Positions 1 to 39,716 of a DNA stretch of 39,716 nucleotides are shown here, piece after piece; within the stretch, counting starts at the first letter, position 1; each line of letters begins with the position of its first letter. The stretch lies in the NCBI GenBank assembly GCA_045635025.1, contig JAZRBK010000188.1, positions 1-39,716 of the forward strand, in the 5' to 3' direction. The translations under genes were made by a program, and so were the position numbers. The stretch comes from Candidatus Scatosoma sp. Its GTDB lineage: Bacteria; Bacillota; Clostridia; Christensenellales; Borkfalkiaceae. Under the pieces are notes generated by a model. That model had not been told where the DNA came from, did no database searches, and saw nothing but the letters and a program-made list of their open reading frames with translations.

Positions 1-591
1 GTCATTAGCCAACTGTTCAGCCTGCGCCGCTTTTTTTTGGTCGTAGGCTTTCTTTTGGTCGATGATGTATTGCGCTTGCTCCTGCGTTAAGTCCTCCAAC
101 TTGTCAACGCCGAACTTGCGGAGCGTGTTTTCCACCTTTACGCCGAGCACGGTAAATTCCGCCTTTTGCGCCTCCGTGATTTTCGGTGCGGGAGCATTCG
201 CCTCCGCTTCGGGCAAGTCCTCCCCTGCGTAAATATACAAGCCAAGTCCGTGGCGAGCGCAAGCCTTTGTCAGCGACCTTTGAATTGCCTTGTTCACATC
301 AAAGGAATTGACCTCCTCCAAAGGAATTGGCATATTCTTGCTGTTCATAACGGGCAAATACTCGATATGCTCCAAGCCCTCAATGGTAACGCCCGTCTTT
401 ACCCAACAAGTCCTGCCGTCCGTGTGGTAGTTCAACCCCGCCGCGTTCTCATAAATCGTGTAAGTCGCGTTCGGAAACGCCTTTTTTACCTCGCTCCAAG
501 CCCACGCCCACGAAAGATAAGTAAGGTTTCCCTTTTTCTCCGTGTGTTCGTTTACATTGATTTTGCTCAAAACTTCAAAAACATTGTTCAT
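1..591 (-). CDS. Rad52-superfamily single-strand annealing protein (DUF1071/Sak3-like), allele A. The 3' end is cut by the window edge.
   Basis: It is missing from the ORF track because it runs off the edge. The minus-strand ATG is at 589-591, preceded by AAGGGGG plus 8 nt. The translation MNNVFEVLSKINVNEHTEKKGNLTYLSWAWAW... is a close homolog of ORF 38836..39450. I recall the YLSWAWAW motif from DUF1071-type phage SSAPs. Confidence 0.75.
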   Translation of the reverse strand, partial: MNNVFEVLSKINVNEHTEKKGNLTYLSWAWAWSEVKKAFPNATYTIYENAAGLNYHTDGRTCWVKTGVTIEGLEHIEYLPVMNSKNMPIPLEEVNSFDVNKAIQRSLTKACARHGLGLYIYAGEDLPEAEANAPAPKITEAQKAEFTVLGVKVENTLRKFGVDKLEDLTQEQAQYIIDQKKAYDQKKAAQAEQLAND

Positions 592-606
592 TTTTTATTC
601 CCCCTT

Positions 607-1197
607 TTAATAATTCACGGCTTCTTGCCTGTTAATGAAGAAGTGAATACCTGCGGCGCACTCATTCCACCTATCCTCGCAAAAGTCCTTTACCTCTACA
701 ACTCCCCCTACGCGGTAAACAAAATTACTGTCGTACTTGCTTTGCGCTTCTTTGATTTTGGCGGGCGTTCCGTCAATGGTTTGAATGGCAAGCACTTTTG
801 CCTTGTCGCAACGGCACTTGCGCCCCGTAGCCGAACAACGGCGTGCATCCGATAAAATTTCAAGTTCCACGATAACCTCACCGTTTTCGCTATTGCACTT
901 TTTGTAACCGATAAACGAGCCAAAGTCGGGGCAGGCATACGGGATAAAAGGAATATTTTTCGCGCCACGCAAGTCCGCGCCACGCAAGTCCGCGTCACGC
1001 AAGTCCGCGCCACGCAAGTACGCGCCACGCAAGTCCGCGTCACCCAAGTACGCGCCACGCAAGTCCGCGCCACGCAAGTCCGCGCCACGCAAGTCCGCGC
1101 CACGCAAGTACGCGCGCTCGCCACCTTCTTCGGCTCGCGCCCACTTGCAGTGACGCTCCAAAATATCTTTCAGTTCGTCTTTGGTAAAAGTTCTCAT
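607..1197 (-). CDS. Pentapeptide-repeat protein with a Cys-rich C-terminal domain (accessory gene, absent from the right-hand repeat copy)
   Basis: 196-aa ORF with about 11 consecutive A(D/Y)LRG pentapeptides ([17 protein letters not shown]...). The ~110-aa C-terminal domain ends in [17 protein letters not shown] is GGGGGG upstream of the ATG at 1197. Confidence 0.9.
961..1110. repeat. Ten tandem copies of a 15-bp unit (cgcgccacgcaagtc) inside the pentapeptide-repeat gene
   Basis: Units counted directly at 961, 976, 991, ... 1096. Each has 0-2 mismatches. An eleventh, degenerate unit lies at 1111-1125. Confidence 0.95.
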
Positions 1198-1221
1198 TCT
1201 TAAACCCCCCTTGTGTTTTTG

Positions 1222-1236
1222 GGGGCTTTCCGCCCC
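1222..1236 (-). promoter_or_regulatory. Conserved 5'-UTR stem-loop (RNA GGGGC-GGAAA-GCCCC)
   Basis: The identical 15-mer also occurs at 32675..32689 and 39467..39481. Each copy sits just downstream of a predicted -10 and upstream of an RBS. Confidence 0.5.
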
Positions 1237-1248
1237 TTTGATACCTCT

Positions 1249-1277
1249 ATTGTATCACACTTTCACCGCATTGTCAA
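1249..1277 (-). promoter_or_regulatory. Sigma-70/SigA-type promoter: TTGACA, 17-nt spacer, TACAAT with TGn extension
   Basis: On the minus strand, TTGACA is at 1277-1272 and TACAAT at 1254-1249, with exactly 17 nt between. An A-rich UP-like tract lies upstream at 1280-1305. Confidence 0.7.
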
Positions 1278-1304
1278 CACTTTGCATAAAATTTTTTCAA
1301 CTTT

Positions 1305-1340
1305 TTTCTCTAAAACAATAACCCCCTTATAGGGGGTTAT
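1305..1340 (-). terminator. Rho-independent terminator after gene 1342..1737
   Basis: A 10-bp stem ATAACCCCCT/AGGGGGTTAT (1318-1340) with a 3-nt loop is followed on the minus strand by TGTTTTAG. Confidence 0.6.
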
Positions 1341-1341
1341 G

Positions 1342-1737
1342 TCATCGCACTTTATTTTTGTTAATCGTCACCACCCGCGCTATTCCGTGTGGGTGTATTT
1401 TTTCCTCGCGCGCCTCCTGCGGCAACAGCGTACAATACTGTGAATAGGTTATCCGTTCGGTTGGTTGGTACTTGCACTCGGAGCGCAGTTTTTCCACGAA
1501 GTTCGCCCCGCGTTCGTTAAATACGCCGTATGGGTCGTCCTTGAAAAAGCGTTCGATTTTGTCCGTGTTGCGCTTTATGCGGAAAAGTTTACATTCCTTT
1601 GAAGCCCCGTCGGGCAAGCCGTTCCGCAGGCGGTTGTATCGCTCGGCGTAGTTCTTGTAATCGTGAATTGCCATTCGCGCGACTTCGGTCAAAAGGTTAA
1701 TGCAACATTCAATCGCGGTATCGCAAAGCGTCACCAT
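1342..1737 (-). CDS. Hypothetical protein (131 aa)
   Basis: ORF track. The start overlaps the stop of the upstream gene. A homologous 3' end is present at 39587..39716. Confidence 0.8.
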   Translation of the reverse strand: MVTLCDTAIECCINLLTEVARMAIHDYKNYAERYNRLRNGLPDGASKECKLFRIKRNTDKIERFFKDDPYGVFNERGANFVEKLRSECKYQPTERITYSQYCTLLPQEAREEKIHPHGIARVVTINKNKVR

Positions 1738-2243
1738 TGTTCCGCCCCTCCGATAGTCAAACGGACGCGCCCCTTTAATGAATAGTACGGGGAAAAACGC
1801 CCGTATCGCTCAATCGACCAATTCACCTTTGCGACCCATTCCGCGATGTCAACGGTTTCTTTTGCAATTTGATTTCCGCTGTACTTGTAAAAATCGCCGT
1901 CCTTTAACATCATAGCCATTGAATAGCGCGACTTGTATTTGACGATTTCCTTTTCGGCGTTATTCACGAACCCTACGCCAATCCCGAACATAACCGCACC
2001 GATAGTAACAATAATGACGATAGCGAGGACAAACTTTCGGAAGTTCCGCTTGAAATAGGCTACGCGCGAAAGATATGCTCCATTTTTACCGTAATATAAT
2101 TTCTTAACCCCCGTATCGGGACTTTCCTTTTTTTTCTCGGCGTTTTCCTTGCGCCACAACGCAAACGCGATTAAGTGGTATGTCACCACCAAGCCTGCCG
2201 CCACCGCGATAAACACGATAGCCAAAATGTAATATCCGTTCAT
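1731..2243 (-). CDS. Membrane protein with two predicted TM helices (170 aa)
   Basis: ORF track. Hydrophobic segments are YYILAIVFIAVAAGLVVTYHLIAFALW and FVLAIVIIVTIGAVMFGIGVGFV. It has an ATGA overlap with the upstream gene. Confidence 0.8.
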   Translation of the reverse strand: MNGYYILAIVFIAVAAGLVVTYHLIAFALWRKENAEKKKESPDTGVKKLYYGKNGAYLSRVAYFKRNFRKFVLAIVIIVTIGAVMFGIGVGFVNNAEKEIVKYKSRYSMAMMLKDGDFYKYSGNQIAKETVDIAEWVAKVNWSIERYGRFSPYYSLKGRVRLTIGGAEQW

Positions 2244-2566
2244 TTTTTATTCCCCCTTTTATTTATTTCGGATAACGCTTTATTTATTTCGTATAACTCT
2301 TGAAGAAGCGTCCATCGTTTTCCACACATTCTTTGACGCAATGCACTCTCTATCATTGCTTTCTCCCGTAGCAAATTGGCACGCTTCGGCTTTTCTCTTG
2401 ATATTTCAGCCATAAGCATATCGGCTTGTCGTAACTGCTCAAAATAACCTTTCGGATAAATCGGCGTTCCGTCGGCGCGCATAACATCAATACATTTGAT
2501 AGTGTCGCTTATTCCGTTTTCGTCAAGCATTGTTTTCCCCCTTTTGGGCGGAATAGGCTGTTTCAT
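2240..2566 (-). CDS. Hypothetical protein; start uncertain (ATG at 2566, or ATG at 2530 with a stronger AAAGGGGG RBS)
   Basis: The ORF-track version (2240..2674) would run into the tRNA-like element and has no RBS. Both internal ATGs do have RBSs. Confidence 0.7.
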   Translation of the reverse strand: MKQPIPPKRGKTMLDENGISDTIKCIDVMRADGTPIYPKGYFEQLRQADMLMAEISREKPKRANLLREKAMIESALRQRMCGKRWTLLQELYEINKALSEINKRGNKK

Positions 2567-2641
2567 CACCGCCCCTTGCGCTTCCTCCGCGCTTTGCGTT
2601 ATTTTGCCGCCATCTGCGGCGAGGTTCGCCACCCCTCCTTG

Positions 2642-2711
2642 TGGGCGGTAGCGGTTTCGACCCGCCGACCTCACGGTTGTTGCCGTGCGCGCTTCCCTGC
2701 GCTAACCGCCC
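2642..2711 (-). tRNA. tRNA-like element (70 nt) with a full cloverleaf but non-canonical anticodon and T loops
   Basis: The minus strand reads GGGCGGT TA GCGC AGGGAA GCGC G CACGG CAACAA CCGTG AGGTC GGCGG GTCGAAA CCGCT ACCGCCC A. This gives a 7-bp acceptor stem, a 4-bp D stem, a 5-bp anticodon stem and a 5-bp T stem (one G-U). The anticodon loop has 6 nt (or 8 nt with a 4-bp stem) and contains no U. The T loop starts with G instead of T, and no CCA is encoded. Confidence 0.55.
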
Positions 2712-2722
2712 TCGTTACCTTT

Positions 2723-2752
2723 ATTATACCATACTTTGCCATAGTTTTTACA
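2723..2752 (-). promoter_or_regulatory. Extended -10 promoter (TGGTATAAT, weak -35) placed 11 nt upstream of the tRNA-like 5' end
   Basis: TATAAT is at 2728-2723 on the minus strand. The GGTATAATAAAGGTAA block is identical to the promoter at 4777..4806. Confidence 0.5.
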
Positions 2753-2801
2753 TCAGTAAATTTTATGGGTGGTATAAATACAGTTTATCGCTTATCCCCC
2801 T

Positions 2802-3005
2802 TTAAGTCATACGAACCTTGCGTCTTACTTCCCTTAAATACCTTTTCAAGTTCCGTTTCAGTTTTTCCACGCTCACACGCATACTCACTTTGCAAACCTC
2901 GCCGTTCGTCCTTTTCACGGGCGTTCTTATGCGCCGTACCTCGCGGACAACCTTTCCGTCACGGAGAAAGTAAAAGCCGTCCTTTACTACTTGCAACTTC
3001 CTCAT
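2802..3005 (-). CDS. Hypothetical basic protein (67 aa)
   Basis: ORF track; ATGA overlap with the upstream gene. Confidence 0.7.
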   Translation of the reverse strand: MRKLQVVKDGFYFLRDGKVVREVRRIRTPVKRTNGEVCKVSMRVSVEKLKRNLKRYLREVRRKVRMT

Positions 3006-3349
3006 TTTTTAACCCCTATTATAGGGCACGCCCATACCTCACCTATGCGTTCCTTTTTTATCGGTAGAAGTGGTCGAAAATGCGGCGGGATAGGTTGCCC
3101 CAATTCCTTAAAAGTGCCCAAGTTGTAAACGGTGATTTCCCCGCCGTTGAACTCAATCGCGCACTTATAGGCTTGTCCGTCTTTCCCGCAATAATAAGCG
3201 AACCAATCTCCGTTGCTTGTCCTCTCCTTTCGCATAAGTTTTTGCGCCGCCCTTTTAATCGTATATGCGGTTGGGCGATACTTACCGTCATAAGCGCCTA
3301 TGCAATAGCCAAACCAAGTTTCGGTTTTTAATCTTTGTAAGTCTATCAT
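3002..3349 (-). CDS. Hypothetical protein (115 aa)
   Basis: ORF track; ATGA overlaps at both ends. Confidence 0.8.
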   Translation of the reverse strand: MIDLQRLKTETWFGYCIGAYDGKYRPTAYTIKRAAQKLMRKERTSNGDWFAYYCGKDGQAYKCAIEFNGGEITVYNLGTFKELGQPIPPHFRPLLPIKKERIGEVWACPIIGVKK

Positions 3350-3480
3350 TTTTCCTTTTTCCCCTGCCGTGCCATAGACGCTCTTATCGCGCGCCCCTGC
3401 CTTTCCGCCTGCGCTTTAGTGGGGTATGTTTTCCCAACCGTTCCCCACTTATAACCGCCTTTAACTTTCCTTACGGGCAT
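3346..3480 (-). CDS. Small basic protein (44 aa, MPVRKVKGGYKWGTVGKTYPTKAQAERQGRAIRASMARQGKKEK)
   Basis: Hand-translated because it is below the ORF-track size cutoff. It has an ATGA overlap with the downstream gene. I recall the KVKGGYKWG...GK.Y.TK.QAE.Q..AI.AS pattern from small phage proteins. Confidence 0.6.
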   Translation of the reverse strand: MPVRKVKGGYKWGTVGKTYPTKAQAERQGRAIRASMARQGKKEK

Positions 3481-3640
3481 TGTTCATTTCCTCCTCATAT
3501 ACCGCTTTGATTTCCTCAAAGGTAAGGCTTTCTTTGTGTTCCGTGTTCATTTTCCTTAACAGCGCGCCATAAAGCCGCATTTTGCCCCTCTCTATTCCGT
3601 TCGCAATGGCTTTGTCAAAAGTTTCTTCAACAATGCTCAT
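3461..3640 (-). CDS. Small hypothetical protein (59 aa, MSIVEETFDKAIANGIERGK...)
   Basis: Hand-translated. It has an ATGA overlap with the stop of 3637..3897 and fills an otherwise empty gap. Confidence 0.6.
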   Translation of the reverse strand: MSIVEETFDKAIANGIERGKMRLYGALLRKMNTEHKESLTFEEIKAVYEEEMNNARKES

Positions 3641-3897
3641 TCGTCCTTATCCCCCTTTATTGTTTTGTCGATAATGTCCTGCAACTGCGAGGGGACGCTT
3701 TTGCTGTTCTCCCCGAACGCCGTGCCGTCATTTATTGCCTTTGTCAAAACTTCCTTAAAACTCTCCCCAAAGCCGCGCTCCTTTGCGATGTTGTATATCG
3801 CCGTGATAATGCAACTCGTGTCCGCAAACATAAATTCGGGGAAATTGTTGGTAGTTTCAATTTTCGTCATTCCCAATATCGTTGTCACCGCAATCAT
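3637..3897 (-). CDS. Hypothetical protein (86 aa)
   Basis: ORF track; AGGAGG RBS 9 nt upstream of the ATG at 3897. Confidence 0.75.
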   Translation of the reverse strand: MIAVTTILGMTKIETTNNFPEFMFADTSCIITAIYNIAKERGFGESFKEVLTKAINDGTAFGENSKSVPSQLQDIIDKTIKGDKDE

Positions 3898-4027
3898 CGT
3901 CCTTTTCCTCCTGCTCGGTCTTTTTCTTCTTTTTAATTCGCCACTTGATAAATAGGTATGTCACATACGCAAACCAAGCCGCCAACAGTAACAAGCCGCC
4001 GAGCGTCCACGCCTGTTTTTCCGTCAT
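3857..4027 (-). CDS. Small single-pass membrane protein (56 aa, MTEKQAWTLGGLLLLAAWFAYVTYLFIKW...)
   Basis: Hand-translated. It has an ATGA overlap with the stop of 4024..4347, and a hydrophobic helix is followed by a KKKKK/acidic tail. Confidence 0.5.
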   Translation of the reverse strand: MTEKQAWTLGGLLLLAAWFAYVTYLFIKWRIKKKKKTEQEEKDDDCGDNDIGNDEN

Positions 4028-4347
4028 AGTTCCTCCACGCCGAACTCGTTTTCTATATCTTCAAAGATACACGGGTCAAATGTCACGATAGGGCTGTGCG
4101 GAGAAGATGGATAATCATATCCAAAATGTCCGTTCTCCTTAAGAAAATCAATTATTTTCTTCACCGTTTCCTTTCGTACTTCGTCGGCTTTGCGATAACC
4201 TGCGTCAACCAAAACACCCAAATGGCACTCGTCACAATGCAAAGCACATTCCGTATGGGAAAAATGGTCACAAAGATTTTGTTCTCTAAATTCCGATATG
4301 GTATCTTCCATACCTTTTATGCGTTTATCCCTTTCTTGTTCAGTCAT
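4024..4347 (-). CDS. Hypothetical Cys/His-rich protein (107 aa) carrying a YRKADEVRKE motif
   Basis: ORF track. The motif and its underlying DNA are shared with 6424..6834. Confidence 0.8.
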   Translation of the reverse strand: MTEQERDKRIKGMEDTISEFREQNLCDHFSHTECALHCDECHLGVLVDAGYRKADEVRKETVKKIIDFLKENGHFGYDYPSSPHSPIVTFDPCIFEDIENEFGVEEL

Positions 4348-4747
4348 AAATCGTCACCCCCCTCTCTTTTACATTGTGTTTGAAGCCGAACCCCACCGAC
4401 GGGGAAAGCCCTTTGAAATAGTTTCTTGCAAAGGTTTCACAGTCATAGTCAACGCCGTCAATTTCGACCAACTCGCCGCCGCAGTCCGTAAAGCCCACGA
4501 TATTCTTGTCCGAGAATACGCCGCTAACGCTCCCTGCAAGCACCATTGTTTCCACCGCGTCCGCAAGCCTCTTGTCGTGGACTTCTTCCCTCAAAAACTT
4601 GCAGTACCCGTCGATTATCCCCATAGCCTCGTTTCCGCGCATATTGCGATAACAAAGGTATCGTCCCAAGCAAGCGAACACCTGCGTTTCTCCGATTTTT
4701 AAGAGGTTGTCCCCCATAAGCACATTGCCGATTTCTTTCTTAATCAT
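4340..4747 (-). CDS. Hypothetical protein (135 aa)
   Basis: ORF track; GGGGG RBS; first gene after the promoter at 4777..4806. Confidence 0.8.
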   Translation of the reverse strand: MIKKEIGNVLMGDNLLKIGETQVFACLGRYLCYRNMRGNEAMGIIDGYCKFLREEVHDKRLADAVETMVLAGSVSGVFSDKNIVGFTDCGGELVEIDGVDYDCETFARNYFKGLSPSVGFGFKHNVKERGVTIYD

Positions 4748-4776
4748 TTTGTTGTCCCCCTTGTTTTCTTACCTTT

Positions 4777-4806
4777 ATTATACCACGCATTTTTCACACC
4801 GTCCAA
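4777..4806 (-). promoter_or_regulatory. Promoter: TTGGAC, 18-nt spacer, TATAAT with TGn extension
   Basis: On the minus strand, TTGGAC is at 4806-4801 and TATAAT at 4782-4777. Confidence 0.6.
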
Positions 4807-4838
4807 TCAATAGATTTTATGGGCGGTATAAATGGGGT

Positions 4839-5252
4839 TTATACCTCGTCGCTCTTATAAGGCTTTATGCAAATATATGGGTTTAATTCTTTGTTTCGCA
4901 GTAGTTGTGCTTTCTTTATCTCCACTTCTTGCTCGACAAACAATTCGATACCGTCAACACACATTTTCAATTCCTCATAAAAGTCATTGACGGCTTTGTC
5001 CGTTTCTTCAAATCTCTTATGCTCGGTACTGCTCTTTGAACAGCCAAACATATTATAAACTTCCGTTCCAATAATGATTGTTTCTTCACTTAATTTTCGT
5101 TCTATGTATGCTCTTATGCTACCTTTTTGTATAATTCCAACAAGCACCCCAACTTCAAATGGCGAATATTGCACCAATATCGTGTATCCATTGTAATCCT
5201 TTGTCAATGGGCATTTTCCAAATCCGCAAAATATTTCATCGTAATTTTTCAT
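4839..5252 (-). CDS. Hypothetical protein (137 aa)
   Basis: ORF trimmed to MKNYDEIF, which has a GAGGGGAG RBS. Confidence 0.75.
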   Translation of the reverse strand: MKNYDEIFCGFGKCPLTKDYNGYTILVQYSPFEVGVLVGIIQKGSIRAYIERKLSEETIIIGTEVYNMFGCSKSSTEHKRFEETDKAVNDFYEELKMCVDGIELFVEQEVEIKKAQLLRNKELNPYICIKPYKSDEV

Positions 5253-5253
5253 T

Positions 5254-5559
5254 TTACCACTCCCCTCTTGTTCTATCCCTTGCAAGGTCTATTGCGACCG
5301 CCAAATCCCAACGAAAATCGTCTTTGCCCTCCATTTTTTTTGCCAAGTCCGCGACCGCTTCTTCAATGGTGTTTCCGCGCCCAACAAGATTTTTTACATC
5401 TTCGTCCCAAAACGCGATACATTCATTATCGCTTCCCGAAACCGCGCGCGGCACTTCATTGTGGGCTAAATTCCAAGCCGTGTATAACGCGCCCGAATAA
5501 GTGCCGCTGTACCTATCTTTTACAATGGTTAAAGGATAAATGTCGTCAATCTTGCTCAT
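5254..5559 (-). CDS. Hypothetical protein (101 aa)
   Basis: ORF trimmed to MSKIDDIY; ATGA overlap with the upstream stop. Confidence 0.75.
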   Translation of the reverse strand: MSKIDDIYPLTIVKDRYSGTYSGALYTAWNLAHNEVPRAVSGSDNECIAFWDEDVKNLVGRGNTIEEAVADLAKKMEGKDDFRWDLAVAIDLARDRTRGEW

Positions 5560-6101
5560 AACTCCTCCACGTAGCACCACGGCTTCGGGGCGCATTCAAC
5601 AATTCTATAACAGTCTATTCTATCCTCTTTTATTCTTTCATATTTGCAACGGTCGCAGTCGCCGTCGCAAGGATAGCCAAATTCGCTCAACGCTTTCGGC
5701 TTGTCGTAAATCTTCAAGTCGGAGATATGCAAGGCGTAGCCGTCATTGCCGCCGAGATACAACGCCAAATCTTCAAGGTAAATACACCCCTGCTTTGCCG
5801 CACGATTAAAACCCTCGTCAAACCAAGAGTTTTCAATCTCAAATACCTCGTCGCAAACAAACTCGCCAACGACCTTGCCGCTACCATTATAACAACCGAC
5901 GCCGCTTTTTGCCCAACTGTAACAAGTTTCGGAAGTTTCCTTACACCGTTTACAAGAATGCCCACCGTCCAATGTTTCATATATATACACCTTAAACGGC
6001 GTTCCACACTTCGGCACGGTCTTCCTCACCTCGACCGTCTTTTCTCCGCTTGCGATTTTTTCTACCCATTTGGGCTTTATGCTCATTAAAATGCTTCTCA
6101 T
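5556..6101 (-). CDS. ASCH (PUA-like) domain protein with a Cys-rich C-terminal extension
   Basis: The N-terminus MRSILMSIKPKWVEKIASGEKTVEVRK matches the ASCH-domain opening pattern as I recall it. The start was chosen by its ATGA overlap with the upstream stop. Confidence 0.6.
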   Translation of the reverse strand: MRSILMSIKPKWVEKIASGEKTVEVRKTVPKCGTPFKVYIYETLDGGHSCKRCKETSETCYSWAKSGVGCYNGSGKVVGEFVCDEVFEIENSWFDEGFNRAAKQGCIYLEDLALYLGGNDGYALHISDLKIYDKPKALSEFGYPCDGDCDRCKYERIKEDRIDCYRIVECAPKPWCYVEEL

Positions 6102-6427
6102 TGTCCTTTCTCCTTTGCCTTCATTTCGCACAAAAACTTTTCCAACGCACCCGCCTGTTCCATTCTTTTTTGTGCCGTCTTCCTGCATCCGTCCGCGGTT
6201 TCGGTTAGCCATTTTTTCAGCCCGATTTTTGCTTCTTCTTCCGTTGTGTAAAATTTTTCATTATGAACAGCCATATCCGACTTTTTGACAACTCGCGCAC
6301 AACAAGTCCAAGTCTTGTCTTTCACGATGTTATACGATTTTTCCCTTTCTTCCGCTTCTACGGTTCTAATAACGGGACACCTATTAGAATAAATCCACTC
6401 GCTCACGCTAAAAAAATACAATTTCAT
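6098..6427 (-). CDS. Hypothetical protein (109 aa)
   Basis: ORF trimmed to MKLYFF; ATGA overlap. Confidence 0.75.
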   Translation of the reverse strand: MKLYFFSVSEWIYSNRCPVIRTVEAEEREKSYNIVKDKTWTCCARVVKKSDMAVHNEKFYTTEEEAKIGLKKWLTETADGCRKTAQKRMEQAGALEKFLCEMKAKEKGQ

Positions 6428-6834
6428 TCCTCTACCTCCACGCCGTCCTCTTTTGCCCAACTTTCAACATTTCGCAATATACAAAGCGCGTCGTCATTGT
6501 TTACCATAAGTTCTCGCAAATCCAATACGGCTTTGTAAATCTCTTTCGCCTTTTCCTTTCTTACCTCGTCGGCTTTGCGATAAATATTCCAAGCACTACT
6601 TGCTAAACTGTACCTTCTGCTCAATTTTAAGGATAGTAAACCTTTCGCGCACTCCTCGTACAACGCTCTTTTTTCATCGTTCTCTATATTTGGGATAGAG
6701 CAATCAAGACAATACTTTATATGATTATCCTCAAAGTTTCCGTCCCCGATGACGATATGAAGGGCACCGCCGCTTTCATTATCAAGATATACTTTATATA
6801 TCATATCCTCAATTCGCTTTTCTTGTTCAGTCAT
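6424..6834 (-). CDS. Hypothetical protein (136 aa) carrying a YRKADEVRKE motif
   Basis: ORF trimmed to MTEQEKRIE, which has a GGGGGAGG RBS. It shares the motif with 4024..4347. Confidence 0.75.
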   Translation of the reverse strand: MTEQEKRIEDMIYKVYLDNESGGALHIVIGDGNFEDNHIKYCLDCSIPNIENDEKRALYEECAKGLLSLKLSRRYSLASSAWNIYRKADEVRKEKAKEIYKAVLDLRELMVNNDDALCILRNVESWAKEDGVEVEE

Positions 6835-7405
6835 TTGCCTTTTCCTCCCCCACAATTTCTTCCAAAATCTCGTTCACAACAGCCCTTATTTGCCCTTTGG
6901 TAAATGACGCCGTATTGCAGGCGCGCTTTTCGGGTATTCTCAACCTTTCTTTTATTGCCGCCGCGAACCTTTTTGCCGCGATTTGCTCCCCTCTCCAAAA
7001 GCCGATGTCGTAGCCCTTGTTGTATTGATTTCGGTCATAGTTCAATGCCTTTGCAAGTTCTTCCTTGTCAACATAGACGGCAAATTTATTTACGGCGCGG
7101 ATAACTTCGCTTTCCACCGCTTCGTTAAACGCGCTTACATATTCCCGAACGGCGACTGTAATGGGGGAATTGTACCCCTCCCTATTCTTTTCTTCCGTTT
7201 CTTTCCTTTCTTGCTTAATAGCGCGTTGAATTTCCTGCATAAAAAAAGAAGAATGAACGATACTTTTTGCCAAGTCAAAACTCGCCAAATTCGGTATGCC
7301 TCCTTTTCGGACAAAATCAATACCGTTATACTCGCGCCAACAAGCAATGACCGAAGCAATGCCTCCAATCATTCTTTCGCAAAACTCTTTTTGTTGTTGC
7401 TCCAT
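6827..7405 (-). CDS. Hypothetical protein (192 aa)
   Basis: ORF trimmed to MEQQQKEF, which has an AAAGGGGG RBS. It is the first gene after the leader. Confidence 0.8.
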   Translation of the reverse strand: MEQQQKEFCERMIGGIASVIACWREYNGIDFVRKGGIPNLASFDLAKSIVHSSFFMQEIQRAIKQERKETEEKNREGYNSPITVAVREYVSAFNEAVESEVIRAVNKFAVYVDKEELAKALNYDRNQYNKGYDIGFWRGEQIAAKRFAAAIKERLRIPEKRACNTASFTKGQIRAVVNEILEEIVGEEKAND

Positions 7406-7420
7406 ACTCTTACCCCCTTT

Positions 7421-7482
7421 AATAGAAAAGCCCGACGGGGCGTTACTCGGTGGGTCAAGCACCTTTCGCGCCCCAACGGGCT
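7421..7482 (-). terminator. Intrinsic-terminator-like hairpin inside a 5' leader (candidate attenuator)
   Basis: The minus-strand RNA reads AGCCCGTTGGGGCG ... CGCCCCGTCGGGCT followed by TTTTCTATT. It lies between the consensus promoter (7539-7567) and the ATG at 7405. Confidence 0.55.
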
Positions 7483-7538
7483 ATTTTCACCTTGTCCTTT
7501 TGTATTCGTCAGCCGCCTTGACCTCAACTAACACCTTT

Positions 7539-7567
7539 ATTATATCAGCCTTTCATTGTGTTGTCAA
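7539..7567 (-). promoter_or_regulatory. Perfect consensus promoter: TTGACA, 17-nt spacer, TATAAT
   Basis: On the minus strand, TTGACA is at 7567-7562 and TATAAT at 7544-7539. The upstream A-rich block (aaaaaagttaaaaaattttatg) is shared with the promoters at 1249 and 39494. Confidence 0.75.
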
Positions 7568-7586
7568 GGGGTTTTCATAAAATTTT

Positions 7587-8489
7587 TTAACTTTTTTCTT
7601 CCTCGCCGTCATCATCGGCTTGCGGCGTGATTTTTGCCCACGAAAAGAACTTATCAATAAACATAATAAGTTCCACATAGAACTTGTTTTTGTACTCGCG
7701 CGAGGACTTTTCGCCGTTGATATAGGACGATACGGCGGTCATAATCATAGAACCGATAAACACGCACGATTTCACAATAGCGGCAAAGGAAAGCCCGTCA
7801 CGCATATTATAGCCGATGTACGCGAGAATACCGCCGATGACAATGGACTTAAACAGGCGGGCGGCGTGTTGCGCTTTGCGGTAGGTTTGCGAGCCGTCCT
7901 TGATAGCCTCCGTGTAGTCGCGGTCAACTGCGGAAAGGATAGTTTCGGGGTTGTTCGCCTTGACGGGGTTTTTCCCGAAAACAAGTTTAATGACCGCCCT
8001 GCGGCGTTTTGGCGTAAAGTACAGCACCTTGCCGTTCAACTCCAACTTGTCAATGGTTTTCAGTTCCGCTTTGGACTTTTGGGCAAGGGCGGCGTACTCC
8101 TCAACGCTCACGCCGATTTTAGCACATTCGTCAGCAATATGGCGCGCCTTGCGTTCCTCAAAGTCATACTCGCAAAACTCCCTCAACTTCTCCACCGAAC
8201 TGTTGTCCGTAGTGATAATTTGGGCGGATTTCTTATTATAGGATTTTCGGTTTGTTTGAAATACATTGTCAAGTTCCCCGTATCGTTCGCCGTCGGGGAA
8301 GTATGCAAAGTGCGTGCTTATTTGGATAGCCGCCGTCAGCGCGAAGTCTATCCAATCAATCTTGCTTTTAATGGAAAGCGTCACGAAAATATATAACGCC
8401 AAAAGTGCGATAATCGTGACCGAAAGCGTCCAAGTCCTTGCGCGGATTATACGGACGCGCGCCGTGAATTGATTTGTGTTATTTCCCAT
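7587..8489 (-). CDS. Multi-pass membrane protein (300 aa), function unknown
   Basis: ORF track. It has at least 4 hydrophobic helices, two N-terminal and two C-terminal, around a soluble central domain. Confidence 0.8.
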   Translation of the reverse strand: MGNNTNQFTARVRIIRARTWTLSVTIIALLALYIFVTLSIKSKIDWIDFALTAAIQISTHFAYFPDGERYGELDNVFQTNRKSYNKKSAQIITTDNSSVEKLREFCEYDFEERKARHIADECAKIGVSVEEYAALAQKSKAELKTIDKLELNGKVLYFTPKRRRAVIKLVFGKNPVKANNPETILSAVDRDYTEAIKDGSQTYRKAQHAARLFKSIVIGGILAYIGYNMRDGLSFAAIVKSCVFIGSMIMTAVSSYINGEKSSREYKNKFYVELIMFIDKFFSWAKITPQADDDGEEEKS

Positions 8490-8513
8490 AAGTTACCCCC
8501 TTTTAACTTTTTG

Positions 8514-9014
8514 CTATTTCGCTCTTTTCTTGTAGTTCTCCATTCTCACCGCGTCGCCCTGCGGTTTTTTTAGTACATTGAAAACCGAGCCTGCACCCAT
8601 TGAAACAAGGATAAGCCCTGCGCTCGCCCGAAGGTCGGCAAGCCATTTCATAGCCACCGTGGTGACGAACACAAGCACGATAAACGGCAACAAGAGCATA
8701 AGGCGTTGGTAAATACTGTTCTTGACCTTGTGCTTGTTTATGTCCTCGCTTATCACTTGCTTTACTTCGGGGTCGGTTGCCTCCGCCAACTGTTGGAGCA
8801 TTGTGTCCAACTTCTCGCGGAAGTGCTTTTCAAAAATCGCCTTTGCCGTGAACAGCACCGCGATAAAGAGGATTATTCCCGTCAAGGACAGTTTGTATCC
8901 CATAGAGGTATCGGGGACGAGGTAATTGTATAAAATCACCGCGCCCGACCCTCCAAAGGTCAGCAAAAAGTCCAAGACGGAATAGGTGATATACTTCTTC
9001 TTTGCGGAACTCAT
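8514..9014 (-). CDS. Four-TM membrane protein (166 aa); holin-like role possible
   Basis: ORF track; four hydrophobic segments; ATGA overlap with the upstream gene. Confidence 0.75.
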   Translation of the reverse strand: MSSAKKKYITYSVLDFLLTFGGSGAVILYNYLVPDTSMGYKLSLTGIILFIAVLFTAKAIFEKHFREKLDTMLQQLAEATDPEVKQVISEDINKHKVKNSIYQRLMLLLPFIVLVFVTTVAMKWLADLRASAGLILVSMGAGSVFNVLKKPQGDAVRMENYKKRAK

Positions 9015-9535
9015 TTCCAGCCCTCAATTTTGCGTTTTACGGGGCGTTTGGGGGCTTCCTCGACCTCCGTGACCTCCACAACGCTTTCAACGGTTTGCGG
9101 GGCAAATAGAGCCTGCGCGTCGGTGATAGCGGAATGCAGGGCGGTTTTCTTCGCCTCCCCAACCGTACTGTCATCAAAATATGCCGCCTGCGCCGCTAAC
9201 ACATTCAATAATGCGGCGTTCTCGGCGTGTATCTTATCACAAGTCGCCTGTACGCGTTCATTCGCGCTCTCATTCACCTTTTGCATTTCGCTTAACACAA
9301 GCGGCTCAATAGAGTGCGTCAAAACCGTGCCTTTCAAGCGTTCCAATGCCGCATTGAACTCGACGATGAGGATAGACCTCATTTCCTTTAAGAAGCCGTC
9401 GAAGTTCAGTTTGGCAAAGCCTTTTGTGATTTTCCCCCGAATGAACGGGAGAATAACCATTGTGACAATGCCGCCCATTAAGCCGCCCGAAATGTAGGGG
9501 GCGATGATTTCCCAAAATGCCCTCAATTTTTCCAT
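9011..9535 (-). CDS. N-terminally anchored membrane protein (174 aa)
   Basis: ORF track. One TM segment (IAPYISGGLMGGIVTMVILPFI) is followed by a helical domain. Confidence 0.75.
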   Translation of the reverse strand: MEKLRAFWEIIAPYISGGLMGGIVTMVILPFIRGKITKGFAKLNFDGFLKEMRSILIVEFNAALERLKGTVLTHSIEPLVLSEMQKVNESANERVQATCDKIHAENAALLNVLAAQAAYFDDSTVGEAKKTALHSAITDAQALFAPQTVESVVEVTEVEEAPKRPVKRKIEGWK

Positions 9536-9547
9536 AGTTCCTCTCCT

Positions 9548-9721
9548 TTATACCTGTCGCGGCAGTTTCGTCTTGCCGTCGATTATGGTCTTTGTCTTTT
9601 CGTCATACTCAAAGCAAATAAGGTTAAGCCCCTTGCAGGTTTTTGTCGTTTGGTCGAAAAGGCGGCATTTCGCGCAGTCCACCATTGTCCGCACGCGCTT
9701 TAATTCAATGTTGTAAATCAT
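9548..9721 (-). CDS. Small Cys-containing protein (57 aa)
   Basis: ORF trimmed to MIYNIELK so it does not overlap the upstream gene; GAGGTGG RBS. Confidence 0.6.
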   Translation of the reverse strand: MIYNIELKRVRTMVDCAKCRLFDQTTKTCKGLNLICFEYDEKTKTIIDGKTKLPRQV

Positions 9722-9728
9722 AGCCACC

Positions 9729-9935
9729 TCACTCAATCCACGCGGGGCGCTTCGGACAAATGCCCGTTTCAGGCGCGTCAAGACAGTCTTGATACCACTT
9801 TTGCAATTCGTCCTTTTGCTTTTTTGTCAGTTTGTTATACCAAGCCGTTCCCCTATTGACGATGGGAAAACAGTTCTTTTCGCGCCAAGCGCGGATTTTT
9901 TGTTTCGTTGCTTCCGAAATTTTTTTTCTATACAT
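9729..9935 (-). CDS. Hypothetical protein (68 aa)
   Basis: ORF track; AAGGAGG RBS. Confidence 0.75.
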   Translation of the reverse strand: MYRKKISEATKQKIRAWREKNCFPIVNRGTAWYNKLTKKQKDELQKWYQDCLDAPETGICPKRPAWIE

Positions 9936-9951
9936 AATTGCTCACCTCCTT

Positions 9952-11259
9952 TTAACCGATCGTTAACGTGCCGGAGTCGCCGCTTGCGAACTCCCAATCA
10001 GTTGACGAACCCGATGGATTGTAATATTTCCCAACTGCGCCAGATAAATATTGCAAACTTGCGTTTGAATATTGAGTGCCATTATATACGCCATTGAACG
10101 CTCCGTTGGTCAGAGTTGAACGGATTTCGTATTGTTCGCCCGGAGTATAATTTAACACTTCCTGCGTTCCTGCGGCGATGGTCAATATGCTCGTTTCCCC
10201 TTGATAAACGCTGACAGTATATGATTTGCTGCTCGTGTTTACAATAGTAATACTACCGCCTTGCCCTTGTGCCGCAAACACGGGGTAAAGCGTTACGCTC
10301 TTGTTCATATAAATAGAGTTTGTCCCGTTTGCGGTGTAGGTCGCGGTCGTATCTTCGTCCGTTTCCGACCATCCGATAAATACCTTTGTCGGGTCGCTTA
10401 TGCAGGTAACGGACGGATTGAAGTTGATGTTCGCCGTTTGTCCATCATAGAAGGTCTCGGAACTTGGCACGTTCCCCGTTGCGTCGTTGCCCAACGCATA
10501 GGTCAAGGTGTACTGCGCGGCAAAGACGGGGTAAAGGGTTACATCAGAATACGGATACATATAATTCGTTCCGTCAGATCGATATGTCGCGTCATTAAAC
10601 GAACTTCCGCCATCTGTTTCACTCCAACCAACAAAAACCCTTCCGCTGCCATCGTTCACAGTCGGTGCGGGCGAAAATGATAATTGCACCTCGTCGCCTT
10701 CGGGAACGGTTTGTGCGGACGGAACGCTACCCGTGCCGTAGTCGCCAAGCGCGTAAGTAACGGTGGCGGTTTTTTCTTGCCATACTGCATAAAGAACAAT
10801 GTCATTATCCGTAAAAGTAATCGTGTAAGTTTGCGGGTCATTCTCGTCATACGGATAAGAAGGCGTTACGGCGGAAGGCGACAATGCCCACCCGATAAAA
10901 TCGTATCCTTGACAATACGGAACGCGCTCCTCGCTATCTTCAAATTTTACTGTTGCCGTTTGCCCTGCCGAATAAACAGTTCCATCGTGGGGAATATCCC
11001 CTCCTTCTTCAACGCCCTGCGGGAAGTTTTTATCGTAAAAAACGACAAATTTGTCGTTTGCCACAACACCCGATTGACGCAAACTATCAAGAACGGTGTT
11101 TATTTTCTTGTCCGCTGCATCTCTCGGATAGGGGTCTTTCGCAATGCCTTCTCCCTGCAAAACTGCGCCTTTTGCGTTTGCGGCGGCGGCAGGGAGGTTG
11201 TCGGGTGCTACTTCGACAACATCATCGCCAACCATCAATGTTCTATTTACCTTTGCCAT
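9952..11259 (-). CDS. Listeria-Bacteroides repeat (Flg_new-type) domain protein; candidate adhesin or fibre accessory
   Basis: Three repeats of about 70 aa follow the pattern Y.(V/L)TY....G.(V/P)......(Y/G)......P......F(I/V)GW......Y....V.LY(A/P)V(W/F). Confidence 0.7.
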   Translation of the reverse strand: MAKVNRTLMVGDDVVEVAPDNLPAAAANAKGAVLQGEGIAKDPYPRDAADKKINTVLDSLRQSGVVANDKFVVFYDKNFPQGVEEGGDIPHDGTVYSAGQTATVKFEDSEERVPYCQGYDFIGWALSPSAVTPSYPYDENDPQTYTITFTDNDIVLYAVWQEKTATVTYALGDYGTGSVPSAQTVPEGDEVQLSFSPAPTVNDGSGRVFVGWSETDGGSSFNDATYRSDGTNYMYPYSDVTLYPVFAAQYTLTYALGNDATGNVPSSETFYDGQTANINFNPSVTCISDPTKVFIGWSETDEDTTATYTANGTNSIYMNKSVTLYPVFAAQGQGGSITIVNTSSKSYTVSVYQGETSILTIAAGTQEVLNYTPGEQYEIRSTLTNGAFNGVYNGTQYSNASLQYLSGAVGKYYNPSGSSTDWEFASGDSGTLTIG

Positions 11260-11285
11260 ATTTATCTCTCCTTTTGTTTTTTTAT

Positions 11286-14150
11286 TTATTCAGCCGTAAC
11301 GGGGTTTCCGAACTCGTCCGTCACGGGGTTTCCAAATTCATCGGTTACTTGATTTTCCACAACAGGCGGCGTTGGTGTGGAAGGCACAGCATATACGCCA
11401 CAAAGGAAAAGCGTTGCTTCCGCTCCCCCCATTCCTTTTACAACATAAAAATTCAGCGAAATATCTTCCGTGGGCGTATTTACGCAAGTAAATCTCCAAT
11501 AATTTTGTCCGTTTTTCGTAACTTTGTTTGGAACAATAAAAAGCCCTGCTCTTACCGCTTTTTCCCTGTCTTGTATTGTTGCGGGCGTAAAAAATGCCGC
11601 GTCGTGGTCGCCTATGCCCATAATCGGCGCAGTTGAAAAGTCCATTTCTCCACCGCTCCAATTATTTGCACCCAAAGCCCAAGTCCCACTCGAATTGTTT
11701 ACAATATTCGGGCTTTCCACAACCGCGCGCAAATCAACATACGGATAAGGACTGTAATTACCCTCTCCCAACTCAATAGGAATGCCATTCGTATTTACGC
11801 CGCTATCAATGGTGATAAGGGCTTGATACTGCGCTCTATTCCAACCGTAACTGTTTTTGTACCTGCAATATTGAAAACTGCTAAACTTTACACCTCCGCC
11901 AAGCAAAACTTCCGAATTTGCTCTTGCGAGGACGGAAAGATATTTTGTTTCATTGTCAACCGTATAACGAATGACCGTGAAAGCGTCCTGCGGAATAGTA
12001 AGCCCCGTAGTGTCAAATCTCATCGAGAATTGAACAGTTTTCCCCCTCTCCAACGACTGAATAAGAATATTATCGGAAATCGTCAAAACCACAGTTTCCT
12101 TCGTGTTGTGGAACATATTATTCCCGAAAGTCAGCATTTCAACGGACGGCGTTGCGGTAATAACTTTCATTTCGCCCAAGTCGCCGTATTCAAGCACCTG
12201 CACGCCCGTGTTCAGCCAAAAGTTTGACGGGAACATACTATCGGAAGTAAGAGAATATGTAATAGAATTGCTTGCTTCACGAATAAGGATAAACTCTTGA
12301 TAAATCGTATCCCCCTCTTTCAACCGATAAGGGTTGCCCATTATATTTCCCTTAAACTTCCCAGTAACTGTTGCACTCGCAATGTTGATATTGCCAAAAG
12401 ATACGGGAACAATATCCGTGCTTTGTAAAAGCGGCAAAATCCCGTTGCTTGTATCAATATAAGTTTTTACCTTTAAGTATATTTGCTCGTTGCTCGTTGC
12501 GCTTCTTAAAAATTGATATTTCCCCGAAAAAGAATTTTTGCTCGATATTTCAAAGTTTATGTTGCCGAGCGTGTAAGTTGCCCTACCAAGCACAGTTTCG
12601 CCTATCGGCGCGTCAACTGCGTCAAGCGATACCGAATTGCCAAACCCAAAACTCCAATCTTCCGAGAATACAACTTCGTTATTTACTTTCTTAATGACAA
12701 ACGCATTGTTAAACTCTTTCGGCATAGCGTAGTCTTTTACATATTGTTTTGTCGCGCCCGCCGTTTGCGTAAGATAGGTATTGACGATGTTATTGCCCAA
12801 GCCGTCCTGCAACGCGCGCAAAGCCACGCCGACCTGCGTGTTGCCCGCGATAATGTCCGCGATAGAGGTATGGAGCGTGTTCAAATAGGTGCGAATGTCC
12901 GCGTAATTCCCGTTGTTGTCTTTCACATAAATGGCAACAATTTTGCCGCCCGTGATGTCAACAATGGTGTTTGCCGTCGCGCCCACGGTATAAGTTCCCT
13001 CTACAATACCCGCCGAGCCGTTGCCCGCAAGTTCCATAGGCGGGATTTCATACCAAATCCAATTCGTCCCATTGAAAATCGCCTTGTAGTTTTTGTCAAG
13101 TTGGTCGGTGATTTTTTGAATGATGATAACAGTATCGCCGCCCTTCGGTGCGCGCCCCTCTTTCGTTTGCACATAATTGTTAAGCACGGTGGTCGGGTTC
13201 GGAAGCGGCAAAATATCAGTTGTCACCGTCATTGTACCAACATAATACTCGCCCGCGCCGACAACGCTTTCCAAAGTTGCGATTTTCCCCGCGTTCTCCA
13301 CCGAGCGCGCGTCAGCCGCCGAAGCCGTAGCCGCCGTAGAGTTCTCGCGCGTGTTCAAATTATTAAGCGCGCCCACGACCGTCTTTTCGGTGGTGAATTG
13401 AATATCGTTGTCCTGCTTGTCCTGCTTGCCTTGCATATCCTCCGTAAGTGCGTTCATATCCGCTTCCAAGCGGGCAAGTTCGGACGCTTCCACCGCCTCG
13501 TCGCGGTCAAGCACCGTGGAGCGCAAAATCGGCAAGGTCGCCGTTTGCGAGGTCACAATGTTCGTGATATTTTCCCCCGCGATATTTTCCACATTGATGA
13601 CAAGGGTTTGGTCGCCCACAACATCGGTAAAGTCCTTCGGCATTTGCTTTTCATAAAGCGCATATTCCACGCCCTCGTTTGTGAACTTCTTGACAAAGCG
13701 CGTATAATAGGACTTGCTCTTAAAGACAACGCCGTTCGGGAAAGTTCCAACCATACCGATTTTCACATTCGCGCCCGCCGAGCCGAAGTCAAAATAATCA
13801 ACCGCTTCAAAGCCCCAAACCGCCCCGTCAAATGTCGCCTTATAATAGGTCAGCACGCCCGCGTTGTTGTAAATGTAAAAAACAACATCGCCCGCGTGCG
13901 GTCGCGTTTCGTCCCCCGTAAATGTTTTGATATATGCTGTAAGTAAGGTATTGAGCGCGATTTCGTCCGCCGCGTCCGTCGGGTCAAGCGTGTTTTCCAC
14001 CTGCCCCACTTCAAAGCCGCCCGACAAAATAGCCGTCGGCACAAGAATATTCAACAAAACATTGTTAAATTGCCCGCAGTAAAGCGGAAAGTTTTTGTCA
14101 AGAGCGGCAATTCTCCCACTCGTAGAAAGTTTAATTTTAATGGTATTCAT
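11286..14150 (-). CDS. Tail fibre / receptor-binding protein candidate (954 aa)
   Basis: The call rests on size and position after the 1379-aa protein. It has a central coiled-coil-like segment (LARLEADMNALTEDMQGKQDKQ) and a tandem C-terminal VTDEFGNP octapeptide (24-nt DNA repeat at 11296..11343). Confidence 0.55.
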   Translation of the reverse strand: MNTIKIKLSTSGRIAALDKNFPLYCGQFNNVLLNILVPTAILSGGFEVGQVENTLDPTDAADEIALNTLLTAYIKTFTGDETRPHAGDVVFYIYNNAGVLTYYKATFDGAVWGFEAVDYFDFGSAGANVKIGMVGTFPNGVVFKSKSYYTRFVKKFTNEGVEYALYEKQMPKDFTDVVGDQTLVINVENIAGENITNIVTSQTATLPILRSTVLDRDEAVEASELARLEADMNALTEDMQGKQDKQDNDIQFTTEKTVVGALNNLNTRENSTAATASAADARSVENAGKIATLESVVGAGEYYVGTMTVTTDILPLPNPTTVLNNYVQTKEGRAPKGGDTVIIIQKITDQLDKNYKAIFNGTNWIWYEIPPMELAGNGSAGIVEGTYTVGATANTIVDITGGKIVAIYVKDNNGNYADIRTYLNTLHTSIADIIAGNTQVGVALRALQDGLGNNIVNTYLTQTAGATKQYVKDYAMPKEFNNAFVIKKVNNEVVFSEDWSFGFGNSVSLDAVDAPIGETVLGRATYTLGNINFEISSKNSFSGKYQFLRSATSNEQIYLKVKTYIDTSNGILPLLQSTDIVPVSFGNINIASATVTGKFKGNIMGNPYRLKEGDTIYQEFILIREASNSITYSLTSDSMFPSNFWLNTGVQVLEYGDLGEMKVITATPSVEMLTFGNNMFHNTKETVVLTISDNILIQSLERGKTVQFSMRFDTTGLTIPQDAFTVIRYTVDNETKYLSVLARANSEVLLGGGVKFSSFQYCRYKNSYGWNRAQYQALITIDSGVNTNGIPIELGEGNYSPYPYVDLRAVVESPNIVNNSSGTWALGANNWSGGEMDFSTAPIMGIGDHDAAFFTPATIQDREKAVRAGLFIVPNKVTKNGQNYWRFTCVNTPTEDISLNFYVVKGMGGAEATLFLCGVYAVPSTPTPPVVENQVTDEFGNPVTDEFGNPVTAE

Positions 14151-14188
14151 ACCCGCAACCTCGTTACAAGATTTTTCCCCTTGCTTTT

Positions 14189-14217
14189 AGTTTACCACTT
14201 TTAGAGGAAAAAATCAA
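14189..14217 (-). promoter_or_regulatory. Promoter: TTGATT, 17-nt spacer, TAAACT with TGn extension
   Basis: On the minus strand, TTGATT is at 14217-14212 and TAAACT at 14194-14189, upstream of the 954-aa gene. Confidence 0.45.
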
Positions 14218-14257
14218 GAGCATTAAAAGACTTTTCTTTCCTCGCGCGCACGCGCGG

Positions 14258-14501
14258 TTATTATTTTTTATGTGTATAATAATAGTAATAATAATAAGCA
14301 TTGTGGATAACTTCGGCAATTTTGGCACGATTTTTCTTTGTAATGTTCGGATAAATAGGGAAAAATGCCTAAAATACCCCCTAAAAAGTTATCCACATTT
14401 ATGCAAAGTTATCCACAATTTGAATAAAAAAGTGGTGAGTTATCCACATTTATGCACGAGTTATCCACAAGTTATCCACAAAATAGGGTGAGTTATCCAC
14501 A
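14258..14501. other. oriC-like element: AT-rich tract, a TAA/TAG triplet run, and seven exact DnaA boxes (TTATCCACA)
   Basis: Boxes lie at 14302-14310 (inverted) and at 14389-14397, 14409-14417, 14440-14448, 14461-14469, 14472-14480 and 14493-14501 (direct). Seven TAA/TAG triplets lie at 14277-14297, and the region is non-coding. Confidence 0.7.
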
Positions 14502-14565
14502 ATTTGGAAAGGTTGTCAACATACCGTAGTTTTTCTACACTTCCGTAATGTTTTTACGGCAGGGC

Positions 14566-14591
14566 AAAAAAGACCCCGCGCGGGGTCTTTT
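14566..14591 (-). terminator. Rho-independent terminator after the 1379-aa gene; bidirectional in shape
   Basis: AAAAAA GACCCCGCGCGGGGTC TTTT. Confidence 0.8.
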
Positions 14592-14613
14592 AATTGTTCT
14601 ATGTGGAACATTT

Positions 14614-17600
14614 TTACTGCTTGTTTGTGAATACCTTTGCCTTGTTTGGTGCGCCGATATACCAAGTATAGTGAGGGAAGAAGTAATCGTTTTTGGCGAT
14701 AGTGAATTTTTGGGATAATCCGCTTTGTCCGCTTTCCATAATTGCAACTGCTTGCATAGTTTCTCTTATATCGGGGGAAAGCCCCTCTATCCAAGACATA
14801 TCGACCACGATTTTGTTGCCGCTTGTTGTGATAATTGCAGGGTGGTCTAAATCTTCCTCGTATTCGGCTAAAATGCTGTCAACGCTTATATAGCCGTTTG
14901 TCATCTTATTCACCTTTGACGAAAGCACAACGACCTTTGCTTTGTTCTTCTTGTTATTATCAAAGAAGAACGGGGAAATAACAAACTCATCGCTTTCGGC
15001 AATTTGAATAAGGTTGTAATTGAAATGCAGGGTTTCTCGGCAGTCCTTAAACAAGACAATGCTTTTCCCGATATTTGCCGTGTTGGAAACAATGGGGGTT
15101 GCGTTGCCCTGCGTATAGCGCGGGACATACTCTTGTTTTTCATCGTCCCAAGCGAAGTAAACATATCCGTCCCATTCGCCGAGTTCATTATTCCAAATTT
15201 GCGCGCCAACATAAGAGCCGCTAACGCGCCTATAAAGGTAATAAGCCAAAATCGCGGTATTATCATTGTTTATTACGCCCATAAGGATAACATCTCCGTT
15301 GGCGGCGGCATTTCCCGTTGCCGCAAGTATCTTTCCGTCGAGGTATGCGGTTAAATTCGCTTGCCCTGCTTCAAAACTTGACAATATATCGTTAGAGGTT
15401 GCCGTTAAGTAAGTGAATGATATAACGCTGTAAACAACACCTGCGGACGGAGTTATCGGCGTAACGCCGTCGTGGGGGACAAGCCAAGAGGACGAGAACA
15501 GCGTGCTATCCGTCTTTATATCCACTTCCATTTCAACGGAGTTCTCGCCAAAAAGCGGGGACTTTGGCAGGGAGCGGATTTGGTCGGACGAAAGTTTTAA
15601 TTCGCCATAAAGGGCAAAATCAAGCAACCCTGCCTTGCCGTACTTATCGCAATATTGCACCGCGCGCATTGTGCGGTAGGCATTATCGGCGGTGGGGTTG
15701 TCTTGCATAGTAATTTCCGCGCTCACTTCGTCGCCTGCGGAAAAGTTATCGACCATATCCCATTCATAGGTCAAAGTACCGCCGCTTTGGTAAGCGTTGA
15801 CGGGGTGGAGCATATCTTTTGACAGGCTACGCACGCCAAAAGTCCCCTCGTTCCCGTTGTCCTTATCACCACGGAAACTTGACAAAGCCCATTTCAAATA
15901 AGTGCTTCCATTCCCGAAGATAAGATTTTTGGTATGCTCAATATCCGCAATAAACCCTGCGCTTTCGTCAATTTCGTCGCTTTTTGTCGTGACGAGCAAA
16001 TAGTCATTGATAGCAACCTCGCGGTCTATCGCGCTTTGTTCGCTTATCTCAAAGAAACGAGGCTCGGACGGAATACCGATAATTGCGGAAAGTTGGTTGT
16101 AGTCCTTTGAGTATTCAACTACGCTTTCTATATGGTCGGGGTAGAAAATATGCGTAATTTTTGCGATATAATAAAGCCCCTCCCCTATCCAACAAAGGTC
16201 GCCCTTATGGAGAAGTTGTGCCAAGTGGTCGCACCATTGAGTTTCTTTGTAATTGTTGTTGCCCGTGCGAATGAGTTTACCAAACACATTTCTACCAAAC
16301 GCCACGCTATCAACAAGCGTGTCCTGTTGGTTGTTAAATTGCTTATGCGTCGGAACGCGGTCATATTTGCTTGCCAAAATGTAGGAACGCAAATCGGGGC
16401 GCGCGTGTTCAAGACGAGCCGTGTCTTTCGTGCGATATTCGACCTCAAAGATAAAATCATTCACTTTGACATCATACCACGGGCTATCCGAAATTTGCCA
16501 CCCCGACATTCCTGTGATATAAGGAATATTAAAGTTTTGGTCTAAAAATGCCGTTATGATGATTTTCTTAAAGGCATAATCGTGATATGGGTTTGTAACA
16601 GGCGTGGGGAGTTGATAATCGCCGCCCTTAATGACCTTATCACCAAGTTCATAATACATAGCAATACCTTTGTTCGGAACATCGTTTGCACGCACCGACA
16701 AAAGCCCGTAAATGTTCTTTTCGTAAATGTACGGCGTAAGGTCGGCGGTGTCCCCTTTGTGAATATCATAAGTGTCGTCACCAACTGTAATAGAATAGTT
16801 ATTGTCCGCGACCACGGTCAAGTTAAGCAATTCTATAATCGGCTTGCTCACAATGATACACGCTTCGTCATTATCGACAACAAAGTTCTCACTTTCGGTC
16901 TTTGCGACAACCTTTTCCTTAATGCTTCCACCGAGTTGTACAAGGTTATCCACATAAGAGGAACACGCGGAAATGTAATCGTCAACCTTTCGGAAGTTCA
17001 TAACGCTTGAACGAGTGTTGGAATTTTCGGTTGCGTCCATTCCGCCCAACTTCGTGAAAGTGATTTCGTATTTTTCGTCTTTGCCAAAACTAACTTCGGG
17101 GATAGCGTGACAATACTTTCCGACTTCAAGCATAATCTCCCAAAGGTTCTTTTGGTGGAAAAAGGTTTCATTCACGCGCGTTAGGCGCAGGGTGTCTTTG
17201 GAAATTTTATCACCGCCGCCCTCGCCTACATAGAAAGGATAAGGCGCGTTGTTTGCGTCAAGGTCAGCCGCGCTTGTCCCGTCCTCTTTGAAATAGGTAT
17301 CGGAATTTGCAATAGCCTTTATAAGCATATTATATGCGGTATATTCAACGCCTTGTTCAAGAACGGCGGTTTCGTTTCCGCTTGCATAGGTTGTAAAAGC
17401 GCAAGTTACACCCGAAGTGGAAATACCGCGCGTTGTGCAACTTACAGTTTCAGCGTATTGGTCTATAAACGCGCCAATACCGCCCGTAACTCTACGCGTT
17501 TTCTTTTTCGTATAATTAAAGGTAGTATAGTTGTCGGGTGTATTTGCACCAACAACATATTTCCCCACGCTATCGGAAAAGCCAATAAGCGGCATTGACG

Positions 17601-18753
17601 GAGTGCCGCCCACTTCTTCGATAAATAATTCTACGGAATAAGTGCTATCGTCATTTACTTCAAATTGCGCCGTGAACACATTATCAGCCAAAGTATCATC
17701 AAGCGTCCTGCTCCCCGCTCCGTCGGTCGTATATTGACGGAAAAGGAATTTTGATACGGGATAATCATTTTGCAGTTCTACTTCCTCTTGTTCAATAAGA
17801 TAGTGCGCTTTAACATCGGCAGGAACATCACCTTGCGGAATATCCCACTTATAGGGGAAAGTTGTATCAACAGTATTCCCAAGATTTGAGTTAGACAAAA
17901 ACTGCTCTTTCGGAAAAACATTTACAGTTCCGTCCGCCATAGTTTCGATTATGACCGCGTAAAAAGACGCAACGCCAATATCGGCAAATGCAGGGGATAA
18001 TACTCGCGGCGGTCTATGCGCGGGGTTTTCGTCCGTTCCGTCAATTCTTCCCCACATAATATGGGGGACGGGGATTTCCAATTTCGCCCATTTTTTTCCG
18101 TTTCCGTCTTGTTGAATATCCGCCGTCTTAATGTATCTTAACTCCGTGCGCTGTTCAACATTGTTTGTATCGGTATAGACAAAACGAACACGGCTTCCGT
18201 CCGTCTTTTTTCTCCAATAGATATATTTACCGAAAGAAGTGTTGCGCGTGCGAGAATAGGTAGTTTCGTCAACATAGTTCCCAAAGCCGCGTTGAACATA
18301 CGGCTCTTGATTATTTCCTATGTCCGTAACGCTATCCTCTAAAATGTCGAGCGCAGTTTGCGTTTCAAGGCTAACATCTTTCAGTTTATAGGTTATTGCA
18401 ATATTGTCCACGACGCGCTTTTGCGCGACAACGGCAGGCTCTATAAGCGTAATGCTATGCACATAATATTCGTCGTCCGACAAAATGGGCTTTTCCACCA
18501 AATCTTCCTGCACGACGCGGTGGTAGGTAAAGGTCAAGCCGTCCTGCTCTACCACATCAATGATAAACTTTGTTTCGGGGTCAAACGCGGTCTTGCGCGG
18601 CAATCCGTGCAAAGTGATTTCCGAAAGGTCAAGTTCTTCGGTAATATCTTCGGTATTTTGCGCGCCCGACAAAACATAATCGGACAAATCCTCGCCGCGA
18701 TACCCGTTTGCTTCTTGTGTGCTGTCGTACAAATAAAGATTTACCCCTATCAT
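14614..18753 (-). CDS. Large virion/tail-tip protein (1379 aa)
   Basis: This is the longest ORF. Its N-terminus (YRGEDLSDYVLSG...) loosely resembles distal-tail-protein openings. It follows a Gly-rich TM protein. Confidence 0.5.
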   Translation of the reverse strand: MIGVNLYLYDSTQEANGYRGEDLSDYVLSGAQNTEDITEELDLSEITLHGLPRKTAFDPETKFIIDVVEQDGLTFTYHRVVQEDLVEKPILSDDEYYVHSITLIEPAVVAQKRVVDNIAITYKLKDVSLETQTALDILEDSVTDIGNNQEPYVQRGFGNYVDETTYSRTRNTSFGKYIYWRKKTDGSRVRFVYTDTNNVEQRTELRYIKTADIQQDGNGKKWAKLEIPVPHIMWGRIDGTDENPAHRPPRVLSPAFADIGVASFYAVIIETMADGTVNVFPKEQFLSNSNLGNTVDTTFPYKWDIPQGDVPADVKAHYLIEQEEVELQNDYPVSKFLFRQYTTDGAGSRTLDDTLADNVFTAQFEVNDDSTYSVELFIEEVGGTPSMPLIGFSDSVGKYVVGANTPDNYTTFNYTKKKTRRVTGGIGAFIDQYAETVSCTTRGISTSGVTCAFTTYASGNETAVLEQGVEYTAYNMLIKAIANSDTYFKEDGTSAADLDANNAPYPFYVGEGGGDKISKDTLRLTRVNETFFHQKNLWEIMLEVGKYCHAIPEVSFGKDEKYEITFTKLGGMDATENSNTRSSVMNFRKVDDYISACSSYVDNLVQLGGSIKEKVVAKTESENFVVDNDEACIIVSKPIIELLNLTVVADNNYSITVGDDTYDIHKGDTADLTPYIYEKNIYGLLSVRANDVPNKGIAMYYELGDKVIKGGDYQLPTPVTNPYHDYAFKKIIITAFLDQNFNIPYITGMSGWQISDSPWYDVKVNDFIFEVEYRTKDTARLEHARPDLRSYILASKYDRVPTHKQFNNQQDTLVDSVAFGRNVFGKLIRTGNNNYKETQWCDHLAQLLHKGDLCWIGEGLYYIAKITHIFYPDHIESVVEYSKDYNQLSAIIGIPSEPRFFEISEQSAIDREVAINDYLLVTTKSDEIDESAGFIADIEHTKNLIFGNGSTYLKWALSSFRGDKDNGNEGTFGVRSLSKDMLHPVNAYQSGGTLTYEWDMVDNFSAGDEVSAEITMQDNPTADNAYRTMRAVQYCDKYGKAGLLDFALYGELKLSSDQIRSLPKSPLFGENSVEMEVDIKTDSTLFSSSWLVPHDGVTPITPSAGVVYSVISFTYLTATSNDILSSFEAGQANLTAYLDGKILAATGNAAANGDVILMGVINNDNTAILAYYLYRRVSGSYVGAQIWNNELGEWDGYVYFAWDDEKQEYVPRYTQGNATPIVSNTANIGKSIVLFKDCRETLHFNYNLIQIAESDEFVISPFFFDNNKKNKAKVVVLSSKVNKMTNGYISVDSILAEYEEDLDHPAIITTSGNKIVVDMSWIEGLSPDIRETMQAVAIMESGQSGLSQKFTIAKNDYFFPHYTWYIGAPNKAKVFTNKQ

Positions 18754-19316
18754 CTTAATCTCCCTGTGGTAAGGCTTACTTGCGCCCTCGCGCGCTTGTA
18801 TTCAATGCCGTTCTCCTCTTTGAAAACCTTTGCGTCATATTCGCGGTACTTGCCTTTGTACTTATAGAACAAAGACGCCCCTGCTGTAATCGCACCGACA
18901 GTCGCGCCAATAAGCGAGCCTGCAATGCCGCCCGCCGAGCCGTAAGTCGCACCGATAGCAACAGCGGAAGCCAACTGCGTTCCGTCCAATGCAATTTCCA
19001 AATTCCTTTGCACCGCTTCTTGCATAGCCTCATCGCCGTTCTTATATCCTATACCGCCAATTCTATAATTCGCGTAAAGGCGACCAACCATAATTCCTGC
19101 CGCAAGCACCTTTGTGGTGTTTATACGGGCAAAGTTATACCCGCGTTTGAAGTCCGATTTGCTTCCACCGCCGTTTGCGCTTCCTTGTGCCTGCCCCTCC
19201 GCATTGCTTCCAACTTGTTCCGCGTTTTTGGTGTTTGCCCCCGCAGTTGCCGCTTCGTAGTTGTCTTTGGTAACAACAACTTCTATTCTTTGTGTCCCTT
19301 GATTGAAAACTGCCAT
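18750..19316 (-). CDS. Gly/Ala-rich protein with hydrophobic segments (188 aa); tape-measure-like or ejection protein candidate
   Basis: It contains AVAIGATYGSAGGIAGSLIGATVGAITAGASLFY and lies directly upstream of the tail-tip gene. Confidence 0.4.
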   Translation of the reverse strand: MAVFNQGTQRIEVVVTKDNYEAATAGANTKNAEQVGSNAEGQAQGSANGGGSKSDFKRGYNFARINTTKVLAAGIMVGRLYANYRIGGIGYKNGDEAMQEAVQRNLEIALDGTQLASAVAIGATYGSAGGIAGSLIGATVGAITAGASLFYKYKGKYREYDAKVFKEENGIEYKRARAQVSLTTGRLR

Positions 19317-20401
19317 TATACAACCTCCTCGTGCGGCGTTTGGTCTTTACTTCTACCGCGCAGGGTCATAGAGTTCAAAGTAAAGTCGCAGTTCACAACT
19401 TGCTTTGACGCTTCCGTAATGGTAAAGGCATAAAGGTATTCTTGCTTCTTTTGCTCGTTGGGATAAAGAACGGATATTTTCGCATATACAGGCTCGTTTA
19501 ATTCGGCGATTTCGGTGTTCGCCCAATCTTCTTCGCCCTCCTCTCTCATTCCAATAGCACCCGACGCATAGAATATCTTATTAAATTCCTCAATAAATTC
19601 ATTGTCTTTGAAGTCAAAGAACGGAATTGCCCAAGTGTTTGAAATCGCGGAATTTATCACGCCCGTCTTATCGGGGTGTTTCATAAACGGAACACCCGAA
19701 AAAGTGCGAATACTTTGCATTTTGCACTCGGTAAACGGCAGTTTGTACCAATTCTCTTTATCAAATGAAAATTCCACTTCCGTGTCCGCGTAAGAATACG
19801 CTTCCGCCATATAGGAAATGGTGAAATTGAACGATACCACTACCGTTGACCCAAGTTGCGTCATAGAGGGTTCTTCGTCATACAGGATAATGCCCATATT
19901 GATAAAGGCGGCGAGTTTCTTGCCAAAGTTGTTGACAATTTCCTGCGGCGCGCCAATATATTTGTTGTGTATCTTTTGAGCGTAAGCGTCAAGAAGCGCG
20001 ACCTTGTTTGTTTGCATAACAAGAGTTACGCGCCCCGTAATGTCCGCCGCGTCAATGTCCTGCGAAGCAACGGCTTTGTTATCAAGAACTTCCACAATAG
20101 CAAGTGCTTGATTAAGGGAAAGGTTAAGGCTTTGCACCCACGCGTCAAAGCCCTCGTCATTCGGTTTTTTTTCTTCAAGCCTATTTTTCCAAGTATAAAA
20201 TTTAATGTTAAGATATTCGGCGAGGTCTTTCTCCCCAAGAGATATGCCCTGCTCGTCATAAAGGACGATATTTTCGCTGTTTTCATTCACATAGGGAATT
20301 TCATCGGCAGTACCCTTTGTCGCGCGATGTTGCGCCAAATTCCCGTTGTAAATGTACTCCACAAGCCTTTTTACATCATCGGTTGTAAGGTTAGTCCTCA
20401 T
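19316..20401 (-). CDS. Virion structural protein candidate (361 aa)
   Basis: ORF trimmed to MRTNLTTDD by its ATGA overlap; GGTGGGGGAG RBS; synteny only. Confidence 0.5.
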   Translation of the reverse strand: MRTNLTTDDVKRLVEYIYNGNLAQHRATKGTADEIPYVNENSENIVLYDEQGISLGEKDLAEYLNIKFYTWKNRLEEKKPNDEGFDAWVQSLNLSLNQALAIVEVLDNKAVASQDIDAADITGRVTLVMQTNKVALLDAYAQKIHNKYIGAPQEIVNNFGKKLAAFINMGIILYDEEPSMTQLGSTVVVSFNFTISYMAEAYSYADTEVEFSFDKENWYKLPFTECKMQSIRTFSGVPFMKHPDKTGVINSAISNTWAIPFFDFKDNEFIEEFNKIFYASGAIGMREEGEEDWANTEIAELNEPVYAKISVLYPNEQKKQEYLYAFTITEASKQVVNCDFTLNSMTLRGRSKDQTPHEEVV

Positions 20402-21000
20402 ATCTCCCCCACCTTGCGTTCCCAACGCAGTTTGTTTTCCTCATAGGAGTGGTGATTTCCTATGTCAATGTCCGAAACGCCGAACTTCTTTTGCGTTTGC
20501 GGATAATTCCCATAATAGAGGTTTTGCATTATGTCATTCATAAATTGCATTTTCCCTCTCCGTGTTTGCAACGCCGCCTTAACCTGCGCGATAGACTTCT
20601 CCCGAAGCCATAATTTCGGCGCGTCGTGGTTGCGCTCACCCTCTTTGACAGCCGCCCTTATCATATCGGCATTGTTCGCCGTGAACTCCAAGAGCGTCTT
20701 TGCGCCGAGCAACCTTTGGTAAACAGCCTCCACGCAGTCGTCTTGATTTTCCACAAGATTTCCACCAAGCGTTATCAAGTTGCCCAACTTGTGCGACACA
20801 AGCGGCTCGTAAAACCTCCTTGCCGCCGCAACCGAGTTGTCATACACCACGCGCCCCACCGAACGCAGGTTCGTGGTGCGGTGCGTTTTCCCCTGCGCGT
20901 CCTCGCGTTCTTTGTAATTCACAAGGGGAAGCAAGCCGCGCAATTCCTTTGCGTTAAATATCTCCGCAAGGGTGAAAGTTTGCGTGTAGCCCCCTGCCAT
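20398..21000 (-). CDS. Virion-module hypothetical protein (200 aa)
   Basis: ORF track; TAATG coupling. Confidence 0.6.
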   Translation of the reverse strand: MAGGYTQTFTLAEIFNAKELRGLLPLVNYKEREDAQGKTHRTTNLRSVGRVVYDNSVAAARRFYEPLVSHKLGNLITLGGNLVENQDDCVEAVYQRLLGAKTLLEFTANNADMIRAAVKEGERNHDAPKLWLREKSIAQVKAALQTRRGKMQFMNDIMQNLYYGNYPQTQKKFGVSDIDIGNHHSYEENKLRWERKVGEI

Positions 21001-22031
21001 TATAGTATGTTGTTAAGCCGCGCAAAGTACACATTATACTTTTTCGGCATACGCTTTTCGTCCCTCGTCGTGTCCTCCACATAATAAAGGTGTCCGTCTA
21101 TCACAACAAGGTCATCGTGGTCAAGTTTGATATGGTCGTTAAAGTGTTTTATCTCCATTGAGTTTAACGGGGCGATAGCACCCTTGATAATTTGATTTTC
21201 GCTCCCCTCAATCGGTCCGCGTATCATATAGTCGAAAGTCCCCACGCGGTAATACTTGTTCGTTTGGTAGCGCGCCACATCGTTGAACAGCGCGGATAAG
21301 AGGTCAAGCCCCGTCGCCATAAACTTAACGGTAATGGAAATCTCAATATGTTCAGCGGGGGAAATAATACCCCCAATATCCATTGTATAGGGCTTTACAA
21401 GTCCATTGTTATCCGCAATTGCCCGCAGGGGAAAATTGGTTTCCGTGTCATCGGGGACAACATAATCGCCCGACGGTGGAATAGCCGCGCTTCCGCCAAA
21501 ATAATAACTCTTATCGCCCAAATTGAGAATACAGTAAAATTCGTCAAGTTGATAGCCTGTTTTTTGGTAAATCGTGATTTCGTCCACGGGCTTTGTCAAA
21601 ATATTTTTGATATTATGGGTCTTGAAAAAAGTGAGATAAGTCCCTGCGCCCATACCTCCAACATCAACGGTGATTTCAACTTCGTGTTCGCCATTCTCAC
21701 CGACATCGGAAAGTTTTATGCGCTCCCAAACATAAATTGTTGACCAATCATCGCCAAATTTCTCCCTCGTCGCCGTGAAACGGAAAACAAAGTCCCCGTA
21801 ACGATAAAAGGCATATTCGTCAATAGGGACGCGCTTTTCATATTGCGTGTCATAAAAAGGCGCGGGAATGAATTTGTAGTTCTCCGTGTCAAAAACATAG
21901 GAGGTGATATACATTCCGTCCTTATAATAGACATAACAAACGCGCTTTTCGGTCGCCGTTTCAAGGTCTGTAAAACGCTTGTAAAGTACGGCGCGCGGAT
22001 TATGTACGGTGGACTTCGGCTTTAATCTCAT
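21000..22031 (-). CDS. Virion-module hypothetical protein (343 aa)
   Basis: ORF track. Confidence 0.6.
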   Translation of the reverse strand: MRLKPKSTVHNPRAVLYKRFTDLETATEKRVCYVYYKDGMYITSYVFDTENYKFIPAPFYDTQYEKRVPIDEYAFYRYGDFVFRFTATREKFGDDWSTIYVWERIKLSDVGENGEHEVEITVDVGGMGAGTYLTFFKTHNIKNILTKPVDEITIYQKTGYQLDEFYCILNLGDKSYYFGGSAAIPPSGDYVVPDDTETNFPLRAIADNNGLVKPYTMDIGGIISPAEHIEISITVKFMATGLDLLSALFNDVARYQTNKYYRVGTFDYMIRGPIEGSENQIIKGAIAPLNSMEIKHFNDHIKLDHDDLVVIDGHLYYVEDTTRDEKRMPKKYNVYFARLNNIL

Positions 22032-22034
22032 ATC

Positions 22035-22595
22035 TCACCAATCCTTGCCTTCGGGACGGAATTTGTAAGGGCGATAATAGTTAAGTCCGAGTTGGCGCAA
22101 CAAAAGCACCGCGTCTTTGTGGAAATCGCGGTCTTGCTCCCTCATAACATCGGCACTCATATTTTGCATAGTGTCAAGGTCAATTCCGCTCACGGACGAA
22201 ATATCGCCGTTATCCAAAAGGTAACAGCCCTCAATGAACATCGCTTCAAGGAAAGTTTTGCGGTATTCGTACATATCCCAAGTACGCAAGCCCCTCTTTG
22301 CGATAATGTAATTCAGCGTGGCGCGAGGGTTCATCGCGGAGTGGGCATAAACATAGGTGTAAACCTTTAAGCGCAAGGCTTTAAGGAAATGGGCAACCCT
22401 GTCGGGTTCAGTTCCCAATTCGCTTTCTTCTTCAAGGTTGCGCCCGCGCTGTTCAAAGTATTCCGCCGTCAGTTCATATTGATGGTCGCTTCCGACATAG
22501 CGCGCGTCTTCGTCCGAAAACGGGAAATGAATTTGCGCCTCGTCCAATTCAGCCAACTGCGACTTCGTGTAATAAGGTGCTACATAAGAGTTCAT
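22035..22595 (-). CDS. Virion-module hypothetical protein (186 aa); head-tail connector candidate
   Basis: ORF track; position downstream of the capsid gene only. Confidence 0.4.
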   Translation of the reverse strand: MNSYVAPYYTKSQLAELDEAQIHFPFSDEDARYVGSDHQYELTAEYFEQRGRNLEEESELGTEPDRVAHFLKALRLKVYTYVYAHSAMNPRATLNYIIAKRGLRTWDMYEYRKTFLEAMFIEGCYLLDNGDISSVSGIDLDTMQNMSADVMREQDRDFHKDAVLLLRQLGLNYYRPYKFRPEGKDW

Positions 22596-23086
22596 TGTTT
22601 ATCTCCCCCAAAACCCCCCGTGCGTTTAACATACGCGTCATAGGTTTCGTAGTTGTTCATCAATTTTTCGGTTTTCGTGCCGCCCGTAATGGCGAACTTG
22701 CTTTCCGCTTCCTTGCCCGTAAAGCCGCCGATTTCCGAGTTGTACACGCCCAAAGCCTTTGCACGCGCCTCCTTTTGTCTTTGCTCGGCGGTAGTGCCAA
22801 AGCCCTGTTTTACCCCCAATTCCTTGTTGGTATAGGCGTTGGTCGGTTGCGTGTTCGCGGGCATTTCGGGTTGGGCGGTGGAAGTCCGCAAAACAGTACC
22901 CGTGGTCGGGAAAGCGCGCGCCCCCTCTTTTCCGTGCGAGTGCGCTATGACCTGCAAAATTTGGTCTTTACGAACATTATCGGCAACAAGGTAGGTGTAA
23001 CCGCCCTTGCCTCTACCGCCTTTCGGCGTGCCGTTTGGGTTCGTTGCTTGTTCGTCCCCGTGTCCGTAACCGATTTGTGCAAAACG
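22592..23086 (-). CDS. Virion-module hypothetical protein (about 164 aa); start uncertain
   Basis: The ORF-track GTG at 23101 abuts the RBS, so the ATG at 23086 (MRFAQIGYGHG) is preferred. Confidence 0.55.
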   Translation of the reverse strand, partial: RFAQIGYGHGDEQATNPNGTPKGGRGKGGYTYLVADNVRKDQILQVIAHSHGKEGARAFPTTGTVLRTSTAQPEMPANTQPTNAYTNKELGVKQGFGTTAEQRQKEARAKALGVYNSEIGGFTGKEAESKFAITGGTKTEKLMNNYETYDAYVKRTGGFGGDKQ

Positions 23087-23113
23087 CATAATTCCCAACA
23101 CTCCTTTTACTTC

Positions 23114-23142
23114 ATTATACTATAAATTCTCAAAAAAAGCAA
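23114..23142 (-). promoter_or_regulatory. Promoter: TTGCTT, 17-nt spacer, TATAAT
   Basis: On the minus strand, TTGCTT is at 23142-23137 and TATAAT at 23119-23114, immediately after the capsid terminator. Confidence 0.5.
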
Positions 23143-23174
23143 TAGAAAAAGGGCAACCCGCATTTAGGTTGCCC
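23132..23174 (-). terminator. Rho-independent terminator after the major capsid gene
   Basis: The hairpin GGGCAACC...GGGTTGCCC (23151-23174) is followed by a T-run on the minus strand. Two further GC-rich hairpins lie at about 23190-23260. Confidence 0.7.
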
Positions 23175-23261
23175 CAAGTTACCCCTTTTTCGGTAAGGTG
23201 GAGGGGGTGGGGGTCATAACTTCCCAACCCCTCCGTAAGTCACCACAAGGGGGTGTGGTGA

Positions 23262-24515
23262 TTACTTCGTAGTGCCGTCGTTGAAGCCGTACTCGGTCAA
23301 AGCCGCCCTTGCGCGTGCGCCGTCATCGTCCACAGGAGTGAAGGTGAGGGTGTTCACGAGGGAAGCGATGTCGGAAGCGGTCAACGCATAGGCGAGGGAC
23401 GCGCCCGCGTCAATGAGCAACTTAATGGAAGCACCGTGCAGGACTTCCACGCCCATTTTCATCAACGGAGCGATGTTCACCATTTGTGCGTTGTACGGGT
23501 CTTCCTTAACCGAAATGGTCGGGGCAACCGCGATACCACGGCAAGTGCCTGCACCCGCCACAATCATACCCGTGAACTTGTCAAGGGCGGCGCGGCAGGC
23601 GGTGAGGGTAACATCAGCGTCGTTCGCCGTACCCTTAATGCCGAGATAGATGTAGATGAGGTCGCGGTCGCTGTCATACAACTGCGTCATAGTAACGCCA
23701 TTGTACAAGCCGCACAAGCCGCTCCTTTCCACATCAACCCTCTTGGTCGGGGACTGCGTGAACGGGTTGATAAAGCCCGTAGCGTTGATTTGTGCCGCCG
23801 CCTGCGACGCGTTGGACGCATACTGCGACATCATATCGGCGTGGAGGTCGGGGGAAATGAACGCCTGCCTTGCGTCCACGGGAACACGATACTGACCGAG
23901 TTCCAAAATGGAGTTGAGTTTGTTGTTCGCCTTGACGAACTTCTTGACGCAATCGTTCATCAAAGTGCTGTCGTATTGGAACAGCGCGTTTGCGATTTCG
24001 CCCGCGGTGATGTCACCCGCAACGACCGAACCTTTGGTGTGCGCGAGAGCCTTATCGAAGTTGTCGCCGTTACGGAAGAACGCCTCGATTTGCTTTGCGT
24101 AGGTTACGATGTTGATAGCCCAATTCATCGCGTCGATGACCTCGCTTTGAACGATAGTTTCAAAGTCGGTCTTGTTGGCGAGCAACTGTGCCGCACCCAC
24201 GGGAATGAGCCTGTCGAAGAACAGGTCAACATCAATGCTGTAATTGACGGACTGCGGGGAGTTGCCCTGCGCGGGGGTGTTGTACTTGTTGATGTAGCCG
24301 CCGTTGTTAGCCGCGCCGAGTTTACGGACAGCGGGCAACACAGCCTTCAAACGCATAACATCAACTTTCGTGACCGAGCGAACATCGCTCGAAAGCGTGT
24401 ATTTGTCGGTAACGCCCTTGCCGTTGATGTGAGCGATACCGCCAATCATATTCTCCAAAACATATTTGGAGGTTGCTTCTTCTACGGAGAAGCCGTTGAT
24501 AGTACCAAGTGCCAT
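23262..24515 (-). CDS. Major capsid protein candidate (417 aa)
   Basis: Synteny places it after the portal and an acidic scaffold protein. It has a strong RBS and is followed by a strong terminator. No motif was recognised. Confidence 0.6.
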   Translation of the reverse strand: MALGTINGFSVEEATSKYVLENMIGGIAHINGKGVTDKYTLSSDVRSVTKVDVMRLKAVLPAVRKLGAANNGGYINKYNTPAQGNSPQSVNYSIDVDLFFDRLIPVGAAQLLANKTDFETIVQSEVIDAMNWAINIVTYAKQIEAFFRNGDNFDKALAHTKGSVVAGDITAGEIANALFQYDSTLMNDCVKKFVKANNKLNSILELGQYRVPVDARQAFISPDLHADMMSQYASNASQAAAQINATGFINPFTQSPTKRVDVERSGLCGLYNGVTMTQLYDSDRDLIYIYLGIKGTANDADVTLTACRAALDKFTGMIVAGAGTCRGIAVAPTISVKEDPYNAQMVNIAPLMKMGVEVLHGASIKLLIDAGASLAYALTASDIASLVNTLTFTPVDDDGARARAALTEYGFNDGTTK

Positions 24516-24538
24516 AGTTTTTTTATCTCCTTATTTTT

Positions 24539-25069
24539 TTATTTGTCGAAGTCTTTTTTGCCAGCCCACATATCTTCGTAACTGACATAATTCGGGTTGC
24601 CGCCACCCTTTTCGCTTTCCGCAAACCCTTCGCCACGGCGTGCGGGCGCGCCAAAATCACCCTTTTCGTACTTCGCGTGAGTATCTTCCGCGTCTTTCTT
24701 CGCGGCGGCAAGTTGCTCTTTCAAGTCCTCGTTCTCTTTCATCACGGAGGCGAATTTCGCTTCAAAAGCGGACATACGCTCGTGGAAAAGTGCGTCCAAA
24801 TCGGACTTCAAAACGACTTCCGAAAGAGGAATTGCGTTTCTCTCACCCTCGTGCACATCATCGGGTTGCGGCGCGGGAGGTTCGGGTTCGGGTTGTTTAG
24901 CCGCGTCGGGTTTGACCGCCGCTTCGTTATCTCCCTTTTCCTCGCCAACGCTCTCGGTCTTGTCGGTTTCTTTGACCTTTTCCTTTACTTCGGGCTGTTC
25001 CTTTCCCTTTTCTTCGGCGGTCACTTCTTCCGTCTTGACTTCTTTTTCCTGCTTTTCTTTTTCTTCCAT
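24539..25069 (-). CDS. Scaffolding protein candidate (176 aa)
   Basis: It has an E/K-rich low-complexity N-terminus plus a coiled-coil and lies between portal and capsid. The ATG at 25069 has a GGGG RBS. Confidence 0.6.
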   Translation of the reverse strand: MEEKEKQEKEVKTEEVTAEEKGKEQPEVKEKVKETDKTESVGEEKGDNEAAVKPDAAKQPEPEPPAPQPDDVHEGERNAIPLSEVVLKSDLDALFHERMSAFEAKFASVMKENEDLKEQLAAAKKDAEDTHAKYEKGDFGAPARRGEGFAESEKGGGNPNYVSYEDMWAGKKDFDK

Positions 25070-25137
25070 AATTTTCACCCCTTTATACCATAATGCCTTT
25101 GTTTTAAGTTACTCACGCTTTGCGATTTCACCCTGCA

Positions 25138-26634
25138 TTATTGAATACCATTGGTAAGTTGTGCCTTTTTGATTTTTTCGTTTTCTTCAAGGCGTTTTAC
25201 TTCGTATGCCTTTTCTTCCTCCGACAGTTCGGGGAAAACAAGGTCAACGAATAATTTTGCGGAAATGCCCCCCTGCGAGTACATATCCATATAAATCTTT
25301 GCATTTTCAAGTGTCGGTGCTTGCGCTTGACTTTTGAAAATGATTTTGACGGGTTTGTGGTCGTAGTAACGCATAACCTTTGCAAGCAACGCGTTAATTG
25401 CAGGTGCAATAAGCGCAATTTGCGTCGGTATCCACGCGGAAGTCTTGTTCTTTTCGTTGAGAATGGCGGCGGCTACTGTTTCCGTAGAGCCGTCCGTCAA
25501 GAACGAGGCGATAGTCGAAGCCGATACATTGAGTTTCGCCGCGACATCGCGGTAAATGTTCTCCTTTTGCACACGAATATCGCTTGCACGCAATTTGAAC
25601 TGAATATCGGTCGGCTTGTCGGTATCCGTGCCGTTCGACCCCACCTTTTGGAAAATCGTTTCGTCAAAGTCCCCAAAGGTTTGCGCGGGGTCGTCCTTGT
25701 TCATCATTTGTTCGGGCATTAAAATTCGACCTTTCGCCACATAGACTTCGTTTTTCTCAAAGCATTTGAGTTGGTCGAACTGTTGACATTCGGACGAAAT
25801 AATATCTCCGATAGGCTGTCCAAACGGCGTGTTGGGCAATTTGGGTATCCCGTCCGTGAATTTGACGGGGAAAAGCCCCACGCTGTCCGCAAAGGGCAAA
25901 TATTGTTCTTTCCCTATCAAAATATCGGGATAGTTTTCCTTAATATGCCGTTTTACCGCGCGAGGTAATTGCTCCCACGGTATGCTTTCTTCCGCGCTTT
26001 TCGGGCGGGACGATACATCGGACTGAATGTTGCCATTTACGCAGTAAATAGCCCTCTTAACGCAAGGGATACCGCGTTCGTTGAAATATCTTTCCTCGCA
26101 AATGCCGTAGTGGTTGTCCTTGTCATTCTCGGTATCGTGGAAAAGGTCAAAGTAAACTCTTGCCCCCTCAACCTTGCCCATAGCATTGAAATCGGCAAAA
26201 AAGGTATCAATGCGGTACGCCGCCGCCCCGATATTGTTGCCGTTTCGTGTCGCCGCCAAAAGAGAAGTGCCGCCTGCCGCGCTATAAAGGAACGCTTTAC
26301 GCAAAATCGACAAGAGATTTGTTTTCTCCGCCCAATCCCTCGCAAACTTCGTGTCATATTCTTCACCCACAAAATCAATGCCGTGGGCGAAAAGAACATT
26401 ACAAAGCCCCTTTGCTACGGACTGCGCCAATTTTTCGGGGACAAGCCCCTTTCCGAAATTGTGATATGTGGGGTCGTACCCGTCGTAAATACGCAACATA
26501 AAGCGCAAATACTGCGAGTAAAACGGCATATAATACGGAGGTGCTAAAAGGTAAAAGGGGTTGTTCTTCAAAAACCCGTAAAACGCCCCTAACTGATTAG
26601 ACTGACCGCTTTGACCGACTTCGATAATAGCCAC
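25138..26634 (-). CDS. Portal protein candidate (498 aa); GTG start
   Basis: The call rests on size and position downstream of the terminase genes. RBS is GGAGAGG 9 nt before the GTG. Confidence 0.6.
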   Translation of the reverse strand: MAIIEVGQSGQSNQLGAFYGFLKNNPFYLLAPPYYMPFYSQYLRFMLRIYDGYDPTYHNFGKGLVPEKLAQSVAKGLCNVLFAHGIDFVGEEYDTKFARDWAEKTNLLSILRKAFLYSAAGGTSLLAATRNGNNIGAAAYRIDTFFADFNAMGKVEGARVYFDLFHDTENDKDNHYGICEERYFNERGIPCVKRAIYCVNGNIQSDVSSRPKSAEESIPWEQLPRAVKRHIKENYPDILIGKEQYLPFADSVGLFPVKFTDGIPKLPNTPFGQPIGDIISSECQQFDQLKCFEKNEVYVAKGRILMPEQMMNKDDPAQTFGDFDETIFQKVGSNGTDTDKPTDIQFKLRASDIRVQKENIYRDVAAKLNVSASTIASFLTDGSTETVAAAILNEKNKTSAWIPTQIALIAPAINALLAKVMRYYDHKPVKIIFKSQAQAPTLENAKIYMDMYSQGGISAKLFVDLVFPELSEEEKAYEVKRLEENEKIKKAQLTNGIQ

Positions 26635-26651
26635 GGTTGTTTACCTCTCCA

Positions 26652-26698
26652 TAAAAAAACTTTGCGGTTGCTCTATTTCATTATAAGACAACCGCAAG
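26652..26698 (-). terminator. Rho-independent terminator between the terminase block and the portal gene
   Basis: The stem TTGCGGTTG/CAACCGCAA (26662-26697) is followed by T7 on the minus strand. Confidence 0.6.
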
Positions 26699-26704
26699 TA
26701 AAAG

Positions 26705-26941
26705 TCAATGCTTTTTATCCACGCGCTTTAAGATGTCGTCCTTGTTGGCGAGAATGTACGCGTTGTTAAGGTTCGTAATGGCGTGTTCGACCTTTTTCAG
26801 TTCCTCCAACATTTCCCCAAAAAGGTTGATAAGGACGCGGTTCATTTGTTCGGGGGTGGAAATTGCTTTATCCACCTGCTTCTTCATAATTTCTTCCGTT
26901 TCCTTGTCGAGCGCGCCGTTCAAATTCTTAATTTCTTCCAT
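26705..26941 (-). CDS. Hypothetical helical protein (78 aa)
   Basis: ORF track. Confidence 0.7.
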   Translation of the reverse strand: MEEIKNLNGALDKETEEIMKKQVDKAISTPEQMNRVLINLFGEMLEELKKVEHAITNLNNAYILANKDDILKRVDKKH

Positions 26942-26945
26942 AATT

Positions 26946-27218
26946 TTATTCCCCCTTTGTGTATCGGATATTCGCTTCCAAAAGTTCGACTTTCCGATTT
27001 ATTTCCTCAAACTTCTTCAAGCACGCGATAGAAAGGTTAAACAAAACCTCCCTTTCCGCTTGCTCGGTGTTGGTCGCTTCGGGGCGACCGATTTTCTGCA
27101 AGAACGCCTTTTTCGACAAATTCGCACTCCGAGAAAGCCCTGCCGCGCATAACTTGTCAATGGTGCTGTTCGTCTTGATGTGTTCTTTGGCGATTTGCCT
27201 TTGTAAGTTCCTTGACAT
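26946..27218 (-). CDS. Hypothetical protein (90 aa); possible HTH
   Basis: ORF track. Confidence 0.7.
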   Translation of the reverse strand: MSRNLQRQIAKEHIKTNSTIDKLCAAGLSRSANLSKKAFLQKIGRPEATNTEQAEREVLFNLSIACLKKFEEINRKVELLEANIRYTKGE

Positions 27219-27234
27219 AAAAATTCCCCCTTAT

Positions 27235-28722
27235 TTATTTTATCATTCCCGCCGCGCGCTTTATATCGTCATAATGCGCCTTTCGGGACGGGAAAGATAG
27301 GTTGTAACAGTTGCTATAATACGGGATAAGTCCGTATTCCAATGCGTCGCACAAGTCATTCTTAATCGCGGGGTCAAGTTTCCCGTTCTTATACCTTTGC
27401 GCTTCGATTTCGTGGCGCAGGCGGTGGGTGTTCGGGTTGCCCCTCCAATCATATTTGCCCTCGTTGAGAACGGTAAGGACGCTATAAGCAAAGGCGTTTT
27501 TGATAATGCCCAAGTTTATATCCTTTTTCTTCTTCGTAAAGGCAAAAATGCTGATGTTCTTCCACAATTCCGTGTTTGGGCTTGTGCGCTTTAAGTGCCT
27601 TAACTGCGCGATAAACGGGCTTGCCGCGCCGTCCACCGATAACGCAACTTTGACATAATTATACACCAAGCCGTAATTATTGTCAAGATATAAGAGGAAG
27701 TCGTCAAGCATTTCGCATTGTTCGGTCGGTGCAAGCGTCCTGTTCGTTTCTTCGGGGTCGTCATAGCAAACCTCCAATGTTTGCGCCGTTCCGTCGTCCA
27801 ATATCGCCACAGGGACTATGGCAAAGGTATCGTTTGCCGTCGCGTGGTCGATACCGACAATAATGTTTGTAATATACCGCTTTTCAAGTTCGGGCTTTGT
27901 CTTGTAATGCCTGTTCCTGTCGAATTGCGGGAAAACCACCGAAGATGTGTTGGCGTGAATATCGCCCAAGTAAACCCTCCGATATTCCGTGGGATTCGTC
28001 CTTTGCATATCCAAAATATGCTTTTTCGCCTCGTCATTGAGCAAATGCCAAATATGGTGGCAGTTCGCATAAATAACAAGCCACTCGTCGGACTTCTTCT
28101 TCGTTTCCGCATAGTCCACAAACCAATGCCCCACAGTTTCGTTGTTGCCGACGATAATGATTTTCGCGTGCTTTGACAACTGACGGACAAAGGTGATAAT
28201 GGACTGTTCGATAACATTCTCGTCCTTGTTCTTTTGCGCTTCCTCATAGAGCAACAAGGAAATGGGGTTGAGCAACTTTGTACTCCTCGTCCTTTGACCG
28301 CCCCTGCTATCGGTTATCGGGAAAAGCCTTGTGCAACCCTTTACGCCCCTGCGAAAAACGCCCTCATACGACTTCGGGATATAAAACTCCGCGCGGGGGT
28401 CGTCCTGCGATACTTCAAGCCCGCTGTTAAGCAAGAAAGAGTGAATTTCCTTTATGATACTGTCCTTAATTTCGGTAGAGGTCGCTTGACAAATAACGAC
28501 ATCTTCATCGGGGTAAGCGTTTATCGCGTCCCACCACGCCGCCACCAAAATGGAAGATTTACCGCTTGCACGACCGCTTGAAAGCACGAATTTGTCATAC
28601 TTCTTGTCCGTCCGCGCGTTCGGATAAAGGCTTAATGCGCTCTTATCAACTTTTCCCGTGAATATGGGCGAATAGATTTGAGGAATTATAAGGGTTTCCG
28701 CGTTGGTCTTAAATTCACTCAT
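27235..28722 (-). CDS. terL: Terminase large subunit
   Basis: 495 aa. Walker A-like SSGRASGKSS lies near the N-terminus. The gene follows and overlaps terS. Confidence 0.85.
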   Translation of the reverse strand: MSEFKTNAETLIIPQIYSPIFTGKVDKSALSLYPNARTDKKYDKFVLSSGRASGKSSILVAAWWDAINAYPDEDVVICQATSTEIKDSIIKEIHSFLLNSGLEVSQDDPRAEFYIPKSYEGVFRRGVKGCTRLFPITDSRGGQRTRSTKLLNPISLLLYEEAQKNKDENVIEQSIITFVRQLSKHAKIIIVGNNETVGHWFVDYAETKKKSDEWLVIYANCHHIWHLLNDEAKKHILDMQRTNPTEYRRVYLGDIHANTSSVVFPQFDRNRHYKTKPELEKRYITNIIVGIDHATANDTFAIVPVAILDDGTAQTLEVCYDDPEETNRTLAPTEQCEMLDDFLLYLDNNYGLVYNYVKVALSVDGAASPFIAQLRHLKRTSPNTELWKNISIFAFTKKKKDINLGIIKNAFAYSVLTVLNEGKYDWRGNPNTHRLRHEIEAQRYKNGKLDPAIKNDLCDALEYGLIPYYSNCYNLSFPSRKAHYDDIKRAAGMIK

Positions 28723-29425
28723 CGCTTGTTTCCTCGCTCAAATCCCCCTCAATGATGTTGCGCGGGTCGGCAAGGGCTTCGTGGTTCGCGCAGTCCACGA
28801 TTTTAATGGTTATGCTCCCCGCCTTTACTTCCCCGACCTTCAACATTTCGTTCATTCCGAGTGCCTTATCCAATTCAAAACGCGCGCGCATTTGCGTGGC
28901 GACATCGGTGATTTCCTCTACCTTTTCCCCCGTGAGGTTATGGTCGCGGTCATAAGTCTTTGTTTTTTTAATGGTTTTGGTCTTGCCACTTGCAATATCT
29001 CGGAAGAACTGAATACGCTTTGCCTGCTCCGCGCTCATTTCCGCAAGGTCGAGTTTCGCCCCCGTTCCCTCAATTTCCGCAGGGACAATGGGTGTGGGCA
29101 ACAAGTCCCCCTCCGCTATCTCGTCAATCTTCTTTGAAACCTCGCTTTCGGGGTCATACGCGTCCGTGACATTCTTTTGCCCCCGAAGTGCCGCGACAAA
29201 CTCATCAAAGCGCGCAATATTCTTCGCCAAGTCATACGCGCTCTTTTTCGCGTTCTTGCTGTCAGTATATCCCGCCGCCACATACGCGGCTTTTTTGCTA
29301 AACCCCCCGTTTGCGTAGAACTTCACAAACCTTTGGTGCTTTTCGGGCAAGCGGTCAAAGTCCTCCTGCATTTCGGGCGTGAAGCAAATATACCTCTTAC
29401 CCCTTTCGGTTAACTTCTCGCTCAT
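28715..29425 (-). CDS. terS: Terminase small subunit (Terminase_2-like)
   Basis: RFVKFYANGGFSKKAAYVAAGYTDSKNAKKSAYDLAKN matches the HTH signature of small terminases. The start was trimmed to MSEKL, which has a GAGGTGG RBS. Confidence 0.75.
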   Translation of the reverse strand: MSEKLTERGKRYICFTPEMQEDFDRLPEKHQRFVKFYANGGFSKKAAYVAAGYTDSKNAKKSAYDLAKNIARFDEFVAALRGQKNVTDAYDPESEVSKKIDEIAEGDLLPTPIVPAEIEGTGAKLDLAEMSAEQAKRIQFFRDIASGKTKTIKKTKTYDRDHNLTGEKVEEITDVATQMRARFELDKALGMNEMLKVGEVKAGSITIKIVDCANHEALADPRNIIEGDLSEETSDE

Positions 29426-29981
29426 CGTTCCACCTCTTGAAAATATCCTTACTGCTGAAATACTGCGAAACAACCTTTAAGCACCTGTCCCCTTTCCCAA
29501 AAAGGAACGGATTAAGGCAAAGGCACTTCATTCCGAAATATCTTATTTGCCCCACAATGCCGCTATCGAGCAATTTCCGCCTTATCCTATAAAGCGTGGT
29601 ATGGTCGAACCCCATATCTTGCCCCAAATGCCGCCACACATACGGCTCGTTTATCCTCCATAAAATCCCCGTCCCGTCTTTAAGCCATTGAGCCAAGAAC
29701 GCCCCATAAAAATAAAGGTTCGGGTGATTTCGGAAAACCCCAAACGCTTTACCCACGGGAAAGCACTTCACATAATCCTTCCCATAATAAAACCCATACT
29801 CGCTCAACGGGTTGAGTTTCTTCTTGATAATCAACTGCTCGTCCTTATGCAAAACCTCCGTGCGCGTGATTTCCCCCGTCGCCCCGTCGATTTGCCGAAC
29901 AATGCTCTCCCCCGATTTTACGCTGTCCTCTCCAAAGCGGTAATTCCCCCCGCCTTCCCCGCGCCATTTCCTATAAGTCAC
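29397..29981 (-). CDS. Winged-helix DNA-binding protein, RepL-like; replication initiator or late regulator candidate; GTG start
   Basis: The layout R.ID..TGE......L, then YVKCF, then TTLYRIRRKLLDSGIV, then LCLNPFLFGKGD resembles Firmicute plasmid RepL as I recall it. It is the first gene after the consensus promoter at 30012-30040. Confidence 0.4.
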   Translation of the reverse strand: MTYRKWRGEGGGNYRFGEDSVKSGESIVRQIDGATGEITRTEVLHKDEQLIIKKKLNPLSEYGFYYGKDYVKCFPVGKAFGVFRNHPNLYFYGAFLAQWLKDGTGILWRINEPYVWRHLGQDMGFDHTTLYRIRRKLLDSGIVGQIRYFGMKCLCLNPFLFGKGDRCLKVVSQYFSSKDIFKRWNDEREVNRKG

Positions 29982-30011
29982 AAAAATTTCCCCCTTTTCG
30001 GTTCTACTCCC

Positions 30012-30040
30012 ATTATATCACAACCCCCTGTCCCTGTCAA
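30012..30040 (-). promoter_or_regulatory. Perfect consensus promoter: TTGACA, 17-nt spacer, TATAAT with TGn extension
   Basis: On the minus strand, TTGACA is at 30040-30035 and TATAAT at 30017-30012. Confidence 0.75.
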
Positions 30041-30663
30041 GTGCATAATTCCGTACACATTTTGCGTACAACTTTCCTCCCGCGCTACGCGTATCTAATA
30101 GGATTATGTAGTGAACCGATACTTCCGCTCCTACTCTACACTTATTTATAGTAATAACGCATACGCCCGCACGCGCCCACGCGACCCAACGAAAAAATTT
30201 TTGTCCCCCCGTCCCCCCACCGTCAAAAAATCCCACCTGCCCCCACCGCTTTTTGGAAAAGTAGTGCGGCGAAAAAAACGAGCCCCCTCAACCGCCCCGT
30301 CCCCTTTTCCCCTTCTACCCCCCGTCTTGGTAGGTTGGTGCGCCGTCCCCGTTCTCCCCCTCCTGCCCACGAGGTTGGTGGGTTGGTCAAGTATATTCTA
30401 CAAGTGGAATATCCCACAAGTTGGCGGCGGCTGTCACTACCGAAAGCAAGAAGGGCGGGGGCTTGGGCAAGGGGTGGGCGTTTTCCGCCCGTTTTCCGTC
30501 CGTTTTTGGTATGCTTTGGCAATAGCGATGTGGGGTGTTTGTTCGCAAATGGGCTTATTTTGGCTTACAAGGGGGCAAGGCGGGGCTTTTGGGTGTTTTT
30601 CGGGTGATTTATCGACGGCGGGCGTTTCGGGGCTTGTAGGGCAAAATACGAGGTCAAGCGGGC
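30041..30663. other. Large non-coding region with strand-switching G/C tracts, G-quadruplex motifs and short direct repeats (candidate ori, pac site or structured RNA)
   Basis: No credible ORF is present. C-tracts dominate the plus strand at 30200-30370 and G-tracts at 30440-30660. An 11-bp unit is repeated three times at 30479-30511, and aggttggtg occurs at 30332 and 30372. Confidence 0.5.
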
Positions 30664-30694
30664 AAAAGAAAAACCCCGCGCAAGGCGCGCGGGG
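30664..30694 (-). terminator. Rho-independent terminator ending the 32.6-30.7 kb operon
   Basis: The stem CCCCGCGC/GCGCGGGG (30674-30694) is followed by TTTTTCTTTT on the minus strand. Confidence 0.75.
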
Positions 30695-30717
30695 TTATCT
30701 TGTTCAGTCGTTGCGGT

Positions 30718-30900
30718 TTATTCTCCTTCATTGTTTGTTATCCTATATTTTTTGCGGTCGAGTTTTTCAAGTTCTTTTTCTAACGGTTCGCGTTCTTCGC
30801 AAACCGCAATCGCTTTCCACCTGTGCGAGTAGACGGGGAAACTATGGTTTCCCAAGATATTGGGTCTTGCGATGGTTTCTTTTCGTTCCAAAAAATACAT
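30718..30900 (-). CDS. Hypothetical protein (60 aa)
   Basis: ORF track; last gene before the terminator. Confidence 0.6.
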   Translation of the reverse strand: MYFLERKETIARPNILGNHSFPVYSHRWKAIAVCEEREPLEKELEKLDRKKYRITNNEGE

Positions 30901-30913
30901 ATTTGCCCCCGTT

Positions 30914-31222
30914 TCAGTATCTCATCGTCAAGTAAATGCAAAGGGCAATTTGCACGAGGGCAATTATTGCCGCTATGATAAAGTAGCCAAGACCACGGGC
31001 GGCGCGGGTGCTTCCGTTCGGGCGGCTGTCCTGCTGTCGGGCAAGGGCGGCGGCGTGGCGGCGTTTGGCGTTCAGTAGGCGCGTTTCGGCTTCGAGGCGG
31101 CGCGCCTCGTCAAGTTTCGCGCGGTTGATGTCGGGCGGTGCGGTCGGCTTGTCCTCGCCGTAAATTCGGCGGTACTCGTCGGGCGCGATTTTTCGCAGTT
31201 CGTCGGGCGTGAAGGTCGGCAT
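30914..31222 (-). CDS. Tail-anchored membrane protein (102 aa)
   Basis: ORF track; C-terminal TM segment GYFIIAAIIALVQIALCIYL. Confidence 0.7.
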   Translation of the reverse strand: MPTFTPDELRKIAPDEYRRIYGEDKPTAPPDINRAKLDEARRLEAETRLLNAKRRHAAALARQQDSRPNGSTRAARGLGYFIIAAIIALVQIALCIYLTMRY

Positions 31223-31223
31223 T

Positions 31224-31616
31224 TTATAGTCCCCCTTTGATTATCTCGTCGGCGGCTTCTTCGGCGGCGTGGTCGATGTCGTCACAGTCCATAAATACGC
31301 CGTCATCGTCGGGGCGCAGTTGCCCGCTGTTGTCGCCTATTGCCTTTTTGATAATGAGTATAATCGCATCGCGGCGGGCGGTTTCCCTGCTTTCCCTCTC
31401 GGCGGTGCTGTCGGGGCGTACTATCATAACAGGGCGCACGCAACCCCACAAACGCGCAATGGCTTCTTCTCCGTCTTGCTCAATGCTTACGGGCGCGGAC
31501 TTCGGCAAGCACGCCCGCAGGACTTCTGCGGCGGTCTTGTCGCTTGTAAGCGTGCGCTTTGTCACGCGCGGAGCGTGGCGCAGGTCGTAAATGTTGTATG
31601 TCTTGTAATATGCCAT
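31224..31616 (-). CDS. Hypothetical protein (130 aa)
   Basis: ORF trimmed to MAYYKTYN, which has an AAAGGGGG RBS. Confidence 0.7.
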   Translation of the reverse strand: MAYYKTYNIYDLRHAPRVTKRTLTSDKTAAEVLRACLPKSAPVSIEQDGEEAIARLWGCVRPVMIVRPDSTAERESRETARRDAIILIIKKAIGDNSGQLRPDDDGVFMDCDDIDHAAEEAADEIIKGGL

Positions 31617-31629
31617 ATTGTAACCCCCT

Positions 31630-31830
31630 TTAATCAATCCACCGCCCCGCGATGGTGTCCCAAGTTGCGCCGTTTGCGTCTTGGTATGGTCTTTTTTTCC
31701 CGTAATTGTATTTAATACACTTATGCCCGTTAGGATAGCATATTGACGGCTTGCCGTTCTCCATTGCGTAACGCTCCCGCCACCCTGCGGCGGCGTATGC
31801 GCGCCCCGTTTCTCCTTGCTTGTATTTCAT
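31630..31830 (-). CDS. Hypothetical protein (66 aa)
   Basis: ORF track; ATGA-type overlap with the upstream gene. Confidence 0.65.
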   Translation of the reverse strand: MKYKQGETGRAYAAAGWRERYAMENGKPSICYPNGHKCIKYNYGKKRPYQDANGATWDTIAGRWID

Positions 31831-32408
31831 ACCGCCGCGCCCTCCTTCACTTCTTCGGGCATTCCGTCGCAGTATTTCGCAAGCGCAATCCTCGCGCCGT
31901 TGTATGTCTTGTAGGTCTTTTTGAATTTGTAACCGATATGTCGGACTGTCGCCGTTCCGTTGCGGTGCGTGGTGATTGTGTATCTTCCCACAAAGTCGCG
32001 GAAGTGGTGCGTCTGCGGCTTGCGGGCTTCGGCTTCTTTCGCCTTTCGCAGTTCCTCATTCTTCGTGCGTGCTTGCAGGTCAAGCAAGCAGGACGATAAA
32101 AGGCGGTTGACCTTTGCGCGCTTCTTCTCATACGGTATGCCCCAATCGTTATTGATTGCGCGGGCTTTCAGTTCATACTCGCGTACGATTTCGTTATAGT
32201 AGTAAATATTTCCCGTAGGCGTTCCACGGTATCCCGTGCATATCGCCACGCCGTCAATATAGTATAGGTCAAAATTCCACCCGTACACGCCCGCCGTGTA
32301 TGCCATCGCGTTTTGATAGTGTAATAACCCGTGCATATCACAATAACCGATGGTCAAAATTTTCGCGTAGCCCTCTTTTATCGCTTTTGCAGTCGTTCTA
32401 AATTTCAT
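31827..32408 (-). CDS. Hypothetical protein (193 aa)
   Basis: ORF trimmed to MKFRTTAKAI, which has an AAAGGAG RBS. Confidence 0.75.
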   Translation of the reverse strand: MKFRTTAKAIKEGYAKILTIGYCDMHGLLHYQNAMAYTAGVYGWNFDLYYIDGVAICTGYRGTPTGNIYYYNEIVREYELKARAINNDWGIPYEKKRAKVNRLLSSCLLDLQARTKNEELRKAKEAEARKPQTHHFRDFVGRYTITTHRNGTATVRHIGYKFKKTYKTYNGARIALAKYCDGMPEEVKEGAAV

Positions 32409-32459
32409 TGTTTTTTCTCCTTTGCCCGCGCTTGACCCCACGGGCGGGGAAAAGTTGCT

Positions 32460-32645
32460 TTATTCGTCGTCTTCCCTGCACGCTCCGCAGGTGCTTTTTT
32501 CAAAGTGTACAGCACCGTTTTTGTCTTGCTTATAGCCGCCCTCTTGATAGTACGCACACACCGCGAACGGGTGCGGCAGGTTGCAAACTTTCCCGTCACG
32601 ATACGGGCACGCAATCGGCACAAGTTTATGTTTGTTGTCGTTCAT
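32460..32645 (-). CDS. Small Cys-rich protein (61 aa)
   Basis: ORF track; AAGGGGGTG RBS; seven Cys residues. Confidence 0.7.
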   Translation of the reverse strand: MNDNKHKLVPIACPYRDGKVCNLPHPFAVCAYYQEGGYKQDKNGAVHFEKSTCGACREDDE

Positions 32646-32700
32646 TGTTTCACCCCCTTTTTACATATCGCGGTGGGGCTTTCCGCCCCTCGCCTCTTTT

Positions 32701-32731
32701 ATCTTACCGCCAACGCCCCCACCTTGTCCAA
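32701..32731 (-). promoter_or_regulatory. Possible promoter (TTGGAC ... TAAGAT, 19-nt spacer) followed by the conserved UTR hairpin at 32675..32689
   Basis: The spacing is suboptimal. The call rests on its position after the RtcB terminator and on the shared UTR hairpin. Confidence 0.35.
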
Positions 32732-32892
32732 TACATATTTTTTATACCCGCCATAAAAAATTTTTATGTCCCATATTCCACTTGTTGAATATGCGTTCAC
32801 CTCCTCGCGCGCCCCCGCGAGCGTATTTTTTTATGTTAAGGCACCCCATCTTTGAATTTTCAAAAATCAAAATTCCCCCATTTCCTTGCGAT

Positions 32893-32932
32893 ATAAAAAA
32901 AAGAGAGGGGGGGTCATTTTTTACCCCCCCCC
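32893..32932 (-). terminator. Rho-independent terminator after rtcB
   Basis: A G7/C7-9 stem (32907-32932) is followed by TCTCTTTTTTTT on the minus strand. Confidence 0.7.
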
Positions 32933-32958
32933 TATAAAAAATGGGTTTCTTCCCGCGC

Positions 32959-34161
32959 TTATTCAGCCGCTTTGAAGTTGTAGATAGGTTTCAGCATAGC
33001 CAAGATTTCGACGGTGTCTTTGACAAGTTCTACTATTTCCTCGCTCGGCTTGTAGGCAAACGGTGCTTCGTCGATAGTCGTTTCGTCCACGGTTGTCGAA
33101 TACACACCGCTCATAGTTTCTTTGAAGTCGGCAAGTTGAATTTCTTTTCTTGCCTGCGCCCTGCTCATAGAGCGACCTGCCCCGTGCGGCGCGCTGTTGT
33201 TCCATTCGGCGTTCCCTTTCCCAAAACCCAAAATATACCCGTCGCGCATATTAAGGGGGATAAGGACTTTTTCTCCTTCTTTTGCGCTTATTGCGCCCTT
33301 GCGAACGATACCGTCCTCGCCTATGTAGTTATGCAGGGTAGTAAAACCAACTTCCTCGATGATACCGAACGCAATAGATTGTCTTACTTCACAATACTTT
33401 GAGAGAATGGCGGCGGCTATCATTTTTCTATTATAGTCGGCAAATTTGCGGCAAATCTCAACATCGTGCAAATAGTCTTTCAGCAAGTCGCCCGTAAGGT
33501 AGGACAATTCTTTCGGGACGAGCGGCTTGCTTTTCTTATAGGCTTTTACGGCTTCCTCAATTTCAGTCGTTCTTCCCTCGCTCTTTAAGCGGTCAATAAC
33601 TTCCTGCACGCCGTCAAGTTTCATTTGTTTTTCCGCTTTCTTTTGGTAGATTTCGGCAACCTGCTTTCCGAGATTACGCGACCCCGTATGAATTACAAGG
33701 TATTTAGCGCCCCGCTCGTCAATGTCAAGTTCAATGAAGTGATTACCGCCGCCGAGCGTACCTGCGGAAGCGCAAAGCCATTCCCTGTTGCGGAGTTCGT
33801 CTTTGCATTTCAGCAAATCAATAAGTTGTCCCATACCCACGGACGGCTCTTTTTGCACATTTTTTCCCGACGGGACTTGCTCTTTTACAACCTTGTCAAA
33901 TCGTTCAAGGTCGATTTTGTCCTTTCCGAGCAAAACGCAAAGCATACCGCAATTCAAGTCAACGCCTACGATGTTGGGGCATAACTTGTCCCCAAGCGGC
34001 GCGGTAAAGCCGATTACGCACCCTGCTCCCGCGTGACAATCGGGCATAATGCGGATAGGTGCGTCGCCAAATATTTTCGTGTCGGCAAGCCGTTTTATTT
34101 GTTCAACGGCGGCTTCTTCCACATTGTCCGTAAAGATTTTCACATTGTCAAATTCTTTCAT
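32959..34161 (-). CDS. rtcB: RNA 3'-phosphate/5'-OH ligase RtcB
   Basis: 400 aa with the RtcB hallmark motifs MPDCHAGAGCVIG, GGGNHFIELD, HTGSRNLG, PLNMRDG and NSAPHGAGR. Confidence 0.9.
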   Translation of the reverse strand: MKEFDNVKIFTDNVEEAAVEQIKRLADTKIFGDAPIRIMPDCHAGAGCVIGFTAPLGDKLCPNIVGVDLNCGMLCVLLGKDKIDLERFDKVVKEQVPSGKNVQKEPSVGMGQLIDLLKCKDELRNREWLCASAGTLGGGNHFIELDIDERGAKYLVIHTGSRNLGKQVAEIYQKKAEKQMKLDGVQEVIDRLKSEGRTTEIEEAVKAYKKSKPLVPKELSYLTGDLLKDYLHDVEICRKFADYNRKMIAAAILSKYCEVRQSIAFGIIEEVGFTTLHNYIGEDGIVRKGAISAKEGEKVLIPLNMRDGYILGFGKGNAEWNNSAPHGAGRSMSRAQARKEIQLADFKETMSGVYSTTVDETTIDEAPFAYKPSEEIVELVKDTVEILAMLKPIYNFKAAE

Positions 34162-34164
34162 TTT

Positions 34165-34308
34165 TTATTGCTCCTTTGCGGCTTTGTAAAGTGCCGCACC
34201 AAATTGTATTGCCGTCAGCACGGTCGAAGTAATGGCAACCCAAAGGGGCATTAAGCCCCCCTGCCAAAGTCCCCACGCAAACAATGTAGCGATAAGTAAA
34301 AGTACCAT
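34165..34308 (-). CDS. Small membrane protein (47 aa)
   Basis: ORF trimmed to MVLLLIATLF, which has an AAAGGGGG RBS; two hydrophobic segments. Confidence 0.6.
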   Translation of the reverse strand: MVLLLIATLFAWGLWQGGLMPLWVAITSTVLTAIQFGAALYKAAKEQ

Positions 34309-34322
34309 AGTTTTACCCCCTT

Positions 34323-34580
34323 TCAGTTCGGCAAAGTGCCTTGATACAAAATGCAATTCATACTGCTTACGAGGAGCGTTGTGCCGTCCTTTAAGATAAG
34401 TTGCAACTGTTCCCCCTCATAGTCGTTCCACTTCTTCAACTCAACTGTTTTCCACTCGTCGCCTATCTTCACATAGGCGTGGTCGAATTTCAGTTTCAAG
34501 TCGATGATTTGTTTGTTGCAGGCGCAAAGCACCAACACAAGCAAAACGATGACAAGCATAATGATGATAAGTTTTTTCAT
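34323..34580 (-). CDS. Predicted lipoprotein (85 aa)
   Basis: Signal peptide MKKLIIIMLVIVLLVLVLCAC with a lipobox-like L-C-A-C. Confidence 0.65.
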   Translation of the reverse strand: MKKLIIIMLVIVLLVLVLCACNKQIIDLKLKFDHAYVKIGDEWKTVELKKWNDYEGEQLQLILKDGTTLLVSSMNCILYQGTLPN

Positions 34581-34598
34581 AGTTTTATTCCTCCTTTT

Positions 34599-34811
34599 TT
34601 ACCTTTTCTTTGTATTCCTCGTCATACCGAACCATTTTCTAACGCTTGCTTCGGGACTTTTAAGCATTTTATCTTTTGGCACGATATAAACATAAGTTAC
34701 CTCCCTTCCAAGCCGAGCAAATTCTATATATGCCTCATCGTTAGAATACTGTATCTTTATCCCTCTCGGCGCGCGCAGTTCCCCGCGCATTTTAACCTTT
34801 CTTCCGCTCAT
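34599..34811 (-). CDS. Hypothetical basic protein (70 aa)
   Basis: ORF track; GGGGGAGG RBS. Confidence 0.7.
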   Translation of the reverse strand: MSGRKVKMRGELRAPRGIKIQYSNDEAYIEFARLGREVTYVYIVPKDKMLKSPEASVRKWFGMTRNTKKR

Positions 34812-35139
34812 CTTGCCATTCCTCCCCCGTGAATGGATTTTTACTGCTTGCCTTCAAAAGCCTTATCATAAGCCGCGCCTGTTTTTTCAAATACGGCATA
34901 AGTCTTTTTAAGGCTTCATTTAGCGGCATTTCATAGGGCGCACAATAAACACATTCGTCTTCCCTTACATCTCCAATATAGGTCGATATTTCCCATTCTT
35001 TCCCAACGGGTTTCGTTGGTACAGTTATCAACGCAACAAGCATTTTGGGTTGGGCGGGATAAGGCGTTATTCTTATATGAGCCGACCATTTCCCAACCCA
35101 AACATACTGCTCCTTGATTTCGTATTTCCACTTTTCCAT
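34792..35139 (-). CDS. Hypothetical protein (115 aa)
   Basis: ORF track. Confidence 0.75.
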   Translation of the reverse strand: MEKWKYEIKEQYVWVGKWSAHIRITPYPAQPKMLVALITVPTKPVGKEWEISTYIGDVREDECVYCAPYEMPLNEALKRLMPYLKKQARLMIRLLKASSKNPFTGEEWQDERKKG

Positions 35140-35148
35140 ACGCGCCCC

Positions 35149-35559
35149 TTAAAACGGCAAATCGTCCTCGTCCACTTGAACGGGGGGCATACCCGCCATT
35201 TTCTCCTGCTTGTATTCCTCCGCTCTCGGCATAGTCGGCGTTGCGTTCTCGCCCTTGCTCATAGACAGGAAGCAAACATCGTTCGCGTTGATTTCGGTGA
35301 CGGTCTTTTTCGTGCCGTCATTTCCGTCAAATTCGCGCGTTGTCAACCTGCCCTGCACGATAACCCTGTCACCTTTCTTCAAGTGTTGGTAAACGGCGGC
35401 GGCGGTTTTGCCCCACGCGACCACGGGGAAGAAGTCGGTTTTTTCCCCAATTCCCCCAACCGCAACGCGGAAGTTCGCCTTTTCCGTCCCGCTTTGCAAC
35501 TTTGTGAGTTCGGGGTCTTTCGTCAAACGCCCACTCACCACAATGCTGTTCATATCCAT
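35149..35559 (-). CDS. ssb: Single-stranded DNA-binding protein
   Basis: The OB-fold opening NSIVVSGRLTKDPEL and the acidic C-terminal tip DEDDLPF are present. The start was set at the ATG with an AGGAGG RBS. Confidence 0.9.
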   Translation of the reverse strand: MDMNSIVVSGRLTKDPELTKLQSGTEKANFRVAVGGIGEKTDFFPVVAWGKTAAAVYQHLKKGDRVIVQGRLTTREFDGNDGTKKTVTEINANDVCFLSMSKGENATPTMPRAEEYKQEKMAGMPPVQVDEDDLPF

Positions 35560-35561
35560 AT

Positions 35562-35765
35562 TTACTTTACCTCCTTGCACTTTCTTGTTAAGGGGCGACC
35601 GTGATGTACGGTTGCCTTGTAATGGGCGTAATCCTCCGTGTCATACGCCGTATATCCGTCTTTTGTCTTGTAGGTTTCGATAGCCCCACGCGCTTGCAGG
35701 GCGTAAATCTCGTTTGATTTTGCGCGCCCCTGCGTCTTTCTTACTTCCCTCAATTCGATAATCAT
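35562..35765 (-). CDS. Hypothetical protein (67 aa)
   Basis: ORF track; ATGA overlap with the small upstream ORF. Confidence 0.7.
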   Translation of the reverse strand: MIIELREVRKTQGRAKSNEIYALQARGAIETYKTKDGYTAYDTEDYAHYKATVHHGRPLTRKCKEVK

Positions 35766-35902
35766 TTCTTATTTTCCTCCTCTTGTTCTTTCTTGTCCTT
35801 TATATCCCACCAAATGAGATATACCGCCAATATCAGTATGACAAGGCATATTGCCCCCATTCCACCGATAAAAACTATTGCTTTAATTGTTTGGTCGCTC
35901 AT
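35762..35902 (-). CDS. Small single-pass membrane protein (46 aa, MSDQTIKAIVFIGGMGAICLVILILAVYLIWW...)
   Basis: Hand-translated; GGAGG RBS; ATGA overlap with the downstream gene. Confidence 0.5.
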   Translation of the reverse strand: MSDQTIKAIVFIGGMGAICLVILILAVYLIWWDIKDKKEQEEENKK

Positions 35903-36227
35903 ACGCGCCGCTTACCTCCAACTGCTGTATCGTCCCCATTTCGCTTACGCGCGCCGAGATAATGAATTTTTTGTCGCCCGCCGTCAGCAAGTAAACCTTT
36001 AATGCGTCCGTGCTTCCTTTTATCGCCGTGGTAAATACCATTTGAATTTCCGCGCTCTCCGCGTCAATTTCCCCGATAAGCAGCACCGCCGCGCCCTTGA
36101 CCTCCTGCGTTGTGGTTTCGTCCTTTTTTAATTCGCCGCCCGCAATAAGGCAACAAAGAACAAACGCCCCGATGACCGCCACCATAACGGCGATAATCAC
36201 CACAATTTCAACTTTCCCTTTCTTCAT
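35883..36227 (-). CDS. Secreted or membrane-anchored protein (114 aa)
   Basis: ORF trimmed to MKKGKVEIVVIIAVMVAVIGAFVLCC, which has a GGAGG RBS. Confidence 0.7.
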   Translation of the reverse strand: MKKGKVEIVVIIAVMVAVIGAFVLCCLIAGGELKKDETTTQEVKGAAVLLIGEIDAESAEIQMVFTTAIKGSTDALKVYLLTAGDKKFIISARVSEMGTIQQLEVSGAYERPNN

Positions 36228-36825
36228 CGCCCTTGTCCTCCACATTGATAAAGTCTAAAAACTTCTCCTTTGCCTTTATTTTGCGCTGTATGGGCTTTCC
36301 GAGTATGTCCACGACCAATTTGCCGTCGAACATCTTAAACGCGTCCCTACGGGCATTTTTGTAGCCCTGCCGTAGTCCGTCGCGGTATCCTTTGGTCGGC
36401 GCGTTCGGTGCAATACCGATTTTGCCCTTATCTTGCCCCCCTGCGGTCTTGTTGTATAGTTGATAGCCGCGGGCGGCGTATTGCTTGATAAACTCCCTTT
36501 CCTTTTCGTCAAGCGAGGTTTCGGGGAAGTACCAAGCCGTCACCCTCCACCCCGTCGTGTTTTTCTCGCTCCAAAGTCCGCGCGCCTTTTCTTTCAGCGA
36601 AAGGTCGATATGTTGGTCGTGTCCCATAAGGTGTTGCGCGAGGCGCGTTAGCACTTTCTTTGCTTGCCCCACATAGGCGTATTTCAGCCCCGTTTCCTCC
36701 TCGTAGCGCGTAAAGGCGTAAATTCCGCTTTCCTCAAAAAGGGACGCTTCGGGAAACGCCTCGACCAACCGCTTTTTATTCGCCGCCAAGACAGCCATTC
36801 GTTGCTTCCAAGTCATCGGCTTCAT
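36208..36825 (-). CDS. GIY-YIG nuclease-domain protein (homing-endonuclease-like)
   Basis: SGIYAF...YAYVGQAKKVLTRLAQH...EKEREFIKQYAARGYQLYNKTAGG fits the GIY / YVG / R / H / E / N spacing. The start is at MKPMTW with an AAGGAGGG RBS. Confidence 0.7.
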   Translation of the reverse strand: MKPMTWKQRMAVLAANKKRLVEAFPEASLFEESGIYAFTRYEEETGLKYAYVGQAKKVLTRLAQHLMGHDQHIDLSLKEKARGLWSEKNTTGWRVTAWYFPETSLDEKEREFIKQYAARGYQLYNKTAGGQDKGKIGIAPNAPTKGYRDGLRQGYKNARRDAFKMFDGKLVVDILGKPIQRKIKAKEKFLDFINVEDKGDEERES

Positions 36826-37216
36826 TCTTGCCCTCCTTCTTCTTGTCAAAGTAGCAACTCACAAGATAATCGTTGTCCTTTTCGTTGAACTTGAATTGCC
36901 CGTTGGCGCGGATTTTCTTCTCCATTTTGCGCGCTTTCCTCAAAAGGCTAAACGCCGACGCATAGGTTACGCCGCACGCTTTAAGGCACTCCTGCTTGTC
37001 GTTGCACATATACAAAGCGGTGGAAGTGGAGATAATGCCCTCGTATTCCGAGCCGTAGTTGATTTCGTGTGTCACCAAACGCATTTCGCGTTCGGACAAG
37101 CCGTGTTCCTGCGCGTACACCGAGCGTTTGACAGCGTTCTCGCGCCCCAAGTGGTTGCTTTCAAGGTCGGCGTAAATCTCCGCGACCAATTCCTTTGTCA
37201 CCCTCTTATTCCTCAT
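36776..37216 (-). CDS. Hypothetical protein (146 aa)
   Basis: ORF track. Confidence 0.75.
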   Translation of the reverse strand: MRNKRVTKELVAEIYADLESNHLGRENAVKRSVYAQEHGLSEREMRLVTHEINYGSEYEGIISTSTALYMCNDKQECLKACGVTYASAFSLLRKARKMEKKIRANGQFKFNEKDNDYLVSCYFDKKKEGKNEADDLEATNGCLGGE

Positions 37217-37418
37217 TTTTCTTGTCCCCCTTGTACTTCTTCACGATGTAGTTGTCGTAAACTTTTTCCGCCTCAAAATAGTAGTAGCACCTGTGCTTTT
37301 CGCTTATGTCCGCCATAGGGCATTTCGCGCAGTCCAAGTCCCCGTTCGGAAAGTGCGGGCACTCATTCGGGCGGATAACCTTGACGATTTCGGTGATGTC
37401 CTTATTCCTCTCCTCCAT
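37206..37418 (-). CDS. Small Cys-rich protein (70 aa)
   Basis: ORF track; contains CPHF...C..CP...C. Confidence 0.7.
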   Translation of the reverse strand: MEERNKDITEIVKVIRPNECPHFPNGDLDCAKCPMADISEKHRCYYYFEAEKVYDNYIVKKYKGDKKNEE

Positions 37419-37422
37419 TTTC

Positions 37423-37893
37423 TTATTCCCCCTTTATAAAATCGTCAACCTTTGCTATGTTCGTTAAACTGTCCGTCAGCAAGCGGATAGACGAACCCAA
37501 TTTTACACTCCTTTCCAAGAGGTCATCGCCCGTCTTGTAGGCAATATCAAAAACCTCTTGTGCCGTAGCGGTTGCGCCTTTATCCCCCCTTTCTTTTAGT
37601 GCTTTTCGCATTTCCGAATACGCGCGAGTAATCTTTTTGGAATATCGCAAACGCTTATGTACGCATTTCCGAACTTCGTCTTCCAACCTTTGAATGTCGT
37701 CATCGTTCTTTATGCAAATCGCTTCATCGCGCGCTACCGTCCCGTATAGTAAACAGTAAATTTTGATGTCAAAAAGCGCATATCTTTCGCGCATAAGTTT
37801 TTCCCGCGTTTTGTATAGCGAAAAATAGTTCCTTTTAAGTGCAGGGTCTTTTATGTCTTCGCCAATGCTTTTGATAACATCAATCTTCGGCAT
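37423..37893 (-). CDS. Hypothetical helical protein (about 156 aa); start at 37893 or 37899
   Basis: The ORF was trimmed because AAGGGGG lies 9 nt before the ATG at 37893. Confidence 0.7.
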   Translation of the reverse strand: MPKIDVIKSIGEDIKDPALKRNYFSLYKTREKLMRERYALFDIKIYCLLYGTVARDEAICIKNDDDIQRLEDEVRKCVHKRLRYSKKITRAYSEMRKALKERGDKGATATAQEVFDIAYKTGDDLLERSVKLGSSIRLLTDSLTNIAKVDDFIKGE

Positions 37894-38836
37894 TTTCATC
37901 TTCCCCCTTGATTTTGATTTCAACGGCGGGCTTTACTTTCGTCACCTTTGAATATTCGCCGTAAACTTGCGGCAATTCTCGGCGCAATTTCGTACTGTCA
38001 ACTGTCACGCGGTCATAGCCCGCTCGGTAGGTCACGCGCACCTTTTCCGTTTCGTAGGAATAAATGCCCTGCCTTTCCATTTCAGCCATAAGAGCGGCGC
38101 GGCACTTTTCGGCGGTTTCCTTTGCCGTCTTTGCCGCCCTCTCGATTTCAACGAGCGCGGTTTCCGCCGCTTCCAAGCGCAAGCGCAAGTCGTTCTCCAC
38201 CACAAGCGCGGGGCGCATATACTTTTCCCCCTTGAACTCGGCGGTGAAAAGTTTTTCGATTTCCGTGTCGGGAATTTTCTCCAATTCCTTGACGGTCAAC
38301 TTCCCGCTTTTCGGGTCGAAGTGCGTGCAAAGAAATTTTTTTGCGCCTTTCCAAACAAACTTCCTATCGTTCACAATGCGCCCATTCATTTGCCGCGCCA
38401 TATAGTCGCCAATGCTCACCTGCCACGCCACATACTCCCTGTTTGCGCTCGCGGTGTTCTTGTGGTCGTCAATAACCCTTTCCCCGCTTTTCAGCACGCC
38501 GAGCAAGTCAATCGTCCCTGCAACAATCATTCCGCCCCAATCCAAAGTCACCATAACTTCGGCGCGCGCCTCTTTAAGGTTTTCGTCCGACCACTTTGCG
38601 AACTCCAAGCCCTGCGGCGTTTCGGGGATATATTCCTTGTCGCGAAAGTTGATATAATTCTCAATGTCCGCGTGGACGATTTTCCCGTTTGAGCGGCTTT
38701 CCTCCAACTTCTCCTCGCTTACAAAGGAAAGGTTGGGGGCAAGTCCGTGCTTTTTCAGCAACTCCGTAATAGAGATACTTGCGATGTCGCCATTTACAAA
38801 ATAGGAATGGGTCTTTGCGTCAAAGTCTATACGCAT
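37880..38836 (-). CDS. PD-(D/E)XK family exonuclease (recombination partner of the SSAP)
   Basis: The N-terminus reads THSYFVNG...SITELLKK. The sequence GKIVHADIE ... GTIDLLGV...VIDDHKNT fits the D...(D/E)xK nuclease motif arrangement. It is TAATG-coupled to the SSAP gene. Confidence 0.65.
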   Translation of the reverse strand: MRIDFDAKTHSYFVNGDIASISITELLKKHGLAPNLSFVSEEKLEESRSNGKIVHADIENYINFRDKEYIPETPQGLEFAKWSDENLKEARAEVMVTLDWGGMIVAGTIDLLGVLKSGERVIDDHKNTASANREYVAWQVSIGDYMARQMNGRIVNDRKFVWKGAKKFLCTHFDPKSGKLTVKELEKIPDTEIEKLFTAEFKGEKYMRPALVVENDLRLRLEAAETALVEIERAAKTAKETAEKCRAALMAEMERQGIYSYETEKVRVTYRAGYDRVTVDSTKLRRELPQVYGEYSKVTKVKPAVEIKIKGEDENAED

Positions 38837-39450
38837 TATTTTTGTCCCTCGCTGTCATTAGCCAACTGTTCAGCCTGCGCCGCTTTTTTTTGGTCGTAGG
38901 CTTTCTTTTGGTCGATGATGTATTGCGCTTGCTCCTGCGTTAAGTCCTCCAACTTATCAACGCCGAACTTGCGGAGCGTGTTTTCCACCTTTACGCCGAG
39001 CGCGGTAAATTCCTTAACCTGCGCCTCCGTGATTTTCGGTGCGGGAGCGTTAGCCTCCGCTTCGGGCAAGTCCTCCCCTGCGTAAACATACAAGCCAAGT
39101 CCGTGGCGAGCGCAAGCCTTTGTCAGCGACCTTTGAATTGCCTTGTTCACATCAAAGGAATTTACCTCCTCCAAAGGAATTGACCTGTTCTTGCTGTTCA
39201 TAACGGGCAAATACTCGATATGCTCCAAGCCCTCGATAGTAACGCCCGTCTTAACCCAACAAGTCTTGCCGTCCGTGTGATAGTTCCAACCCTGCGCGTT
39301 CTCGTAAATCGTGTAAAACGCAGTCGGATAGCGTTTCTTAACTTCCGCCCACGCCCACGCCCAAGAAAGATAGGTCAAACCGCCCTTGTCCTCCGTGTGT
39401 TCGTTCACATTGATATTGTTAAGCGTTTCAAATACCGAAACTTTTTCCAT
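38836..39450 (-). CDS. Rad52-superfamily single-strand annealing protein (DUF1071/Sak3-like), allele B
   Basis: 204 aa with GLTYLSWAWAWAEVKKRYP. It lies upstream of the exonuclease and close to ssb. Confidence 0.7.
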   Translation of the reverse strand: MEKVSVFETLNNINVNEHTEDKGGLTYLSWAWAWAEVKKRYPTAFYTIYENAQGWNYHTDGKTCWVKTGVTIEGLEHIEYLPVMNSKNRSIPLEEVNSFDVNKAIQRSLTKACARHGLGLYVYAGEDLPEAEANAPAPKITEAQVKEFTALGVKVENTLRKFGVDKLEDLTQEQAQYIIDQKKAYDQKKAAQAEQLANDSEGQK

Positions 39451-39493
39451 TAAAATACCCCCTTGTGGGGCTTTCCGCCCCCTTGATACCTCT

Positions 39494-39522
39494 ATTGTAT
39501 CATACTTTCACCGCATTGTCAA
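39494..39522 (-). promoter_or_regulatory. Promoter: TTGACA, 17-nt spacer, TACAAT (copy of the promoter at 1249..1277)
   Basis: On the minus strand, TTGACA is at 39522-39517 and TACAAT at 39499-39494. The UTR hairpin lies at 39467-39481. Confidence 0.7.
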
Positions 39523-39549
39523 CAATTTGCATAAAATTTTTTCAACTTT

Positions 39550-39585
39550 TTTTCTAAAAACAATAACCCCCTGTAAGGGGGTTAT
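39550..39585 (-). terminator. Rho-independent terminator (copy of 1305..1340)
   Basis: The stem ATAACCCCCT/AGGGGGTTAT spans 39563-39585. Confidence 0.6.
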
Positions 39586-39586
39586 G

Positions 39587-39716
39587 TCAGCGTCCTTTAT
39601 TCTTGTTAATCGTCACCACTCGCGCTATTCCGTGCGGGTGGATTTTTTCCTCGCGCGCCTCCTGCGGCAACAGCGTACAATACTGTGAGTAGGTTATCCG
39701 TTCGGTTGGTTGGTAC
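39587..39716 (-). CDS. 3' end of a homolog of gene 1342..1737; 5' end lies outside the window
   Basis: The hand-translated C-terminus ...EEKIHPHGIARVVTINKNKGR* compares with ...EEKIHPHGIARVVTINKNKVR* in the left copy. Confidence 0.75.
   Translation of the reverse strand, partial: YQPTERITYSQYCTLLPQEAREEKIHPHGIARVVTINKNKGR

Follow-up and report, generated by a model that had tools for sequence, protein, structure and literature searches.

A direct repeat at the two ends of a contig is the signal used for calling metagenomic viral genomes complete. Redundant ends are familiar from headful-packaging phages such as P22, SPP1 and T4; P22 packages about 104%, and T4 has the classical terminal-redundancy heterozygotes. 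The direct terminal repeats of T7-, T5- and N4-like phages are exact, are regenerated at every cycle and do not cut genes at arbitrary points. In lactococcal and other siphophages, a further kind of variation is found, as related phages swap non-orthologous modules for single-strand annealing proteins (SSAPs), namely Sak (from 'sensitivity to AbiK'), Sak3, ERF and RecT. The contig considered here, the whole 39,716-nt stretch of which we call the window, ends in direct repeats that are not exact. Judging from its sequence and from that of its relatives, it is quite probably the assembly wrap-around of a phage genome with a circular map, with an imperfect overlap contributed by two strain haplotypes at the recombinase locus. 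The repeat would most likely be an effect of assembly, strain variation being its only real component. The wrap-around is ordinary, and the pattern of cassette exchange has precedents in lactococcal and other siphophages.

Geometry and contents of the terminal overlap

Global alignment of the two ends (Table 1) gave about 93% identity between positions 1-1471 and 38854-39716. The homology proposed in the initial annotation is thereby confirmed. It consists of two blocks, the first (1 to ~582 against 38854 to ~39435) at an offset of 38853 and the second (~1218 to 1471 against ~39463 to 39716) at 38245. The copies differ by 91 substitutions, and the left one is longer by a net 608 nt. A repeat search of the window recovered the same two blocks (D2 at 96%, D3 at 93%) and revealed no further long repeat. 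Identity is complete over the first 102 nt (not 103, as had been counted, the first mismatch falling at 103) and over the last 27 nt as well. The window being the entire NCBI record (all eight of the window proteins looked up sit on one 39,716-nt contig), the repeat touches both contig termini. Both of these lie inside open reading frames: SSAP breaks off six codons short of its stop, the 131-aa gene at codon 89.

Table 1. Coordinates of the features at and near the two ends of the window.
Feature	Position	Strand	Remarks
Left copy of terminal overlap, haplotype A	1..1471	.	1471 nt; aligned with 38854-39716
Sak-family SSAP, allele A	1..591	-	cut by contig start, without last 6 codons and stop
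Pentapeptide-repeat + DUF5758 accessory gene	607..1197	-	196 aa; haplotype A only; between leader/RBS and SSAP start
Tandem array of 15-nt units coding pentapeptide repeats (A/D-L-R-G-A)	961..1125	.	repeat family D1, period 15
Intergenic control region, copy A	1198..1341	-	93% identical to copy B; terminator-like hairpin 1318-1340; promoter TTGACA-17-TACAAT 1249-1277; leader hairpin ~1222-1236; RBS
131-aa gene, complete	1342..1737	-	last 43 codons (1342-1471) within overlap
Exonuclease, SSAP partner	37880..38836	-	318 aa; single-copy; phrog_434 and phrog_298 matches
Sak-family SSAP, allele B, complete	38836..39450	-	204 aa; PF06378 5.3e-40, phrog_659 1.2e-63
Right copy of terminal overlap, haplotype B	38854..39716	.	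863 nt; ends at contig's last base
Intergenic control region, copy B	39451..39586	-	predicted to drive SSAP directly; terminator-like hairpin 39563-39585; promoter 39494-39522; leader hairpin ~39467-39481
131-aa gene, copy B, 3' end	39587..39716	-	43 codons; cut by contig end

The extra DNA of the left copy does hold, as had been noticed, a complete pentapeptide-repeat gene, the product of which matches both Pentapeptide (PF00805; 2.7e-22, 78.4 bits) and DUF5758 (PF19062; 8.7e-38, 129 bits) above the cut-offs. The repeat segment, residues 25-80, has matches among solved pentapeptide beta-helices, and homologues range from 161 to 324 aa. The gene has neither promoter nor terminator of its own; inserted in the leader of the SSAP operon, it would use the SSAP promoter. 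At this position it is absent in L081-L096 and present in L097, L098, L099, L100, L181 and L182, its DNA being 92% identical to that of L182. With the pentapeptide gene ahead of SSAP and exonuclease, the arrangement recalls gam-bet-exo of lambda, and we considered that the protein could be a Gam-like DNA mimic functionally tied to the other two; as a general rule this was rejected, since in none of 76 IMG/VR loci with a DUF5758 gene did an SSAP family come directly after it. The repeat segment covers only about 55 aa, and a literature search returned no mention of DUF5758.

The promoter, hairpin, terminator and 3' end of the next gene that had been ascribed to both copies were all located in each. 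The promoter of either copy has an extended -10 and is followed by a leader hairpin of the form GGGGC..GCCCC, the control region of copy A having a fold z-score of -3.7. The truncated 131-aa gene of copy B translates as YQPTERITYSQYCTLLPQEAREEKIHPHGIARVVTINKNKGR*, one amino acid away from copy A, with a dN/dS of 0.04 between the two; in all relatives, an orthologue of 131 aa immediately precedes the SSAP locus.

As for SSAP itself, allele B belongs to the Sak family (136.9 bits against PF06378, the curated cut-off being 22.3), and the two allelic proteins share 176 of 204 residues (86%) with a dN/dS of 0.28. It is mainly in the N-terminal 60 codons that they diverge, where pS reaches 0.57 against 0.11 for the rest, in agreement with the more diverged 5' end reported earlier. 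These dN/dS values of 0.28 for SSAP and 0.04 for the 131-aa gene, together with the intact reading frames, indicate that the differences are those of evolved alleles, not read errors. Both alleles are real: they are intact, are under purifying selection (dN/dS 0.04-0.28) and recur in other samples.

Relatives and the circular map

More than 20 related contigs carry the series 131-aa gene, intergenic region, SSAP and exonuclease in single copy, continuous across what is the junction of this contig. In L081-L096 the 157- and 131-aa genes, an intergenic region of about 130 nt, SSAP and exonuclease follow each other without interruption and in single copy. Over 1.5-1.8 kb, the right end of the window is matched by these contigs at 95-96%, the right copy being contiguous with them over SSAP, intergenic region and 131-aa gene. 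L182 and L099 likewise have the 131-aa gene, the pentapeptide gene, SSAP and exonuclease, single-copy and contiguous, and L182 and L097 remain colinear with the left end over the 131- and 170-aa genes. This single-copy continuity over the junction indicates a circular map of 38,245 or 38,853 bp per unit, and the related near-complete contigs, of 37,090, 37,160, 38,420 and 38,563 nt, fit such a unit of 38.2-38.9 kb. The exonuclease comes directly after SSAP in nearly all relatives examined, whichever the allele (L081 has a 98-aa ORF in between). Its position is also where haplotype A would continue on closing the circle.

Each of the two types is met elsewhere. The right type, with Sak core B and no pentapeptide gene, has 95-98% identical counterparts in contigs of many samples: the core of allele B is 98% identical to that of 16 contigs, and its SSAP is 97-98% identical to P0002-P0004, which occur in many samples. 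The left type, with the pentapeptide gene and Sak core A, recurs in L097 and L098, and also in L182. Its N-terminal core (431-606) is 97% identical to that of L097/L098, which come from independent samples, and 79% to that of allele B. The full-length SSAP of allele A was found on no other contig of the cluster tables and of the JGI/ENA metagenome collection, L097/L098 holding only its first 70-88 codons. L182, which is colinear with the window at 92-96%, has a third allele, in which an ERF-family core is fused to the same C-terminal tail, the C-terminal 77 aa being common with Sak. The presence of an ERF core on this shared tail, together with the pentapeptide gene, argues for a site of cassette exchange, and the locus appears to be a hotspot of the recombination module, where the promoter region on one side and the SSAP C-terminal tail and exonuclease on the other would flank swappable cassettes. 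Among close relatives these cassettes comprise a core of the Sak-A, Sak-B or ERF type and, optionally, the pentapeptide gene. Several contigs are interrupted at this very place: L097/L098 end at the window equivalent of ~340-382, and in six contigs the exonuclease gene is broken off after exactly 607 nt. Such breaks, in assemblies made independently, have the look of graph forks created by strain variants.

Further afield, close relatives were found neither in IMG/VR nor in 185,579 GTDB species-representative genomes, where the best matches did not exceed 81% in protein identity, covered part of SSAP and lay mostly on phage-sized contigs. An exact 38-mer search of IMG/VR likewise found nothing. 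With allele A as the query, the JGI/ENA metagenome collection yielded no close relative (best 83% over part). Against GenBank phages, megablast of 24.8 kb and tblastn of TerL gave no match, and distant blastn gave only ~65% matches to Lactococcus Sak genes.

How the overlap may have arisen

The contig can be understood as going once round a genome that is circular, or circularly permuted in the headful manner, and continuing for another 0.9-1.5 kb; the presence of the pentapeptide gene would raise the unit length from 38,245 to 38,853 bp. The population would have held at least two haplotypes differing in a patch of about 1.3 kb (window 103-1444): haplotype A, with the pentapeptide/DUF5758 gene between leader and SSAP and an alternative Sak N-terminal core, and haplotype B, with no insertion and the other Sak core. 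Starting in the A patch, the assembler would have gone round the shared backbone to end in the B patch, leaving the circle unclosed, and the outcome of such a path would be an imperfect direct repeat exactly at both contig ends. The overlap would be imperfect because these ends come from two coexisting strain variants. We infer that one and the same read set contained both haplotypes, and that no single DNA molecule bore both copies. A path of this kind, through a strain-variant bubble in a circular genome of ~38.2-38.9 kb, was the second of three options in the initial annotation, and it is the one favoured by the fact that the window is a whole record, by the repeat standing at its termini, by the single-copy relatives and by the recurrence of the alleles; the accompanying argument, that the overlap of a circular assembly would show no differences, does not hold where the population is mixed. 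As a model of the assembler, a single de Bruijn k was discarded: the left end needs a k of ~102-103 and the right end of ~27-28, which no standard single k fits, and a simple small-k unitig is ruled out by stretches of 47-75 nt that are identical inside the overlap.

It is unlikely, in our opinion, that the record reproduces a physically real molecule with two alleles, captured by a long read, be it the segment of a replicative or packaged concatemer from a mixed infection (a terminal-redundancy heterozygote), an episomal heterodimer or tandem genomes. The idea has its attractions: a length of 39,716 nt is 102-104% of the unit, in the range of headful terminal redundancy, TerS and TerL match Terminase_2 and Terminase_3, if weakly, the phage-encoded SSAP/exonuclease recombination system would generate mixed concatemers, and termini defined by read ends would explain more easily two ends that fit no single k-mer size. 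A heteroallelic concatemer would yield an identical sequence, but a mixed population alone gives it trivially, and assemblies are the consensus of many molecules; one heterozygous molecule is not normally deposited. Moreover, neither integrase, nor attachment site, nor host flank was found, the whole record being made of phage genes, all on one strand; the 30 ORFs scanned, which included every ORF of at least 166 aa, had no match to Phage_integrase, Resolvase or Recombinase, and the species-representative genomes contained no prophage relative. These observations also disfavour the tandem lysogeny that had been suggested. A tRNA-like ARAGORN match at 2641-2711, of undetermined anticodon and mostly inside ORF 2240-2674, was taken as a false positive. 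In a more elaborate form, which we hold to be very improbable, the record would be the real terminal-redundancy heterozygote or heteroallelic concatemer of a headful phage in a mixed infection, the haplotypes being kept as a balanced polymorphism, perhaps under SSAP-sensing host defences.

A chimeric mis-join, in which one end would stem from another sample or phage through an error of co-assembly or scaffolding, the alleles never having shared a population, is decidedly unlikely too. The flanks inside the overlap do differ by 4-7% instead of being identical, and allele A, with this exact SSAP, is nowhere else found full-length, but both ends join the backbone with no break in synteny or reading frames, the left one keeping its colinearity with L182 and L097 as far as the 170-aa gene, and the case is already covered by the reading based on two haplotypes, as its co-assembly variant.

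A true intragenomic duplication, whereby a genome larger than the contig would have two paralogous segments (131-aa 3' end, control region and SSAP), and for which the intact copies, their purifying selection and a divergence of ~7%, compatible with an old event, might be invoked, is scarcely credible, contrary to another of the initial suggestions, as the homology would have to run by coincidence from the first base to the last of a complete record, with the left SSAP six codons short of its stop and the spacing equal to the genome size of relatives, while the related contigs examined all have a single copy in the same surroundings and each copy is nearer to alleles of other samples (97-98%) than to the other copy (core 79%), which points to an allelic, not a paralogous, origin.

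Consequences and comparison with known systems

If the contig is, as we think, a wrap-around over two haplotypes, only one unit of the record (1-38853 or 1472-39716) should enter statistics of genome size, gene count or completeness; untrimmed, it has SSAP and the 131-aa gene counted twice. With only its 102 starting nucleotides identical, a genome of this kind would be missed by exact-match tests of circularity. The overlap also offers a glimpse of micro-diversity in phages of the gut or rumen that have not been cultured; in this lineage, the SSAP locus displays three annealing-core types on a common C-terminal tail, together with an optional pentapeptide/DUF5758 gene.

It remains to place the contig among the systems with which we began. 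Like the self-overlapping contigs of circular or permuted viruses, it has its repeat at both ends, spaced by one unit, and a gene order that is continuous in its relatives; it departs from them in that the overlap is inexact (93%, with a 608-nt indel) and that the copies come from different haplotypes. With headful phages it shares a length of 102-104% of the unit, terminases resembling pac-type families and alleles at the two ends; however, the redundancy of a permuted population has no fixed position, and the contig probably does not represent one packaged molecule. In having direct repeats at the two ends of a linear sequence, the contig recalls the T7-, T5- and N4-like phages, but a true terminal repeat of the T7/T5 type was rejected, in view of the 93% identity and the 608-nt indel where exactness is expected, and of termini that fall within ORFs, not at defined non-coding sites. 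The pentapeptide/DUF5758 gene behaves in the manner of phage morons and other accessory cassettes, as a presence/absence insertion between conserved genes that is widespread in unrelated phage contexts, with the difference that it sits in the leader of the SSAP operon and lacks a promoter or terminator of its own. Finally, the exchange of SSAP modules among siphophages is paralleled by a single backbone that carries Sak-A, Sak-B or ERF cores beside its exonuclease; here, however, the exchange operates at the level of domains, the N-terminal core being swapped while a C-terminal tail of ~77 aa is kept, and it is coupled to the presence or absence of the pentapeptide/DUF5758 gene.

Extent and content of the end repeat

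Local alignment and MAFFT global alignment both show homology between the two window ends, and the initial annotation, which saw in them two alleles of one locus, was right in all essentials. The copies differ by 91 substitutions, and the left one (allele A) exceeds the right one (allele B) by a net 608 nt that carry, as had been claimed, a complete pentapeptide-repeat gene. The identical run at the start of the overlap had been given as 103 nt; it exists, but amounts to 102 nt, the first mismatch being position 103, while the last mismatch, at 1444/39689, leaves 27 identical nt at the other end. A repeat search of the 39.7 kb recovers both alignment blocks and, beyond them, no long repeat. 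Exact look-up of eight window proteins (SSAP, the single-strand annealing protein; the pentapeptide protein; the 131-aa and 170-aa proteins; exonuclease; TerL; portal protein; RtcB) placed each on a single NCBI contig of 39,716 nt, as a protein search had already done for SSAP. The window is therefore the whole record, with nothing left of base 1 or right of 39716. Homology sets in at base 1 and reaches the final base of the record; both termini lie inside ORFs, 6 codons being missing from the end of the left SSAP and only the final 43 remaining of the 131-aa gene in the right copy.

All convincing genes are on the minus strand. The promoter, leader hairpin, terminator and 3' end of the next gene, which had been placed in both copies, do belong to the repeated unit. 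The initiation region of SSAP allele B differs from the 30-nt motif found in allele A; this motif, which the 170-aa gene shares at its start, could be a common translation signal or a recombination scar.

Features of the end repeat and of other parts of the record
Feature	Position	Details
Block 1	1..~582 with 38854..~39435	offset 38853
Block 2	~1218..1471 with ~39463..39716	offset 38245
Repeated unit, in transcription order		131-aa gene 3' end, terminator-like hairpin, promoter, leader hairpin, RBS, Sak-family SSAP
Promoter		TTGACA-17-TACAAT, extended -10; in repeated unit
Leader hairpin		GGGGC..GCCCC; in repeated unit
Pentapeptide-repeat + DUF5758 gene	607-1197	196 aa; between leader and SSAP, left copy only
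Tandem 15-nt units	961-1125	ten, in register; encode pentapeptide repeats
RBS/start-codon motif (GTTCATTTTTTATTCCCCCTTTTA...)	586-615	30 nt; start of SSAP allele A
Copy of this motif (repeat search)	2238-2267	93%; start of 170-aa gene
tRNA-like structure (ARAGORN)	2641-2711 (-)	anticodon undetermined; largely within ORF 2240-2674
TerL	27235-28722	
RtcB RNA ligase	32959-34161	PF01139, 2.7e-58; early region
GIY-YIG nuclease-like protein	36208-36849	early region
SSB	35149-35580	early region
Exonuclease	37880-38836 (-)	partner of SSAP

Two alleles of an exchangeable cassette

Neither copy contains a frameshift or stop, and substitutions are largely synonymous (dN/dS between copies 0.28 in SSAP and 0.04 in the 131-aa gene end). 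The divergence has a mosaic pattern: the SSAP 5' end, already singled out as clearly more diverged, shows a pS of 0.57 over its N-terminal 60 codons against 0.11 for the remainder. Compared segment by segment, the left N-terminal core (431-606) shares 97% identity with two contigs from other samples (L097, L098) and just 79% with the right copy; identity between the right core and sixteen related loci (L081-L096) is 98%. The pentapeptide gene also stands directly upstream of SSAP in L097, L098, L099, L100, L181 and L182. The last of these, a MEGAHIT contig of 37,090 nt, is colinear with the window at 92-96% (92% DNA identity for the pentapeptide gene) and carries a third allele (6541-7254), where an ERF-family SSAP (PF04404) replaces Sak. 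Over the last 77 residues this protein still shows 70% identity to the window's Sak tail (window 38836-39037), so that the annealing core is swapped at the domain level, with conservation of the exonuclease-side tail. Both copies are genuine alleles. The SSAP locus is thus a cassette-exchange site, bounded on one side by the conserved promoter and leader and on the other by the SSAP C-terminal tail and exonuclease gene. A further presence/absence difference is seen in L081, a Logan relative, where a 98-aa ORF (10615-10911) separates SSAP from the exonuclease gene.

With the pentapeptide gene followed by SSAP and exonuclease, the arrangement recalls gam-bet-exo of lambda, and DNA mimicry is possible for pentapeptide proteins. 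The repeat segment spans only some 55 residues. Repeats vary in number through the 15-nt tandem array, and homologue lengths of 161 to 324 aa suggest that units are gained and lost. DUF5758 is mentioned in no paper of the literature collection searched. Such genes are frequent on phage contigs (more than 570 IMG/VR matches), and their neighbours in IMG/VR loci L263-L265 and L278-L357 are very diverse (HTH regulators, HNH nucleases, methyltransferases and others). A general tie between DUF5758 and SSAP was rejected: none of 76 IMG/VR loci, found with a profile built from 40 homologues, has an SSAP family directly downstream, so that this adjacency is specific to the window's lineage. We regard the gene as a mobile accessory gene that this lineage carries within the leader of its recombination operon.

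A circular map and the origin of the repeat

Proteins 97-98% identical to the right SSAP are encoded on contigs of several independent data sets (MEGAHIT k141, TONG22 scaffolds, Logan). All 16 loci L081-L096 share the order [157 aa][131 aa], ~130-nt intergenic region, SSAP (204), exonuclease (318-321 aa); the locus is single-copy, devoid of the pentapeptide gene, and matches the right end at 95-96% DNA identity, unbroken over 1.5-1.8 kb. In real genomes, therefore, the right-end sequence continues into that just inside the left end, and the phage genome map is circular. Closing the circle through the left copy gives a unit of 38,853 bp, through the right copy one of 38,245 bp; near-complete relatives have 37,090, 37,160, 38,420 and 38,563 nt.

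The end repeat thus most likely arose by assembly wrap-around rather than being part of any single genome, and two haplotypes provide its simplest account. The assembler would have started in haplotype A of a ~1.3-kb variable patch (103-1444), crossed the backbone once, then entered haplotype B of the patch without closing the circle. An assembly path through a strain-variant bubble in a circular genome was among the options of the initial annotation, and single-copy relatives continuous across the junction favour it; the accompanying premise of necessarily identical assembly overlaps is valid for clonal data only. The left end would fit a k of ~102-103 and the right end one of ~27-28, and a simple small-k unitig is ruled out by internal stretches of identity 47-75 nt long, so that read ends, tips or trimming may have determined the contig ends. 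Other assemblies break here too: L097 ends at window-equivalent 382 and L098 at 340, near the A/B mosaic boundary, and six contigs, built from different samples by different assemblers (L087, L088, L089, L094, L095, L096), stop exactly 607 nt past the SSAP stop, inside the exonuclease gene (window ~38229). This is the behaviour expected from graph forks at co-existing variants. The exonuclease gene itself occurs with a length of 319 or 321 aa, and the gene after it encodes 70 or 134 aa; this looks like a second variable module forking assemblies.

A real heteroallelic molecule (terminal-redundancy heterozygote, concatemer or episomal heterodimer) would yield the same sequence, and the contig does represent 102-104% of the unit, but its deposition as a record would require single-molecule data, and we hold it to be unlikely. 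Chimerism across samples, a variant of the wrap-around, seems quite improbable. True internal duplication is hardly credible, as both record termini coincide with the limits of homology, relatives are single-copy, and each copy is nearer to alleles elsewhere than to its partner.

An uncultured lineage

A scan of 30 ORFs (including all those of at least 166 aa) revealed no integrase or recombinase domain, and the window has no divergent regulatory module or host DNA. Matches of TerS and TerL to Terminase_2 and Terminase_3 are weak; we take them to be compatible with headful packaging. The phage belongs to an uncultured lineage, with relatives in ruminant and animal gut assemblies: 50,697 GenBank phage records gave no DNA match and no tblastn match to TerL (E <= 1e-5), and a scan of one genome per species (185,579 species) gave no close relative: the best matches had no more than 81% protein identity, covered part of SSAP, and lay for the most part on contigs of phage size that had been binned into MAGs. 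For most structural proteins (ORFs of 300-1379 aa) neither PHROG nor Pfam gave a match. The presence of RtcB in the early region hints at a role in mending cleaved tRNA; the tRNA-like structure is probably a false positive.

The record needs trimming to one unit ahead of further use. The feature is ordinary, and the allelic difference, which is real, is an example of the well-known mosaicism at phage recombinase loci.

Follow-up and report, generated by a model that had tools for sequence, protein, structure and literature searches.

The 196-aa protein encoded near the left end of the window (the whole stretch of DNA that was analysed, 39,716 nt) was a new member of a known but uncharacterised family, large and virus-wide, in which pentapeptide repeats are followed by a C-terminal DUF5758 domain. 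Its gene is accessory, and its presence or absence is a real variation among natural variants of the phage. The preferred reading, which is given a probability of roughly 0.4, is that the gene encodes an accessory early effector, in which DUF5758 would be the working part and the beta-helix a variable scaffold.

Location and expression signals of the gene

The contig ends overlapped, so a single phage locus was read twice in the window: positions 1-300 were 96% identical to 38854-39153, and 1222-1471 were 93% identical to 39467-39716. In the left copy the extra gene, with a GGGGGG RBS of its own, lay between the early promoter with its 5'UTR hairpin and the gene of a Sak-family recombinase (Pfam SSAP_Sak, E 1.1e-42; PHROG 659). 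In the right copy, which was without the extra gene, the hairpin was followed directly by the ACAAGGGGGTATTTTA-ATG of the 204-aa Sak gene. Both arrangements agreed with a sequence-only reading made earlier. An AAGGGGG-type RBS also preceded the Sak gene in both copies.

The strong promoter that the same reading had placed ahead of the extra gene and the recombination genes was recognized as a sigma-70 promoter (Table 1), and it was conserved in both window copies and in the relatives. The hairpin was kept in the related loci L081, L083, L101-L109 and L191, and in an alternative pairing, given by the MFE fold of the 5'UTR, the C-run paired with the RBS. The extra gene was promoter-proximal and the first gene of the early operon in the window. 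No terminator-like site was found on the coding (minus) strand between it and the Sak gene. A promoter and terminator of its own, by which 'moron' genes are defined, did not accompany the gene, which runs off the shared early promoter.

Table 1 Coordinates of the extra gene, its domains and the neighbouring signals in the window
Feature	Position	Strand	Basis
CDS, 196-aa pentapeptide-repeat/DUF5758 protein	607..1197	-	ORF list; stop codon 607-609
Residues 1-27, N-terminal cap helix, L..IL..H..W motif	1117..1197	-	AF2, conservation
Residues 28-82, 10 canonical and 1 degenerate pentapeptide	952..1116	-	Repeat analysis, Foldseek
Residues 83-196, conserved KN(I/V)PFIPY linker and DUF5758 with GIHFF motif	610..951	-	Pfam, AF2, conservation
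RBS GGGGGG of extra gene, 8 nt upstream of ATG	1205..1210	-	Sequence
5'UTR hairpin GGGGC-GGAAA-GCCCC	1222..1236	-	Sequence; kept in relatives
Early promoter TTGACA-17 nt-TACAAT, TG extension	1249..1277	-	11/12 sigma-70 consensus
Terminator-like hairpin closing preceding (late-end) gene	1318..1340	-	Sequence
Left Sak-family single-strand annealing protein gene	1..591	-	Runs off window start; RBS 600-604
Right Sak gene, 204 aa, directly after UTR hairpin	38836..39450	-	Gene-less form
Right RBS 39458-39462, hairpin 39467-39481, -10 39494-39499	39458..39522	-	Sequence

Domain organisation of the protein

Two Pfam families were recognized in the protein, PF00805 (78.4 bits with a cut-off of 20.2, E 2.7e-22) and PF19062 (DUF5758, 129 bits with a cut-off of 26.9, E 8.7e-38), the latter over residues 87-193 and profile positions 3-105 of 105, and the PHROG matches were 7713 and 9562. 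This is the pentapeptide plus GIHFF architecture that the earlier reading had taken to be recurrent in phages. It does recur there: at least 553 IMG/VR contigs carried it, as did cultured phages of Mycobacterium, Ralstonia and Rhizobium. The estimate of about 11 A(D/Y)LRG pentapeptides also held, with 10 canonical A(D/Y)L(R/G)(G/D) units and one degenerate AKNIP, giving about 2.75 coils of a quadrilateral beta-helix. The DNA encoding them was a 15-nt tandem repeat (961-1115, 10.3 copies, 92% matches). The Cys-rich C-terminal part, likewise described from the sequence, contained seven Cys and corresponded to DUF5758.

In the full-length AF2 model (pLDDT 85) residues 6-20 formed a helix, and pLDDT was 77-90 over residues 21-70, going down to 71 over 71-80. 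Residues L9, L13, H16 and W19 of this cap helix were invariant or nearly so. Foldseek matched the repeat region with Np275, Rfr23, MfpA and synthetic solenoids (probability 1.0, rmsd 0.4-2 Å over 51-54 residues), and the N-terminal part is predicted from the model to be a right-handed quadrilateral beta-helix, as had been proposed. The beta-helix is followed by a 114-residue beta-rich domain with a predicted terminal helix of only 6 residues. When the DUF5758 domain was modelled alone, it was again beta-rich, with pLDDT 90 and pTM 0.83.

Across 150 representative clusters with mutual identity of at most 50%, five residues of this domain were highly conserved: C89 (98%), C128 (100%), C130 (92%), C180 (96%) and H185 (98%). 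The pattern is most likely that of a metal site, probably for zinc, formed by Cys89, Cys128, Cys130, Cys180 and His185. YkuD-, sortase-, SET- and protease-like catalytic readings of the Cys/His motif were dropped, because they were supported by no fold match.

Comparison with DNA-mimicking proteins

The pentapeptide beta-helix might mimic B-DNA as in Qnr, MfpA and AlbG, and thereby inhibit or protect a DNA-handling enzyme, such as gyrase, topoisomerase IV, restriction-modification or another DNA-sensing defence; this was the function suggested by the sequence-only reading. The predicted beta-helix indeed superposes on MfpA, Np275 and Rfr23, and MfpA, Qnr, AlbG and McbG share an A(D/N)LXX beta-helix with the window protein (rmsd 0.4-2 Å over about 50 residues). 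The position as first early gene parallels that of T7 Ocr, though in position only. However, MfpA/Qnr-type proteins have about 8-9 coils, dimerise via a C-terminal helix and form an anionic DNA-like rod (PMC10886550). Unlike MfpA, Qnr, AlbG and McbG, the window protein has about 2.75 coils from its 10-11 pentapeptides (down to 4-6 in close relatives), a repeat region of net charge +2 and pI 9.5, and a C-terminal DUF5758.

Asp and Arg alternate on the repeat surface, so the repeat region is not anionic, and the repeat-region charge of homologues ranged from -20 to +7, thus acidity is not conserved. The whole protein had net charge +1 and pI 7.5, outside the strongly acidic range of DNA-mimic anti-restriction proteins. 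In NCBIfam, 31.1 bits were obtained for MfpA (cut-off 360) and 22.1 bits for Qnr (cut-off 240), while all Qnr subfamilies gave at most 22 bits with cut-offs of 450-500. The scores, the B-DNA-sized rod of about 8-9 coils and the anionic surface that characterise Qnr and MfpA were all missing from the 196-aa protein. Moreover, no likeness to Ocr, ArdA, Gam or gp5.9 was seen in Pfam, PHROG, PDB or BFVD, and no family among the PADLOC-DB defence-protein models matched at E up to 1.

Longer members of the family, with about 20-30 pentapeptides, could be Qnr-sized if DUF5758 dimerises, but conservation in the family lies in DUF5758, which elsewhere sits on MORN and HEAT repeats that are not DNA-like. 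Taken together, DNA mimicry is improbable; from the earlier proposal the beta-helix was retained, and the DNA-like length and charge were not. A putative anti-defence or topoisomerase role is plausible from the gene position only. As a caution, a phage protein with pentapeptide repeats should not be called a 'gyrase inhibitor' or a 'DNA mimic' on the strength of its fold alone.

Constant and variable parts of the DUF5758 family

The DUF5758 family comprised 3,976 clusters at 50% identity, and pentapeptide repeats were joined to DUF5758 in 139 of the 150 representative clusters. The domain reached the C-terminus, or stopped a few residues short of it, in nearly all of the 150 best representatives, and the C...CxC...ECxxGIHFF signature was conserved across the representative clusters. 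Within the family it is thus the DUF5758 domain that is conserved, rather than the beta-helix. Protein lengths went in 5-aa steps; typical members had about 20-30 pentapeptides, and the 196-aa protein was at the short end of the family (median about 245-255 aa).

Close relatives of the window protein were 84-94% identical in the cap and DUF5758, yet had 4, 6, 9 or 11 pentapeptides; such copy numbers are unreliable where they come from short reads, since assembly tends to break off within the array or to put N-gaps there. One 121-aa 'stand-alone DUF5758' protein clustering with the window protein (P0282) was rejected as an artefact, the gene having been called at an N-gap within the repeats. 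In locus L190 five tandem paralogues of 213 to 422 aa were found, which differed almost only in helix length.

In proteins of giant viruses and phages, the DUF5758 fold was joined to MORN, HEAT, RING or pentapeptide modules (40 hits with E<1e-3, TM 0.7-0.83). Against solved structures the best E values for DUF5758 were 0.76 in Foldseek, 1.6 in phmmer and 0.98 in the profile search, and Pfam at E up to 10 gave a weak link to DUF7666 and nothing else, so that structure, sequence, profile and Pfam searches found no fold or sequence relative with known function. No work on DUF5758, PF19062 or DUF7666 was found in the literature searched, nor any functional study of phage proteins that combine pentapeptides with DUF5758; neither functional evidence nor a solved structure for the family was found in this literature and the PDB.

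Genomic neighbourhood of family members

The phage proteins with PF00805 and PF19062 (PHROG 7713/9562), for example Toto gp57 and BOESR1 HIBIKMCM_00009, have the same cap-repeat-DUF5758 layout as the window protein, with the conserved Cys/His and GIHFF motifs and location in the early region. The label of Toto gp57 in related phages is 'pentapeptide repeat protein'. The window protein is about 40-50% identical to these cultured-phage versions, and shorter than the family median. In Mycobacterium phage Toto the gene comes third in a rightward operon that diverges from the repressor gene and is taken to be the early lytic operon; in BOESR1, a T7-like Ralstonia phage, its place is upstream of the gene for RNA polymerase. 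Its IMG/VR neighbours were DNA-metabolism genes and small accessory genes, with no conserved partner. With crude gene calls, an upstream gap of at least 80 nt was found in only 28 of 71 IMG/VR loci, so the gene is not always first in its operon.

A part in replicating or recombining phage DNA would fit the early position as well as an anti-host role does. The protein could be a Gam-like recombination partner, one that would block the AddAB/RecBCD nuclease of the host and so shield phage DNA ends or recombination intermediates, the extra gene standing in the place that gam has upstream of bet-exo in phage lambda. The order extra gene, recombinase, exonuclease was observed in the window, L083 and L191, with three recombinase versions (two Sak variants and ERF), and in Toto an exonuclease and an Erf gene follow about 2.3 kb downstream. 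Lambda gam is non-essential too. However, Sak was among the two nearest downstream genes in only 1 of about 70 IMG/VR pentapeptide/DUF5758 loci, and the extra gene was found within 4 kb at none of 80 IMG/VR Sak loci, which at 50-83% identity are too distant to answer the junction question. Most close relatives use the same recombination module without the extra gene, the 196-aa protein is without DNA-like charge, and the family also exists in giant viruses of eukaryotes, which have neither RecBCD nor AddAB. A Gam-like function is hence distinctly improbable.

T7 Ocr (gene 0.3) and lambda Gam are likewise dispensable and are encoded at or near the head of an early transcription unit, Gam immediately upstream of recombinase and exonuclease genes like the extra gene. 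Both are strongly acidic DNA mimics, whereas the window protein is not acidic and has no sequence or fold relation to them.

Presence and absence of the gene in natural variants

The two copies of the locus in the window showed a net length difference of 608 nt. Identity between them was 93% in the UTR, 77% in the first ~70 codons of the Sak gene and 96% in its remainder. The 5' end of the Sak gene had diverged, therefore the variable patch takes in the 5' third of this gene together with the extra gene. A cassette in one allele had been proposed earlier; the gene was indeed placed between UTR and recombinase gene in the left copy, but a clean cassette insertion was rejected in favour of mosaic exchange, because the adjoining part of the recombinase gene is diverged as well.

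The gene was absent in at least nine near-identical contigs and two further assemblies, while others had it at the same junction, which bears out the earlier suggestion of a variable gene and answers the junction survey proposed with it: the gene is not fixed. The gene-less form was found in L101-L109, a 37-kb contig of run X25, one contig of run X26 and the right window copy, and the gene-bearing form in L081, L082, L191, contigs of runs X1 and X2 and the left window copy. Each form was linked to its own recombinase N-terminus. Since both forms were on contigs from independent metagenome samples, the polymorphism is natural. In comparisons of otherwise near-identical genomes, the 196-aa gene thus showed the presence and absence typical of phage accessory ('moron'-like) genes. 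In L083 the extra gene lay between direct repeats AAAACAAGGGGGTA, and what followed it in L191 was not Sak but a recombinase of the ERF family. Scans with the exact promoter/UTR pattern gave no match in viral contigs and 14 in metagenome contigs, all of them unrelated chance matches.

A gene that is absent from most close relatives, has no conserved partner gene and contains a repeat array unstable at the DNA level could be a neutral or selfish passenger, persisting only because its repeats are unstable and it hitch-hikes at a junction prone to recombination. Against this, DUF5758 is 84-94% identical in close relatives and has invariant residues across the 150 diverged clusters, the family reaches 3,976 clusters at 50% identity, and the gene is kept as first gene of the early operon and forms multi-copy arrays in some phages, so there is little probability that it is only a passenger.

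It is extremely improbable that the 'one allele only' pattern was an assembly artefact from a chimeric contig end without biological polymorphism. The window does span a complete contig, with ends that agree at 93-96% where they overlap, unlike a true terminal repeat, and the reads of the source sample were not located (the best runs contained only 19-41% of the sampled words), but this explanation is largely refuted by the separate contigs of both forms in independent samples and by the recombinase N-terminus specific to each form. RNA runs contained at most 6% of the sampled words and were uninformative.

Proposed role and comparison with scaffolded effectors

In the preferred reading of an accessory early effector, the gene is a promoter-proximal early gene of a unidirectionally transcribed phage of about 38 kb, from ruminant or other gut metagenomes, whose host is probably a member of Clostridia. 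The protein would be made first after infection and would target the host, for counter-defence or takeover, and the gene may be dispensable for the basic lytic cycle. Its beta-helix module, a cap helix plus a short pentapeptide-repeat helix of variable length, would evolve by expansion, contraction and point mutation of the 15-nt DNA repeat, and is connected through the KN(I/V)PFIPY linker to the beta-rich DUF5758 domain of about 110 aa. We infer that DUF5758 is the working part, which may bind a host or nucleic-acid target common to many hosts, and that the beta-helix is a rigid, fast-changing scaffold or adaptor, not a DNA mimic. Gain and loss of the gene could occur by homologous exchange between related phages, with endpoints in the UTR/RBS and inside the recombinase gene. 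Among the window and its relatives there are natural, near-isogenic phages that have or lack the gene and that vary in helix length and in the adjoining recombinase.

The supposed division of labour between effector and scaffold resembles that of E. coli NleL and Salmonella SopA (beta-helix plus HECT-like ligase) and PipB2, in which a beta-helix serves as adaptor or scaffold for a C-terminal module, and the NleL helix was among the Foldseek matches to the window protein (ranks 32-35). These proteins differ in having unrelated C-terminal domains and in being secreted bacterial effectors that work in eukaryotic cells.

It would be of wider meaning, though somewhat unlikely, if DUF5758 were a pan-viral effector domain carried on interchangeable scaffolds (pentapeptide, MORN, HEAT, RING) in protist giant viruses and in phages from many bacterial phyla, making up a new class of early host-manipulation or counter-defence proteins. 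If so, length and surface of the pentapeptide scaffold might be tuned fast through the contingency-like 15-nt repeat and through tandem paralogue arrays. In families of Mimivirus, Klosneuvirus, Hyperionvirus, Harvfovirus and Pithovirus, and in the paralogues of Acidovorax phage ACP17, a repeat scaffold is again followed by a C-terminal domain with this predicted fold; the giant-virus versions differ in that their scaffolds are mostly MORN, HEAT and RING, their identity is 12-40% and their hosts are eukaryotic. The giant-virus DUF5758-like families and the ACP17 paralogues were expanded as in L190.

Organization of the locus

The 196-aa pentapeptide-repeat/DUF5758 gene (the extra gene) was carried by only one of two copies of a phage locus, which lay at the overlapping ends of the window, an entire NCBI contig of 39,716 nt (1-300 vs 38854-39153, 96% identity; 1222-1471 vs 39467-39716, 93%). 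In the alignment, the hairpin of the right copy was followed directly by ACAAGGGGGTATTTTA-ATG of a 204-aa gene for Sak, a single-strand annealing recombinase, while in the left copy the extra gene stood between hairpin and Sak gene, giving a net difference of 608 nt. The end copies differed, whereas those of a genuine terminal repeat would show no differences; such a repeat was ruled out by the imperfect overlap (93-96% identity and the 608-nt indel), and we infer that the assembly wrapped around a genome of about 38.2-38.9 kb, circular or circularly permuted, and joined two co-occurring variants.

The sequence-only reading had described a cassette inserted in one allele. The extra gene was confined to the left copy as it said, but the insertion was not a clean one, since codons 1-70 of the Sak gene (window 382-591 vs 39235-39450) were only 77% identical, against 93% in the UTR and 96% in the remaining two-thirds of that gene. 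The exchanged patch thus comprises the extra gene together with the first third of Sak.

All ORFs read as genes (taken from an ORF list) were on the minus strand, so the near-consensus promoter heads the early operon, with the extra gene first, in a genome transcribed in one direction. The Sak gene came next, starting 15 bases past the extra gene's stop codon, in agreement with the earlier proposal of expression from a shared strong promoter ahead of the recombination genes. In the minimum free energy fold of the 5'UTR (window 1195-1243, minus strand; -12.6 kcal/mol, z -1.9) the C-run of the hairpin's 3' arm was paired with the GGGGGG RBS, an alternative to the GGGGC/GCCCC hairpin which might influence how the first gene is translated. 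The Sak gene was followed by a 318-aa gene (37880-38836, minus strand), whose N-terminus weakly matched exonuclease PHROG 298 and whose C-terminal 90 residues or so matched PHROG 6244 and, weakly, RecE-like and Mu Gam-like families.

Features of the extra gene, its surroundings and its protein (window coordinates unless stated; conservation among 150 representative clusters)
Feature	Location	Strand	Remark
Sak-family single-strand annealing protein gene, left copy	1-591	-	Pfam SSAP_Sak, E 1e-42
196-aa ORF (extra gene)	607-1197	-	sole ORF of the region
RBS, AAGGGGGG ahead of the ATG of the extra gene	G-run 1205-1210	-	from sequence
Hairpin GGGGC-GGAAA-GCCCC	1222-1236	-	upstream of the extra gene in coding direction
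Sigma-70 promoter, TTGACA-17-TACAAT with TG extension	1277-1249	-	near-consensus, 11/12 match
Terminator-like hairpin closing the preceding 131-aa gene	1340-1318	-	upstream of the extra gene
ERF-family recombinase exchange	related contig L191, 3531-4244		
Cys89	protein		98% conserved
Cys128	protein		100% conserved
Cys130	protein		92% conserved
Cys180	protein		96% conserved
His185	protein		98% conserved

Protein domains and predicted structure

The protein of the extra gene was a short newcomer to a family that is known but uncharacterised, with Pfam domains Pentapeptide (PF00805, E 2.7e-22, residues about 28-80) and DUF5758 (PF19062, E 8.7e-38, residues 87-193). Two function-unknown PHROGs (7713 and 9562) were matched, PADLOC gave no match, and the NCBIfam pentapeptide matches were all sub-threshold. 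The repeat units ran from RAYLR through three GADLR and further units to a last GAKNI, and corresponded to a 15-nt repeat at the DNA level (10.3 copies, 92% matches). The differences between units, about seven changes and not statistically significant, all altered outward-facing residues, with 0 synonymous.

AlphaFold2 (40 homologues, pLDDT 85) predicted a cap helix at residues 6-20 ahead of a beta-helix, which a linker of low confidence (83-87) joined to a C-terminal domain rich in beta-strands. Pentapeptide proteins were the only PDB matches of the full model (about 51-54 residues), so the N-terminal beta-helix expected earlier was recovered by prediction. The DNA mimicry of Qnr/MfpA type deduced from it was not upheld by the properties tested: the protein would form about 2.75 coils, in contrast to 8-9 in MfpA and Qnr, its repeat region carried a net charge of +2 (pI 9.5; whole protein 7.5) with Asp and Arg alternating on the surface, and its NCBIfam MfpA/Qnr scores were an order of magnitude under the cut-offs. 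Close relatives with a nearly identical cap and C-terminal domain had 4, 6 or 9 pentapeptides, copy numbers that are uncertain because the repeat array interrupts short-read assemblies and contains an N-gap in one scaffold; unit sequences also differed between relatives, and repeat-region charge varied from -20 to +7 among homologues. A Qnr- or Ocr-like DNA mimic is therefore unlikely. The cluster representative for this protein, a 121-aa "stand-alone DUF5758" (P0282), was rejected as a false protein arising from an N-gap in the 15-nt repeat array (contig L192, 1252-1350).

For the C-terminal domain modelled alone (pLDDT 90, pTM 0.83), PDB gave no match by fold (best E 0.76), by sequence or by profile. 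In BFVD it matched 40 viral proteins at E<1e-3 (TM about 0.63-0.83), from Mimivirus, Klosneuvirus, Hyperionvirus, Harvfovirus, Pithovirus and several phages, where the DUF5758-like fold was placed behind MORN, HEAT, RING or pentapeptide modules. That a Cys/His cluster is so well conserved (Table) in a protein of the cytoplasm hints at a metal site with a structural role; R120, Y161, G183 and I184 were invariant among the 150 representative clusters, and the remaining three cysteines were lineage-specific.

Distribution and genome context of the family

About 8,000 relatives of the same architecture, with lengths stepping by 5 aa, were obtained by word-indexed search, and 3,976 clusters at 50% identity by exhaustive search with the C-terminal domain. 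Among the 150 representatives listed, DUF5758 lay at the C-terminus or within a few residues of the end, and 139 had pentapeptide repeats. At least 553 IMG/VR contigs encoded the domain, while in bacterial contigs taken as one genome per species only 144 stretches were confirmed, nearly all in gut or rumen Clostridia MAGs. Cultured phages gave 49 records with query coverage of 80% or more; the matches listed, which bear the annotation "pentapeptide repeat protein" or "hypothetical protein", include many Mycobacterium phages of about 75 kb, Ralstonia phage BOESR1 and one Rhizobium phage. The sequence-only reading was thus correct that the pentapeptide and GIHFF architecture recurs in phages.

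In Mycobacterium phage Toto, gp57 was the third gene of a rightward operon starting beside a divergent repressor gene and read as the early lytic operon, with an exonuclease and an Erf (another recombinase family) gene downstream. In BOESR1, which is T7-like, the family gene was one of those preceding the RNA polymerase gene. In about 70 IMG/VR loci the first two genes downstream were counted (135 neighbour genes): DNA methylases were the commonest annotated (7/135), followed by thymidylate synthase, DUF7666 and DUF551 (4 each), with Gp157, DnaB, SSB, Sak, YopX and HNH in smaller numbers. The family thus sits where phage genomes keep their DNA-metabolism and accessory genes, and no constant partner gene was present at these two positions. 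A Gam-like protective role for the protein, in concert with the recombinase-exonuclease module, is quite improbable.

Five tandem paralogues of 213-422 aa were found in locus L190 (2385-8316), with nearly identical caps and C-terminal domains, differing almost only by pentapeptide count (roughly 12 to 55). Tandem arrays were also seen in loci L159, L154, L169 and L147.

Presence and absence in related phages

The gene-less form was found in six contigs from six samples, where a 98%-identical upstream gene (P0270) was followed directly by the 204-aa Sak gene, in three further contigs (P0276) of the same arrangement, in a 37-kb contig of run X25 (bovine gut metagenome) skipping window 565-1233, and in a contig of run X26 skipping 565-1223. 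The gene-bearing form was found in L081 and L082, at the exact same junction (protein 82% identical); contigs of runs X1 and X2 and the more distant relatives L083 and L084 had the gene as well. The gene is not fixed in relatives but accessory, as had been supposed, and with both forms seen in separate samples an assembly artefact is hardly credible.

The recombinase N-terminus tracked the form (MENVSVFETLNN in the gene-less, MNNVFEVLSK in the gene-bearing), and in 11 other contigs the Sak 5' version likewise went with whether the extra gene was there. The close relative L191 shared the upstream genes and the downstream exonuclease, but had an ERF-family recombinase in the place of Sak, with the pentapeptide/DUF5758 gene kept. 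A direct repeat, AAAACAAGGGGGTA, including the RBS, flanked the gene in L083; in the window only AAGGGGG was found on both sides. Taken together, these data fit a gene that related phages gain and lose when they recombine, one endpoint falling in the UTR/RBS and the second within the recombinase gene. The polymorphism is natural and the indel is ordinary phage mosaicism, with nothing surprising in kind about either the gene or the indel; a neutral passenger is a rather improbable explanation of the gene. In the related phages L083 (2396-4057) and L101 (268-858), cytosine-C5 DNA methylase genes preceded the junction by a few kb.

Possible function

The cap helix, the KN(I/V)PFIPY linker and DUF5758 were constant and the beta-helix variable, and the C-terminal fold occurred on unrelated scaffolds elsewhere, so the protein could be a two-module early effector. 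DUF5758, probably metal-stabilised, would carry out the conserved task, directed at a target that many hosts share, and the beta-helix would serve as a rigid scaffold or adaptor whose length can be adjusted. The first-early-gene position, dispensability, presence/absence polymorphism, paralogue arrays and virus enrichment would point to host interference, through counter-defence or takeover. The reading as a whole is tentative, with a probability of about 40%. The family is a good experimental target, being large, virus-wide and of no known function, with natural variants with and without the gene.

DUF7666 proteins adjoined pentapeptide/DUF5758 genes as downstream genes in four IMG/VR loci (among L111-L190). 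The two domains had a GIHFF-containing C-terminal segment in common, at weak E-values, and may be distant paralogues.

Follow-up and report, generated by a model that had tools for sequence, protein, structure and literature searches.

A tRNA-shaped, probably non-decoding RNA in the early operon leader of a phage from a Candidatus Scatosoma assembly

What is a tRNA-shaped gene doing directly behind a phage promoter if it cannot read codons? The usual explanations of phage tRNA genes, codon supply and the replacement of tRNAs cut by defence systems, both require decoding, and the locus discussed here is difficult to fit to either. It lies in a stretch of 39,716 nt (contig JAZRBK010000188.1, Candidatus Scatosoma sp.), the whole of which we refer to as the window. 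The window is a phage genome of about 38.5 kb with its two ends overlapping, and is transcribed almost entirely from the minus strand. Our reading of the sequence is that the element is probably a tRNA-derived, non-decoding L-shaped RNA that is kept folded by selection. The features of the locus are given below, with sequence segments of the element written 5' to 3'.

2752 to 2802, minus strand: conserved block upstream of the promoter (ATTTATACCACCCATAAAATTTACTGAT...), 51 nt, 76% identical to 4806-4856 (family D17); a candidate operator, UP element or antisense -10.
2723 to 2731, minus strand: extended -10 promoter TGGTATAAT (TATAAT at 2728 to 2723), predicted from its match to the consensus.
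2712 to 2722, minus strand: 11-nt spacer, with a predicted transcription start at about 2716-2715 that would give a 5' leader of 4-5 nt for RNase P.
2643 to 2711, minus strand: tRNA-shaped body by ARAGORN and RNAfold (as are its parts below), identical in L163, with variants in L164, L165, L172 and L173, in L186 and L187, and in L182.
2711 to 2705 with 2649 to 2643, minus strand: acceptor stem, GGGCGGT with ACCGCCC, the first strand followed by TA.
2702 to 2689, minus strand: D arm, stem GCGC with GCGC, loop AGGGAA (6 nt), followed by a single G.
2687 to 2672, minus strand: anticodon arm, stem CACGG with CCGTG, 6-nt loop CAACAA at 2682-2677.
2671 to 2667, minus strand: variable loop AGGTC (5 nt).
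2666 to 2650, minus strand: T arm, stem GGCGG with CCGCT, loop GTCGAAA.
2639 to 2642, minus strand: discriminator A (2642), then CAA in the position of CCA; A-CAA follows all four variants of the element, even the one whose flanks are otherwise different.
2634 to 2640, minus strand: AAGGAGG, which resembles a Shine-Dalgarno sequence but has no start codon at a usable distance (GTG at 1 nt, ATG at about 20 nt).
2531 to 2638, minus strand: remaining leader, with a hairpin and Shine-Dalgarno sequence AAAAGGGGG (2544-2536); wholly different between variants.
2240 to 2530, minus strand: opening ORF of the operon, which starts with the ATG at 2530 and codes for 96 aa, the C-terminal half conserved in relatives.
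4767 to 4856, minus strand: paralogous promoter region that runs directly into a Shine-Dalgarno sequence and ATG (4747), with no tRNA-like element.

The original prediction described a minus-strand cloverleaf with a 6-nt U-less anticodon loop, a 6-nt D loop, the T loop GTCGAAA and no encoded CCA, and the sequence, ARAGORN and RNAfold agree with it on each point. The cloverleaf is complete, with acceptor, D, anticodon and T stems of 7, 4, 5 and 5 bp. It is the sole call that ARAGORN makes in the whole window at default settings, as tRNA-?(Val|Cys)(ac) at 2641-2711 on the minus strand, with AAC and ACA as the possible anticodons. RNAfold arrives at it by minimum free energy (-35.6 kcal/mol, z = -3.1) as well as by centroid, with 51% of the ensemble in this fold, and it survives folding of the entire 192-nt leader. 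The nucleotides that are tertiary partners in a normal tRNA are present (U8, A14, G15:C48, G18G19, G26, U55, C56 and A58). The departures from a normal tRNA are four: the 6-nt U-less anticodon loop, G at position 54 of the T loop, the 6-nt D loop, and CAA for CCA. Neither the element nor its 6-nt-loop relatives described below have the 7-nt loop, with U33 and a purine at 37, of a decoding tRNA. As the loop has 6 nt and no U33 the element cannot plausibly decode, and it is almost certainly unable to read codons, in keeping with the expectation that this promoter-driven unit would not decode normally.

The curated families do not accommodate it. No family matched the element in cmscan against 4227 Rfam families, the tRNA model RF00005 included, at the gathering threshold or at E <= 10. 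ARAGORN found no tmRNA in the window, and no tmRNA or YrlA-type Rfam family matched the element. It thus falls short of a decoding tRNA in loop size, U33 and Rfam score, and fits no curated tRNA-like family.

With regard to its position, the extended -10 at 2731..2723 ends 11 nt upstream of G1 (2711), as had been stated. The claim that this promoter block recurs at 4777-4806 was also correct: 17 nt (TGGTATAATAAAGGTAA) are identical between the promoter of the element and 4783-4767, which precedes an ordinary gene, in addition to the 76% identity of the 51-nt block further upstream. That block is also kept in L163, L164, L182, L185 and L186. There is no intrinsic terminator in the leader downstream of the element and no U-run after it, and we therefore take the element to be part of the mRNA leader. 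A role as terminator or attenuator was rejected, there being no U-run behind the element. Antisense pairing of a loop with a Shine-Dalgarno sequence, in the style of P1 C4, was also rejected, as no complementarity was seen in a check by eye. The leader hairpin downstream, GGGCGG (2574-2569) with CCGCCC (2551-2546), repeats acceptor-arm sequences of the element.

The early operon headed by the element comprises the 96-aa ORF, which has no PHROG family match, a 170-aa membrane protein and a 131-aa ORF, followed by a terminator-like hairpin at 1340-1318. After this hairpin a new promoter leads into a recombination module of a pentapeptide-repeat protein, Sak, a putative nuclease, a GIY-YIG protein and SSB. 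Among the 29 window ORFs that were scanned against Pfam, which are a part of the ORFs of the window, there is no integrase domain, and no Ro60 or SmpB partner was found among the ORFs scanned. RtcB is encoded in the same genome, as the original prediction pointed out, at 32959-34161 (Pfam E = 2.7e-58). However, no recovered relative locus has RtcB, including two that span the syntenic interval, and in L163, which carries the identical element, RtcB is lacking from the syntenic interval between SSB and the terminase small subunit. An association of the element with RtcB is thus unsupported.

Relatives were found through phage proteins. A search with Sak gave near-identical proteins (97-98%) in ENA/Logan assemblies, and the comparison set consists of the ENA/Logan contigs with these together with contigs reached through more distant homologues of Sak and of p131; p131 alone as query matched six clusters. 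Direct searches with the element were nearly all empty. An exact 40-mer was absent from IMG/VR, and neither a loops-only structural pattern nor a promoter-block pattern had a match in IMG/VR or the JGI metagenomes. Among 185,579 genomes (species) the 3'-half pattern was not found, and a pattern of the D, variable and T loops gave 15 matches, all of them non-tRNA chance matches. Megablast and blastn against GenBank phages gave a weak match to the BcepSauron tRNA(CAU) and nothing else, and blastn against E. coli genomes gave no match. In IMG/VR the flanking proteins p96 and p170 are without relatives, and exact look-ups of three window proteins found no contig. The IMG/VR relatives that were reached via p196, p218 and Sak do not have the early-region genes in common and carry no such element.

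Within the comparison set the position is different. In 1.79 Mb of fetched loci the only odd-loop call that ARAGORN makes at default settings, other than that in the window, is an identical copy in L163, and the element is thus not a chance structure. With the ps95 setting, run on the 1.79 Mb before L186 and L187 were added, there are three odd-loop calls, two of which are these elements. Elements with a 6-nt loop are also present in contigs of nine other samples, so they are not an assembly artefact. In the close relatives four variants occupy the promoter-proximal leader slot, behind the same type of promoter.

v1: the window and L163 (identical); anticodon loop CAACAA; the reference.
v2: L164, L165, L172 and L173; anticodon loop CAATAA; AGGTC changed to AGGAT, G49 to A (G.U to A-U), T loop GGCGAAA, which gives G at position 55 as well as at 54.
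v3: L186 and L187; anticodon loop CGATAA; body 64% identical to v1/v2.
v4: L182; anticodon loop CGTAAA; body 59-60% identical to v1/v2; 205 nt from the promoter.

The 6-nt anticodon loop and the A-CAA tail are common to all four, in contrast to the canonical tRNAs of this phage clade, which encode CCA. Each variant takes up a cloverleaf or a near-cloverleaf fold (z from -2.6 to -4.6). A covariance model built from v1 and v2 detects v3 (36.8 bits, E about 1e-6), and a second model, built from v3, detects v4 at 63.9 bits and, at about 36 bits, v2 followed by v1, all above every canonical tRNA tested. At 74% identity v3 and v4 are clear homologues, with the short loop in both.

The slot itself is in flux. 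The window, L163 and L164 are homologous as far as ...CCGCCC-A-CAA and no further, and the leaders downstream and the first genes differ. In L164 (v2) and L186 (v3) the upstream 110 nt are 96% identical and the first part of the downstream leader is common to both, and the elements between are 64% identical. L185 has the same type of promoter followed by a canonical tRNA-Thr(UGU) that starts 11 nt past the -10 and encodes CCA; L179, too, has a tRNA-Thr. L163 has a second tRNA about 190 nt after v1, with an Rfam score of 40.6 bits that passes the gathering threshold, an 8-nt loop CUCACAUA, a variable arm of about 35 nt and an encoded CCA, and the window differs by an indel of about 297 nt that removes it. 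The L163 homologue of the AAGGAGG block, AGGAGGGGT..., is placed after this second tRNA. These comparisons support the view, put forward in the original prediction as an insertion into a standard promoter-to-gene junction, that the tRNA-shaped unit behaves as a cassette, and the slot seems to be open to any tRNA shape.

The alternative that the element is a decaying tRNA gene had also been raised, and the comparison of variants bears on it directly. MAFFT mis-registered the 3' halves of the variants, and manual and model-based alignments were therefore used. In the manual structural alignment of the four variants pairing is intact in 82 of 84 stem cells, and both partners have changed in 12 of the 21 pairs. 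The model-based alignment has 98.8% of stem cells paired (1 of 82 unpaired) and 11 double-changed pairs, as against 76% paired in column shuffles and 39-44% with slid partners, and its covariation score was reached by 0 of 500 shuffles; these figures are for four distinct sequences from two deep lineages, in an alignment fitted to the structure. Three of the pairs that differ between v3 and v4 are fully compensated (numbers 5 and 6 of the acceptor and number 3 of the D stem), and one further change takes a mismatch to G.U. All pairs survive the five differences between v1 and v2, of which one is the G.U to A-U change. The v1 body is identical at 69 of 69 positions in the window and L163, with flanks that are 81% and 51% identical and genomes that are about 90% identical. 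The tertiary 19:56 pair could form in all variants, as G-C, G-C, C-G (or U.G) and A-U, depending on the register of the D loop.

Stem pairing of 98.8%, together with double changes in 11 or 12 of the 21 pairs, disfavours random decay, and the check for covariation across related phages has thus found compensatory changes where decay would have given random breakage. However, v1/v2 and v3/v4 may descend from different tRNAs, in which case the covariation could in part be older than the loss of U33. A shape that is kept by compensatory change after loss of a feature needed for decoding points to selection on something else, either the processing of the early transcript or mimicry of tRNA.

The question of ancestry is related. 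Scores of the model built from v1 and v2 were obtained for a panel of 18 tRNAs of Priestia megaterium pBM400, the E. coli tRNA-Ile and tRNA-Ala, and phage tRNAs, and the highest were 53.6 bits for tRNA-Ile(GAU) of pBM400, 52.6 for the BcepSauron tRNA(CAU), 46.1 for Val and 45.9 for Ala; tRNA-Ile ranks above v3. The v1 body shares with tRNA-Ile G26, the anticodon stem (CACG., one compensated pair apart), the AGGTC variable loop, the G49.U65 wobble and A73. Removal of U33 from the tRNA-Ile loop CUGAUAA gives exactly the v3 loop, CGAUAA. We provisionally regard the v1/v2 body as closest to tRNA-Ile(GAU), provisionally because the panel is one without Met, Phe, His and Trp. Relative to tRNA-Ile(GAU) and RF00005 the element has the same cloverleaf and tertiary-pair nucleotides, and differs in the 6-nt loop with no U33, in G54, in the 6-nt D loop, in CAA and in the sub-threshold Rfam score. 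For the v3/v4 body the best canonical score of the second model is for tRNA-Thr(UGU), including the phage-borne copy in L185. As v1/v2 are Ile-like and v3/v4 Thr-like, ancestry may be mixed or chimeric.

As to function, bacterial RNase P cuts 5' of G1 in substrates with a stacked acceptor and T arm and an elbow, and RNase Z cuts after the discriminator and is blocked by CCA. We tentatively favour the view that the main value of the element is in cis, as a tRNA-type processing or 'punctuation' module of the operon leader, and we would put this somewhat short of an even chance. The element would be transcribed from the extended -10 promoter as the first structured unit of the early operon. Host RNase P would be expected to cut at G1 (2711), removing the 4-5 nt leader, since the stack of acceptor and T arm and the elbow of D and T loops are retained, and RNase Z would be expected to cut after A73 (2642), since CAA replaces the CCA that blocks it. 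The products would be a non-decoding tRNA-shaped RNA of about 70 nt, to which CCA could be attached once RNase Z has cut, and a downstream mRNA with a defined 5' end starting CAA. The AAGGAGG right behind this expected new 5' end could, speculatively, act as a 5' stabiliser. In such a role the anticodon would be irrelevant and hence free to drift. What a processing module requires of the sequence is present: a promoter 11 nt upstream, no terminator, the elbow nucleotides and the CAA tail. Transcription, the two cleavages and a benefit to the phage are predictions from these features. We favour processing in cis because the slot seems to fit any tRNA shape, the loop drifts, and the element is never a separate transcription unit.

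There are parallels for such an arrangement. Transfer RNAs act as punctuation in mitochondrial transcripts and are co-transcribed with mRNA in the E. coli thrU-tyrU-glyT-thrT-tufB operon, and the tRNA-like TMER units of murine gammaherpesvirus 68 (MHV68) are cut by tRNase Z (PMC4838037). The tRNA-like part in MHV68 is a viral tRNA mimic that does not decode. In all of these a tRNA-shaped unit lies upstream of another functional RNA in one transcript and tRNA-processing enzymes separate the two, as is predicted here. The differences are that TMERs are transcribed by pol III and give rise to microRNAs in a eukaryotic host, and that in mitochondrial and bacterial punctuation the tRNAs are real decoding tRNAs. 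In phages P1 and P7 the C4 RNA controls an operon and is itself cut by RNase P out of the leader of that operon. The C4 precursor, YrlA and the tRNA-like domain of tmRNA resemble our element as non-decoding imitators of the tRNA elbow and acceptor, but in them the anticodon arm is replaced by other modules, whereas our element is a full four-arm cloverleaf. YrlA is a bacterial Y RNA that does not decode, imitates the elbow and acceptor, and is handled by tRNA enzymes (PMC4201824). By analogy the element would work most like tRNA punctuation and the viral tRNA-like processing units, and possibly like mimics such as YrlA. In the literature that was searched, we met no account of conserved phage tRNA-like RNAs with a 6-nt loop.

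Four observations sit uneasily with a processing module in cis. The anticodon arm stays paired, though neither RNase P nor RNase Z needs it. The 64% identity of elements between upstream regions that are 96% identical is more diversifying exchange than a passive processing signal would lead one to expect. In L182 v4 is well removed from the promoter, at the 205 nt given above. G54, and in v2 also G55, weaken the canonical T loop that RNase P reads.

The alternative that we take most seriously, one that is possible if on balance doubtful, is that the excised, uncharged L-shaped RNA acts in trans as a tRNA mimic, binding a host or phage factor that recognises the body of tRNA and serving as an early decoy, inhibitor or regulator. 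Candidate partners would be a tRNA-targeting defence enzyme, a toxin that modifies the acceptor end, RNase P, a T-box or another sensor of the tRNA elbow. The retention of the whole L-shape, including the anticodon stem and the elbow pair, would be explained, as would the short U-less loop and CAA-for-CCA tail of all variants, and the element is predicted to be the first product of a strong early promoter. The swapping of divergent bodies between 96%-identical flanks is a pattern typical of arms-race genes, and the second tRNA of L163, with its aberrant 8-nt loop, is in the same vein.

The biological setting for a trans role is documented, as there are phage defences that target tRNA and phage tRNAs that counteract them (PMC10264068, PMC11555353, PMC13056530). 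Phage tRNAs with mutations in the anticodon loop escape host anticodon nucleases (PMC10264068; PMC11555353), and these resemble our element in being phage-encoded, with the changes concentrated in the anticodon loop and the body kept. However, they have a 7-nt loop and replace the cleaved host tRNAs (PMC10264068; PMC11555353), and such tRNAs with altered loops counter the nucleases yet still decode (PMC10264068, PMC11555353, PMC13056530), which our element cannot plausibly do. The loop also drifts (CAACAA, CAAUAA, CGAUAA, CGUAAA), so that no single anticodon is mimicked, and this argues against the earlier suggestion of a decoy for an anticodon-specific nuclease. A decoy acting by stoichiometry would be pitted against the entire cellular tRNA pool, the element never occurs as a transcription unit of its own, the same slot can be filled by a canonical tRNA, as in L185, and literature searches yielded no report of a non-decoding phage tRNA decoy. 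The broader proposal, that a small phage clade keeps and exchanges cassettes of 'disarmed' tRNA mimics, with no U33, a CAA end and the L-shape intact, made first and acting in trans on host machinery or immunity that recognises the tRNA body, we would likewise hold as a minority view.

It is unlikely that the element is a neutral relic, that is a tRNA-Ile-like phage tRNA gene that has lost U33 and is drifting between a promoter and genes that are needed. The degraded T loop (G54, and G55 in v2), the short D loop, the score below the Rfam tRNA threshold, the flux of the locus, in which about 297 nt with a whole tRNA are missing relative to L163, and the lack of such an element in the IMG/VR relatives would all suit a relic. 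However, of the stem cells of the four variants just one or two lack pairing (2 of 84 by the manual alignment, 1 of 82 by the model-based one), v3 is set apart from v4 by compensated pairs, the five v1/v2 differences leave every pair intact, and the element shows no differences between the window and L163 despite diverged flanks.

It is very improbable that the element is a functional tRNA that decodes in an unusual way, for example by reading doublets or shifting the frame by -1 with the 6-nt loop, or by reading quadruplets with an 8-nt loop if the closing pair opens. The body is otherwise tRNA-like with discriminator A73, ARAGORN does offer AAC and ACA as possible anticodons, and there is the neighbouring 8-nt-loop tRNA in L163. 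Against this, U33 is absent in every variant, T54 is absent, and the would-be anticodon shifts between close variants (AAC, AAU, GAU, GUA). The 8-nt loop that had been suggested needs G31-C39 to be opened and is still U-less, and it would leave a stem of only 4 bp in v1 and 3 bp in v4. Phage attP sites frequently carry tRNA 3' halves, but origin as an attP remnant that copied part of a host tRNA gene is effectively refuted by the complete cloverleaf in place of a 3' half, the finding of that 3' half in 0 of 185,579 species, the lack of an integrase domain in the 29 ORFs scanned, and the position directly behind a promoter with the geometry of the real tRNA in L185.

In annotation of phage genomes such elements will be easily passed over, as Rfam is blind to all four variants and ARAGORN at default settings to three of the four. 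Should the element prove to act in trans, this phage clade would have in it a non-decoding counterpart of the phage tRNAs that counter tRNA-cleaving defences.

Related phages carry other tRNA genes, and at the L185 locus one of these, a tRNA-Thr(UGU) gene, lies in the slot of the tRNA-like element with the 6-nt anticodon loop, 11 nt past the same type of promoter and with a structured leader of ~250 nt on its 3' side. L163, which has an identical copy of the element, also has a second tRNA.

L163 8306-8414: second odd tRNA, ~190 nt downstream of the 6-nt-loop element
L185 1601-1676 and L179 4319-4393: canonical tRNA-Thr(UGU) genes of related phages

The second tRNA of L163 scores 40.6 bits with the Rfam tRNA model, and has an anticodon loop of 8 nt (CUCACAUA) and a variable arm of ~35 nt with a stem of its own; its elbow is canonical and CCA is encoded. 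The window is without this 8-nt-loop tRNA as the result of an indel of ~297 nt.

A tRNA-like remnant is also present in L118, an unrelated IMG/VR phage.

L118 6567-6658: 90-nt tRNA-like remnant, ~350 nt upstream of the gene for the recombination protein Sak

The T arm and acceptor stem of this remnant are good and a 6-nt loop was called by ARAGORN at ps95; the remnant does not fold better than shuffled sequence does (z = -0.2).

The leaders themselves contain several hairpins.

L163 8121-8169: three consecutive hairpins with the common loop (T/A)CGCT
Window 2575-2545: leader hairpin GGGCGG...CCGCCC, in which both acceptor-arm sequences of the tRNA-like element recur
L164 5735-5785, L182 9005-9056 and L186 645-693: leader ends with a GC-rich hairpin, then CCCC-GAAA-GGGG, then the SD AAAGGGGG

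The three L163 hairpins are GGTGG-TCGCT-CCACC, GGAAAGG-TCGCT-CCTTTC and ACGG-ACGCT-CCGT, and there are similar ones further down the same leader and in that of L185 (one in each). They look like repeated sites for a putative RNA-binding protein. The window hairpin encloses an upstream ATG (2566), and an alternative pairing with the 3' arm of the tRNA-like element is possible on paper. In L164, L182 and L186, which have variants of the element, two pairings are conceivable for the C and G runs of the leader end, and the SD would be buried in one of them. These leader ends may be a translational switch.

Upstream of the promoters there is a further conserved sequence.

Window 2752-2802 and 4806-4856: conserved block of ~30 nt, ATTTATACCRCCCATAAAATYTAYTGAT, upstream of promoters

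The block is also present in L163, L164, L182, L185 and L186, and its opposite strand reads TGGTATAAAT, an extended -10-like motif in the reversed direction. Possible roles for the block are those of an operator or of an antisense promoter.

With regard to the window ends, the terminal repeats (1-300 against 38854-39153, and 1222-1471 against 39467-39716) are only 93-96% identical and a 608-bp indel distinguishes the two copies. Rather than an exact terminal redundancy, this looks like a concatemer, or like two strain variants joined in one assembly. In the window-start copy the promoter and Sak have a pentapeptide-repeat gene (607-1197) between them, which is missing from the window-end copy.

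Window 931-1140, minus strand: ~12 copies of a 15-nt tandem unit (CGCGCCACGCAAGTC) within a 196-aa ORF

The units translate to five-residue repeats, and the L185 and L186 homologues of this ORF have Pfam Pentapeptide matches.

Window 32959-34161: RtcB

The interval from SSB to the small terminase subunit is not the same in L163 and L179 as in the window, and in neither does it include RtcB. Among the loci recovered, RtcB is an accessory gene restricted to the window phage.

Follow-up and report, generated by a model that had tools for sequence, protein, structure and literature searches.

A non-coding oriC-like DnaA-box cassette in the replication-cassette slot of a tailed phage genome, a probable origin run by the host's DnaA

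The window analysed here, i.e., the whole stretch of 39,716 nucleotides, is a complete circular phage genome, as follows from the overlap of the contig ends. It carries genes for a terminase and a portal protein and a recombination set consisting of a Sak annealase, a RecE-like exonuclease, and an SSB. Initiator, loader, helicase, primase, and polymerase families were not detected in family searches of the 52 ORFs of this complete genome, which bears out the preliminary description of the sequence, where no dnaA, helicase, loader, primase, or polymerase gene had been recognised. No Rep family is represented among the 52 ORFs, and neither the Bac_DnaA and DNA_pol3_beta families nor a DnaA-domain-IV-like protein was found in the window. 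Many of the ORFs are orphans, and an unrecognised initiator among these is not excluded.

The locus of interest is a gap of 463 bp between the genes of a 1379-aa and a 954-aa protein, bounded by ORFs 14614–18753 and 11286–14150, both on the minus strand; gap size and bounding genes are as described before. The label "virion genes" given to the two neighbors rests solely on their size and on their location downstream of the terminase and portal genes; neither matches a family or a solved structure, and PDB sequence searches and NCBIfam gave no match for either of them. The AlphaFold model of the 954-aa protein (pLDDT 66) returned only weak, low-TM jelly-roll and tail-tip matches in Foldseek, and an exact look-up showed that this protein is not on record. 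No relatives were found in a single-protein search of IMG/VR, no match was obtained by megablast of positions 13000–16000 against 50,697 phage records, and nothing scored above the Rfam threshold in 14000–14800. The GC skew has no inflection at 14.3 kb and tracks the early and late gene blocks; because all genes are co-oriented, it is uninformative about an origin. A 73-aa ORF in the gap (14270–14491, plus strand) was rejected as a gene, because its ATG is lost in the related contig L001.

Apart from the DnaA box, the gap contains no repeat family with multiple copies. Exact copies of TTATCCACA occur eight times in the window, seven of them in a 200-bp part of the gap and the eighth at 16946, against a chance expectation of 0.23 per window and a maximum of three in any dinucleotide shuffle. 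With up to one mismatch allowed, 22 sites were counted, and 7.1 were expected. This exhaustive count of exact and one-mismatch boxes agrees with the preliminary description in all positions of the seven perfect boxes, one inverted and six direct, and in the single further exact box at 16946–16954. The six direct boxes (plus strand, starting at 14389, 14409, 14440, 14461, 14472, and 14493) lie in an extended unit, AGTTATCCACA, and make up a distal array at 14386–14502. Their start-to-start spacings of 20, 31, 21, 11, and 21 bp had been taken as helically phased, and the phase coherence is indeed high (R = 0.97 at a period of 10.4 bp); boxes placed at random across this span attained at least 0.97 in only 0.06% of cases (p ~6e-4). 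The inverted, proximal box (14302–14310, minus strand) reads TGTGGATAA on the plus strand and points to the triplets described below. A perfect inverted repeat of 14 nt joins 14300–14313 and 14406–14419. Three weaker boxes were absent from the preliminary description, namely a one-mismatch box inside the AT tract (TTATACACA, 14271–14279, minus strand), a box with two mismatches within the 78-bp spacer, oriented as the proximal box and invariant in position in alignment A3 (TTATCCGAA, 14346–14354, minus strand), and a degenerate box with two mismatches 13 bp past the last perfect one (TTGTCAACA, 14506–14514, plus strand), to which a perfect DnaA box of L001 is aligned in A3. Near-boxes at 26715 and 26868 were rejected as a second cluster, since both lie inside small coding ORFs.

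On the other side of the proximal box, the plus strand carries seven consecutive DnaA-trio-type triplets at 14277–14297 (TAATAATAGTAATAATAATAA), all of them TAA except for the third, TAG (3′-AAT/GAT-5′). Nowhere else in the window, be it on the plus or the minus strand, do four or more TA[AG] triplets follow one another; 0.06 such runs, and none of seven triplets, were obtained in simulated genomes. The complement of the triplets consists of TTA/CTA repeats forming TnnT repeats like those of the DnaD recognition element (DRE). The run lies in an AT-rich tract (14258–14300, 88% A+T), a candidate DNA unwinding element (DUE), and according to nearest-neighbor free energies, 14257–14302 is the least stable duplex of the 39.7 kb at scales of 30, 45, and 60 bp. 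Just before the tract, a GC palindrome (TCGCGCGCACGCGCGG, 14242–14257, plus strand) is followed by a T-rich run, as seen in the terminator scan and the cassette alignment. This hairpin reads as a plus-strand terminator and may also be a GC clamp bounding the unwinding tract. Triplets, AT tract, and palindrome had all been recorded before and stand as recorded; what is added is that the run is unique in the genome and that the tract is its global minimum of duplex stability.

The basal unwinding system (BUS) of bacterial oriC, as described for incC of Bacillus subtilis, comprises DnaA-boxes 6/7, DnaA-trios, and an AT-rich region (Richardson/Murray; PMC6669920, PMC8287927, PMC10201434). Published search rules call for a box with at most two mismatches, a spacer of 0–16 bp with a gap of about 4 bp, and at least three NAN trios with the consensus 3′-GAT-5′ (PMC8287927). 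All of them are met by the gap: the box beside the trios (14302–14310) is a perfect copy of TTATCCACA, the spacer GCAT (14298–14301) measures 4 bp, seven TA[AG] trios are present where three consecutive ones with preferred 3′-GAT-5′ would do, and the unstable AT-rich region at 14257–14302 adjoins. The GCAT spacer, which is identical in L001, L002, L149, and L152, is by analogy the counterpart of the short "GC-rich" gap in the BUS. The polarity rule, by which the trio strand reads 5′-trios-spacer-TGTGGATAA-3′ and the other strand TTATCCACA followed by CTA/TTA repeats, is also met, as the plus strand reads TAA...GCAT-TGTGGATAA. The same polarity holds from the DUE to R1 of Escherichia coli oriC, the sequence of which was verified by its presence, as a single copy at 100% identity, in 5425 of 5426 genomes. 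It also holds in the description of B. subtilis, where the boxes lie 5′ of the strand 5′-CTACTATTACTTCTACTA-3′ (the box sequence itself was not retrieved), and it agrees with the published need for a 5′ tail carrying the trios. In addition to these shared features (consensus box, short spacer, at least three NAN trios, AT tract, polarity, and complementary TnnT repeats), the distal cluster, some 80–190 bp off, could act by looping. Distal boxes of B. subtilis are published to act via a loop in either orientation, from more than 100 bp away, and with helical phasing, which fits the inverted distal array of the phage.

Several properties set the gap apart from oriC. Inspection by eye showed no second 9-mer with up to four mismatches at a distance of 3 bp or less upstream of the proximal box. 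The tandem box pair at the trios, a frequent but not obligatory property, is thus replaced by a single box; about 57% of predicted chromosomal modules have the pair, and a single upstream box sufficed in vitro (published). The boxes are perfect consensus copies, unlike those of chromosomal origins, where strong sites occur together with weak ones, and the cassette is compact (~260 bp) and bounded by the GC hairpin. Its location is a phage genome, between tail genes and without linkage to dnaA/dnaN, and it therefore does not satisfy the definition of a chromosomal oriC by its location on a bacterial chromosome.

The position of the cassette was compared with related phages. The same place in the clade is a gap between a gene for 1240–1390 aa and a tail gene for 860–1110 aa, which more distant relatives lack. 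In three related contigs (L001–L003), the gap holds the box array. In nine others, it holds a replisome-organiser/DnaD-like gene (L005, L022/23, L024, and L025/26), joined in two of the nine by a DnaC-like loader gene (L020/21); the E-values of the slot genes against PHROGs range from 1e-26 to 1e-54. Arrays are confined to the window and L001–L003 and occur in none of the initiator-type loci, so that the two contents are mutually exclusive. Within one clade, the slot thus presents a series of organiser plus loader, organiser only, and no protein. A site inside the late structural block had been regarded as unusual, a view that does not hold, since this is the clade's regular replication-cassette slot. 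The array is conserved in the alignment to related phages, with a cassette identity of 96–98% in L001 and L002, compared to 66–69% for the upstream neighbor gene. The first 1.5 kb of the tail gene, however, is conserved as well as the cassette (92–96%). Conservation as proof of selection on the cassette was therefore rejected; judged from these identities, a shared mosaic block would explain it as well as selection does. The GC palindrome was also considered as a core common to the organiser-type cassettes and rejected, because it is absent from the rep genes of L024, L025, and L020; it does occur inside those of L005 and L022.

At its upstream edge, the slot is marked by two further elements. 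An intrinsic terminator hairpin (AAAAGACCCCGC/GCGGGGTCTTTT, 14568–14591, minus strand), a perfect inverted repeat of 12 nt found in the terminator scan, closes the 1379-aa gene; because it is flanked by an A-run and, on its opposite side, by a T-run, it could conceivably act in both directions. The palindromic motif GTTCTATGTGGAAC (14596–14609), possibly a boundary of the cassette or the site of a regulator, was found by regex scan. With the exception of L022, all cassette-bearing relatives searched have it at this edge, irrespective of the type of cassette. On the opposite side, a promoter-like site for the 954-aa tail gene was recognised by eye (−35 TTGATT, 17 bp, extended −10 TGnTAAACT; 14189–14217, minus strand), and the equivalent place in L005 reads TTGCTT, 17 bp, TGnTATTAT. 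BLAST similarity to L005, L020, L024, and L025 stops at 14182–14219 of the window, and similarity to the initiator-type relatives resumes on the promoter side of the cassette. Of the earlier statement that the element is bracketed by a terminator and a promoter, the terminator part is correct, while the promoter remains below the threshold of the scanner. This arrangement, with the array between a terminator and the tail-gene promoter, leaves room for transcriptional control, in which DnaA, a known transcription factor, would act from the gap as repressor, activator, or roadblock and couple tail-gene expression or read-through of the upstream operon to the host's DnaA-ATP state. A further, weak promoter-like site (TTGCCG, 17 bp, TATTAT; 14319–14291, minus strand) even has the proximal box in its spacer. 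Its score of 9/12, though, is no better than chance, with three sites in the region against 2.7 expected, and the conserved promoter region drives the same tail gene in relatives that have no boxes. As trios and DUE would be unnecessary for such a role, we consider it improbable.

The region 14220–14613 is interpreted as an oriC-mimicking replication origin that is run by host DnaA and replaces the phage initiator, an inference from sequence to which we assign a probability of roughly 0.6. It rests, among other things, on slot equivalence and the lack of a detectable initiator in the phage, from which it follows that replication probably starts with host DnaA. The preliminary description had proposed an oriC-like element recruiting host DnaA, and the exclusivity of array and initiator genes, the completeness of the genome, and the BUS layout lend further support to this proposal. 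Sequence anatomy and its statistics, cassette conservation, slot equivalence, and the absence of recognisable replication genes are observed, while DnaA binding, unwinding, and helicase loading are all inferred, without experimental or read-coverage evidence. The steps of a possible mechanism are derived from the layout and from published oriC work. DnaA would fill the six phased boxes (14389–14501) and the oppositely oriented proximal box (14302–14310). Aided by looping of the distal array, ATP-DnaA would extend from the proximal box across the 4-bp spacer, oligomerise on the seven plus-strand trios (14277–14297), and open the adjoining AT tract. The TTA/CTA strand would then offer TnnT repeats of the kind bound by DnaD in Bacillota, and the helicase might be loaded by the host DnaD/DnaB/DnaI-DnaC pathway or an equivalent, leading to theta replication. 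At a later stage, a switch to concatemer synthesis like that of SPP1-type phages might be driven by the Sak annealase, the RecE-like exonuclease, and the SSB.

Compared to known phage and plasmid origins, the cassette combines familiar and unfamiliar traits. The counterparts in the same slot of the relatives are organiser origins of the SPP1 G38P/oriL type (Phage_rep_org_N, DnaD-like with or without a DnaC-like loader). The cassette presumably feeds the same host helicase-loading pathway; unlike these origins, it is non-coding, involves no phage protein, and leaves recognition to host DnaA, and no organiser gene accompanies it in the window. Host DnaA boxes beside an AT-rich region are also found in extrachromosomal origins such as P1 oriR, pSC101, F, R6K, and RK2, which in addition require their own Rep initiator and iterons. 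The cassette shares the former arrangement, but no Rep gene was found, and an origin with its own initiator gene and its own iterons is not what the window contains.

Dense high-affinity boxes outside oriC are known from E. coli datA and the DnaA-box clusters of B. subtilis. The cassette resembles such clusters in box density and differs from them in its trio and unwinding module; we know of none with an adjoining trio run or unwinding element and of none that has replaced an initiator gene. A datA-like sink had been named as an alternative in the preliminary description. Here, the array would titrate host DnaA as phage copies rise and shut down host initiation or DnaA-regulated transcription, and phage replication would start elsewhere or by recombination, which the Sak, RecE-like exonuclease, and SSB set could support. 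Seven perfect high-affinity boxes, multiplied with the phage copy number, would suit this purpose, and dense DnaA-box arrays are common in phage contigs (many IMG/VR contigs). A sink would need neither an oriented box beside seven trios nor the least stable duplex of the genome, the slot carries initiator genes in the relatives, and the complete genome yielded no other origin or initiator. The unwinding module lowers the likelihood of a sink without excluding it; overall, we hold the sink to be unlikely, with some weight retained by the occurrence of the cassette in microviruses that have their own initiator (see below).

A conserved non-coding array has also been compared with oriC in other tailed phages: T5-like phages have eight DnaA boxes in their injection-stop region, for which a role in replication was deemed unlikely (bioRxiv 10.1101/866236). 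By analogy, the boxes of the gap might tether the incoming genome to membrane-bound DnaA and thereby pause injection or position the DNA, a model that is itself untested. In T5, the boxes form pairs, with 3 bp between them, within large inverted repeats of the terminal repeat, whereas the site studied here lies mid-genome in a circularly closing contig without terminal repeat structure. T5 also codes for a replication machinery of its own, its origins have been mapped to other sites, and no trio or DUE module has been described for the T5 region. Since the cassette replaces the initiator genes of relatives and carries an unwinding module, a T5-type signal appears very improbable.

The whole cassette, including the GC hairpin, was also found directly after the VP4 gene in Microviridae from the pig gut (MT135265, MG945568, MG945717, MG945739, MG945529, and IMG/VR 3300045988_135622). 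As in the tailed phage, it consists of GC hairpin, AT tract, (TAA)n, GCAT/GCGG, inverted box, a spacer of 80–100 bp, and tandem AGTTATCCACATTTATGCA boxes, and the two cores, AATAATAATAAGCATTGTGGATAAC and AGTTATCCACATTTATGCA, are near-identical in both. The microvirus versions have fewer perfect boxes (three to five in all, compared to seven) and a spacer of unrelated sequence, rich in TGCATA motifs. The cassette region is unannotated in five full-cassette Microviridae records, and no description of a post-VP4 cassette was found in searches of the literature on phage and microvirus DnaA boxes. A comparison with 72,556 plasmids gave no sequence match. The carriers are ssDNA viruses of 4.5–4.7 kb and, unlike the tailed phage, encode their own rolling-circle initiator, VP4; in these viruses, a role as sole origin is ruled out for the cassette, which may have another function.

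One such function would be that of a DnaA-dependent priming site on single-stranded DNA, like a single-strand origin or the A site of ABC-primosome priming. On displaced or packaged ssDNA, the inverted and a direct box would pair into a duplex DnaA box with a 5′ single-stranded trio tail, on which DnaA would load helicase and primase for complementary- or lagging-strand synthesis rather than open a duplex. The 14-nt inverted repeat (14300–14313/14406–14419) would provide the pairing, and the predicted ssDNA fold does pair the inverted with a direct box (z = −3.4), a signal that follows trivially from the presence of inverted boxes. DnaA oligomers need duplex boxes and a 5′ trio tail in vitro (published). 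The coding strand carries the cassette in L149, L152, and L153, where it directly follows VP4 and has its trios 5′ of the inverted box. The coding strand of Microviridae is the packaged strand. The gokushovirus L154, on the other hand, has the array reversed relative to its genes and no clear inverted box. ABC-primosome priming is known from E. coli plasmids and, to our knowledge, not from Bacillota. For the tailed phage, priming would also leave the first initiation event unexplained; as an account of the window it is unlikely, slightly more so than titration.

The recurrence of the cassette alongside unrelated gene sets, VP1/VP4 in microviruses and those of a tailed phage, points to a host factor, as judged from the sequences. 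A host factor is the only partner common to both virus groups, and the independent recurrence thus supports the reading as a target of host DnaA. The same observation bears on the possibility that the repeats are iterons of an unrecognised phage initiator which happen to match the DnaA consensus, or that the cassette is a non-functional, hitch-hiking mosaic piece. Orphan ORFs are numerous, the conservation of the cassette equals that of the adjoining 5′ half of the tail gene, and the cassette is, from its distribution, evidently mobile between phage groups. All seven copies are nevertheless exact DnaA consensus, no DnaA-domain-IV-like or other Rep family was found in the window, and in a remnant, one would not expect the phasing, the minimum of stability, and the unique run of trios to have been kept. 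Iterons or a hitch-hiker are therefore rather improbable, though marginally less so than transcriptional control.

The host is probably a member of the Bacillota, an identity that is inferred. In the scan of genome contigs, only two MAG contigs matched, one assigned to "Clostridia bacterium" and one of 40 kb binned as Methanobrevibacter, which is taken as a mis-binned phage; neither of the two is an integrated prophage. A single match of the metagenome scan placed an identical 22-mer, box-ATGC-TTATTATTA, in the probable chromosomal origin of a Candidatus Dependentiae bacterium. As a protein search identified the matching contig as a bacterial chromosome sharing only this core, Candidatus Dependentiae was rejected as host.

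Taken together, these occurrences allow a broader reading that remains tentative and, in our estimate, falls somewhat short of even odds: a portable, protein-free oriC-mimic cassette of GC hairpin, DUE, trios, oriented box, and phased array would circulate among unrelated gut phages, both tailed dsDNA phages and ssDNA Microviridae. It could replace initiator genes outright, with replication licensed by the DnaA-ATP cell-cycle state of the host, and in microviruses it might serve DnaA-dependent complementary-strand priming or plasmid-like theta maintenance. Judged from the dense arrays found next to phage genes in numerous IMG/VR contigs, the DnaA-array theme seems widespread but largely undescribed in phages. 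The occurrence of the cassette in Microviridae shows that non-coding replication modules cross viral realms, and it raises an untested role of DnaA in microvirus replication or persistence. With its ~260 bp made only of consensus elements, the cassette offers a minimal natural system for testing the basal unwinding model off the chromosome, and it could serve as a small vector origin in gut Bacillota that are hard to transform. Should the cassette indeed work as an origin, the initiation of replication would be left wholly to the host in this phage lineage. Phage DNA synthesis would be tied to the DnaA-ATP level and hence to the growth state of the host cell, with phage and oriC in direct competition for DnaA. 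The series of organiser plus loader, organiser, and no protein would then make an evolutionary replacement of initiator genes visible within a single clade.

The 463-bp gap (14151–14613) between the genes of a 954-aa protein (11286–14150) and a 1379-aa protein (14614–18753), both encoded on the − strand, contains seven of the eight exact copies of the DnaA box TTATCCACA in the window, all within 14302–14501. According to dinucleotide-preserving shuffles, 0.23 copies per window are expected. One of the clustered boxes is inverted (14302–14310, − strand; proximal box), six are direct (+ strand, starts at 14389, 14409, 14440, 14461, 14472, and 14493; distal array), and the eighth copy lies outside the cluster at 16946. 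With up to one mismatch, 22 sites were counted versus 7.1 expected. All seven clustered copies share AGTTATCCACA, so the repeat unit exceeds the 9-mer. The direct boxes are phase-coherent (R = 0.97 at a period of 10.4 bp), a value equalled by only 0.06% of random placements in the same span. The stretch TAATAATAGTAATAATAATAA (14277–14297), seven consecutive TAA/TAG triplets, is the sole run of at least four TA[AG] triplets on both strands of the genome (average in simulated genomes, 0.06). It is embedded in an AT tract (14258–14300, 88% A+T), and positions 14257–14302 have the lowest duplex stability in the whole 39.7 kb at the 30-, 45-, and 60-bp scales. Repeat and terminator scans detected a GC hairpin directly before this tract (14242–14257) and a terminator hairpin at 14568–14591. 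The layout of 14258–14510 thus reads as the preliminary description had put it, including box positions, helical phasing, triplet run, and CG palindrome; its inventory of perfect boxes holds, but weaker boxes at 14271–14279 (− strand, one mismatch, TTATACACA), 14346–14354 (− strand), and 14506–14514 (+ strand) had been missed. The TTATACACA box, identical in sequence to E. coli box R2, is situated beyond the trios at the distal end of their run and is co-oriented with the proximal box, so that the trios are bracketed by two co-oriented boxes. The GC hairpin and the adjoining T-run (14242–14270) are terminator-like on the + strand, antisense to every phage gene.

Transcriptional control is one conceivable reading of the cassette, which we regard as improbable. 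The boxes and trios conform to an unwinding module. The basal unwinding system consists of a box with up to two mismatches, a spacer of 0–16 bp that comprises a short gap (about 4 bp), and at least three NAN trios (consensus 3′-GAT-5′) on the 5′ tail relative to the boxes (PMC8287927). The + strand of the window reads 5′-(TAA/TAG)x7-GCAT-TGTGGATAA-3′, which satisfies the rules for box, spacer, trios, and polarity. This polarity agrees with that of the DNA unwinding element and R1 box of E. coli oriC, whose sequence was verified: it is present once, at 100% identity, in 5425 of 5426 E. coli genomes. In E. coli oriC, R4 (TTATCCACA) is inverted at the far side, as is the distal array here. The − strand, 5′-TTATCCACA-ATGC-TTATTATTATTACTATTATTA-3′, shares with B. 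subtilis the order of boxes followed by 5′-CTACTATTACTTCTACTA-3′, the DnaD recognition element with TnnT repeats (PMC10201434). Distal boxes of B. subtilis work by a loop in either orientation, over 132–462 bp and with helical phasing (PMC6669920), which makes such a role plausible for the inverted, phased distal array. A second box directly beside the proximal box, a frequent feature of origins, was not seen when the sequence was read by eye. Every testable sequence-level criterion of an oriC-like unwinding module is met, whereas unwinding activity itself is inferred. The cassette is neither a chromosomal oriC nor, lacking a Rep gene and separate iterons, an origin of the Rep/iteron type; that the repeats serve as iterons to which an unknown phage protein binds, or that the whole is a passenger cassette, is rather improbable. 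Eight perfect DnaA boxes were also detected on a Candidatus Dependentiae chromosome fragment (Ga0194129_10000706, 4870–5190), between nusA and an NlpC/P60 gene and away from dnaA. The core, box-ATGC-TTATTATTATTA, is identical to that of the window, and the region is a probable unlinked oriC.

Every long ORF in the window is located on the − strand. Family matches identified the large terminase (27235–28722), portal (25138–26634), Sak annealase (38836–39450), and SSB (35149–35580); a small terminase and a RecE-like exonuclease were also recognized. As described before, no gene for DnaA or another initiator, a helicase, loader, primase, or polymerase was detected among 52 ORFs using Pfam, PHROGs, and, in part, NCBIfam. 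The window ends overlap (1–565 versus 38854–39418 at 91%, 1219–1471 versus 39463–39716 at 94%), which indicates a complete circular genome plus wrap-around, and it looks as if this genome was assembled over two strain variants. The head copy of the overlap carries approximately 650 bp extra with a pentapeptide-repeat/DUF5758 gene (607–1197, − strand). The phage also encodes an RtcB RNA ligase (32959–34161) and a GIY-YIG nuclease (36208–36849), and ARAGORN reported an odd tRNA-like element with undetermined anticodon (2641–2711); together, these may form a tRNA-repair or counter-defence set. Strong Shine–Dalgarno sites precede nearly all ATG genes; together with the genes for Sak and YopX and with the DnaD-like genes in related phages, these sites fit a Bacillota-type host, which was not identified. 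The two genes flanking the gap stand, but they yielded no family or PDB match, and a model of the 954-aa protein gave only weak jelly-roll and tail-tip similarities, so that their earlier designation as virion genes depends on position and size alone.

The decisive evidence came from relatives of the 954-aa protein, of which there are hundreds on metagenomic contigs of 30–40 kb. The gap upstream of this gene was compared group by group. The array is conserved in the closest relatives: L001 (77% protein identity) has eight perfect boxes and L002/L003 (66%) have seven, each with trio run, AT tract, and hairpin, and the TTATACACA box is kept in L001 and L002. In L005, L022/L023, L024, and L025/L026, the gap contains one opposite-strand gene, the product of which is replisome organiser/DnaD-like (Pfam PF09681, with PHROGs E-values from 1e-26 to 1e-30), and in L020/L021 a DnaD-like gene (E = 3.5e-47) and a DnaC-like loader gene (E = 1.1e-54). 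In distant relatives (L006, L007, L011–L015, and L028), the flanking genes are 50–160 bp apart with neither insert nor boxes between them. Box array and initiator gene never occurred together in the slot among the relatives compared. Similarity of the window to the initiator-type phages restarts at 14182–14219, in the tail-gene promoter and leader, which places the variable cassette at about 14220–14613. The slot is the replication-initiation cassette of the clade, and where the others have an initiator gene, the sub-lineage of the window has a non-coding module of DnaA boxes. A mere DnaA sink at this position remains possible but unlikely. The palindrome GTTCTATGTGGAAC (14596–14609) at the upstream edge of the slot is also present in L001, L002, L005, L020, L024 (two copies), and L025, irrespective of cassette type, but no copy was detected in L022, and relatives that have no cassette lack it. 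Another conserved copy is located at about 7668–7683 inside a 300-aa gene (7587–8489). The palindrome may serve as a regulator site or mark a boundary of recombination.

A sensitive BLAST search of the gap against phage records matched non-coding regions of gut Microviridae. The whole ordered cassette was found in five pig-gut records (MT135265, MG945568, MG945717, MG945739, and MG945529) and in an IMG/VR contig (L149): a CGCGCGTGCGCG hairpin, AT tract, (TAA)5–6, GCAT/GCGG, inverted box, 80–100-bp spacer, and tandem AGTTATCCACATTTATGCA boxes. Two cores, AATAATAATAAGCATTGTGGATAAC and AGTTATCCACATTTATGCA(C)GAGTTATCCACA, are near-identical to the window; the TTATACACA box is missing. In the three genomes examined, the cassette (MT135265.1, 590–850; MG945717.1, 780–1040; L149, approximately 1330–1545) is unannotated and located directly 3′ of the gene for VP4, the rolling-circle initiator, on the coding strand; all three also encode VP1. 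Hairpin and spacer are shared without being part of any DnaA requirement, which argues against convergence and for common descent of the cassette or the copying of a single host origin. In the microviruses, the hairpin comes after VP4 and on the coding strand, in contrast to its antisense orientation in the window; this difference may be a clue to the direction in which the cassette was transferred. TTTATGCA/TGCATAA motifs adjoin boxes at 14398–14405 and 14449–14456 and occur in many copies within the spacer of the microvirus cassette (MT135265.1, about 680–780); they might bind a second host factor. A single-strand site for DnaA-dependent priming is an attractive reading for the microviruses, and quite unlikely for the cassette as such. 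We found no paper linking Microviridae or gokushoviruses with DnaA boxes.

At least 120 IMG/VR contigs carry three or more tandem perfect boxes. Among the 120 matches listed, 46 have at least five boxes in 300 bp (maximum eleven), and only four have the box-plus-trio module under a strict rule. Of 75 ORFs flanking such arrays, none encodes DnaA or DnaN; the families identified belong to phages, namely PF17338 GP88 (in seven cases), Sf6-type small terminase, VapE, T7-type terminase, and methylase. Arrays exist in isolated phages, too. In Lactococcus phage AM1 (KY554768.1, 126 kb), an intergenic region without annotation at 22.4–23.4 kb contains seven perfect boxes, four of them in tandem at 20–21 bp, followed by a long array of approximately 40-bp repeats; this is likely its origin region. 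Clostridium phage phiCD6356 (GU949551.1, 27387–27448) has three boxes, one perfect, after three ACCACCACTTTTTGAGA repeats between HTH genes, with a ParA-like gene and a "putative phage replication protein" nearby, resembling a plasmid-like maintenance region. In T5-like phages, eight boxes are conserved in the injection-stop region and a non-replicative role was proposed (bioRxiv 10.1101/866236); that the cassette is such a tether is highly improbable. Arrays of boxes in phages are therefore not new.

The anatomy of the module and its statistics, the equivalence of the slot, the mutual exclusivity of array and initiator gene, and a complete genome without detectable replication genes are established, and a host-DnaA-dependent origin is the best-supported reading (probability about 0.6), without functional or coverage evidence. 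Besides this lack and the unidentified host, its main weaknesses are that the microviruses with the cassette possess their own initiator, and that the 96–98% conservation of the cassette in relatives is matched by the adjoining 1.5 kb of the tail gene and thus reflects a mosaic block, not selection on the cassette alone. As a host-dependent origin, the cassette would be bound by host DnaA, which would open the AT tract under the direction of the trios; the host helicase would then be loaded, via DnaD/DnaB/DnaI if the host is a member of the Bacillota, and a later recombination-driven stage would involve Sak, exonuclease, and SSB. New to phages is the complete unwinding module in place of initiator genes.

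Follow-up and report, generated by a model that had tools for sequence, protein, structure and literature searches.

What looks like a large 'empty' gap upstream of the small terminase gene (TerS) is, in a family of uncultivated animal-gut phages, a functional and conserved module. Within the window (the whole 39,716-nt stretch of DNA that was analysed) it takes up 736 non-coding bp (29982-30717) just upstream of the DNA-packaging genes, and in 11 of 11 related lineages (numbered with the prefix L below) a gene-free module of 0.6-1.2 kb was found in the corresponding position, where the last upstream gene has ended and the terminase genes have yet to begin. Furthermore, its layout persists where sequence similarity is gone: in gene direction, a terminator is followed by a G-poor arm (C-arm), lineage-specific direct repeats, a purine/G-rich arm (G-arm) and a promoter. 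We read the region as a composite operon boundary whose outer parts are ordinary transcription signals, and consider that its inner ~450 bp (C-arm, central repeats and G-arm) could be a pac-type recognition region of an SPP1/SF6-like terminase, a reading built on position, composition and analogy that we prefer, albeit tentatively. That the layout is kept upstream of packaging genes across the family points, with some hesitation on our part, to a DNA site at which packaging starts and not to an origin of replication or an RNA gene. Of the three identities that an earlier, sequence-only reading had offered (a packaging or terminus region, an iteron origin served by a RepL-like protein, and a large structured RNA), the first fits best, as the module always lies directly upstream of TerS or of a winged-helix (wHTH) gene plus TerS and the terminases appear to be of SPP1/SF6 type; the other two fared poorly.

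Conservation of a non-coding module

Stop-free frames are numerous in the region and include a plus-strand ORF of 274 codons, for which no Pfam or PHROG match was obtained. In the comparison with the nearest relative (L001), frames are not kept (indels of 25, 14, 13, 2 and 1 nt) and common peptides change frame. The 274-codon ORF and the other stop-free frames were rejected as genes on account of these missing family matches and unconserved frames, in agreement with the sequence-only reading, which had seen no credible ORF. A gene model in another genetic code, which that reading had named as something that would count against its idea, fails as well, since the indels disrupt every frame and a change of code cannot rescue a gene.

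Nucleotide identity to the window amounts to 83% (L007) and 79% (L013) in the C-arm and to 94% and 75%, respectively, in the centre of the module, as compared to 54% and 51% at the 4-fold sites of the large terminase gene (TerL); over the first 80 codons of TerS, 4-fold-site identity is 88% (L007) and 92% (L013). Neither phages nor plasmids yielded a blastn match to the region. The window has a 585-bp gene, encoding the wHTH protein, between the module and TerS, whereas three lineages (L016, L018 and L027) lack this gene and keep the module directly abutting TerS. In L027 the arms show a pyrimidine-to-purine switch (T/C-rich, then A/G-rich), with neither G-runs nor periodicity.

Transcription signals at the borders

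The phage genome is almost wholly one-strand in its reading direction, and the module forms its terminator-to-promoter junction beside the terminase genes. On the upstream side, an intrinsic terminator (30664-30696, minus strand) closes the preceding operon; the strong terminator announced from the sequence is indeed present, as an 11-pair stem followed by TTTCTTTT (30672-30696, minus strand), and a conserved tail (TTTTTCTTTTGCCC) comes after it. The terminator is identical in L007 and L013, and L008 carries another stem (CCCGCGA/TCGCGGG) with the same T-tail (alignment A3). On the downstream side, the sigma-70-type promoter of the wHTH-TerS-TerL operon (30012-30040, minus strand; TTGACA, a 17-nt spacer, TATAAT and a TG) bears out the perfect consensus ascribed to it (12/12 matches plus the TG), and CTTGACAG and TAtAAT are invariant among relatives. 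A GC-rich dyad box (CCTATTAGATACGCGTAGCGCGGGAGG, 30076-30102, minus strand) lies upstream of the -35 hexamer and occurs in every examined lineage with the wHTH gene; no comparable box was found by eye in L016 and L018, both of which are devoid of this gene, and the conserved DNA pattern of the box had no matches in three sequence collections. We regard it as a candidate operator to which the winged-helix protein may bind. Another conserved box (TCGCGTGGGnGCGTGCGGGCG, then TACTATAAAT; 30141-30190, minus strand) falls in invariant or nearly invariant columns of alignments A1 and A3. The terminator is read here as closing a replication/recombination gene block, and the promoter, together with the GC-rich boxes, as opening a wHTH-TerS-TerL-portal operon. 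Two internal promoter candidates (GTGACA-18-GATATT at 30437 and TTGACG-18-AAAAAT at 30226) were discarded, their spacing and sequence not being kept in relatives.

Architecture of the arms and the centre

The switch of GC skew described from the sequence is real: in 40-nt windows the skew ranges from -0.2 to -0.7 over 30180-30360 and from +0.2 to +0.55 over 30420-30640, with the zero crossing at ~30370-30420, and C or G runs of at least 4 nt are 3-5 times denser in the module than in the rest of the window. Both G/C-tract strings quoted earlier were recovered at the positions given for them, and a regex scan of the whole window for canonical G-quadruplex (G4) motifs (four runs of three or more G, loops of 1-7) returned two only, on opposite strands: 30283-30323 (minus), inside the G-arm, and 30453-30478 (plus), inside the C-arm.

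In the C-arm (30440-30660, minus strand; on the gene-sense strand ~37% C, 31% A, 17% G, 16% T), A-runs with (G)CCC(C) behind them recur at a period of 9.5 nt (9.5-10 nt across lineages), and there are about ten C-run/A-run units of the same orientation at 9.5-10 bp. Its G+C/A+T periodicity is significant against block shuffles (p <= 0.003 in the window, L007, L008 and L013), and in the loci of six out of six relatives (L007, L008, L013, L014, L016 and L018) the C-arm is the top-scoring 220-nt window for periodicity, even in lineages without sequence similarity. Among the window, L007 and L013, 88% of C-run and 82% of A-run positions are kept, versus 64% of the other positions of this arm. A GGGCG/CGCCC hairpin (30472-30490) is set within three A/T-tracts phased at 11-12 nt (30472-30511, plus strand), which coincide with an 11-nt unit previously described as threefold; two good copies of this unit stand (30479 and 30490), the third being degenerate. 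The hairpin is kept in L007, L001 and L013, and L003 has AAGGC/GCCTT instead.

The skew switches at the central direct repeats, ACTTGTnGnATAT(TCC), present in 2.5 copies of 13-16 nt (30386-30421, minus strand; from 30421 down to 30386: ACTTGTGGGATATTCC, ACTTGTAGAATAT, ACTTGAC) with ~40% GC over ~40 nt; the imperfect inverted repeat formerly proposed for this centre is better read as these minus-strand direct repeats. An adjoining GACAGCCGCCGCC box (30422-30436, minus strand) is conserved in the window, L007, L001 and L013, and is duplicated in L007 along with the repeats, of which this lineage has four copies (two copies of a 33-nt double unit). The repeats in this position are of other kinds in other lineages (L003, L004 and L008 have GTCGGGA units, alignment A3; L016 has three 26-nt repeats in a centre of ~16% GC).

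The G-arm (30200-30370, minus strand; gene-sense ~45% G, 18% C) consists of G-runs parted by short A/T stretches. Its composition is present in all relatives, its sequence is just 53% identical in L013, and no significant periodicity was detected in it against shuffles. A 31-nt direct repeat (30309-30387, plus strand; 74% identity) holds both of the copies of AGGTTGGTG observed earlier (30332 and 30372); this sequence occurs nowhere else. GGGCAA, also noted earlier as recurring, has 27 copies on the plus strand and 43 on the minus strand of the whole window and is so common that its recurrence in the module carries little weight. Five contigs (L002, L005, L006, L024 and L025) begin within G-runs of the G-arm; contig ends were rejected as a proxy for DNA ends, since sister assemblies read through those spots and a coverage or assembly failure at G-tracts best explains the contig starts.

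Both arms harbour G-run/T-run/G-run elements, one on the right (GGGGCTTTTGGGTGTTTTTCGGG, 30582-30604, plus strand, ~190 nt from the centre) and two on the left (GGGGGCAGGTGGGATTTTTTGACGGTGGGGGG and GGGGGGACAAAAATTTTTTCGTTGGG, 30185-30244, minus strand), the GGGGGGACAAAAATTTTTTCGTTGGG element including an A5T6 junction. The motif was counted 17 times in modules (7.25 kb) versus once outside them (105 kb). In 8 of 10 lineages the next start codon has a gene-sense copy 177-231 nt upstream of it. L007, L013 and L014 have antisense-strand copies within the C-arm as well, and in these three and the window the inverted pair is symmetric about the central repeats. All 13 G4 motifs found in the relatives' loci fall inside modules; the sense-strand arm is without one in L003, L008, L013, L014, L016 and L018, two of which (L003 and L016) are free of the motif altogether. 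The opposed G4 motifs stressed by the sequence-only reading are real in this window but missing from some relatives, which suggests that G4 folding is probably not the selected property.

We consider it very improbable that the region is transcribed into a large structured non-coding RNA or into a pair of small ones. The stretch is long, non-coding and conserved, the C-rich and G-rich halves of one strand can pair in the minimum-free-energy fold, and the small hairpin at 30472-30490 is conserved or (L003) swapped for a different stem. However, a scan of the whole window with Rfam 15 (ROOL, GOLLD and HEARO included) yielded no family at gathering threshold (E <= 10 gave terminator look-alikes only), the folding energy did not surpass that of dinucleotide shuffles (z = -0.49 on the minus strand, +0.87 on the plus strand), and RNAalifold over five lineages returned -39.9 kcal/mol over 600 columns with many broken pairs and an unfavourable covariation term (+3.0 kcal/mol). 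Moreover, pairing of the arms sets A-runs against A-runs, the sequence is wholly diverged between lineages (composition alone being kept), and no promoter is conserved inside the module on either strand, in keeping with the earlier remark that none was convincing. A giant hairpin between the arms was ruled out by the same z-scores and RNAalifold result.

A candidate packaging site

The window encodes a TerS whose N-terminal HTH domain is probably of Terminase_2 (SPP1/SF6) type (28715-29428, minus strand), and a TerL of the Terminase_3 family (27235-28722, minus strand; PF04466, 34.4 bits vs a cut-off of 23.2). TerL has 335 homologues at E <= 1e-30, most of them with a precomputed Pfam match to PF04466. 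The score of TerS with PF03592 (21 bits) is under the curated cut-off of 26.1, a point against a packaging role of the module; its match to phrog_51 has E = 1.4e-8, four of the eight members of its family match PF03592 (best E = 9.4e-5), and the matches of its PDB profile, weak as they are (E 0.007-0.5), are all small terminases (Pam5, 6w7t, 7joq and 2cmp/4zc3). Both proteins are remotely related to those of cultured phages (24% identity at best).

Siphovirus cos and pac sites normally lie at such junctions next to terminase genes, and the module is directly upstream of TerS or wHTH+TerS in all 11 lineages examined. Furthermore, the module and the TerS N-terminus of the window (92% protein identity in the latter) are shared by L013, although the TerL of this lineage is only 66% identical; in L008 the TerL is nearer to that of the window (72%), but the TerS N-terminus (49%) and the module have diverged. 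The pac-type reading is also favoured by the combination of a probable Terminase_2-type HTH in TerS with a Terminase_3 TerL, the significance of the 9.5-10-nt periodicity of the C-arm against shuffles, the enrichment of G-run/T-run/G-run elements in modules together with their inverted symmetric placement, the better preservation of C-runs and A-runs than of the intervening spacers, and the failure of the RNA and coding readings.

If the module is of the pac type, TerS rings, with N-terminal HTH domains that would be spaced by about one helical turn, could select and wrap the arms, in which an alternation of A/T-runs with G/C-runs repeats at 9.5-10 bp in a single orientation. The facing arms, with inverted G-run/T-run/G-run elements ~190 bp either side of the lineage-specific central repeats, might position TerL for a first cut in or near the centre, from which headful packaging would run in the direction of the genes for the terminase and the structural proteins. 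Part of the signal may reach into the 5' end of the TerS gene, and occupancy of the G-arm and of the boxes that closely precede the promoter could couple packaging to late transcription, as proposed for SPP1.

The closest likeness is to the pac of the Bacillus phages SPP1 and SF6 (pacL-pacC-pacR), with which the module shares, besides a TerS with a probable HTH of Terminase_2 type and a Terminase_3 TerL, putative recognition sites on both sides of a putative central cut region. In SPP1, pac overlaps late promoters, a ribosome-binding site and the 5' end of the TerS gene (PMC6316719), to which correspond here a position at the late-operon start, overlapping or abutting the late promoter, and the possible extension into TerS 5' coding sequence. 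SPP1/SF6 pac DNA is described as having A/T runs of 5-7 with GC pairs between them, and as being selected by a ring of HTHs set about one helical turn from each other (PMC4737164); a similar alternation of A/T with G/C is seen here in the C-arm and not in the G-arm. On the other hand, the composition of the module is strictly strand-specific (A+C arm, G+A arm), its G/C tracts are dense, its G-run/T-run/G-run elements form a dyad-symmetric pair and, in the window, a 194-aa gene lies between it and TerS; SPP1 pac has no sequence similarity to it. Known pac and cos regions measure ~200-300 bp, and that of SPP1, too, is shorter than the 450-1200 bp of the module. In phage P1, clusters of a short repeated element stand on both sides of a central cleavage region and both are needed for cutting; the module resembles P1 pac in having short repeats clustered on both sides of a centre, but its repeated units are A-run plus C-run motifs over ~200 bp per arm, whereas P1 has Dam-methylated TGATCR hexamers within 162 bp and uses PacA/PacB.

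Several observations weigh against the pac-type reading. The strict strand specificity of the A+C-rich, then G+A-rich composition is nothing that the bending of double-stranded DNA needs, and a single-strand (RNA) readout fits just as well. Motifs of the A-run/C-run class persist in L016 and L018 with a TerS N-terminus of only ~30% identity, where a co-evolving site should have changed more; L027 has neither G-runs nor periodicity, and the G-arm shows no significant periodicity. Besides the interposed 585-bp gene and the length of the module, the high synonymous-site identity in the TerS 5' end could place pac there, as in P22 or Sf6, although this identity could also reflect recombinational mosaicism and not selective constraint. 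Other packaging or terminus systems were considered and dismissed: an HNH-type cos system (the conserved ~100-aa upstream protein is a small membrane protein with no HNH match) and a protelomerase (tel) site (no protelomerase-sized gene was recognised). A Chi-like reading of GTTGGTGG and GCGCGTG was set aside.

As a pattern analogy without sequence homology, the G-run/T-run/G-run elements recall herpesvirus pac1/pac2, in which a T-rich run between G-runs with G4-forming potential is likewise found, two elements flank the cleavage position, and the terminase is homologous to phage terminases (PMC13595911). The two differ in that herpesvirus genome architecture has terminal 'a' sequences and in that G4 motifs do not occur in every arm of every phage relative. 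It is conceivable, but distinctly unlikely, that the dyad-symmetric, strand-asymmetric tract architecture is itself recognised, with a terminase or an initiator reading G/C tracts (perhaps as G4 or opened DNA) and not base sequence; the module would then be a phage counterpart of pac1/pac2 or a new G-tract/R-loop bidirectional origin. Such recognition would explain why layout and composition are kept while the sequence, the TerS DNA-binding domain and the central repeats have diverged. If the elements are packaging signals, they would be a link between such signals in phages and herpesvirus pac1. With its regular C-arm units, a G-arm that is their mirror image and lineage-specific central repeats, the module family offers a natural and very regular candidate substrate for the question of how small terminases select viral DNA, and as many sequence variants are already at hand in metagenomes, footprinting, cryo-EM and swap experiments would be straightforward.

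Transcription insulation as an alternative

Another explanation, unlikely in our view, is that each arm is a Rho-utilisation (rut) site on incoming RNA and Rho stops transcription from either side before the boundary is crossed. Sense read-through past the terminator would yield a 200-nt A+C-rich, G-poor RNA (C-arm), and antisense transcription from the late operon a pyrimidine-rich RNA (G-arm complement). With 37% C versus 17% G over ~200 nt in the sense direction, the C-arm constitutes a long C>G bubble, as does the G-arm complement, far longer than the 78 nt that sufficed in every case for Rho-dependent termination in vitro on E. coli and Salmonella templates, and the folding energy of the C-arm RNA is not in excess of shuffles. 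Moreover, the trait kept in 11 of 11 lineages (L027 included) is compositional (a G-poor, then a C-poor sense arm), which is how a composition-defined signal would behave, and in most lineages an arm directly after the intrinsic terminator would make a tandem terminator. Yet the terminator that precedes the arm is very strong, so that little RNA should reach the C-arm, and there is no known source of antisense transcription in this one-strand genome. Rho insulation would also leave unexplained the lineage-specific central repeats, the symmetric pair of G-run/T-run/G-run elements, and a conservation of run and spacer sequence well above synonymous-site identity. The style of the promoter and ribosome-binding site suggests a Gram-positive host, and the role of Rho is smaller in such hosts.

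Compared with rut sites, the C-arm is alike in being a long C>G, unstructured, YC-rich stretch just downstream of an operon end (PMC6144790), and differs in standing after a strong intrinsic terminator, in being mirrored on the other strand, and in being accompanied by central repeats and a symmetric pair of elements, neither of which a rut site requires. Its C-runs, placed every 9.5-10 nt, come near the 57-nt, six-site footprint of Rho, but the 9.5-nt period is below the (YC)N9-13 spacing by which rut motifs are defined (PMC6144790). In favour of this reading, the rut sites of B. subtilis are described as lacking structure and carrying U/C-rich anchor motifs (PMC12350095). If the arms are Rho-loading sites, the phage, whose host is probably Gram-positive, would have a two-way insulator that looks designed.

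The adjacent winged-helix protein and a possible replication origin

The gene downstream of the module (29397-29981, minus strand; 194 aa, GTG start, GGGGG ribosome-binding site) overlaps the TerS start with its end and is translationally linked to TerS. Its product had been labelled 'RepL-like', a label that we could not uphold, as no family match rose above threshold: in Pfam only DUF6669 appeared (17.5 bits vs a cut-off of 27), and there was no PHROG, PDB or cultured-phage match. Just 13 relatives were found among 1.84 billion representative proteins, protein and alignment searches of viral, metagenome and genome contig collections recovered none, and tblastn of this protein and TerS against phages gave no match. 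Distant members have sub-threshold matches to HTH_11, HTH_36, TrmB, RepL, Phage_rep_O and DnaD_N, with RepL appearing in one distant relative only (17.9 bits vs a cut-off of 20.3). The AF2 model, judged too poor for a fold search (pLDDT 37), shows a helix-turn-helix and a beta-hairpin (residues 116-156). The 194-aa protein is a winged-helix protein and not a demonstrable RepL.

The module might still serve as an origin, a possibility that we rate as quite improbable, in which a phage or host initiator (the winged-helix protein might be one in lineages carrying its gene) binds the central direct repeats, the duplex opens there, and the outward G-rich strands mark lagging-strand templates or aid R-loop/G4-assisted opening or priming. 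The repeats are indeed lineage-specific and vary in copy number (2.5 in the window, 4 in L007, three of 26 nt in L016), the skew has the polarity of an origin (along either strand, negative before positive), the sub-threshold matches of distant wHTH members include initiator HTH domains (HTH_36, RepL, Phage_rep_O and DnaD_N), and nothing else in the window was recognised as an initiator, helicase or primase of the phage. However, the iteron origin with a RepL-like protein envisaged by the sequence-only reading is not supported: the wHTH gene is absent from L016, L018 and L027, in which the module is kept, variation in the wHTH recognition helix does not track the type of central repeat, and no Rep family reaches threshold for the protein. 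Furthermore, the centre is only mildly AT-rich in the window (40% GC over ~40 nt) and without DnaA boxes, similarity to plasmids is lacking, and a gene translationally linked to TerS is an odd place for an initiator. The likeness to iteron origins (lambda ori, plasmid iteron replicons, RepL plasmids) lies in the short, lineage-specific direct repeats of variable copy number and in the adjacent winged-helix gene; the module departs from them in that this gene could not be assigned to a Rep family and is dispensable for the module in three lineages, in that the window shows no clear AT-rich unwinding element there, and in that the DnaA boxes are 16 kb away.

For annotation, the lesson is the same whichever reading holds: the gap upstream of TerS should be treated as a functional module, and the origin is better sought in a DnaA-box array elsewhere. 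This better origin candidate, 16 kb from the module, comprises seven perfect TTATCCACA boxes (14302-14501), with an eighth at 16946, and a 45-nt AT-rich tract (~14255-14300) beside the array.

Genomic context and distribution of the module

Nearly all genes of this phage-like 39.7-kb contig lie on the minus strand, along which (gene-sense order, from high to low coordinates) those for a Sak-like annealing protein, an exonuclease, a GIY-YIG protein, an SSB and an RtcB ligase are followed by small genes, by a gene-free 736-bp stretch (29982-30717, hereafter the module) and then by the genes for a 194-aa protein (29397-29981, -), TerS (28715-29428, -), TerL (27235-28722, -), the portal and structural proteins. 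It follows from this order that the module sits at the only clear operon boundary adjoining the packaging genes. TerL has 335 strong homologues, many of them (among the matches listed) on 35-40 kb contigs, and the labels GAIO21 and TONG22 borne by some of the samples may denote animal-gut metagenomes. Cultured phages are remote from this lineage (best TerL identity 24%): their tblastn search returned no match to TerS or the 194-aa protein, and neither they nor plasmids hold a close counterpart of the module. No integrase, initiator, helicase, primase or polymerase was recognised in the window.

The 194-aa protein is rare (4 homologues among 5.8 billion clustered proteins; 13 matches among 1.84 billion representatives). 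Ten further lineages of related phage contigs were compared (L001/L002, L003, L004, L005/L006, L007, L008-L012, L013, L014, L016/L017, L018-L025, L026 and L027), and in every lineage fetched a gene-free gap of 0.6-1.2 kb occupies the same location. In L016, L018 and L027, where the 194-aa gene lacks a counterpart, the gap directly adjoins TerS; since L027 retains only a switch from T/C-rich to A/G-rich sequence and four dyad repeats, the broadest invariant is a sense strand that is 'G-poor, then C-poor'. The module recurs consistently in a sizeable family of uncultivated phages.

Architecture of the module

The module is non-coding: the long frames free of stops match no family, and its alignment with the nearest relative contains indels of 25, 14, 13, 2 and 1 nt, across which shared peptides switch frame. 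The sequence-only reading, which had likewise seen no credible ORF, was further borne out in its G/C-tract strings (found where it had placed them), in its strand switch (local GC skew changes sign at ~30370-30420) and in its tract richness (G and C runs reach several times the density that they have elsewhere in the window); the opposed G-quadruplex motifs that it described are the only two canonical ones in the whole window (30283-30323, -; 30453-30478, +). Of its three 11-nt repeat units the third is degenerate, its recurring GGGCAA is frequent genome-wide, and what it took for a central inverted repeat fits better as 2.5 copies of a direct repeat, ACTTGTnGnATAT (minus strand, 30386-30421).

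Read in the gene-sense direction, the module opens with the anticipated intrinsic terminator (30672-30696, -), which has a conserved tail, TTTTTCTTTT, and whose stem bases differ in L008 yet still pair. It is succeeded by a G-poor C-arm (30440-30660; in the window, 37% C, 31% A, 17% G, 16% T) built of A-runs then (G)CCC(C), in which G+C and A+T alternate with a 9.5-10-nt period (p <= 0.003 in four lineages, block shuffles). The C-arm is the top-scoring 220-nt window for periodicity in the 10-13-kb loci of each of six relatives, including L014, L016 and L018, none of which is alignable in sequence to the window. Often a CT-rich tract comes next, and then the centre (30386-30421), whose direct repeats differ by lineage: the window, L001, L013 and L007 (with four copies) carry ACTTGTnGAATATTC, the trio L003, L004 and L008 carries GTCGGGA units, and L016 has three 26-nt repeats within a 16% GC stretch. 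In L007, the closest full-length relative, the central unit, made up of a GGAnAGCCGCCGCC box and two ACTTGT repeats, is tandemly duplicated (L007:2195-2314, offset 57-62 nt), and repeat copy number therefore differs among near relatives.

The G-arm (30200-30370) is purine-rich, C-poor (45% G in the window) and without significant periodicity. In 8/10 lineages the next start codon is preceded, at a distance of 177-231 nt, by a G-run/T-run/G-run element, a motif with 17 occurrences in the 7.25 kb of module sequence vs a single one in 105 kb outside. A second copy is located on the opposite strand, in the C-arm, in four cases (the window, L007, L013 and L014), and the central repeats are then equally far from either copy (~+190 and ~-175 to -205 nt in the window). 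GC-rich boxes and the consensus promoter, confirmed at 12/12 consensus positions (30040-30012, -), complete the module. The dyad box ACGCGTAnnGCGCGGGAG is present in lineages encoding the 194-aa protein and was not seen in L016 or L018, a distribution that suggests a putative operator of this protein.

A large structured RNA, as had also been proposed, is very improbable: the Rfam check gave no match, the module folds no better than its shuffles (z = -0.49 and +0.87), a five-lineage RNAalifold consensus was weak with an unfavourable covariation term, A-runs would oppose A-runs if the arms paired, and no internal promoter is conserved across relatives. We thus rejected a known or detectably structured RNA.

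The module as a candidate packaging region

Among the identities suggested by the sequence-only reading, a packaging or terminus region offers the best explanation, and we tentatively propose that the module is a pac-like recognition region sharing the operon boundary, on the grounds of position, terminase types, helical periodicity and dyad layout. TerS has an HTH of the Terminase_2 type (Pfam score below the cut-off) with PDB matches solely to small terminases, and TerL belongs to Terminase_3; in the proposed model the equally oriented repeats within each arm would be wrapped by TerS rings, and the TerL cut would fall near the centre. In SPP1, pac overlaps late promoters, a ribosome-binding site and the TerS 5' end, and TerS binds sites flanking the cut (PMC6316719); SF6/SPP1 pac DNA, in which A/T runs are interspersed with GC pairs, has been proposed to be selected via an HTH ring at a spacing of one helical turn, a ring that may also switch DNA between transcription and packaging (PMC4737164). 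Furthermore, the G-run/T-run/G-run elements resemble herpesvirus pac1, a G4-capable T-rich run with G-runs on either side (PMC13595911). The strand-asymmetric tract architecture with these pac1-like elements is the truly unusual part; if the module is a pac region, it represents a new, unusually regular version of a kind already known.

Nucleotide identity to L007 and L013 reaches 83% and 79% in the C-arm and 94% and 75% in the centre, while identity at 4-fold sites is 54% and 51% in TerL and 88% and 92% in the first 80 codons of TerS. By class, C-runs (88%) and A-runs (82%) are better conserved than spacers (64%). This conservation as a whole fits a role at the DNA level. Moreover, module similarity parallels identity in the TerS N-terminal domain rather than in TerL (L013: TerS-N 92%, TerL 66%, module alike; L008: 49%, 72%, module divergent). 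The packaging reading is weakened by the strict strand specificity, which bending does not need, by the retention of the motif class at a TerS N-terminus identity of only ~30% and by the aperiodic G-arm; recombinational mosaicism could also mimic selective constraint.

A two-way Rho-type insulator, which we regard as unlikely, would account for conservation limited to composition (seen even in L027). RNA entering either arm would be unstructured, YC-rich and C>G over a long stretch, matching published rut descriptors (PMC6144790); this reading leaves the central repeats and the symmetric element pair unexplained, and the arm comes after a strong terminator.

As regards the packaging signal, pac may instead lie inside the TerS gene. 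TerS codons 1 to 75-80 (29204-29428) have a nucleotide identity of 96% to L007 and 94% to L013, and 4-fold-site identity there (88-92% vs 51-54% in TerL and 60-74% in the neighbouring 194-aa gene) indicates either a block that recombined recently or a signal acting at the DNA level, which would resemble SPP1 pacR or P22 pac. The window's strongest 8.5-11.5-nt compositional periodicity (29381-29740, period 8.75-9.0) falls within the 194-aa gene, in its 3' half, adjoining the TerS start, and has an equivalent in L013; TTGCCCCAnAATGCCGC occurs twice, 72 nt apart (~29549 and ~29621, +).

Replication and the DnaA-box array

An iteron-type origin served by a 'RepL-like' product of the 194-aa gene had been a further suggestion. 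The label was not upheld, as the protein has no above-threshold match in Pfam, PHROGs, PDB or cultured phages (RepL scored 17.9 bits against one distant relative, cut-off 20.3), and from its secondary structure and its relatives' sub-threshold matches we say only that it is a winged helix-turn-helix protein; variation in its recognition-helix region does not parallel central repeat type. The central repeats with their varying copy number and the skew polarity would suit an origin, but the gene is dispensable (the module persists without it), the window's centre is only weakly AT-rich and a separate DnaA-box element exists, all of which speak against an origin here, a reading that we regard as unlikely and slightly less probable than an insulator. 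The better candidate is that element, which comprises seven perfect TTATCCACA boxes (14302-14501; six (+) at 14389-14501, one (-) at 14302) beside a 45-nt AT-rich tract (~14255-14300), within the 460 nt that separate the tape-measure gene from the next tail gene; an eighth perfect box lies at 16946. With one mismatch allowed, the window has 22 matches vs 7 expected by chance, and the array, which has a 10.75-nt periodicity, resembles a DnaA-dependent origin or a DnaA sink. Packaging, insulation, origin and RNA functions are not mutually exclusive within 736 bp.

Additional features of the locus

A 16-18-nt perfect or near-perfect direct repeat has one copy in the C-arm and one in or after the G-arm in L018 (L018:2587-3809; CAAATTCTCCACAATTCC, copies 575 nt apart) and L016 (L016:2998-3745; CGATAAAATAyTyGAG, 513 nt apart), and L018 has ~430 nt of additional gene-free sequence before TerS, with three GTAnAAGCGAAAAAAG repeats. 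Five contigs from different samples begin inside the G-arm (L024:1, L025:1, L002:1, L005:1 and L006:1), 4/5 in or adjoining a G-run and two (18 kb) with starts <=1 nt apart; as sister assemblies run through the same spots, these starts probably reflect coverage or assembly failure at G-tracts, not physical DNA ends.

Upstream, L018-type relatives encode an ECF-like sigma factor (Sigma70_r4_2, L018:668-1168), and in most lineages the module comes after a conserved ~100-aa protein that has a membrane helix at its C-terminus. Extra lineage-specific genes (encoding 60, 118 and 228 aa in the window, L013 and L008, respectively) separate this protein from the terminator; the area (window 30718-31222; L007:1599-1913; L013:3267-3974; L008:3093-4110) looks like a moron-type insertion slot. 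The full-length RtcB RNA ligase gene (32959-34161; Pfam E = 2.7e-58, phrog_1075 E = 1e-120), conserved in at least L008, may serve in the repair of host-cleaved tRNA. DNA mimicry is known for pentapeptide-repeat proteins, and the product of 607-1197, which combines such repeats with a DUF5758 domain (E = 8.7e-38), has a possible anti-defence or gyrase-related role.

Follow-up and report, generated by a model that had tools for sequence, protein, structure and literature searches.

The window, the whole 39,716-nt stretch of DNA that was analysed, is a circularly permuted phage genome and encodes a bona fide RtcB RNA ligase with an intact active site (positions 32959..34161, minus strand; ATG start, 400 aa). 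As the best explanation of the gene, we favor with moderate confidence a stand-alone RtcB that probably reseals cleaved tRNA so that translation persists in infection. The protein itself is an unremarkable addition to a known family, and the idea that phage RtcB and tRNA ligases repair tRNA as a counter-defence has already been published (PMC7824862, PMC8008677). The new points of this analysis are the mobility of the rtcB cassette and the association of its clade with upstream tRNA arrays.

An intact RtcB at the end of the early operon

The rtcB product passed the family threshold of Pfam RtcB (PF01139; E 2.7e-58, 198.7 bits, gathering cutoff 27) and matched PHROG 1075, "tRNA splicing ligase", over its full length (residues 5-400; E 1.1e-120). 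With this full-length match, and with terminase, portal, Sak, and SSB encoded in the same window, it belongs to the PHROG 1075 phage family. An AlphaFold2 model of the product (pLDDT 91.1, pTM 0.89) was searched with Foldseek, and the significant PDB matches were RtcB structures only (E 1e-22 to 2e-15, TMq 0.60-0.73).

All four of the RtcB motifs named by an earlier, sequence-only reading of this DNA were found: DCHAGAG (aa 41-47), GGGNHF (aa 137-142), HTGSR (aa 158-162), and HGAGR (aa 326-330). Two more essential motifs, which that reading did not mention, are VDLNCG (aa 67-72), holding a metal-binding Asp and the bridging Cys, and LHNY (aa 276-279), holding a metal-binding His. On the minus strand, the N-terminal active-site motifs DCHAGAG and VDLNCG are encoded at 33946..34041, GGGNHF and HTGSR at 33676..33753, LHNY at 33325..33336, and HGAGR at 33172..33186. 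Residues were mapped by profile alignment to 1uc2_A and are compared here in the numbering of the Pyrococcus enzyme, PhoRtcB, whose binuclear site binds M2 through Asp95, Cys98, and His203 and M1 through Cys98, His234, and His329 (PMC9745838). In the phage protein, D68 and C71 of VDLNCG correspond to the M2 ligand Asp95 and to Cys98, which bridges M1 and M2; H141 of GGGNHF corresponds to His203, and H158 of HTGSR and H277 of LHNY correspond to the M1 ligands His234 and His329. D41 and H43 of DCHAGAG are equivalent to D65 and H67, while in HGAGR, H326 is equivalent to the guanylylated nucleophile (His404 in PhoRtcB, His337 in E. coli RtcB) and R330 to Arg408. The guanine-specific and phosphate contacts Glu206, Lys480, Asn202, and Asn330 are all present, as E144 (just past the GGGNHF motif), K397, N140, and N278, respectively. 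A check for active-site substitutions found every PhoRtcB catalytic residue aligned in the phage protein, and all of these residues, with R330 among them as well as the metal ligands, the nucleophile, and the guanine/phosphate contacts, were invariant across 30 homologues. RtcB enzymes join 2',3'-cyclic-phosphate or 3'-phosphate ends with 5'-OH ends, and the phage enzyme is predicted to do the same; in a GTP- and Mn2+-dependent reaction, ligation would proceed via His326-GMP and then RNA(3')pp(5')G intermediates.

The gene is the final cistron of an early operon of ~6.6 kb that carries recombination and replication genes. The rest of this operon, upstream of rtcB (34165..39450, minus strand), was delineated by Pfam and PHROG matches and by synteny with a related phage, L001, and encodes the Sak single-strand annealing protein (38836-39450), a RecE-like exonuclease (37880-38836), a GIY-YIG protein (36208-36849), and SSB (35149-35580), all on the minus strand. 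The operon also holds small ORFs without an assigned function. The ORF directly upstream of rtcB (63 aa, stop codon at 34165) matched no family, and a Shine-Dalgarno sequence, AAGGAG (34171..34176, minus strand), precedes the rtcB ATG by 9 nt. No promoter belongs to rtcB alone. A likely early-operon promoter, recognized by consensus match only (TTGACA-17-TACAAT with an upstream TG; 39494..39522, minus strand), is situated just upstream of Sak, and because the window ends overlap, a diverged copy of it is found at 1249-1277. This strong promoter would drive rtcB together with the recombination and replication genes, and since rtcB is the last early cistron, we propose that the ligase is made before the heavy translation demand of the late genes.

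An intrinsic terminator (32894..32933, minus strand; G9/C7 stem, 8-nt loop, U-tract) closes the early operon. Its hairpin (32933..32904, minus strand) begins 25 nt past the rtcB stop codon, has an 11-bp stem with eight G-C pairs followed by CTTTTTTTT, and folded as predicted. The sequence-only reading had described a G7/C9 terminator, which is the same structure viewed on the plus strand, and its placement of rtcB as the last early-operon gene before a strong terminator is borne out by this hairpin and by the Sak/exonuclease/SSB operon upstream. The terminator is kept in two related phage lineages, L001 and L180, in which a conserved segment 3' of rtcB (32793..32958, minus strand), comprising the terminator, a GGGGGTGCCTTA motif, and a second GC hairpin, travels with the gene; the blastn match to L001 (88%) extends 166 nt beyond the stop codon. 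In four phage backbones, those of the window, L001, L007, and L180, rtcB is the last early gene.

A mobile cassette associated with phage tRNA arrays

Among deposited phages, homologues of the ligase were found in 682 genomes, at 46-51% identity over 97-100% of the length, and the closest was not above 51% identity. A megablast search of deposited phages with half of the window gave no match, so the phage has no annotated close relative among them. The rtcB gene was 88-92% identical in nucleotide sequence to copies in phages whose other genes were 65-75% identical or unrelated, and its product shared 87-90% amino acid identity with relatives whose neighboring proteins shared 40-70%. In L007, rtcB follows a different recombination/replication module (ERF, NinB, and a DnaC/IstB-like ATPase). 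Gut phages unrelated to one another have exchanged the cassette, each time at the early/late boundary, and it may be regarded as a mobile accessory gene that is swapped and inserted at this position. After the sister phages, the nearest relatives were found on a phage-like contig of 152 kb (67%), on a chromosome beside a Macro gene (59%), and in an integrated element (57%), and the clade also has many members in cellular genomes and integrated elements. An origin by recent capture from the host was considered and rejected as unsupported, since no reference-genome copy exceeded 55% identity among the 80 loci kept.

Within ±10 kb of rtcB, tRNA genes were present at 62 of the 80 IMG/VR loci of this RtcB clade, a set dominated by a few related lineages, and at 8 of the 80 cellular loci. 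Nearly all of the tRNAs at viral loci (196 of 199) lay on the rtcB strand and 166 lay upstream, with a peak 2-6 kb away. When the viral loci were dereplicated at 80% identity, 9 of 12 clusters had tRNAs. The commonest species near viral copies was tRNA-Gln(UUG), and the sister phages carry tRNA-Gln(UUG) together with tRNA-Thr(UGU). Other neighbors of RtcB relatives were of conflict type: HicAB toxin-antitoxin genes, Macro domain genes, Metallophos genes with TROVE/Ro, and NAD-salvage genes. One relative, L181, has a TROVE/Ro gene 1.5 kb from rtcB.

Proposed role and its alternatives

The phage RtcB most plausibly serves to repair RNA damaged by host ribonucleases. The enzyme would reseal breaks in host tRNAs, in relatives also those in phage-encoded tRNAs, and possibly those in other translation RNAs. 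The cuts would be made by host ribonucleases that act without metal, among them anticodon nucleases, HEPN enzymes, and toxin RNases, and that leave ends matching RtcB substrates. Resealed tRNA would sustain translation during infection, making RtcB a one-enzyme equivalent of the T4 Pnkp and Rnl1 pathway. The family assignment, the catalytic residues, the modeled fold, the operon structure, the mobility of the gene, the tRNA association, the conflict-type neighbors, and the published precedent all point toward this explanation. The phage protein also aligned better with E. coli RtcB1 (129 bits, 28% identity) than with E. coli RtcB2 (64 bits, 23% identity); RtcB1 repairs tRNA, and RtcB2 is specific for 16S rRNA and does not repair tRNA (PMC9304027). 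Phage RtcB is widely annotated, and in the literature searched, we found no experimental study of one, including any demonstration that it counters a defence system.

Against tRNA resealing stands the absence from the window of a canonical tRNA gene (by ARAGORN) and of a healing or accessory enzyme. A scan of 43 non-structural ORFs on both sides of the structural block with Pfam and/or PHROGs (6 with PHROGs only, 17 with Pfam only) found no RtcA, archease, Pnkp, or Rnl family member, in agreement with the sequence-only reading, which had seen no RtcA, archease, or Pnkp partner. Neither the RtcA cyclase nor the RtcR regulator was matched in these 43 ORFs, and the locus is not an rtcBA-rtcR operon. 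As archease was not matched there either, and as the phage protein is of the short, ~400-aa form as opposed to the 480-505-aa form, it does not conform to the archease-dependent type. In addition, many cellular genomes carry this RtcB clade with no tRNA neighbors, so its function need not be phage specific.

The sequence-only reading had also proposed an anti-ribonuclease strategy in two parts, in which RtcB is paired with an atypical RNA at 2641..2711 (minus strand), or, alternatively, that RtcB matures this odd RNA itself. In the first form the RNA could be a decoy or a nuclease-resistant tRNA complementing repair; in the second, RtcB could also ligate it. The repair part stands as the most plausible role; the pairing does not, and we give it only the slimmest chance. 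The element is a real cloverleaf, similar to tRNA-Val, whose anticodon loop has 6 nt (ARAGORN call tRNA-???, 2-nt anticodon; minimum free energy of -35.4 kcal/mol, z -2.9). It is GC rich, shares its strand with rtcB, and, judging from sequence, is preceded by an extended -10 promoter. Its best resemblance is to tRNA-Val(UAC), with 54/71 positions in common and A35, C36, and A73 kept. These properties favor a partnership, as do its position in an accessory-gene slot that holds tRNAs in sister phages, the generality of tRNA arrays among RtcB-bearing phages, and the presence of another 6-nt-loop tRNA-like gene within such an array in L031 and L034. However, as the genome is circular, the element lies ~7.3 kb upstream of rtcB, and an intervening terminator (1340-1318) and strong promoter (1277-1249) place it in a separate transcription unit. 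It had no match to the Rfam tRNA model RF00005 at the gathering threshold or at E<=10, with queries of 801 nt and 111 nt, while the tRNAs of L001, used as a control, scored 62 and 74 bits; with no RF00005 score and an anticodon loop of 6 nt instead of 7, it falls outside the tRNA family. Searches against Rfam tmRNA and Y-RNA/YrlA likewise gave no match, whichever threshold was applied.

Comparative data also speak against the pairing, as the element was absent from all close rtcB relatives examined (RtcB 87-90% identical). In phages with an 89% identical RtcB, the corresponding variable region is instead occupied by two canonical tRNA genes, Gln-UUG and Thr-UGU, and in those with 90% and 87% identical RtcB, the 10 kb upstream of the gene contained no tRNA call. 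Queries of 28 and 18 nt from the element had 0 matches in IMG/VR, and a 20-nt query had four matches in JGI metagenomes, all of them in unrelated, high-GC sequences that gave no tRNA call and did not resemble the window; the adjoining 170-aa ORF had no IMG/VR relatives. Given its absence from sister phages and its lack of relatives in the collections searched, the element does not covary with rtcB, and no co-occurrence supports a partnership. Moreover, making the RNA requires no ligation, since its cloverleaf is already continuous in the DNA. A broader version supposes a gut-phage module directed against anticodon nucleases, formed by the rtcB cassette and co-oriented upstream tRNAs (mostly tRNA-Gln(UUG), with Met, Thr, Ser, or Tyr), in which the tRNA partner would here have been replaced by a tRNA-Val-derived, 6-nt-loop RNA. 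That RNA might act as a decoy or sponge that resists nucleases, or be a recyclable bait re-ligated by RtcB; we consider this version improbable. What does exist is a looser link of the RtcB clade to ordinary tRNA genes in phages.

Repair of rRNA rather than tRNA, with RtcB mending a 16S decoding center cut by colicin-E3-like, CdiA-like, or other ribotoxins, would follow the example of E. coli RtcB2, for which the activity is established (PMC9304027). The best full-length NCBIfam models were indeed the short, RtcB2-type PRK09588 and TIGR03073, and some phage homologues (H36/H37) are annotated "release factor H-coupled". We nevertheless judge rRNA repair unlikely: the scores are far under the curated cutoffs (104.5 versus 407 for PRK09588 and 82.3 versus 271.8 for TIGR03073), identity to E. 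coli RtcB2 is lower than that to RtcB1, and the genomic association of the clade is with tRNA genes. PrfH is required to expose the damaged ribosomal site (PMC9304027), but no PrfH or release-factor-like gene was found in the 43 scanned ORFs, and rtcB is flanked by the 63-aa ORF upstream and the terminator downstream. The NCBIfam names and some GenBank annotations suggest a protein of the RtcB2/PrfH type, but this assignment was rejected on the subthreshold scores, the 23% identity, and the lack of an adjacent prfH.

The location of rtcB within a DNA recombination module means that guilt by association points equally to a DNA role, in which RtcB would act beside the Sak/exonuclease/SSB module to seal or cap 3'-phosphate ends of DNA. 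Co-transcription with Sak, the RecE-like exonuclease, the GIY-YIG nuclease, and SSB is in line with this, as is the use of 5'-OH DNA strands by RtcB in vitro (PMC8051266). It is very improbable, however, as the clade elsewhere adjoins tRNA arrays, HicAB, Ro/TROVE, or NAD-salvage genes and not recombination genes, the L007 copy follows another recombination/replication module, and no DNA role of a biological kind is cited for any RtcB in the literature examined. Horizontal movement between unrelated phages is clear, and this, with the abundance of the clade in cellular genomes and integrated elements, would suit a passenger or moron cassette of little lytic role, recently acquired or kept because it protects the lysogen from RNase toxins. 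The chance of this is small: neither an integrase nor a repressor was found in the window, rtcB is the last early-operon cistron and lacks its own promoter, its protein is strongly conserved (87-90% identity versus 40-70% for neighbors), and its catalytic residues are all intact. Collectively, tRNA resealing by a stand-alone RtcB is the reading we retain. An exchanged cassette with co-oriented upstream arrays rich in tRNA-Gln(UUG) offers a testable hint on the host RNAs attacked in gut bacteria, and a single stand-alone rtcB with a clean place in the early operon and no competing repair enzymes makes for simpler genetics in this ~39-kb phage than in 130-165-kb myoviruses.

Comparison with known RNA repair systems

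The phage RtcB resembles the other PHROG 1075 proteins, which occur in Bacillus, Listeria, Staphylococcus, Clostridioides, Bacteroides, and Mycobacterium phages, in its full-length match, its size (~390-400 aa), and its stand-alone nature. It differs from them in that none of those deposited is more than 51% identical and no deposited genome is similar to the window at the DNA level (by half-window megablast), and most named carriers are 130-165-kb myoviruses, in contrast to a phage of ~39 kb. With the E. coli RtcB2-PrfH system it shares the short bacterial form of RtcB and weak matches to the same NCBIfam models, but it scores below their cutoffs, is 23% identical, and has no PrfH, and RtcB2 is without tRNA repair (PMC9304027). 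E. coli RtcB1 aligned with the phage protein over the full length (28% identity), its residues Asp75, Cys78, His168, His185, His281, and His337 are all matched, and the same chemistry is expected from the sequence. Unlike RtcB1, the phage copy is without the RtcA cyclase and RtcR, belongs to a separate clade, and lies in a phage early operon, whereas E. coli rtcBA forms a sigma54 stress operon. The E. coli enzyme works without archease.

In the Salmonella rsr-yrlBA-rtcBA arrangement, an Rsr (Ro) locus with a tRNA-like Y RNA stands beside RtcB. Such loci provide a precedent for a tRNA-mimicking RNA near rtcB, and L181, with its nearby TROVE/Ro gene, recalls them. The window differs in having no TROVE protein among its scanned ORFs and no Rfam Y-RNA/YrlA match, and the element at 2641..2711 keeps a full anticodon arm and belongs to a transcription unit other than that of rtcB. 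Phage T4 heals RNA ends with a kinase/phosphatase and then joins them with an ATP-dependent 5'-P/3'-OH ligase, whereas RtcB seals 3'-P/5'-OH ends directly with GTP. The T4 enzymes Pnkp and Rnl1 are thus unrelated to RtcB in protein and chemistry, and neither Pnkp nor Rnl was found in the scanned non-structural ORFs of the window. What the two systems would share is the proposed logic, as cited for T4 and the PrrC anticodon nuclease in PMC8008677 and PMC7824862, by which a phage enzyme undoes a host tRNA cut for the sake of late translation.

The rtcB gene product and its active site

The rtcB gene runs from 34161 down to 32959 on the minus strand, with an AAGGAG ribosome-binding site 9 nt 5' of its ATG start, and encodes a 400-aa protein of the short (~400 aa) RtcB form. 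The protein matches Pfam RtcB (PF01139; E 2.7e-58, 198.7 bits, cutoff 27) and, over its full length, PHROG 1075 ("tRNA splicing ligase"; E 1.1e-120). All four motifs quoted in the sequence-only reading were found, namely DCHAGAG (aa 41-47), GGGNHF (137-142), HTGSR (158-162), and HGAGR (326-330), together with two more essential motifs that it had omitted, VDLNCG (67-72) and LHNY (276-279). That reading had also reported no RtcA, archease, or Pnkp partner; in line with this, RtcA, archease, Pnkp, Rnl, PrfH, and TROVE were all undetected in the 43 non-structural window ORFs scanned. Escherichia coli RtcB1, a tRNA repair enzyme (PMC9304027), is 28% identical to the window protein (129 bits), and its identity to RtcB2, the PrfH-coupled enzyme whose sole repair substrate is 16S rRNA cleaved in the decoding centre (PMC9304027), is 23% (64 bits). 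These low identities, the scores of the NCBIfam RtcB2-type models far under their cutoffs, and the lack of a detected prfH therefore rule out an RtcB1 or RtcB2 orthologue. The window protein belongs instead to a third, very large clade common to phages and gut bacteria.

A profile of 30 homologues was aligned to Pyrococcus horikoshii RtcB (PhoRtcB; 1uc2_A, native numbering). Window residues D41 and H43 correspond to PhoRtcB D65 and H67 and are conserved, as is R330 (Arg408), within the HGAGR motif. The remaining equivalents have roles assigned in PMC9745838: M1 ligands H158 (His234) and H277 (His329), M2 ligands D68 (Asp95) and H141 (His203), C71 (Cys98) bridging both metals, phosphate contacts N140 (Asn202) and N278 (Asn330), guanine contacts E144 (Glu206) and K397 (Lys480), and the guanylylated nucleophile H326 (His404). 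All of these residues are invariant in 30/30 homologues, and E. coli RtcB Asp75, Cys78, His168, His185, His281, and His337 align with the same window residues. With the catalytic residues all aligned and invariant, there is thus no sign of the active-site substitution that had been named beforehand as refuting. An AlphaFold2 model (pLDDT, 91.1; pTM, 0.89) matched RtcB structures only in the PDB (E 1e-22 to 2e-15; TMq, ≤0.73), the next match after these having an E of 0.37. Enzymatic competence is strongly predicted, and the protein is very probably a stand-alone GTP/Mn2+ RtcB.

Early operon position and cassette exchange

The window is a phage genome with all of its genes on the minus strand, and the window ends are diverged copies of each other, with 38854-39418 matching 1-565 at 91% and 39467-39716 matching 1222-1471 at 94%. 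Hence the genome is circularly permuted (unit, ~38.85 kb), and the wrap-around was confirmed by synteny with a sister phage. In the left end copy, the early promoter and Sak are separated by a 656-nt insertion, inside which lies a pentapeptide-repeat/DUF5758 ORF (607-1197). The window looks like a circular genome whose assembly spans two strain variants, one with an extra accessory gene.

A strong promoter-like site (39522-39494, minus; TTGACA-17-TACAAT with an upstream TG, 11/12 matches) stands directly 5' of the Sak annealing protein gene (38836-39450) and is duplicated at 1277-1249 (minus), each copy having a terminator-like hairpin ahead of it. Sak is followed by genes for a RecE-like exonuclease (37880-38836), a GIY-YIG protein (36208-36849), and SSB (35149-35580), then by small ORFs (34165-35139) and rtcB. 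The GIY-YIG protein (Pfam E 4.9e-06; PHROG 19106, E 7e-50), with the exonuclease on one side and SSB on the other, is possibly a homing endonuclease or a nuclease that acts in repair. The rtcB stop codon is separated by 25 nt from a terminator (32933-32904, minus) with an 11-bp stem, AGGGGGGGGG...CCCCCCCTCT, then CTTTTTTTT; the hairpin is present in the minimum-free-energy fold, and the "G7/C9" terminator reported earlier is real, being the same hairpin seen from the plus strand. Between the promoter-like site and this terminator, a distance of ~6.6 kb, there are four weaker terminator-like sites (5- to 7-bp stems), and the hairpin after rtcB is the sole strong (11-bp) one on the minus strand in this stretch, so rtcB is fairly described as closing the early operon. 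Early timing of the operon is suggested by its gene content. The small terminase (28715-29473), large terminase (27235-28722), and portal (25138-26634) genes lie beyond, with tail genes next. The ~166 nt 3' of rtcB (32793-32958, minus) is conserved in three phage lineages (11204-11367 in the sister phage L001; 11207-11390 in L180, a phage of another backbone). Besides the terminator, this segment includes a GGGGGTGCCTTA motif and another GC hairpin (CGCGCGAGGGGGCGCG-like); lying where early genes give way to late ones, it may act as a late promoter or a regulatory region.

Three near RtcB relatives were found among metagenome proteins, at 90, 89, and 87% identity, the next being at 66%. The 89% relative belongs to syntenic sister phages (L001-L006), in which rtcB is at the same place and the terminator and ~166 nt downstream are conserved. 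The 90% relative (L007/L008) lies in an unrelated backbone with ERF, NinB, DnaC-like, and SPP1-type portal genes, where rtcB is the last gene before the packaging genes, and the 87% relative (L180) is in a third backbone, at the same place and with the same terminator. At the nucleotide level rtcB is 88 to 92% identical, while the remaining shared genes are 65 to 75% identical or unrelated; accordingly, rtcB is a cassette that phages exchange and that sits preferentially at the early/late boundary.

Among deposited phages, 682 records have an RtcB homologue, all below 60% identity (best, 51%) and in most cases bearing the annotation tRNA-splicing ligase or RtcB; the carriers include Mycobacterium, Bacillus, Listeria, and Brevibacterium phages, and none of the deposited phages resembled the window at the DNA level in a megablast comparison with half of its length. 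In three of them (MT835481.1, OL964058.1, and LC785692.1), the rtcB match falls in two tblastn pieces over ~2.0 to 2.1 kb, which suggests intein- or intron-interrupted genes. Intein-containing RtcB models exist in NCBIfam; the window rtcB is uninterrupted.

Neighbour joining groups the window and sister proteins first with a 152-kb phage-like contig, where rtcB is downstream of NAMPT, NAD synthase, NADAR, and isochorismatase genes, and then with two further copies, one chromosomal with a Macro-domain gene next to it and one in an integrated element that has HicB. Among the loci of rtcB relatives, a Macro-domain gene is directly 3' of rtcB in a Firmicutes chromosome (L009), HicB or HicA/HicB is just 5' in L011 and L182, and in L181 a metallophosphoesterase gene overlaps the rtcB start, with a TROVE/Ro gene close by. 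The HicAB and metallophosphoesterase plus Ro/TROVE neighbours are RNA-damage themes. No copy above 55% identity was present among the best 80 loci kept from GTDB species-representative genomes, so the idea that a sequenced host was the recent source of the gene has no support.

tRNA genes and the tRNA-like element

tRNA genes within 10 kb of rtcB were surveyed in 80 IMG/VR viral loci (L012-L091) and 80 cellular genome loci. At least one tRNA was present in 62/80 viral loci versus 8/80 cellular loci (199 and 9 tRNA genes). The viral tRNAs were mostly on the rtcB strand (196/199) and upstream of the gene (166/199), with a peak 2 to 6 kb away; tRNA-Gln(UUG) occurred in 46/80 viral loci, Met(CAU) in 41, and Thr(UGU) in 20. 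Since many viral loci are related, RtcB proteins were clustered at 80% and 70% identity, and tRNAs were retained in 9/12 and 7/8 viral clusters and Gln(UUG) in 7/12 and 5/8, respectively. The looser association between this RtcB clade and phage tRNA genes is real, and it agrees with the published view of RtcB-type or ATP-grasp RNA ligases as enzymes by which phage tRNAs are "supplemented", resealing tRNAs that host RNases have cut (PMC7824862); gut phage tRNA ligases have been suggested to do the same (PMC8008677). Ser and Tyr tRNAs are also frequent in the viral arrays, several tRNAs have unusual anticodons (Asn-ATT, Cys-ACA, Ile-TAT, and "SeC"-TCA, a possible opal suppressor), and two arrays contain a second kind of 6-nt-loop "tRNA-???(ga)" (L031, 7082-7148; L034, 8073-8139).

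ARAGORN reports the tRNA-like element of the window (2641-2711, minus) as tRNA-???, its anticodon having two bases. The fold is a perfect cloverleaf (-35.4 kcal/mol; z, -2.9) in which all four stems are fully paired. The element coincides with a GC spike (62 to 66% versus 35 to 48% in its surroundings) and is preceded by an extended -10 promoter, TGgTATAAT. It forms the 5' end of a GC-rich structured leader of ~150 nt, in the region 2567-2727 (minus), before a 96- to 108-aa ORF. Its closest resemblance is to tRNA-Val(UAC) (54/71 positions), with which it shares the acceptor stem, T arm, A73, A35, and C36; however, its anticodon loop has 6 nt (CAACAA, against CUUACAA in the Val tRNA) and the D loop is shortened by 4 nt. 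By sequence it looks like a tRNA-Val(UAC) derivative. No Rfam family matched the element; for the tRNA model this held with E ≤10 allowed over 111 nt, compared with 62 and 74 bits for the two sister-phage tRNAs, and no relatives of the element were found in IMG/VR or JGI metagenomes.

The sequence-only reading had suggested that RtcB may be paired with this RNA in an anti-ribonuclease strategy. On the circular genome the element is located ~7.3 kb upstream of rtcB rather than 30 kb away; the interval contains three ORFs, a terminator-like hairpin (1340-1318), and the early promoter, and the two belong to different transcription units. The sister phages carry tRNA-Gln(UUG) and tRNA-Thr(UGU) in a variable accessory region but no tRNA-like element, and no tRNA was called in the 10 kb upstream of rtcB in L007/L008 or L180. 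With the element in another unit, missing in the close relatives, and without relatives found in IMG/VR or JGI metagenomes, the pairing has no comparative support. Nor is there need for the other suggestion, maturation of the odd RNA by RtcB: a continuous cloverleaf is already present in the DNA sequence. The orphan tRNA-Val-like RNA is a separate curiosity worth keeping. In L001 the canonical Gln and Thr tRNAs occupy 4005-4301 of the variable early region (also present in L003, L005, and L006), and the window counterpart consists of small ORFs and the Val-like element; sister phages have a DNA methylase in this region, whereas the window does not.

Proposed role of the phage RtcB

We consider that this RtcB probably sustains translation by resealing breaks that host RNases make in tRNA and perhaps in further RNAs of the translation machinery. 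Repair of rRNA in the manner of RtcB2, of which the window protein is no orthologue, we regard as improbable. A passenger or lysogen-benefit gene, to which the mobility of the cassette could be fitted, is about as improbable; no integrase was detected in the 43 non-structural window ORFs scanned. DNA end repair together with the recombination module, whose genes share the operon, appears less probable still, and the RtcB and tRNA-like pair, with its two members in separate units, is the least probable of these.

The functional hypothesis for phage RtcB is not new, and no experimental study of any phage RtcB was found in the searchable literature. The window rtcB, ~50% identical to deposited phage proteins, is a new member of a phage family that is large and has already been annotated. 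What is worth keeping is that a small phage offers a clean single-enzyme context, that there is evidence of cassette exchange, and that rtcB and tRNA-Gln(UUG) recur as neighbours.

In the resealing role that we favour, the stand-alone GTP/Mn2+ RtcB would be produced alongside the early genes. Host metal-independent RNases would leave 2',3'-cyclic-phosphate/5'-OH breaks in tRNA and perhaps in additional translation RNAs; RtcB would reseal these breaks, and translation would be maintained for late gene expression. Such a counter-defence would be alike in its working to the T4 Pnkp/Rnl1 answer to PrrC; however, the chemistry of RtcB is unrelated to that of Pnkp/Rnl1, and a single protein would suffice.
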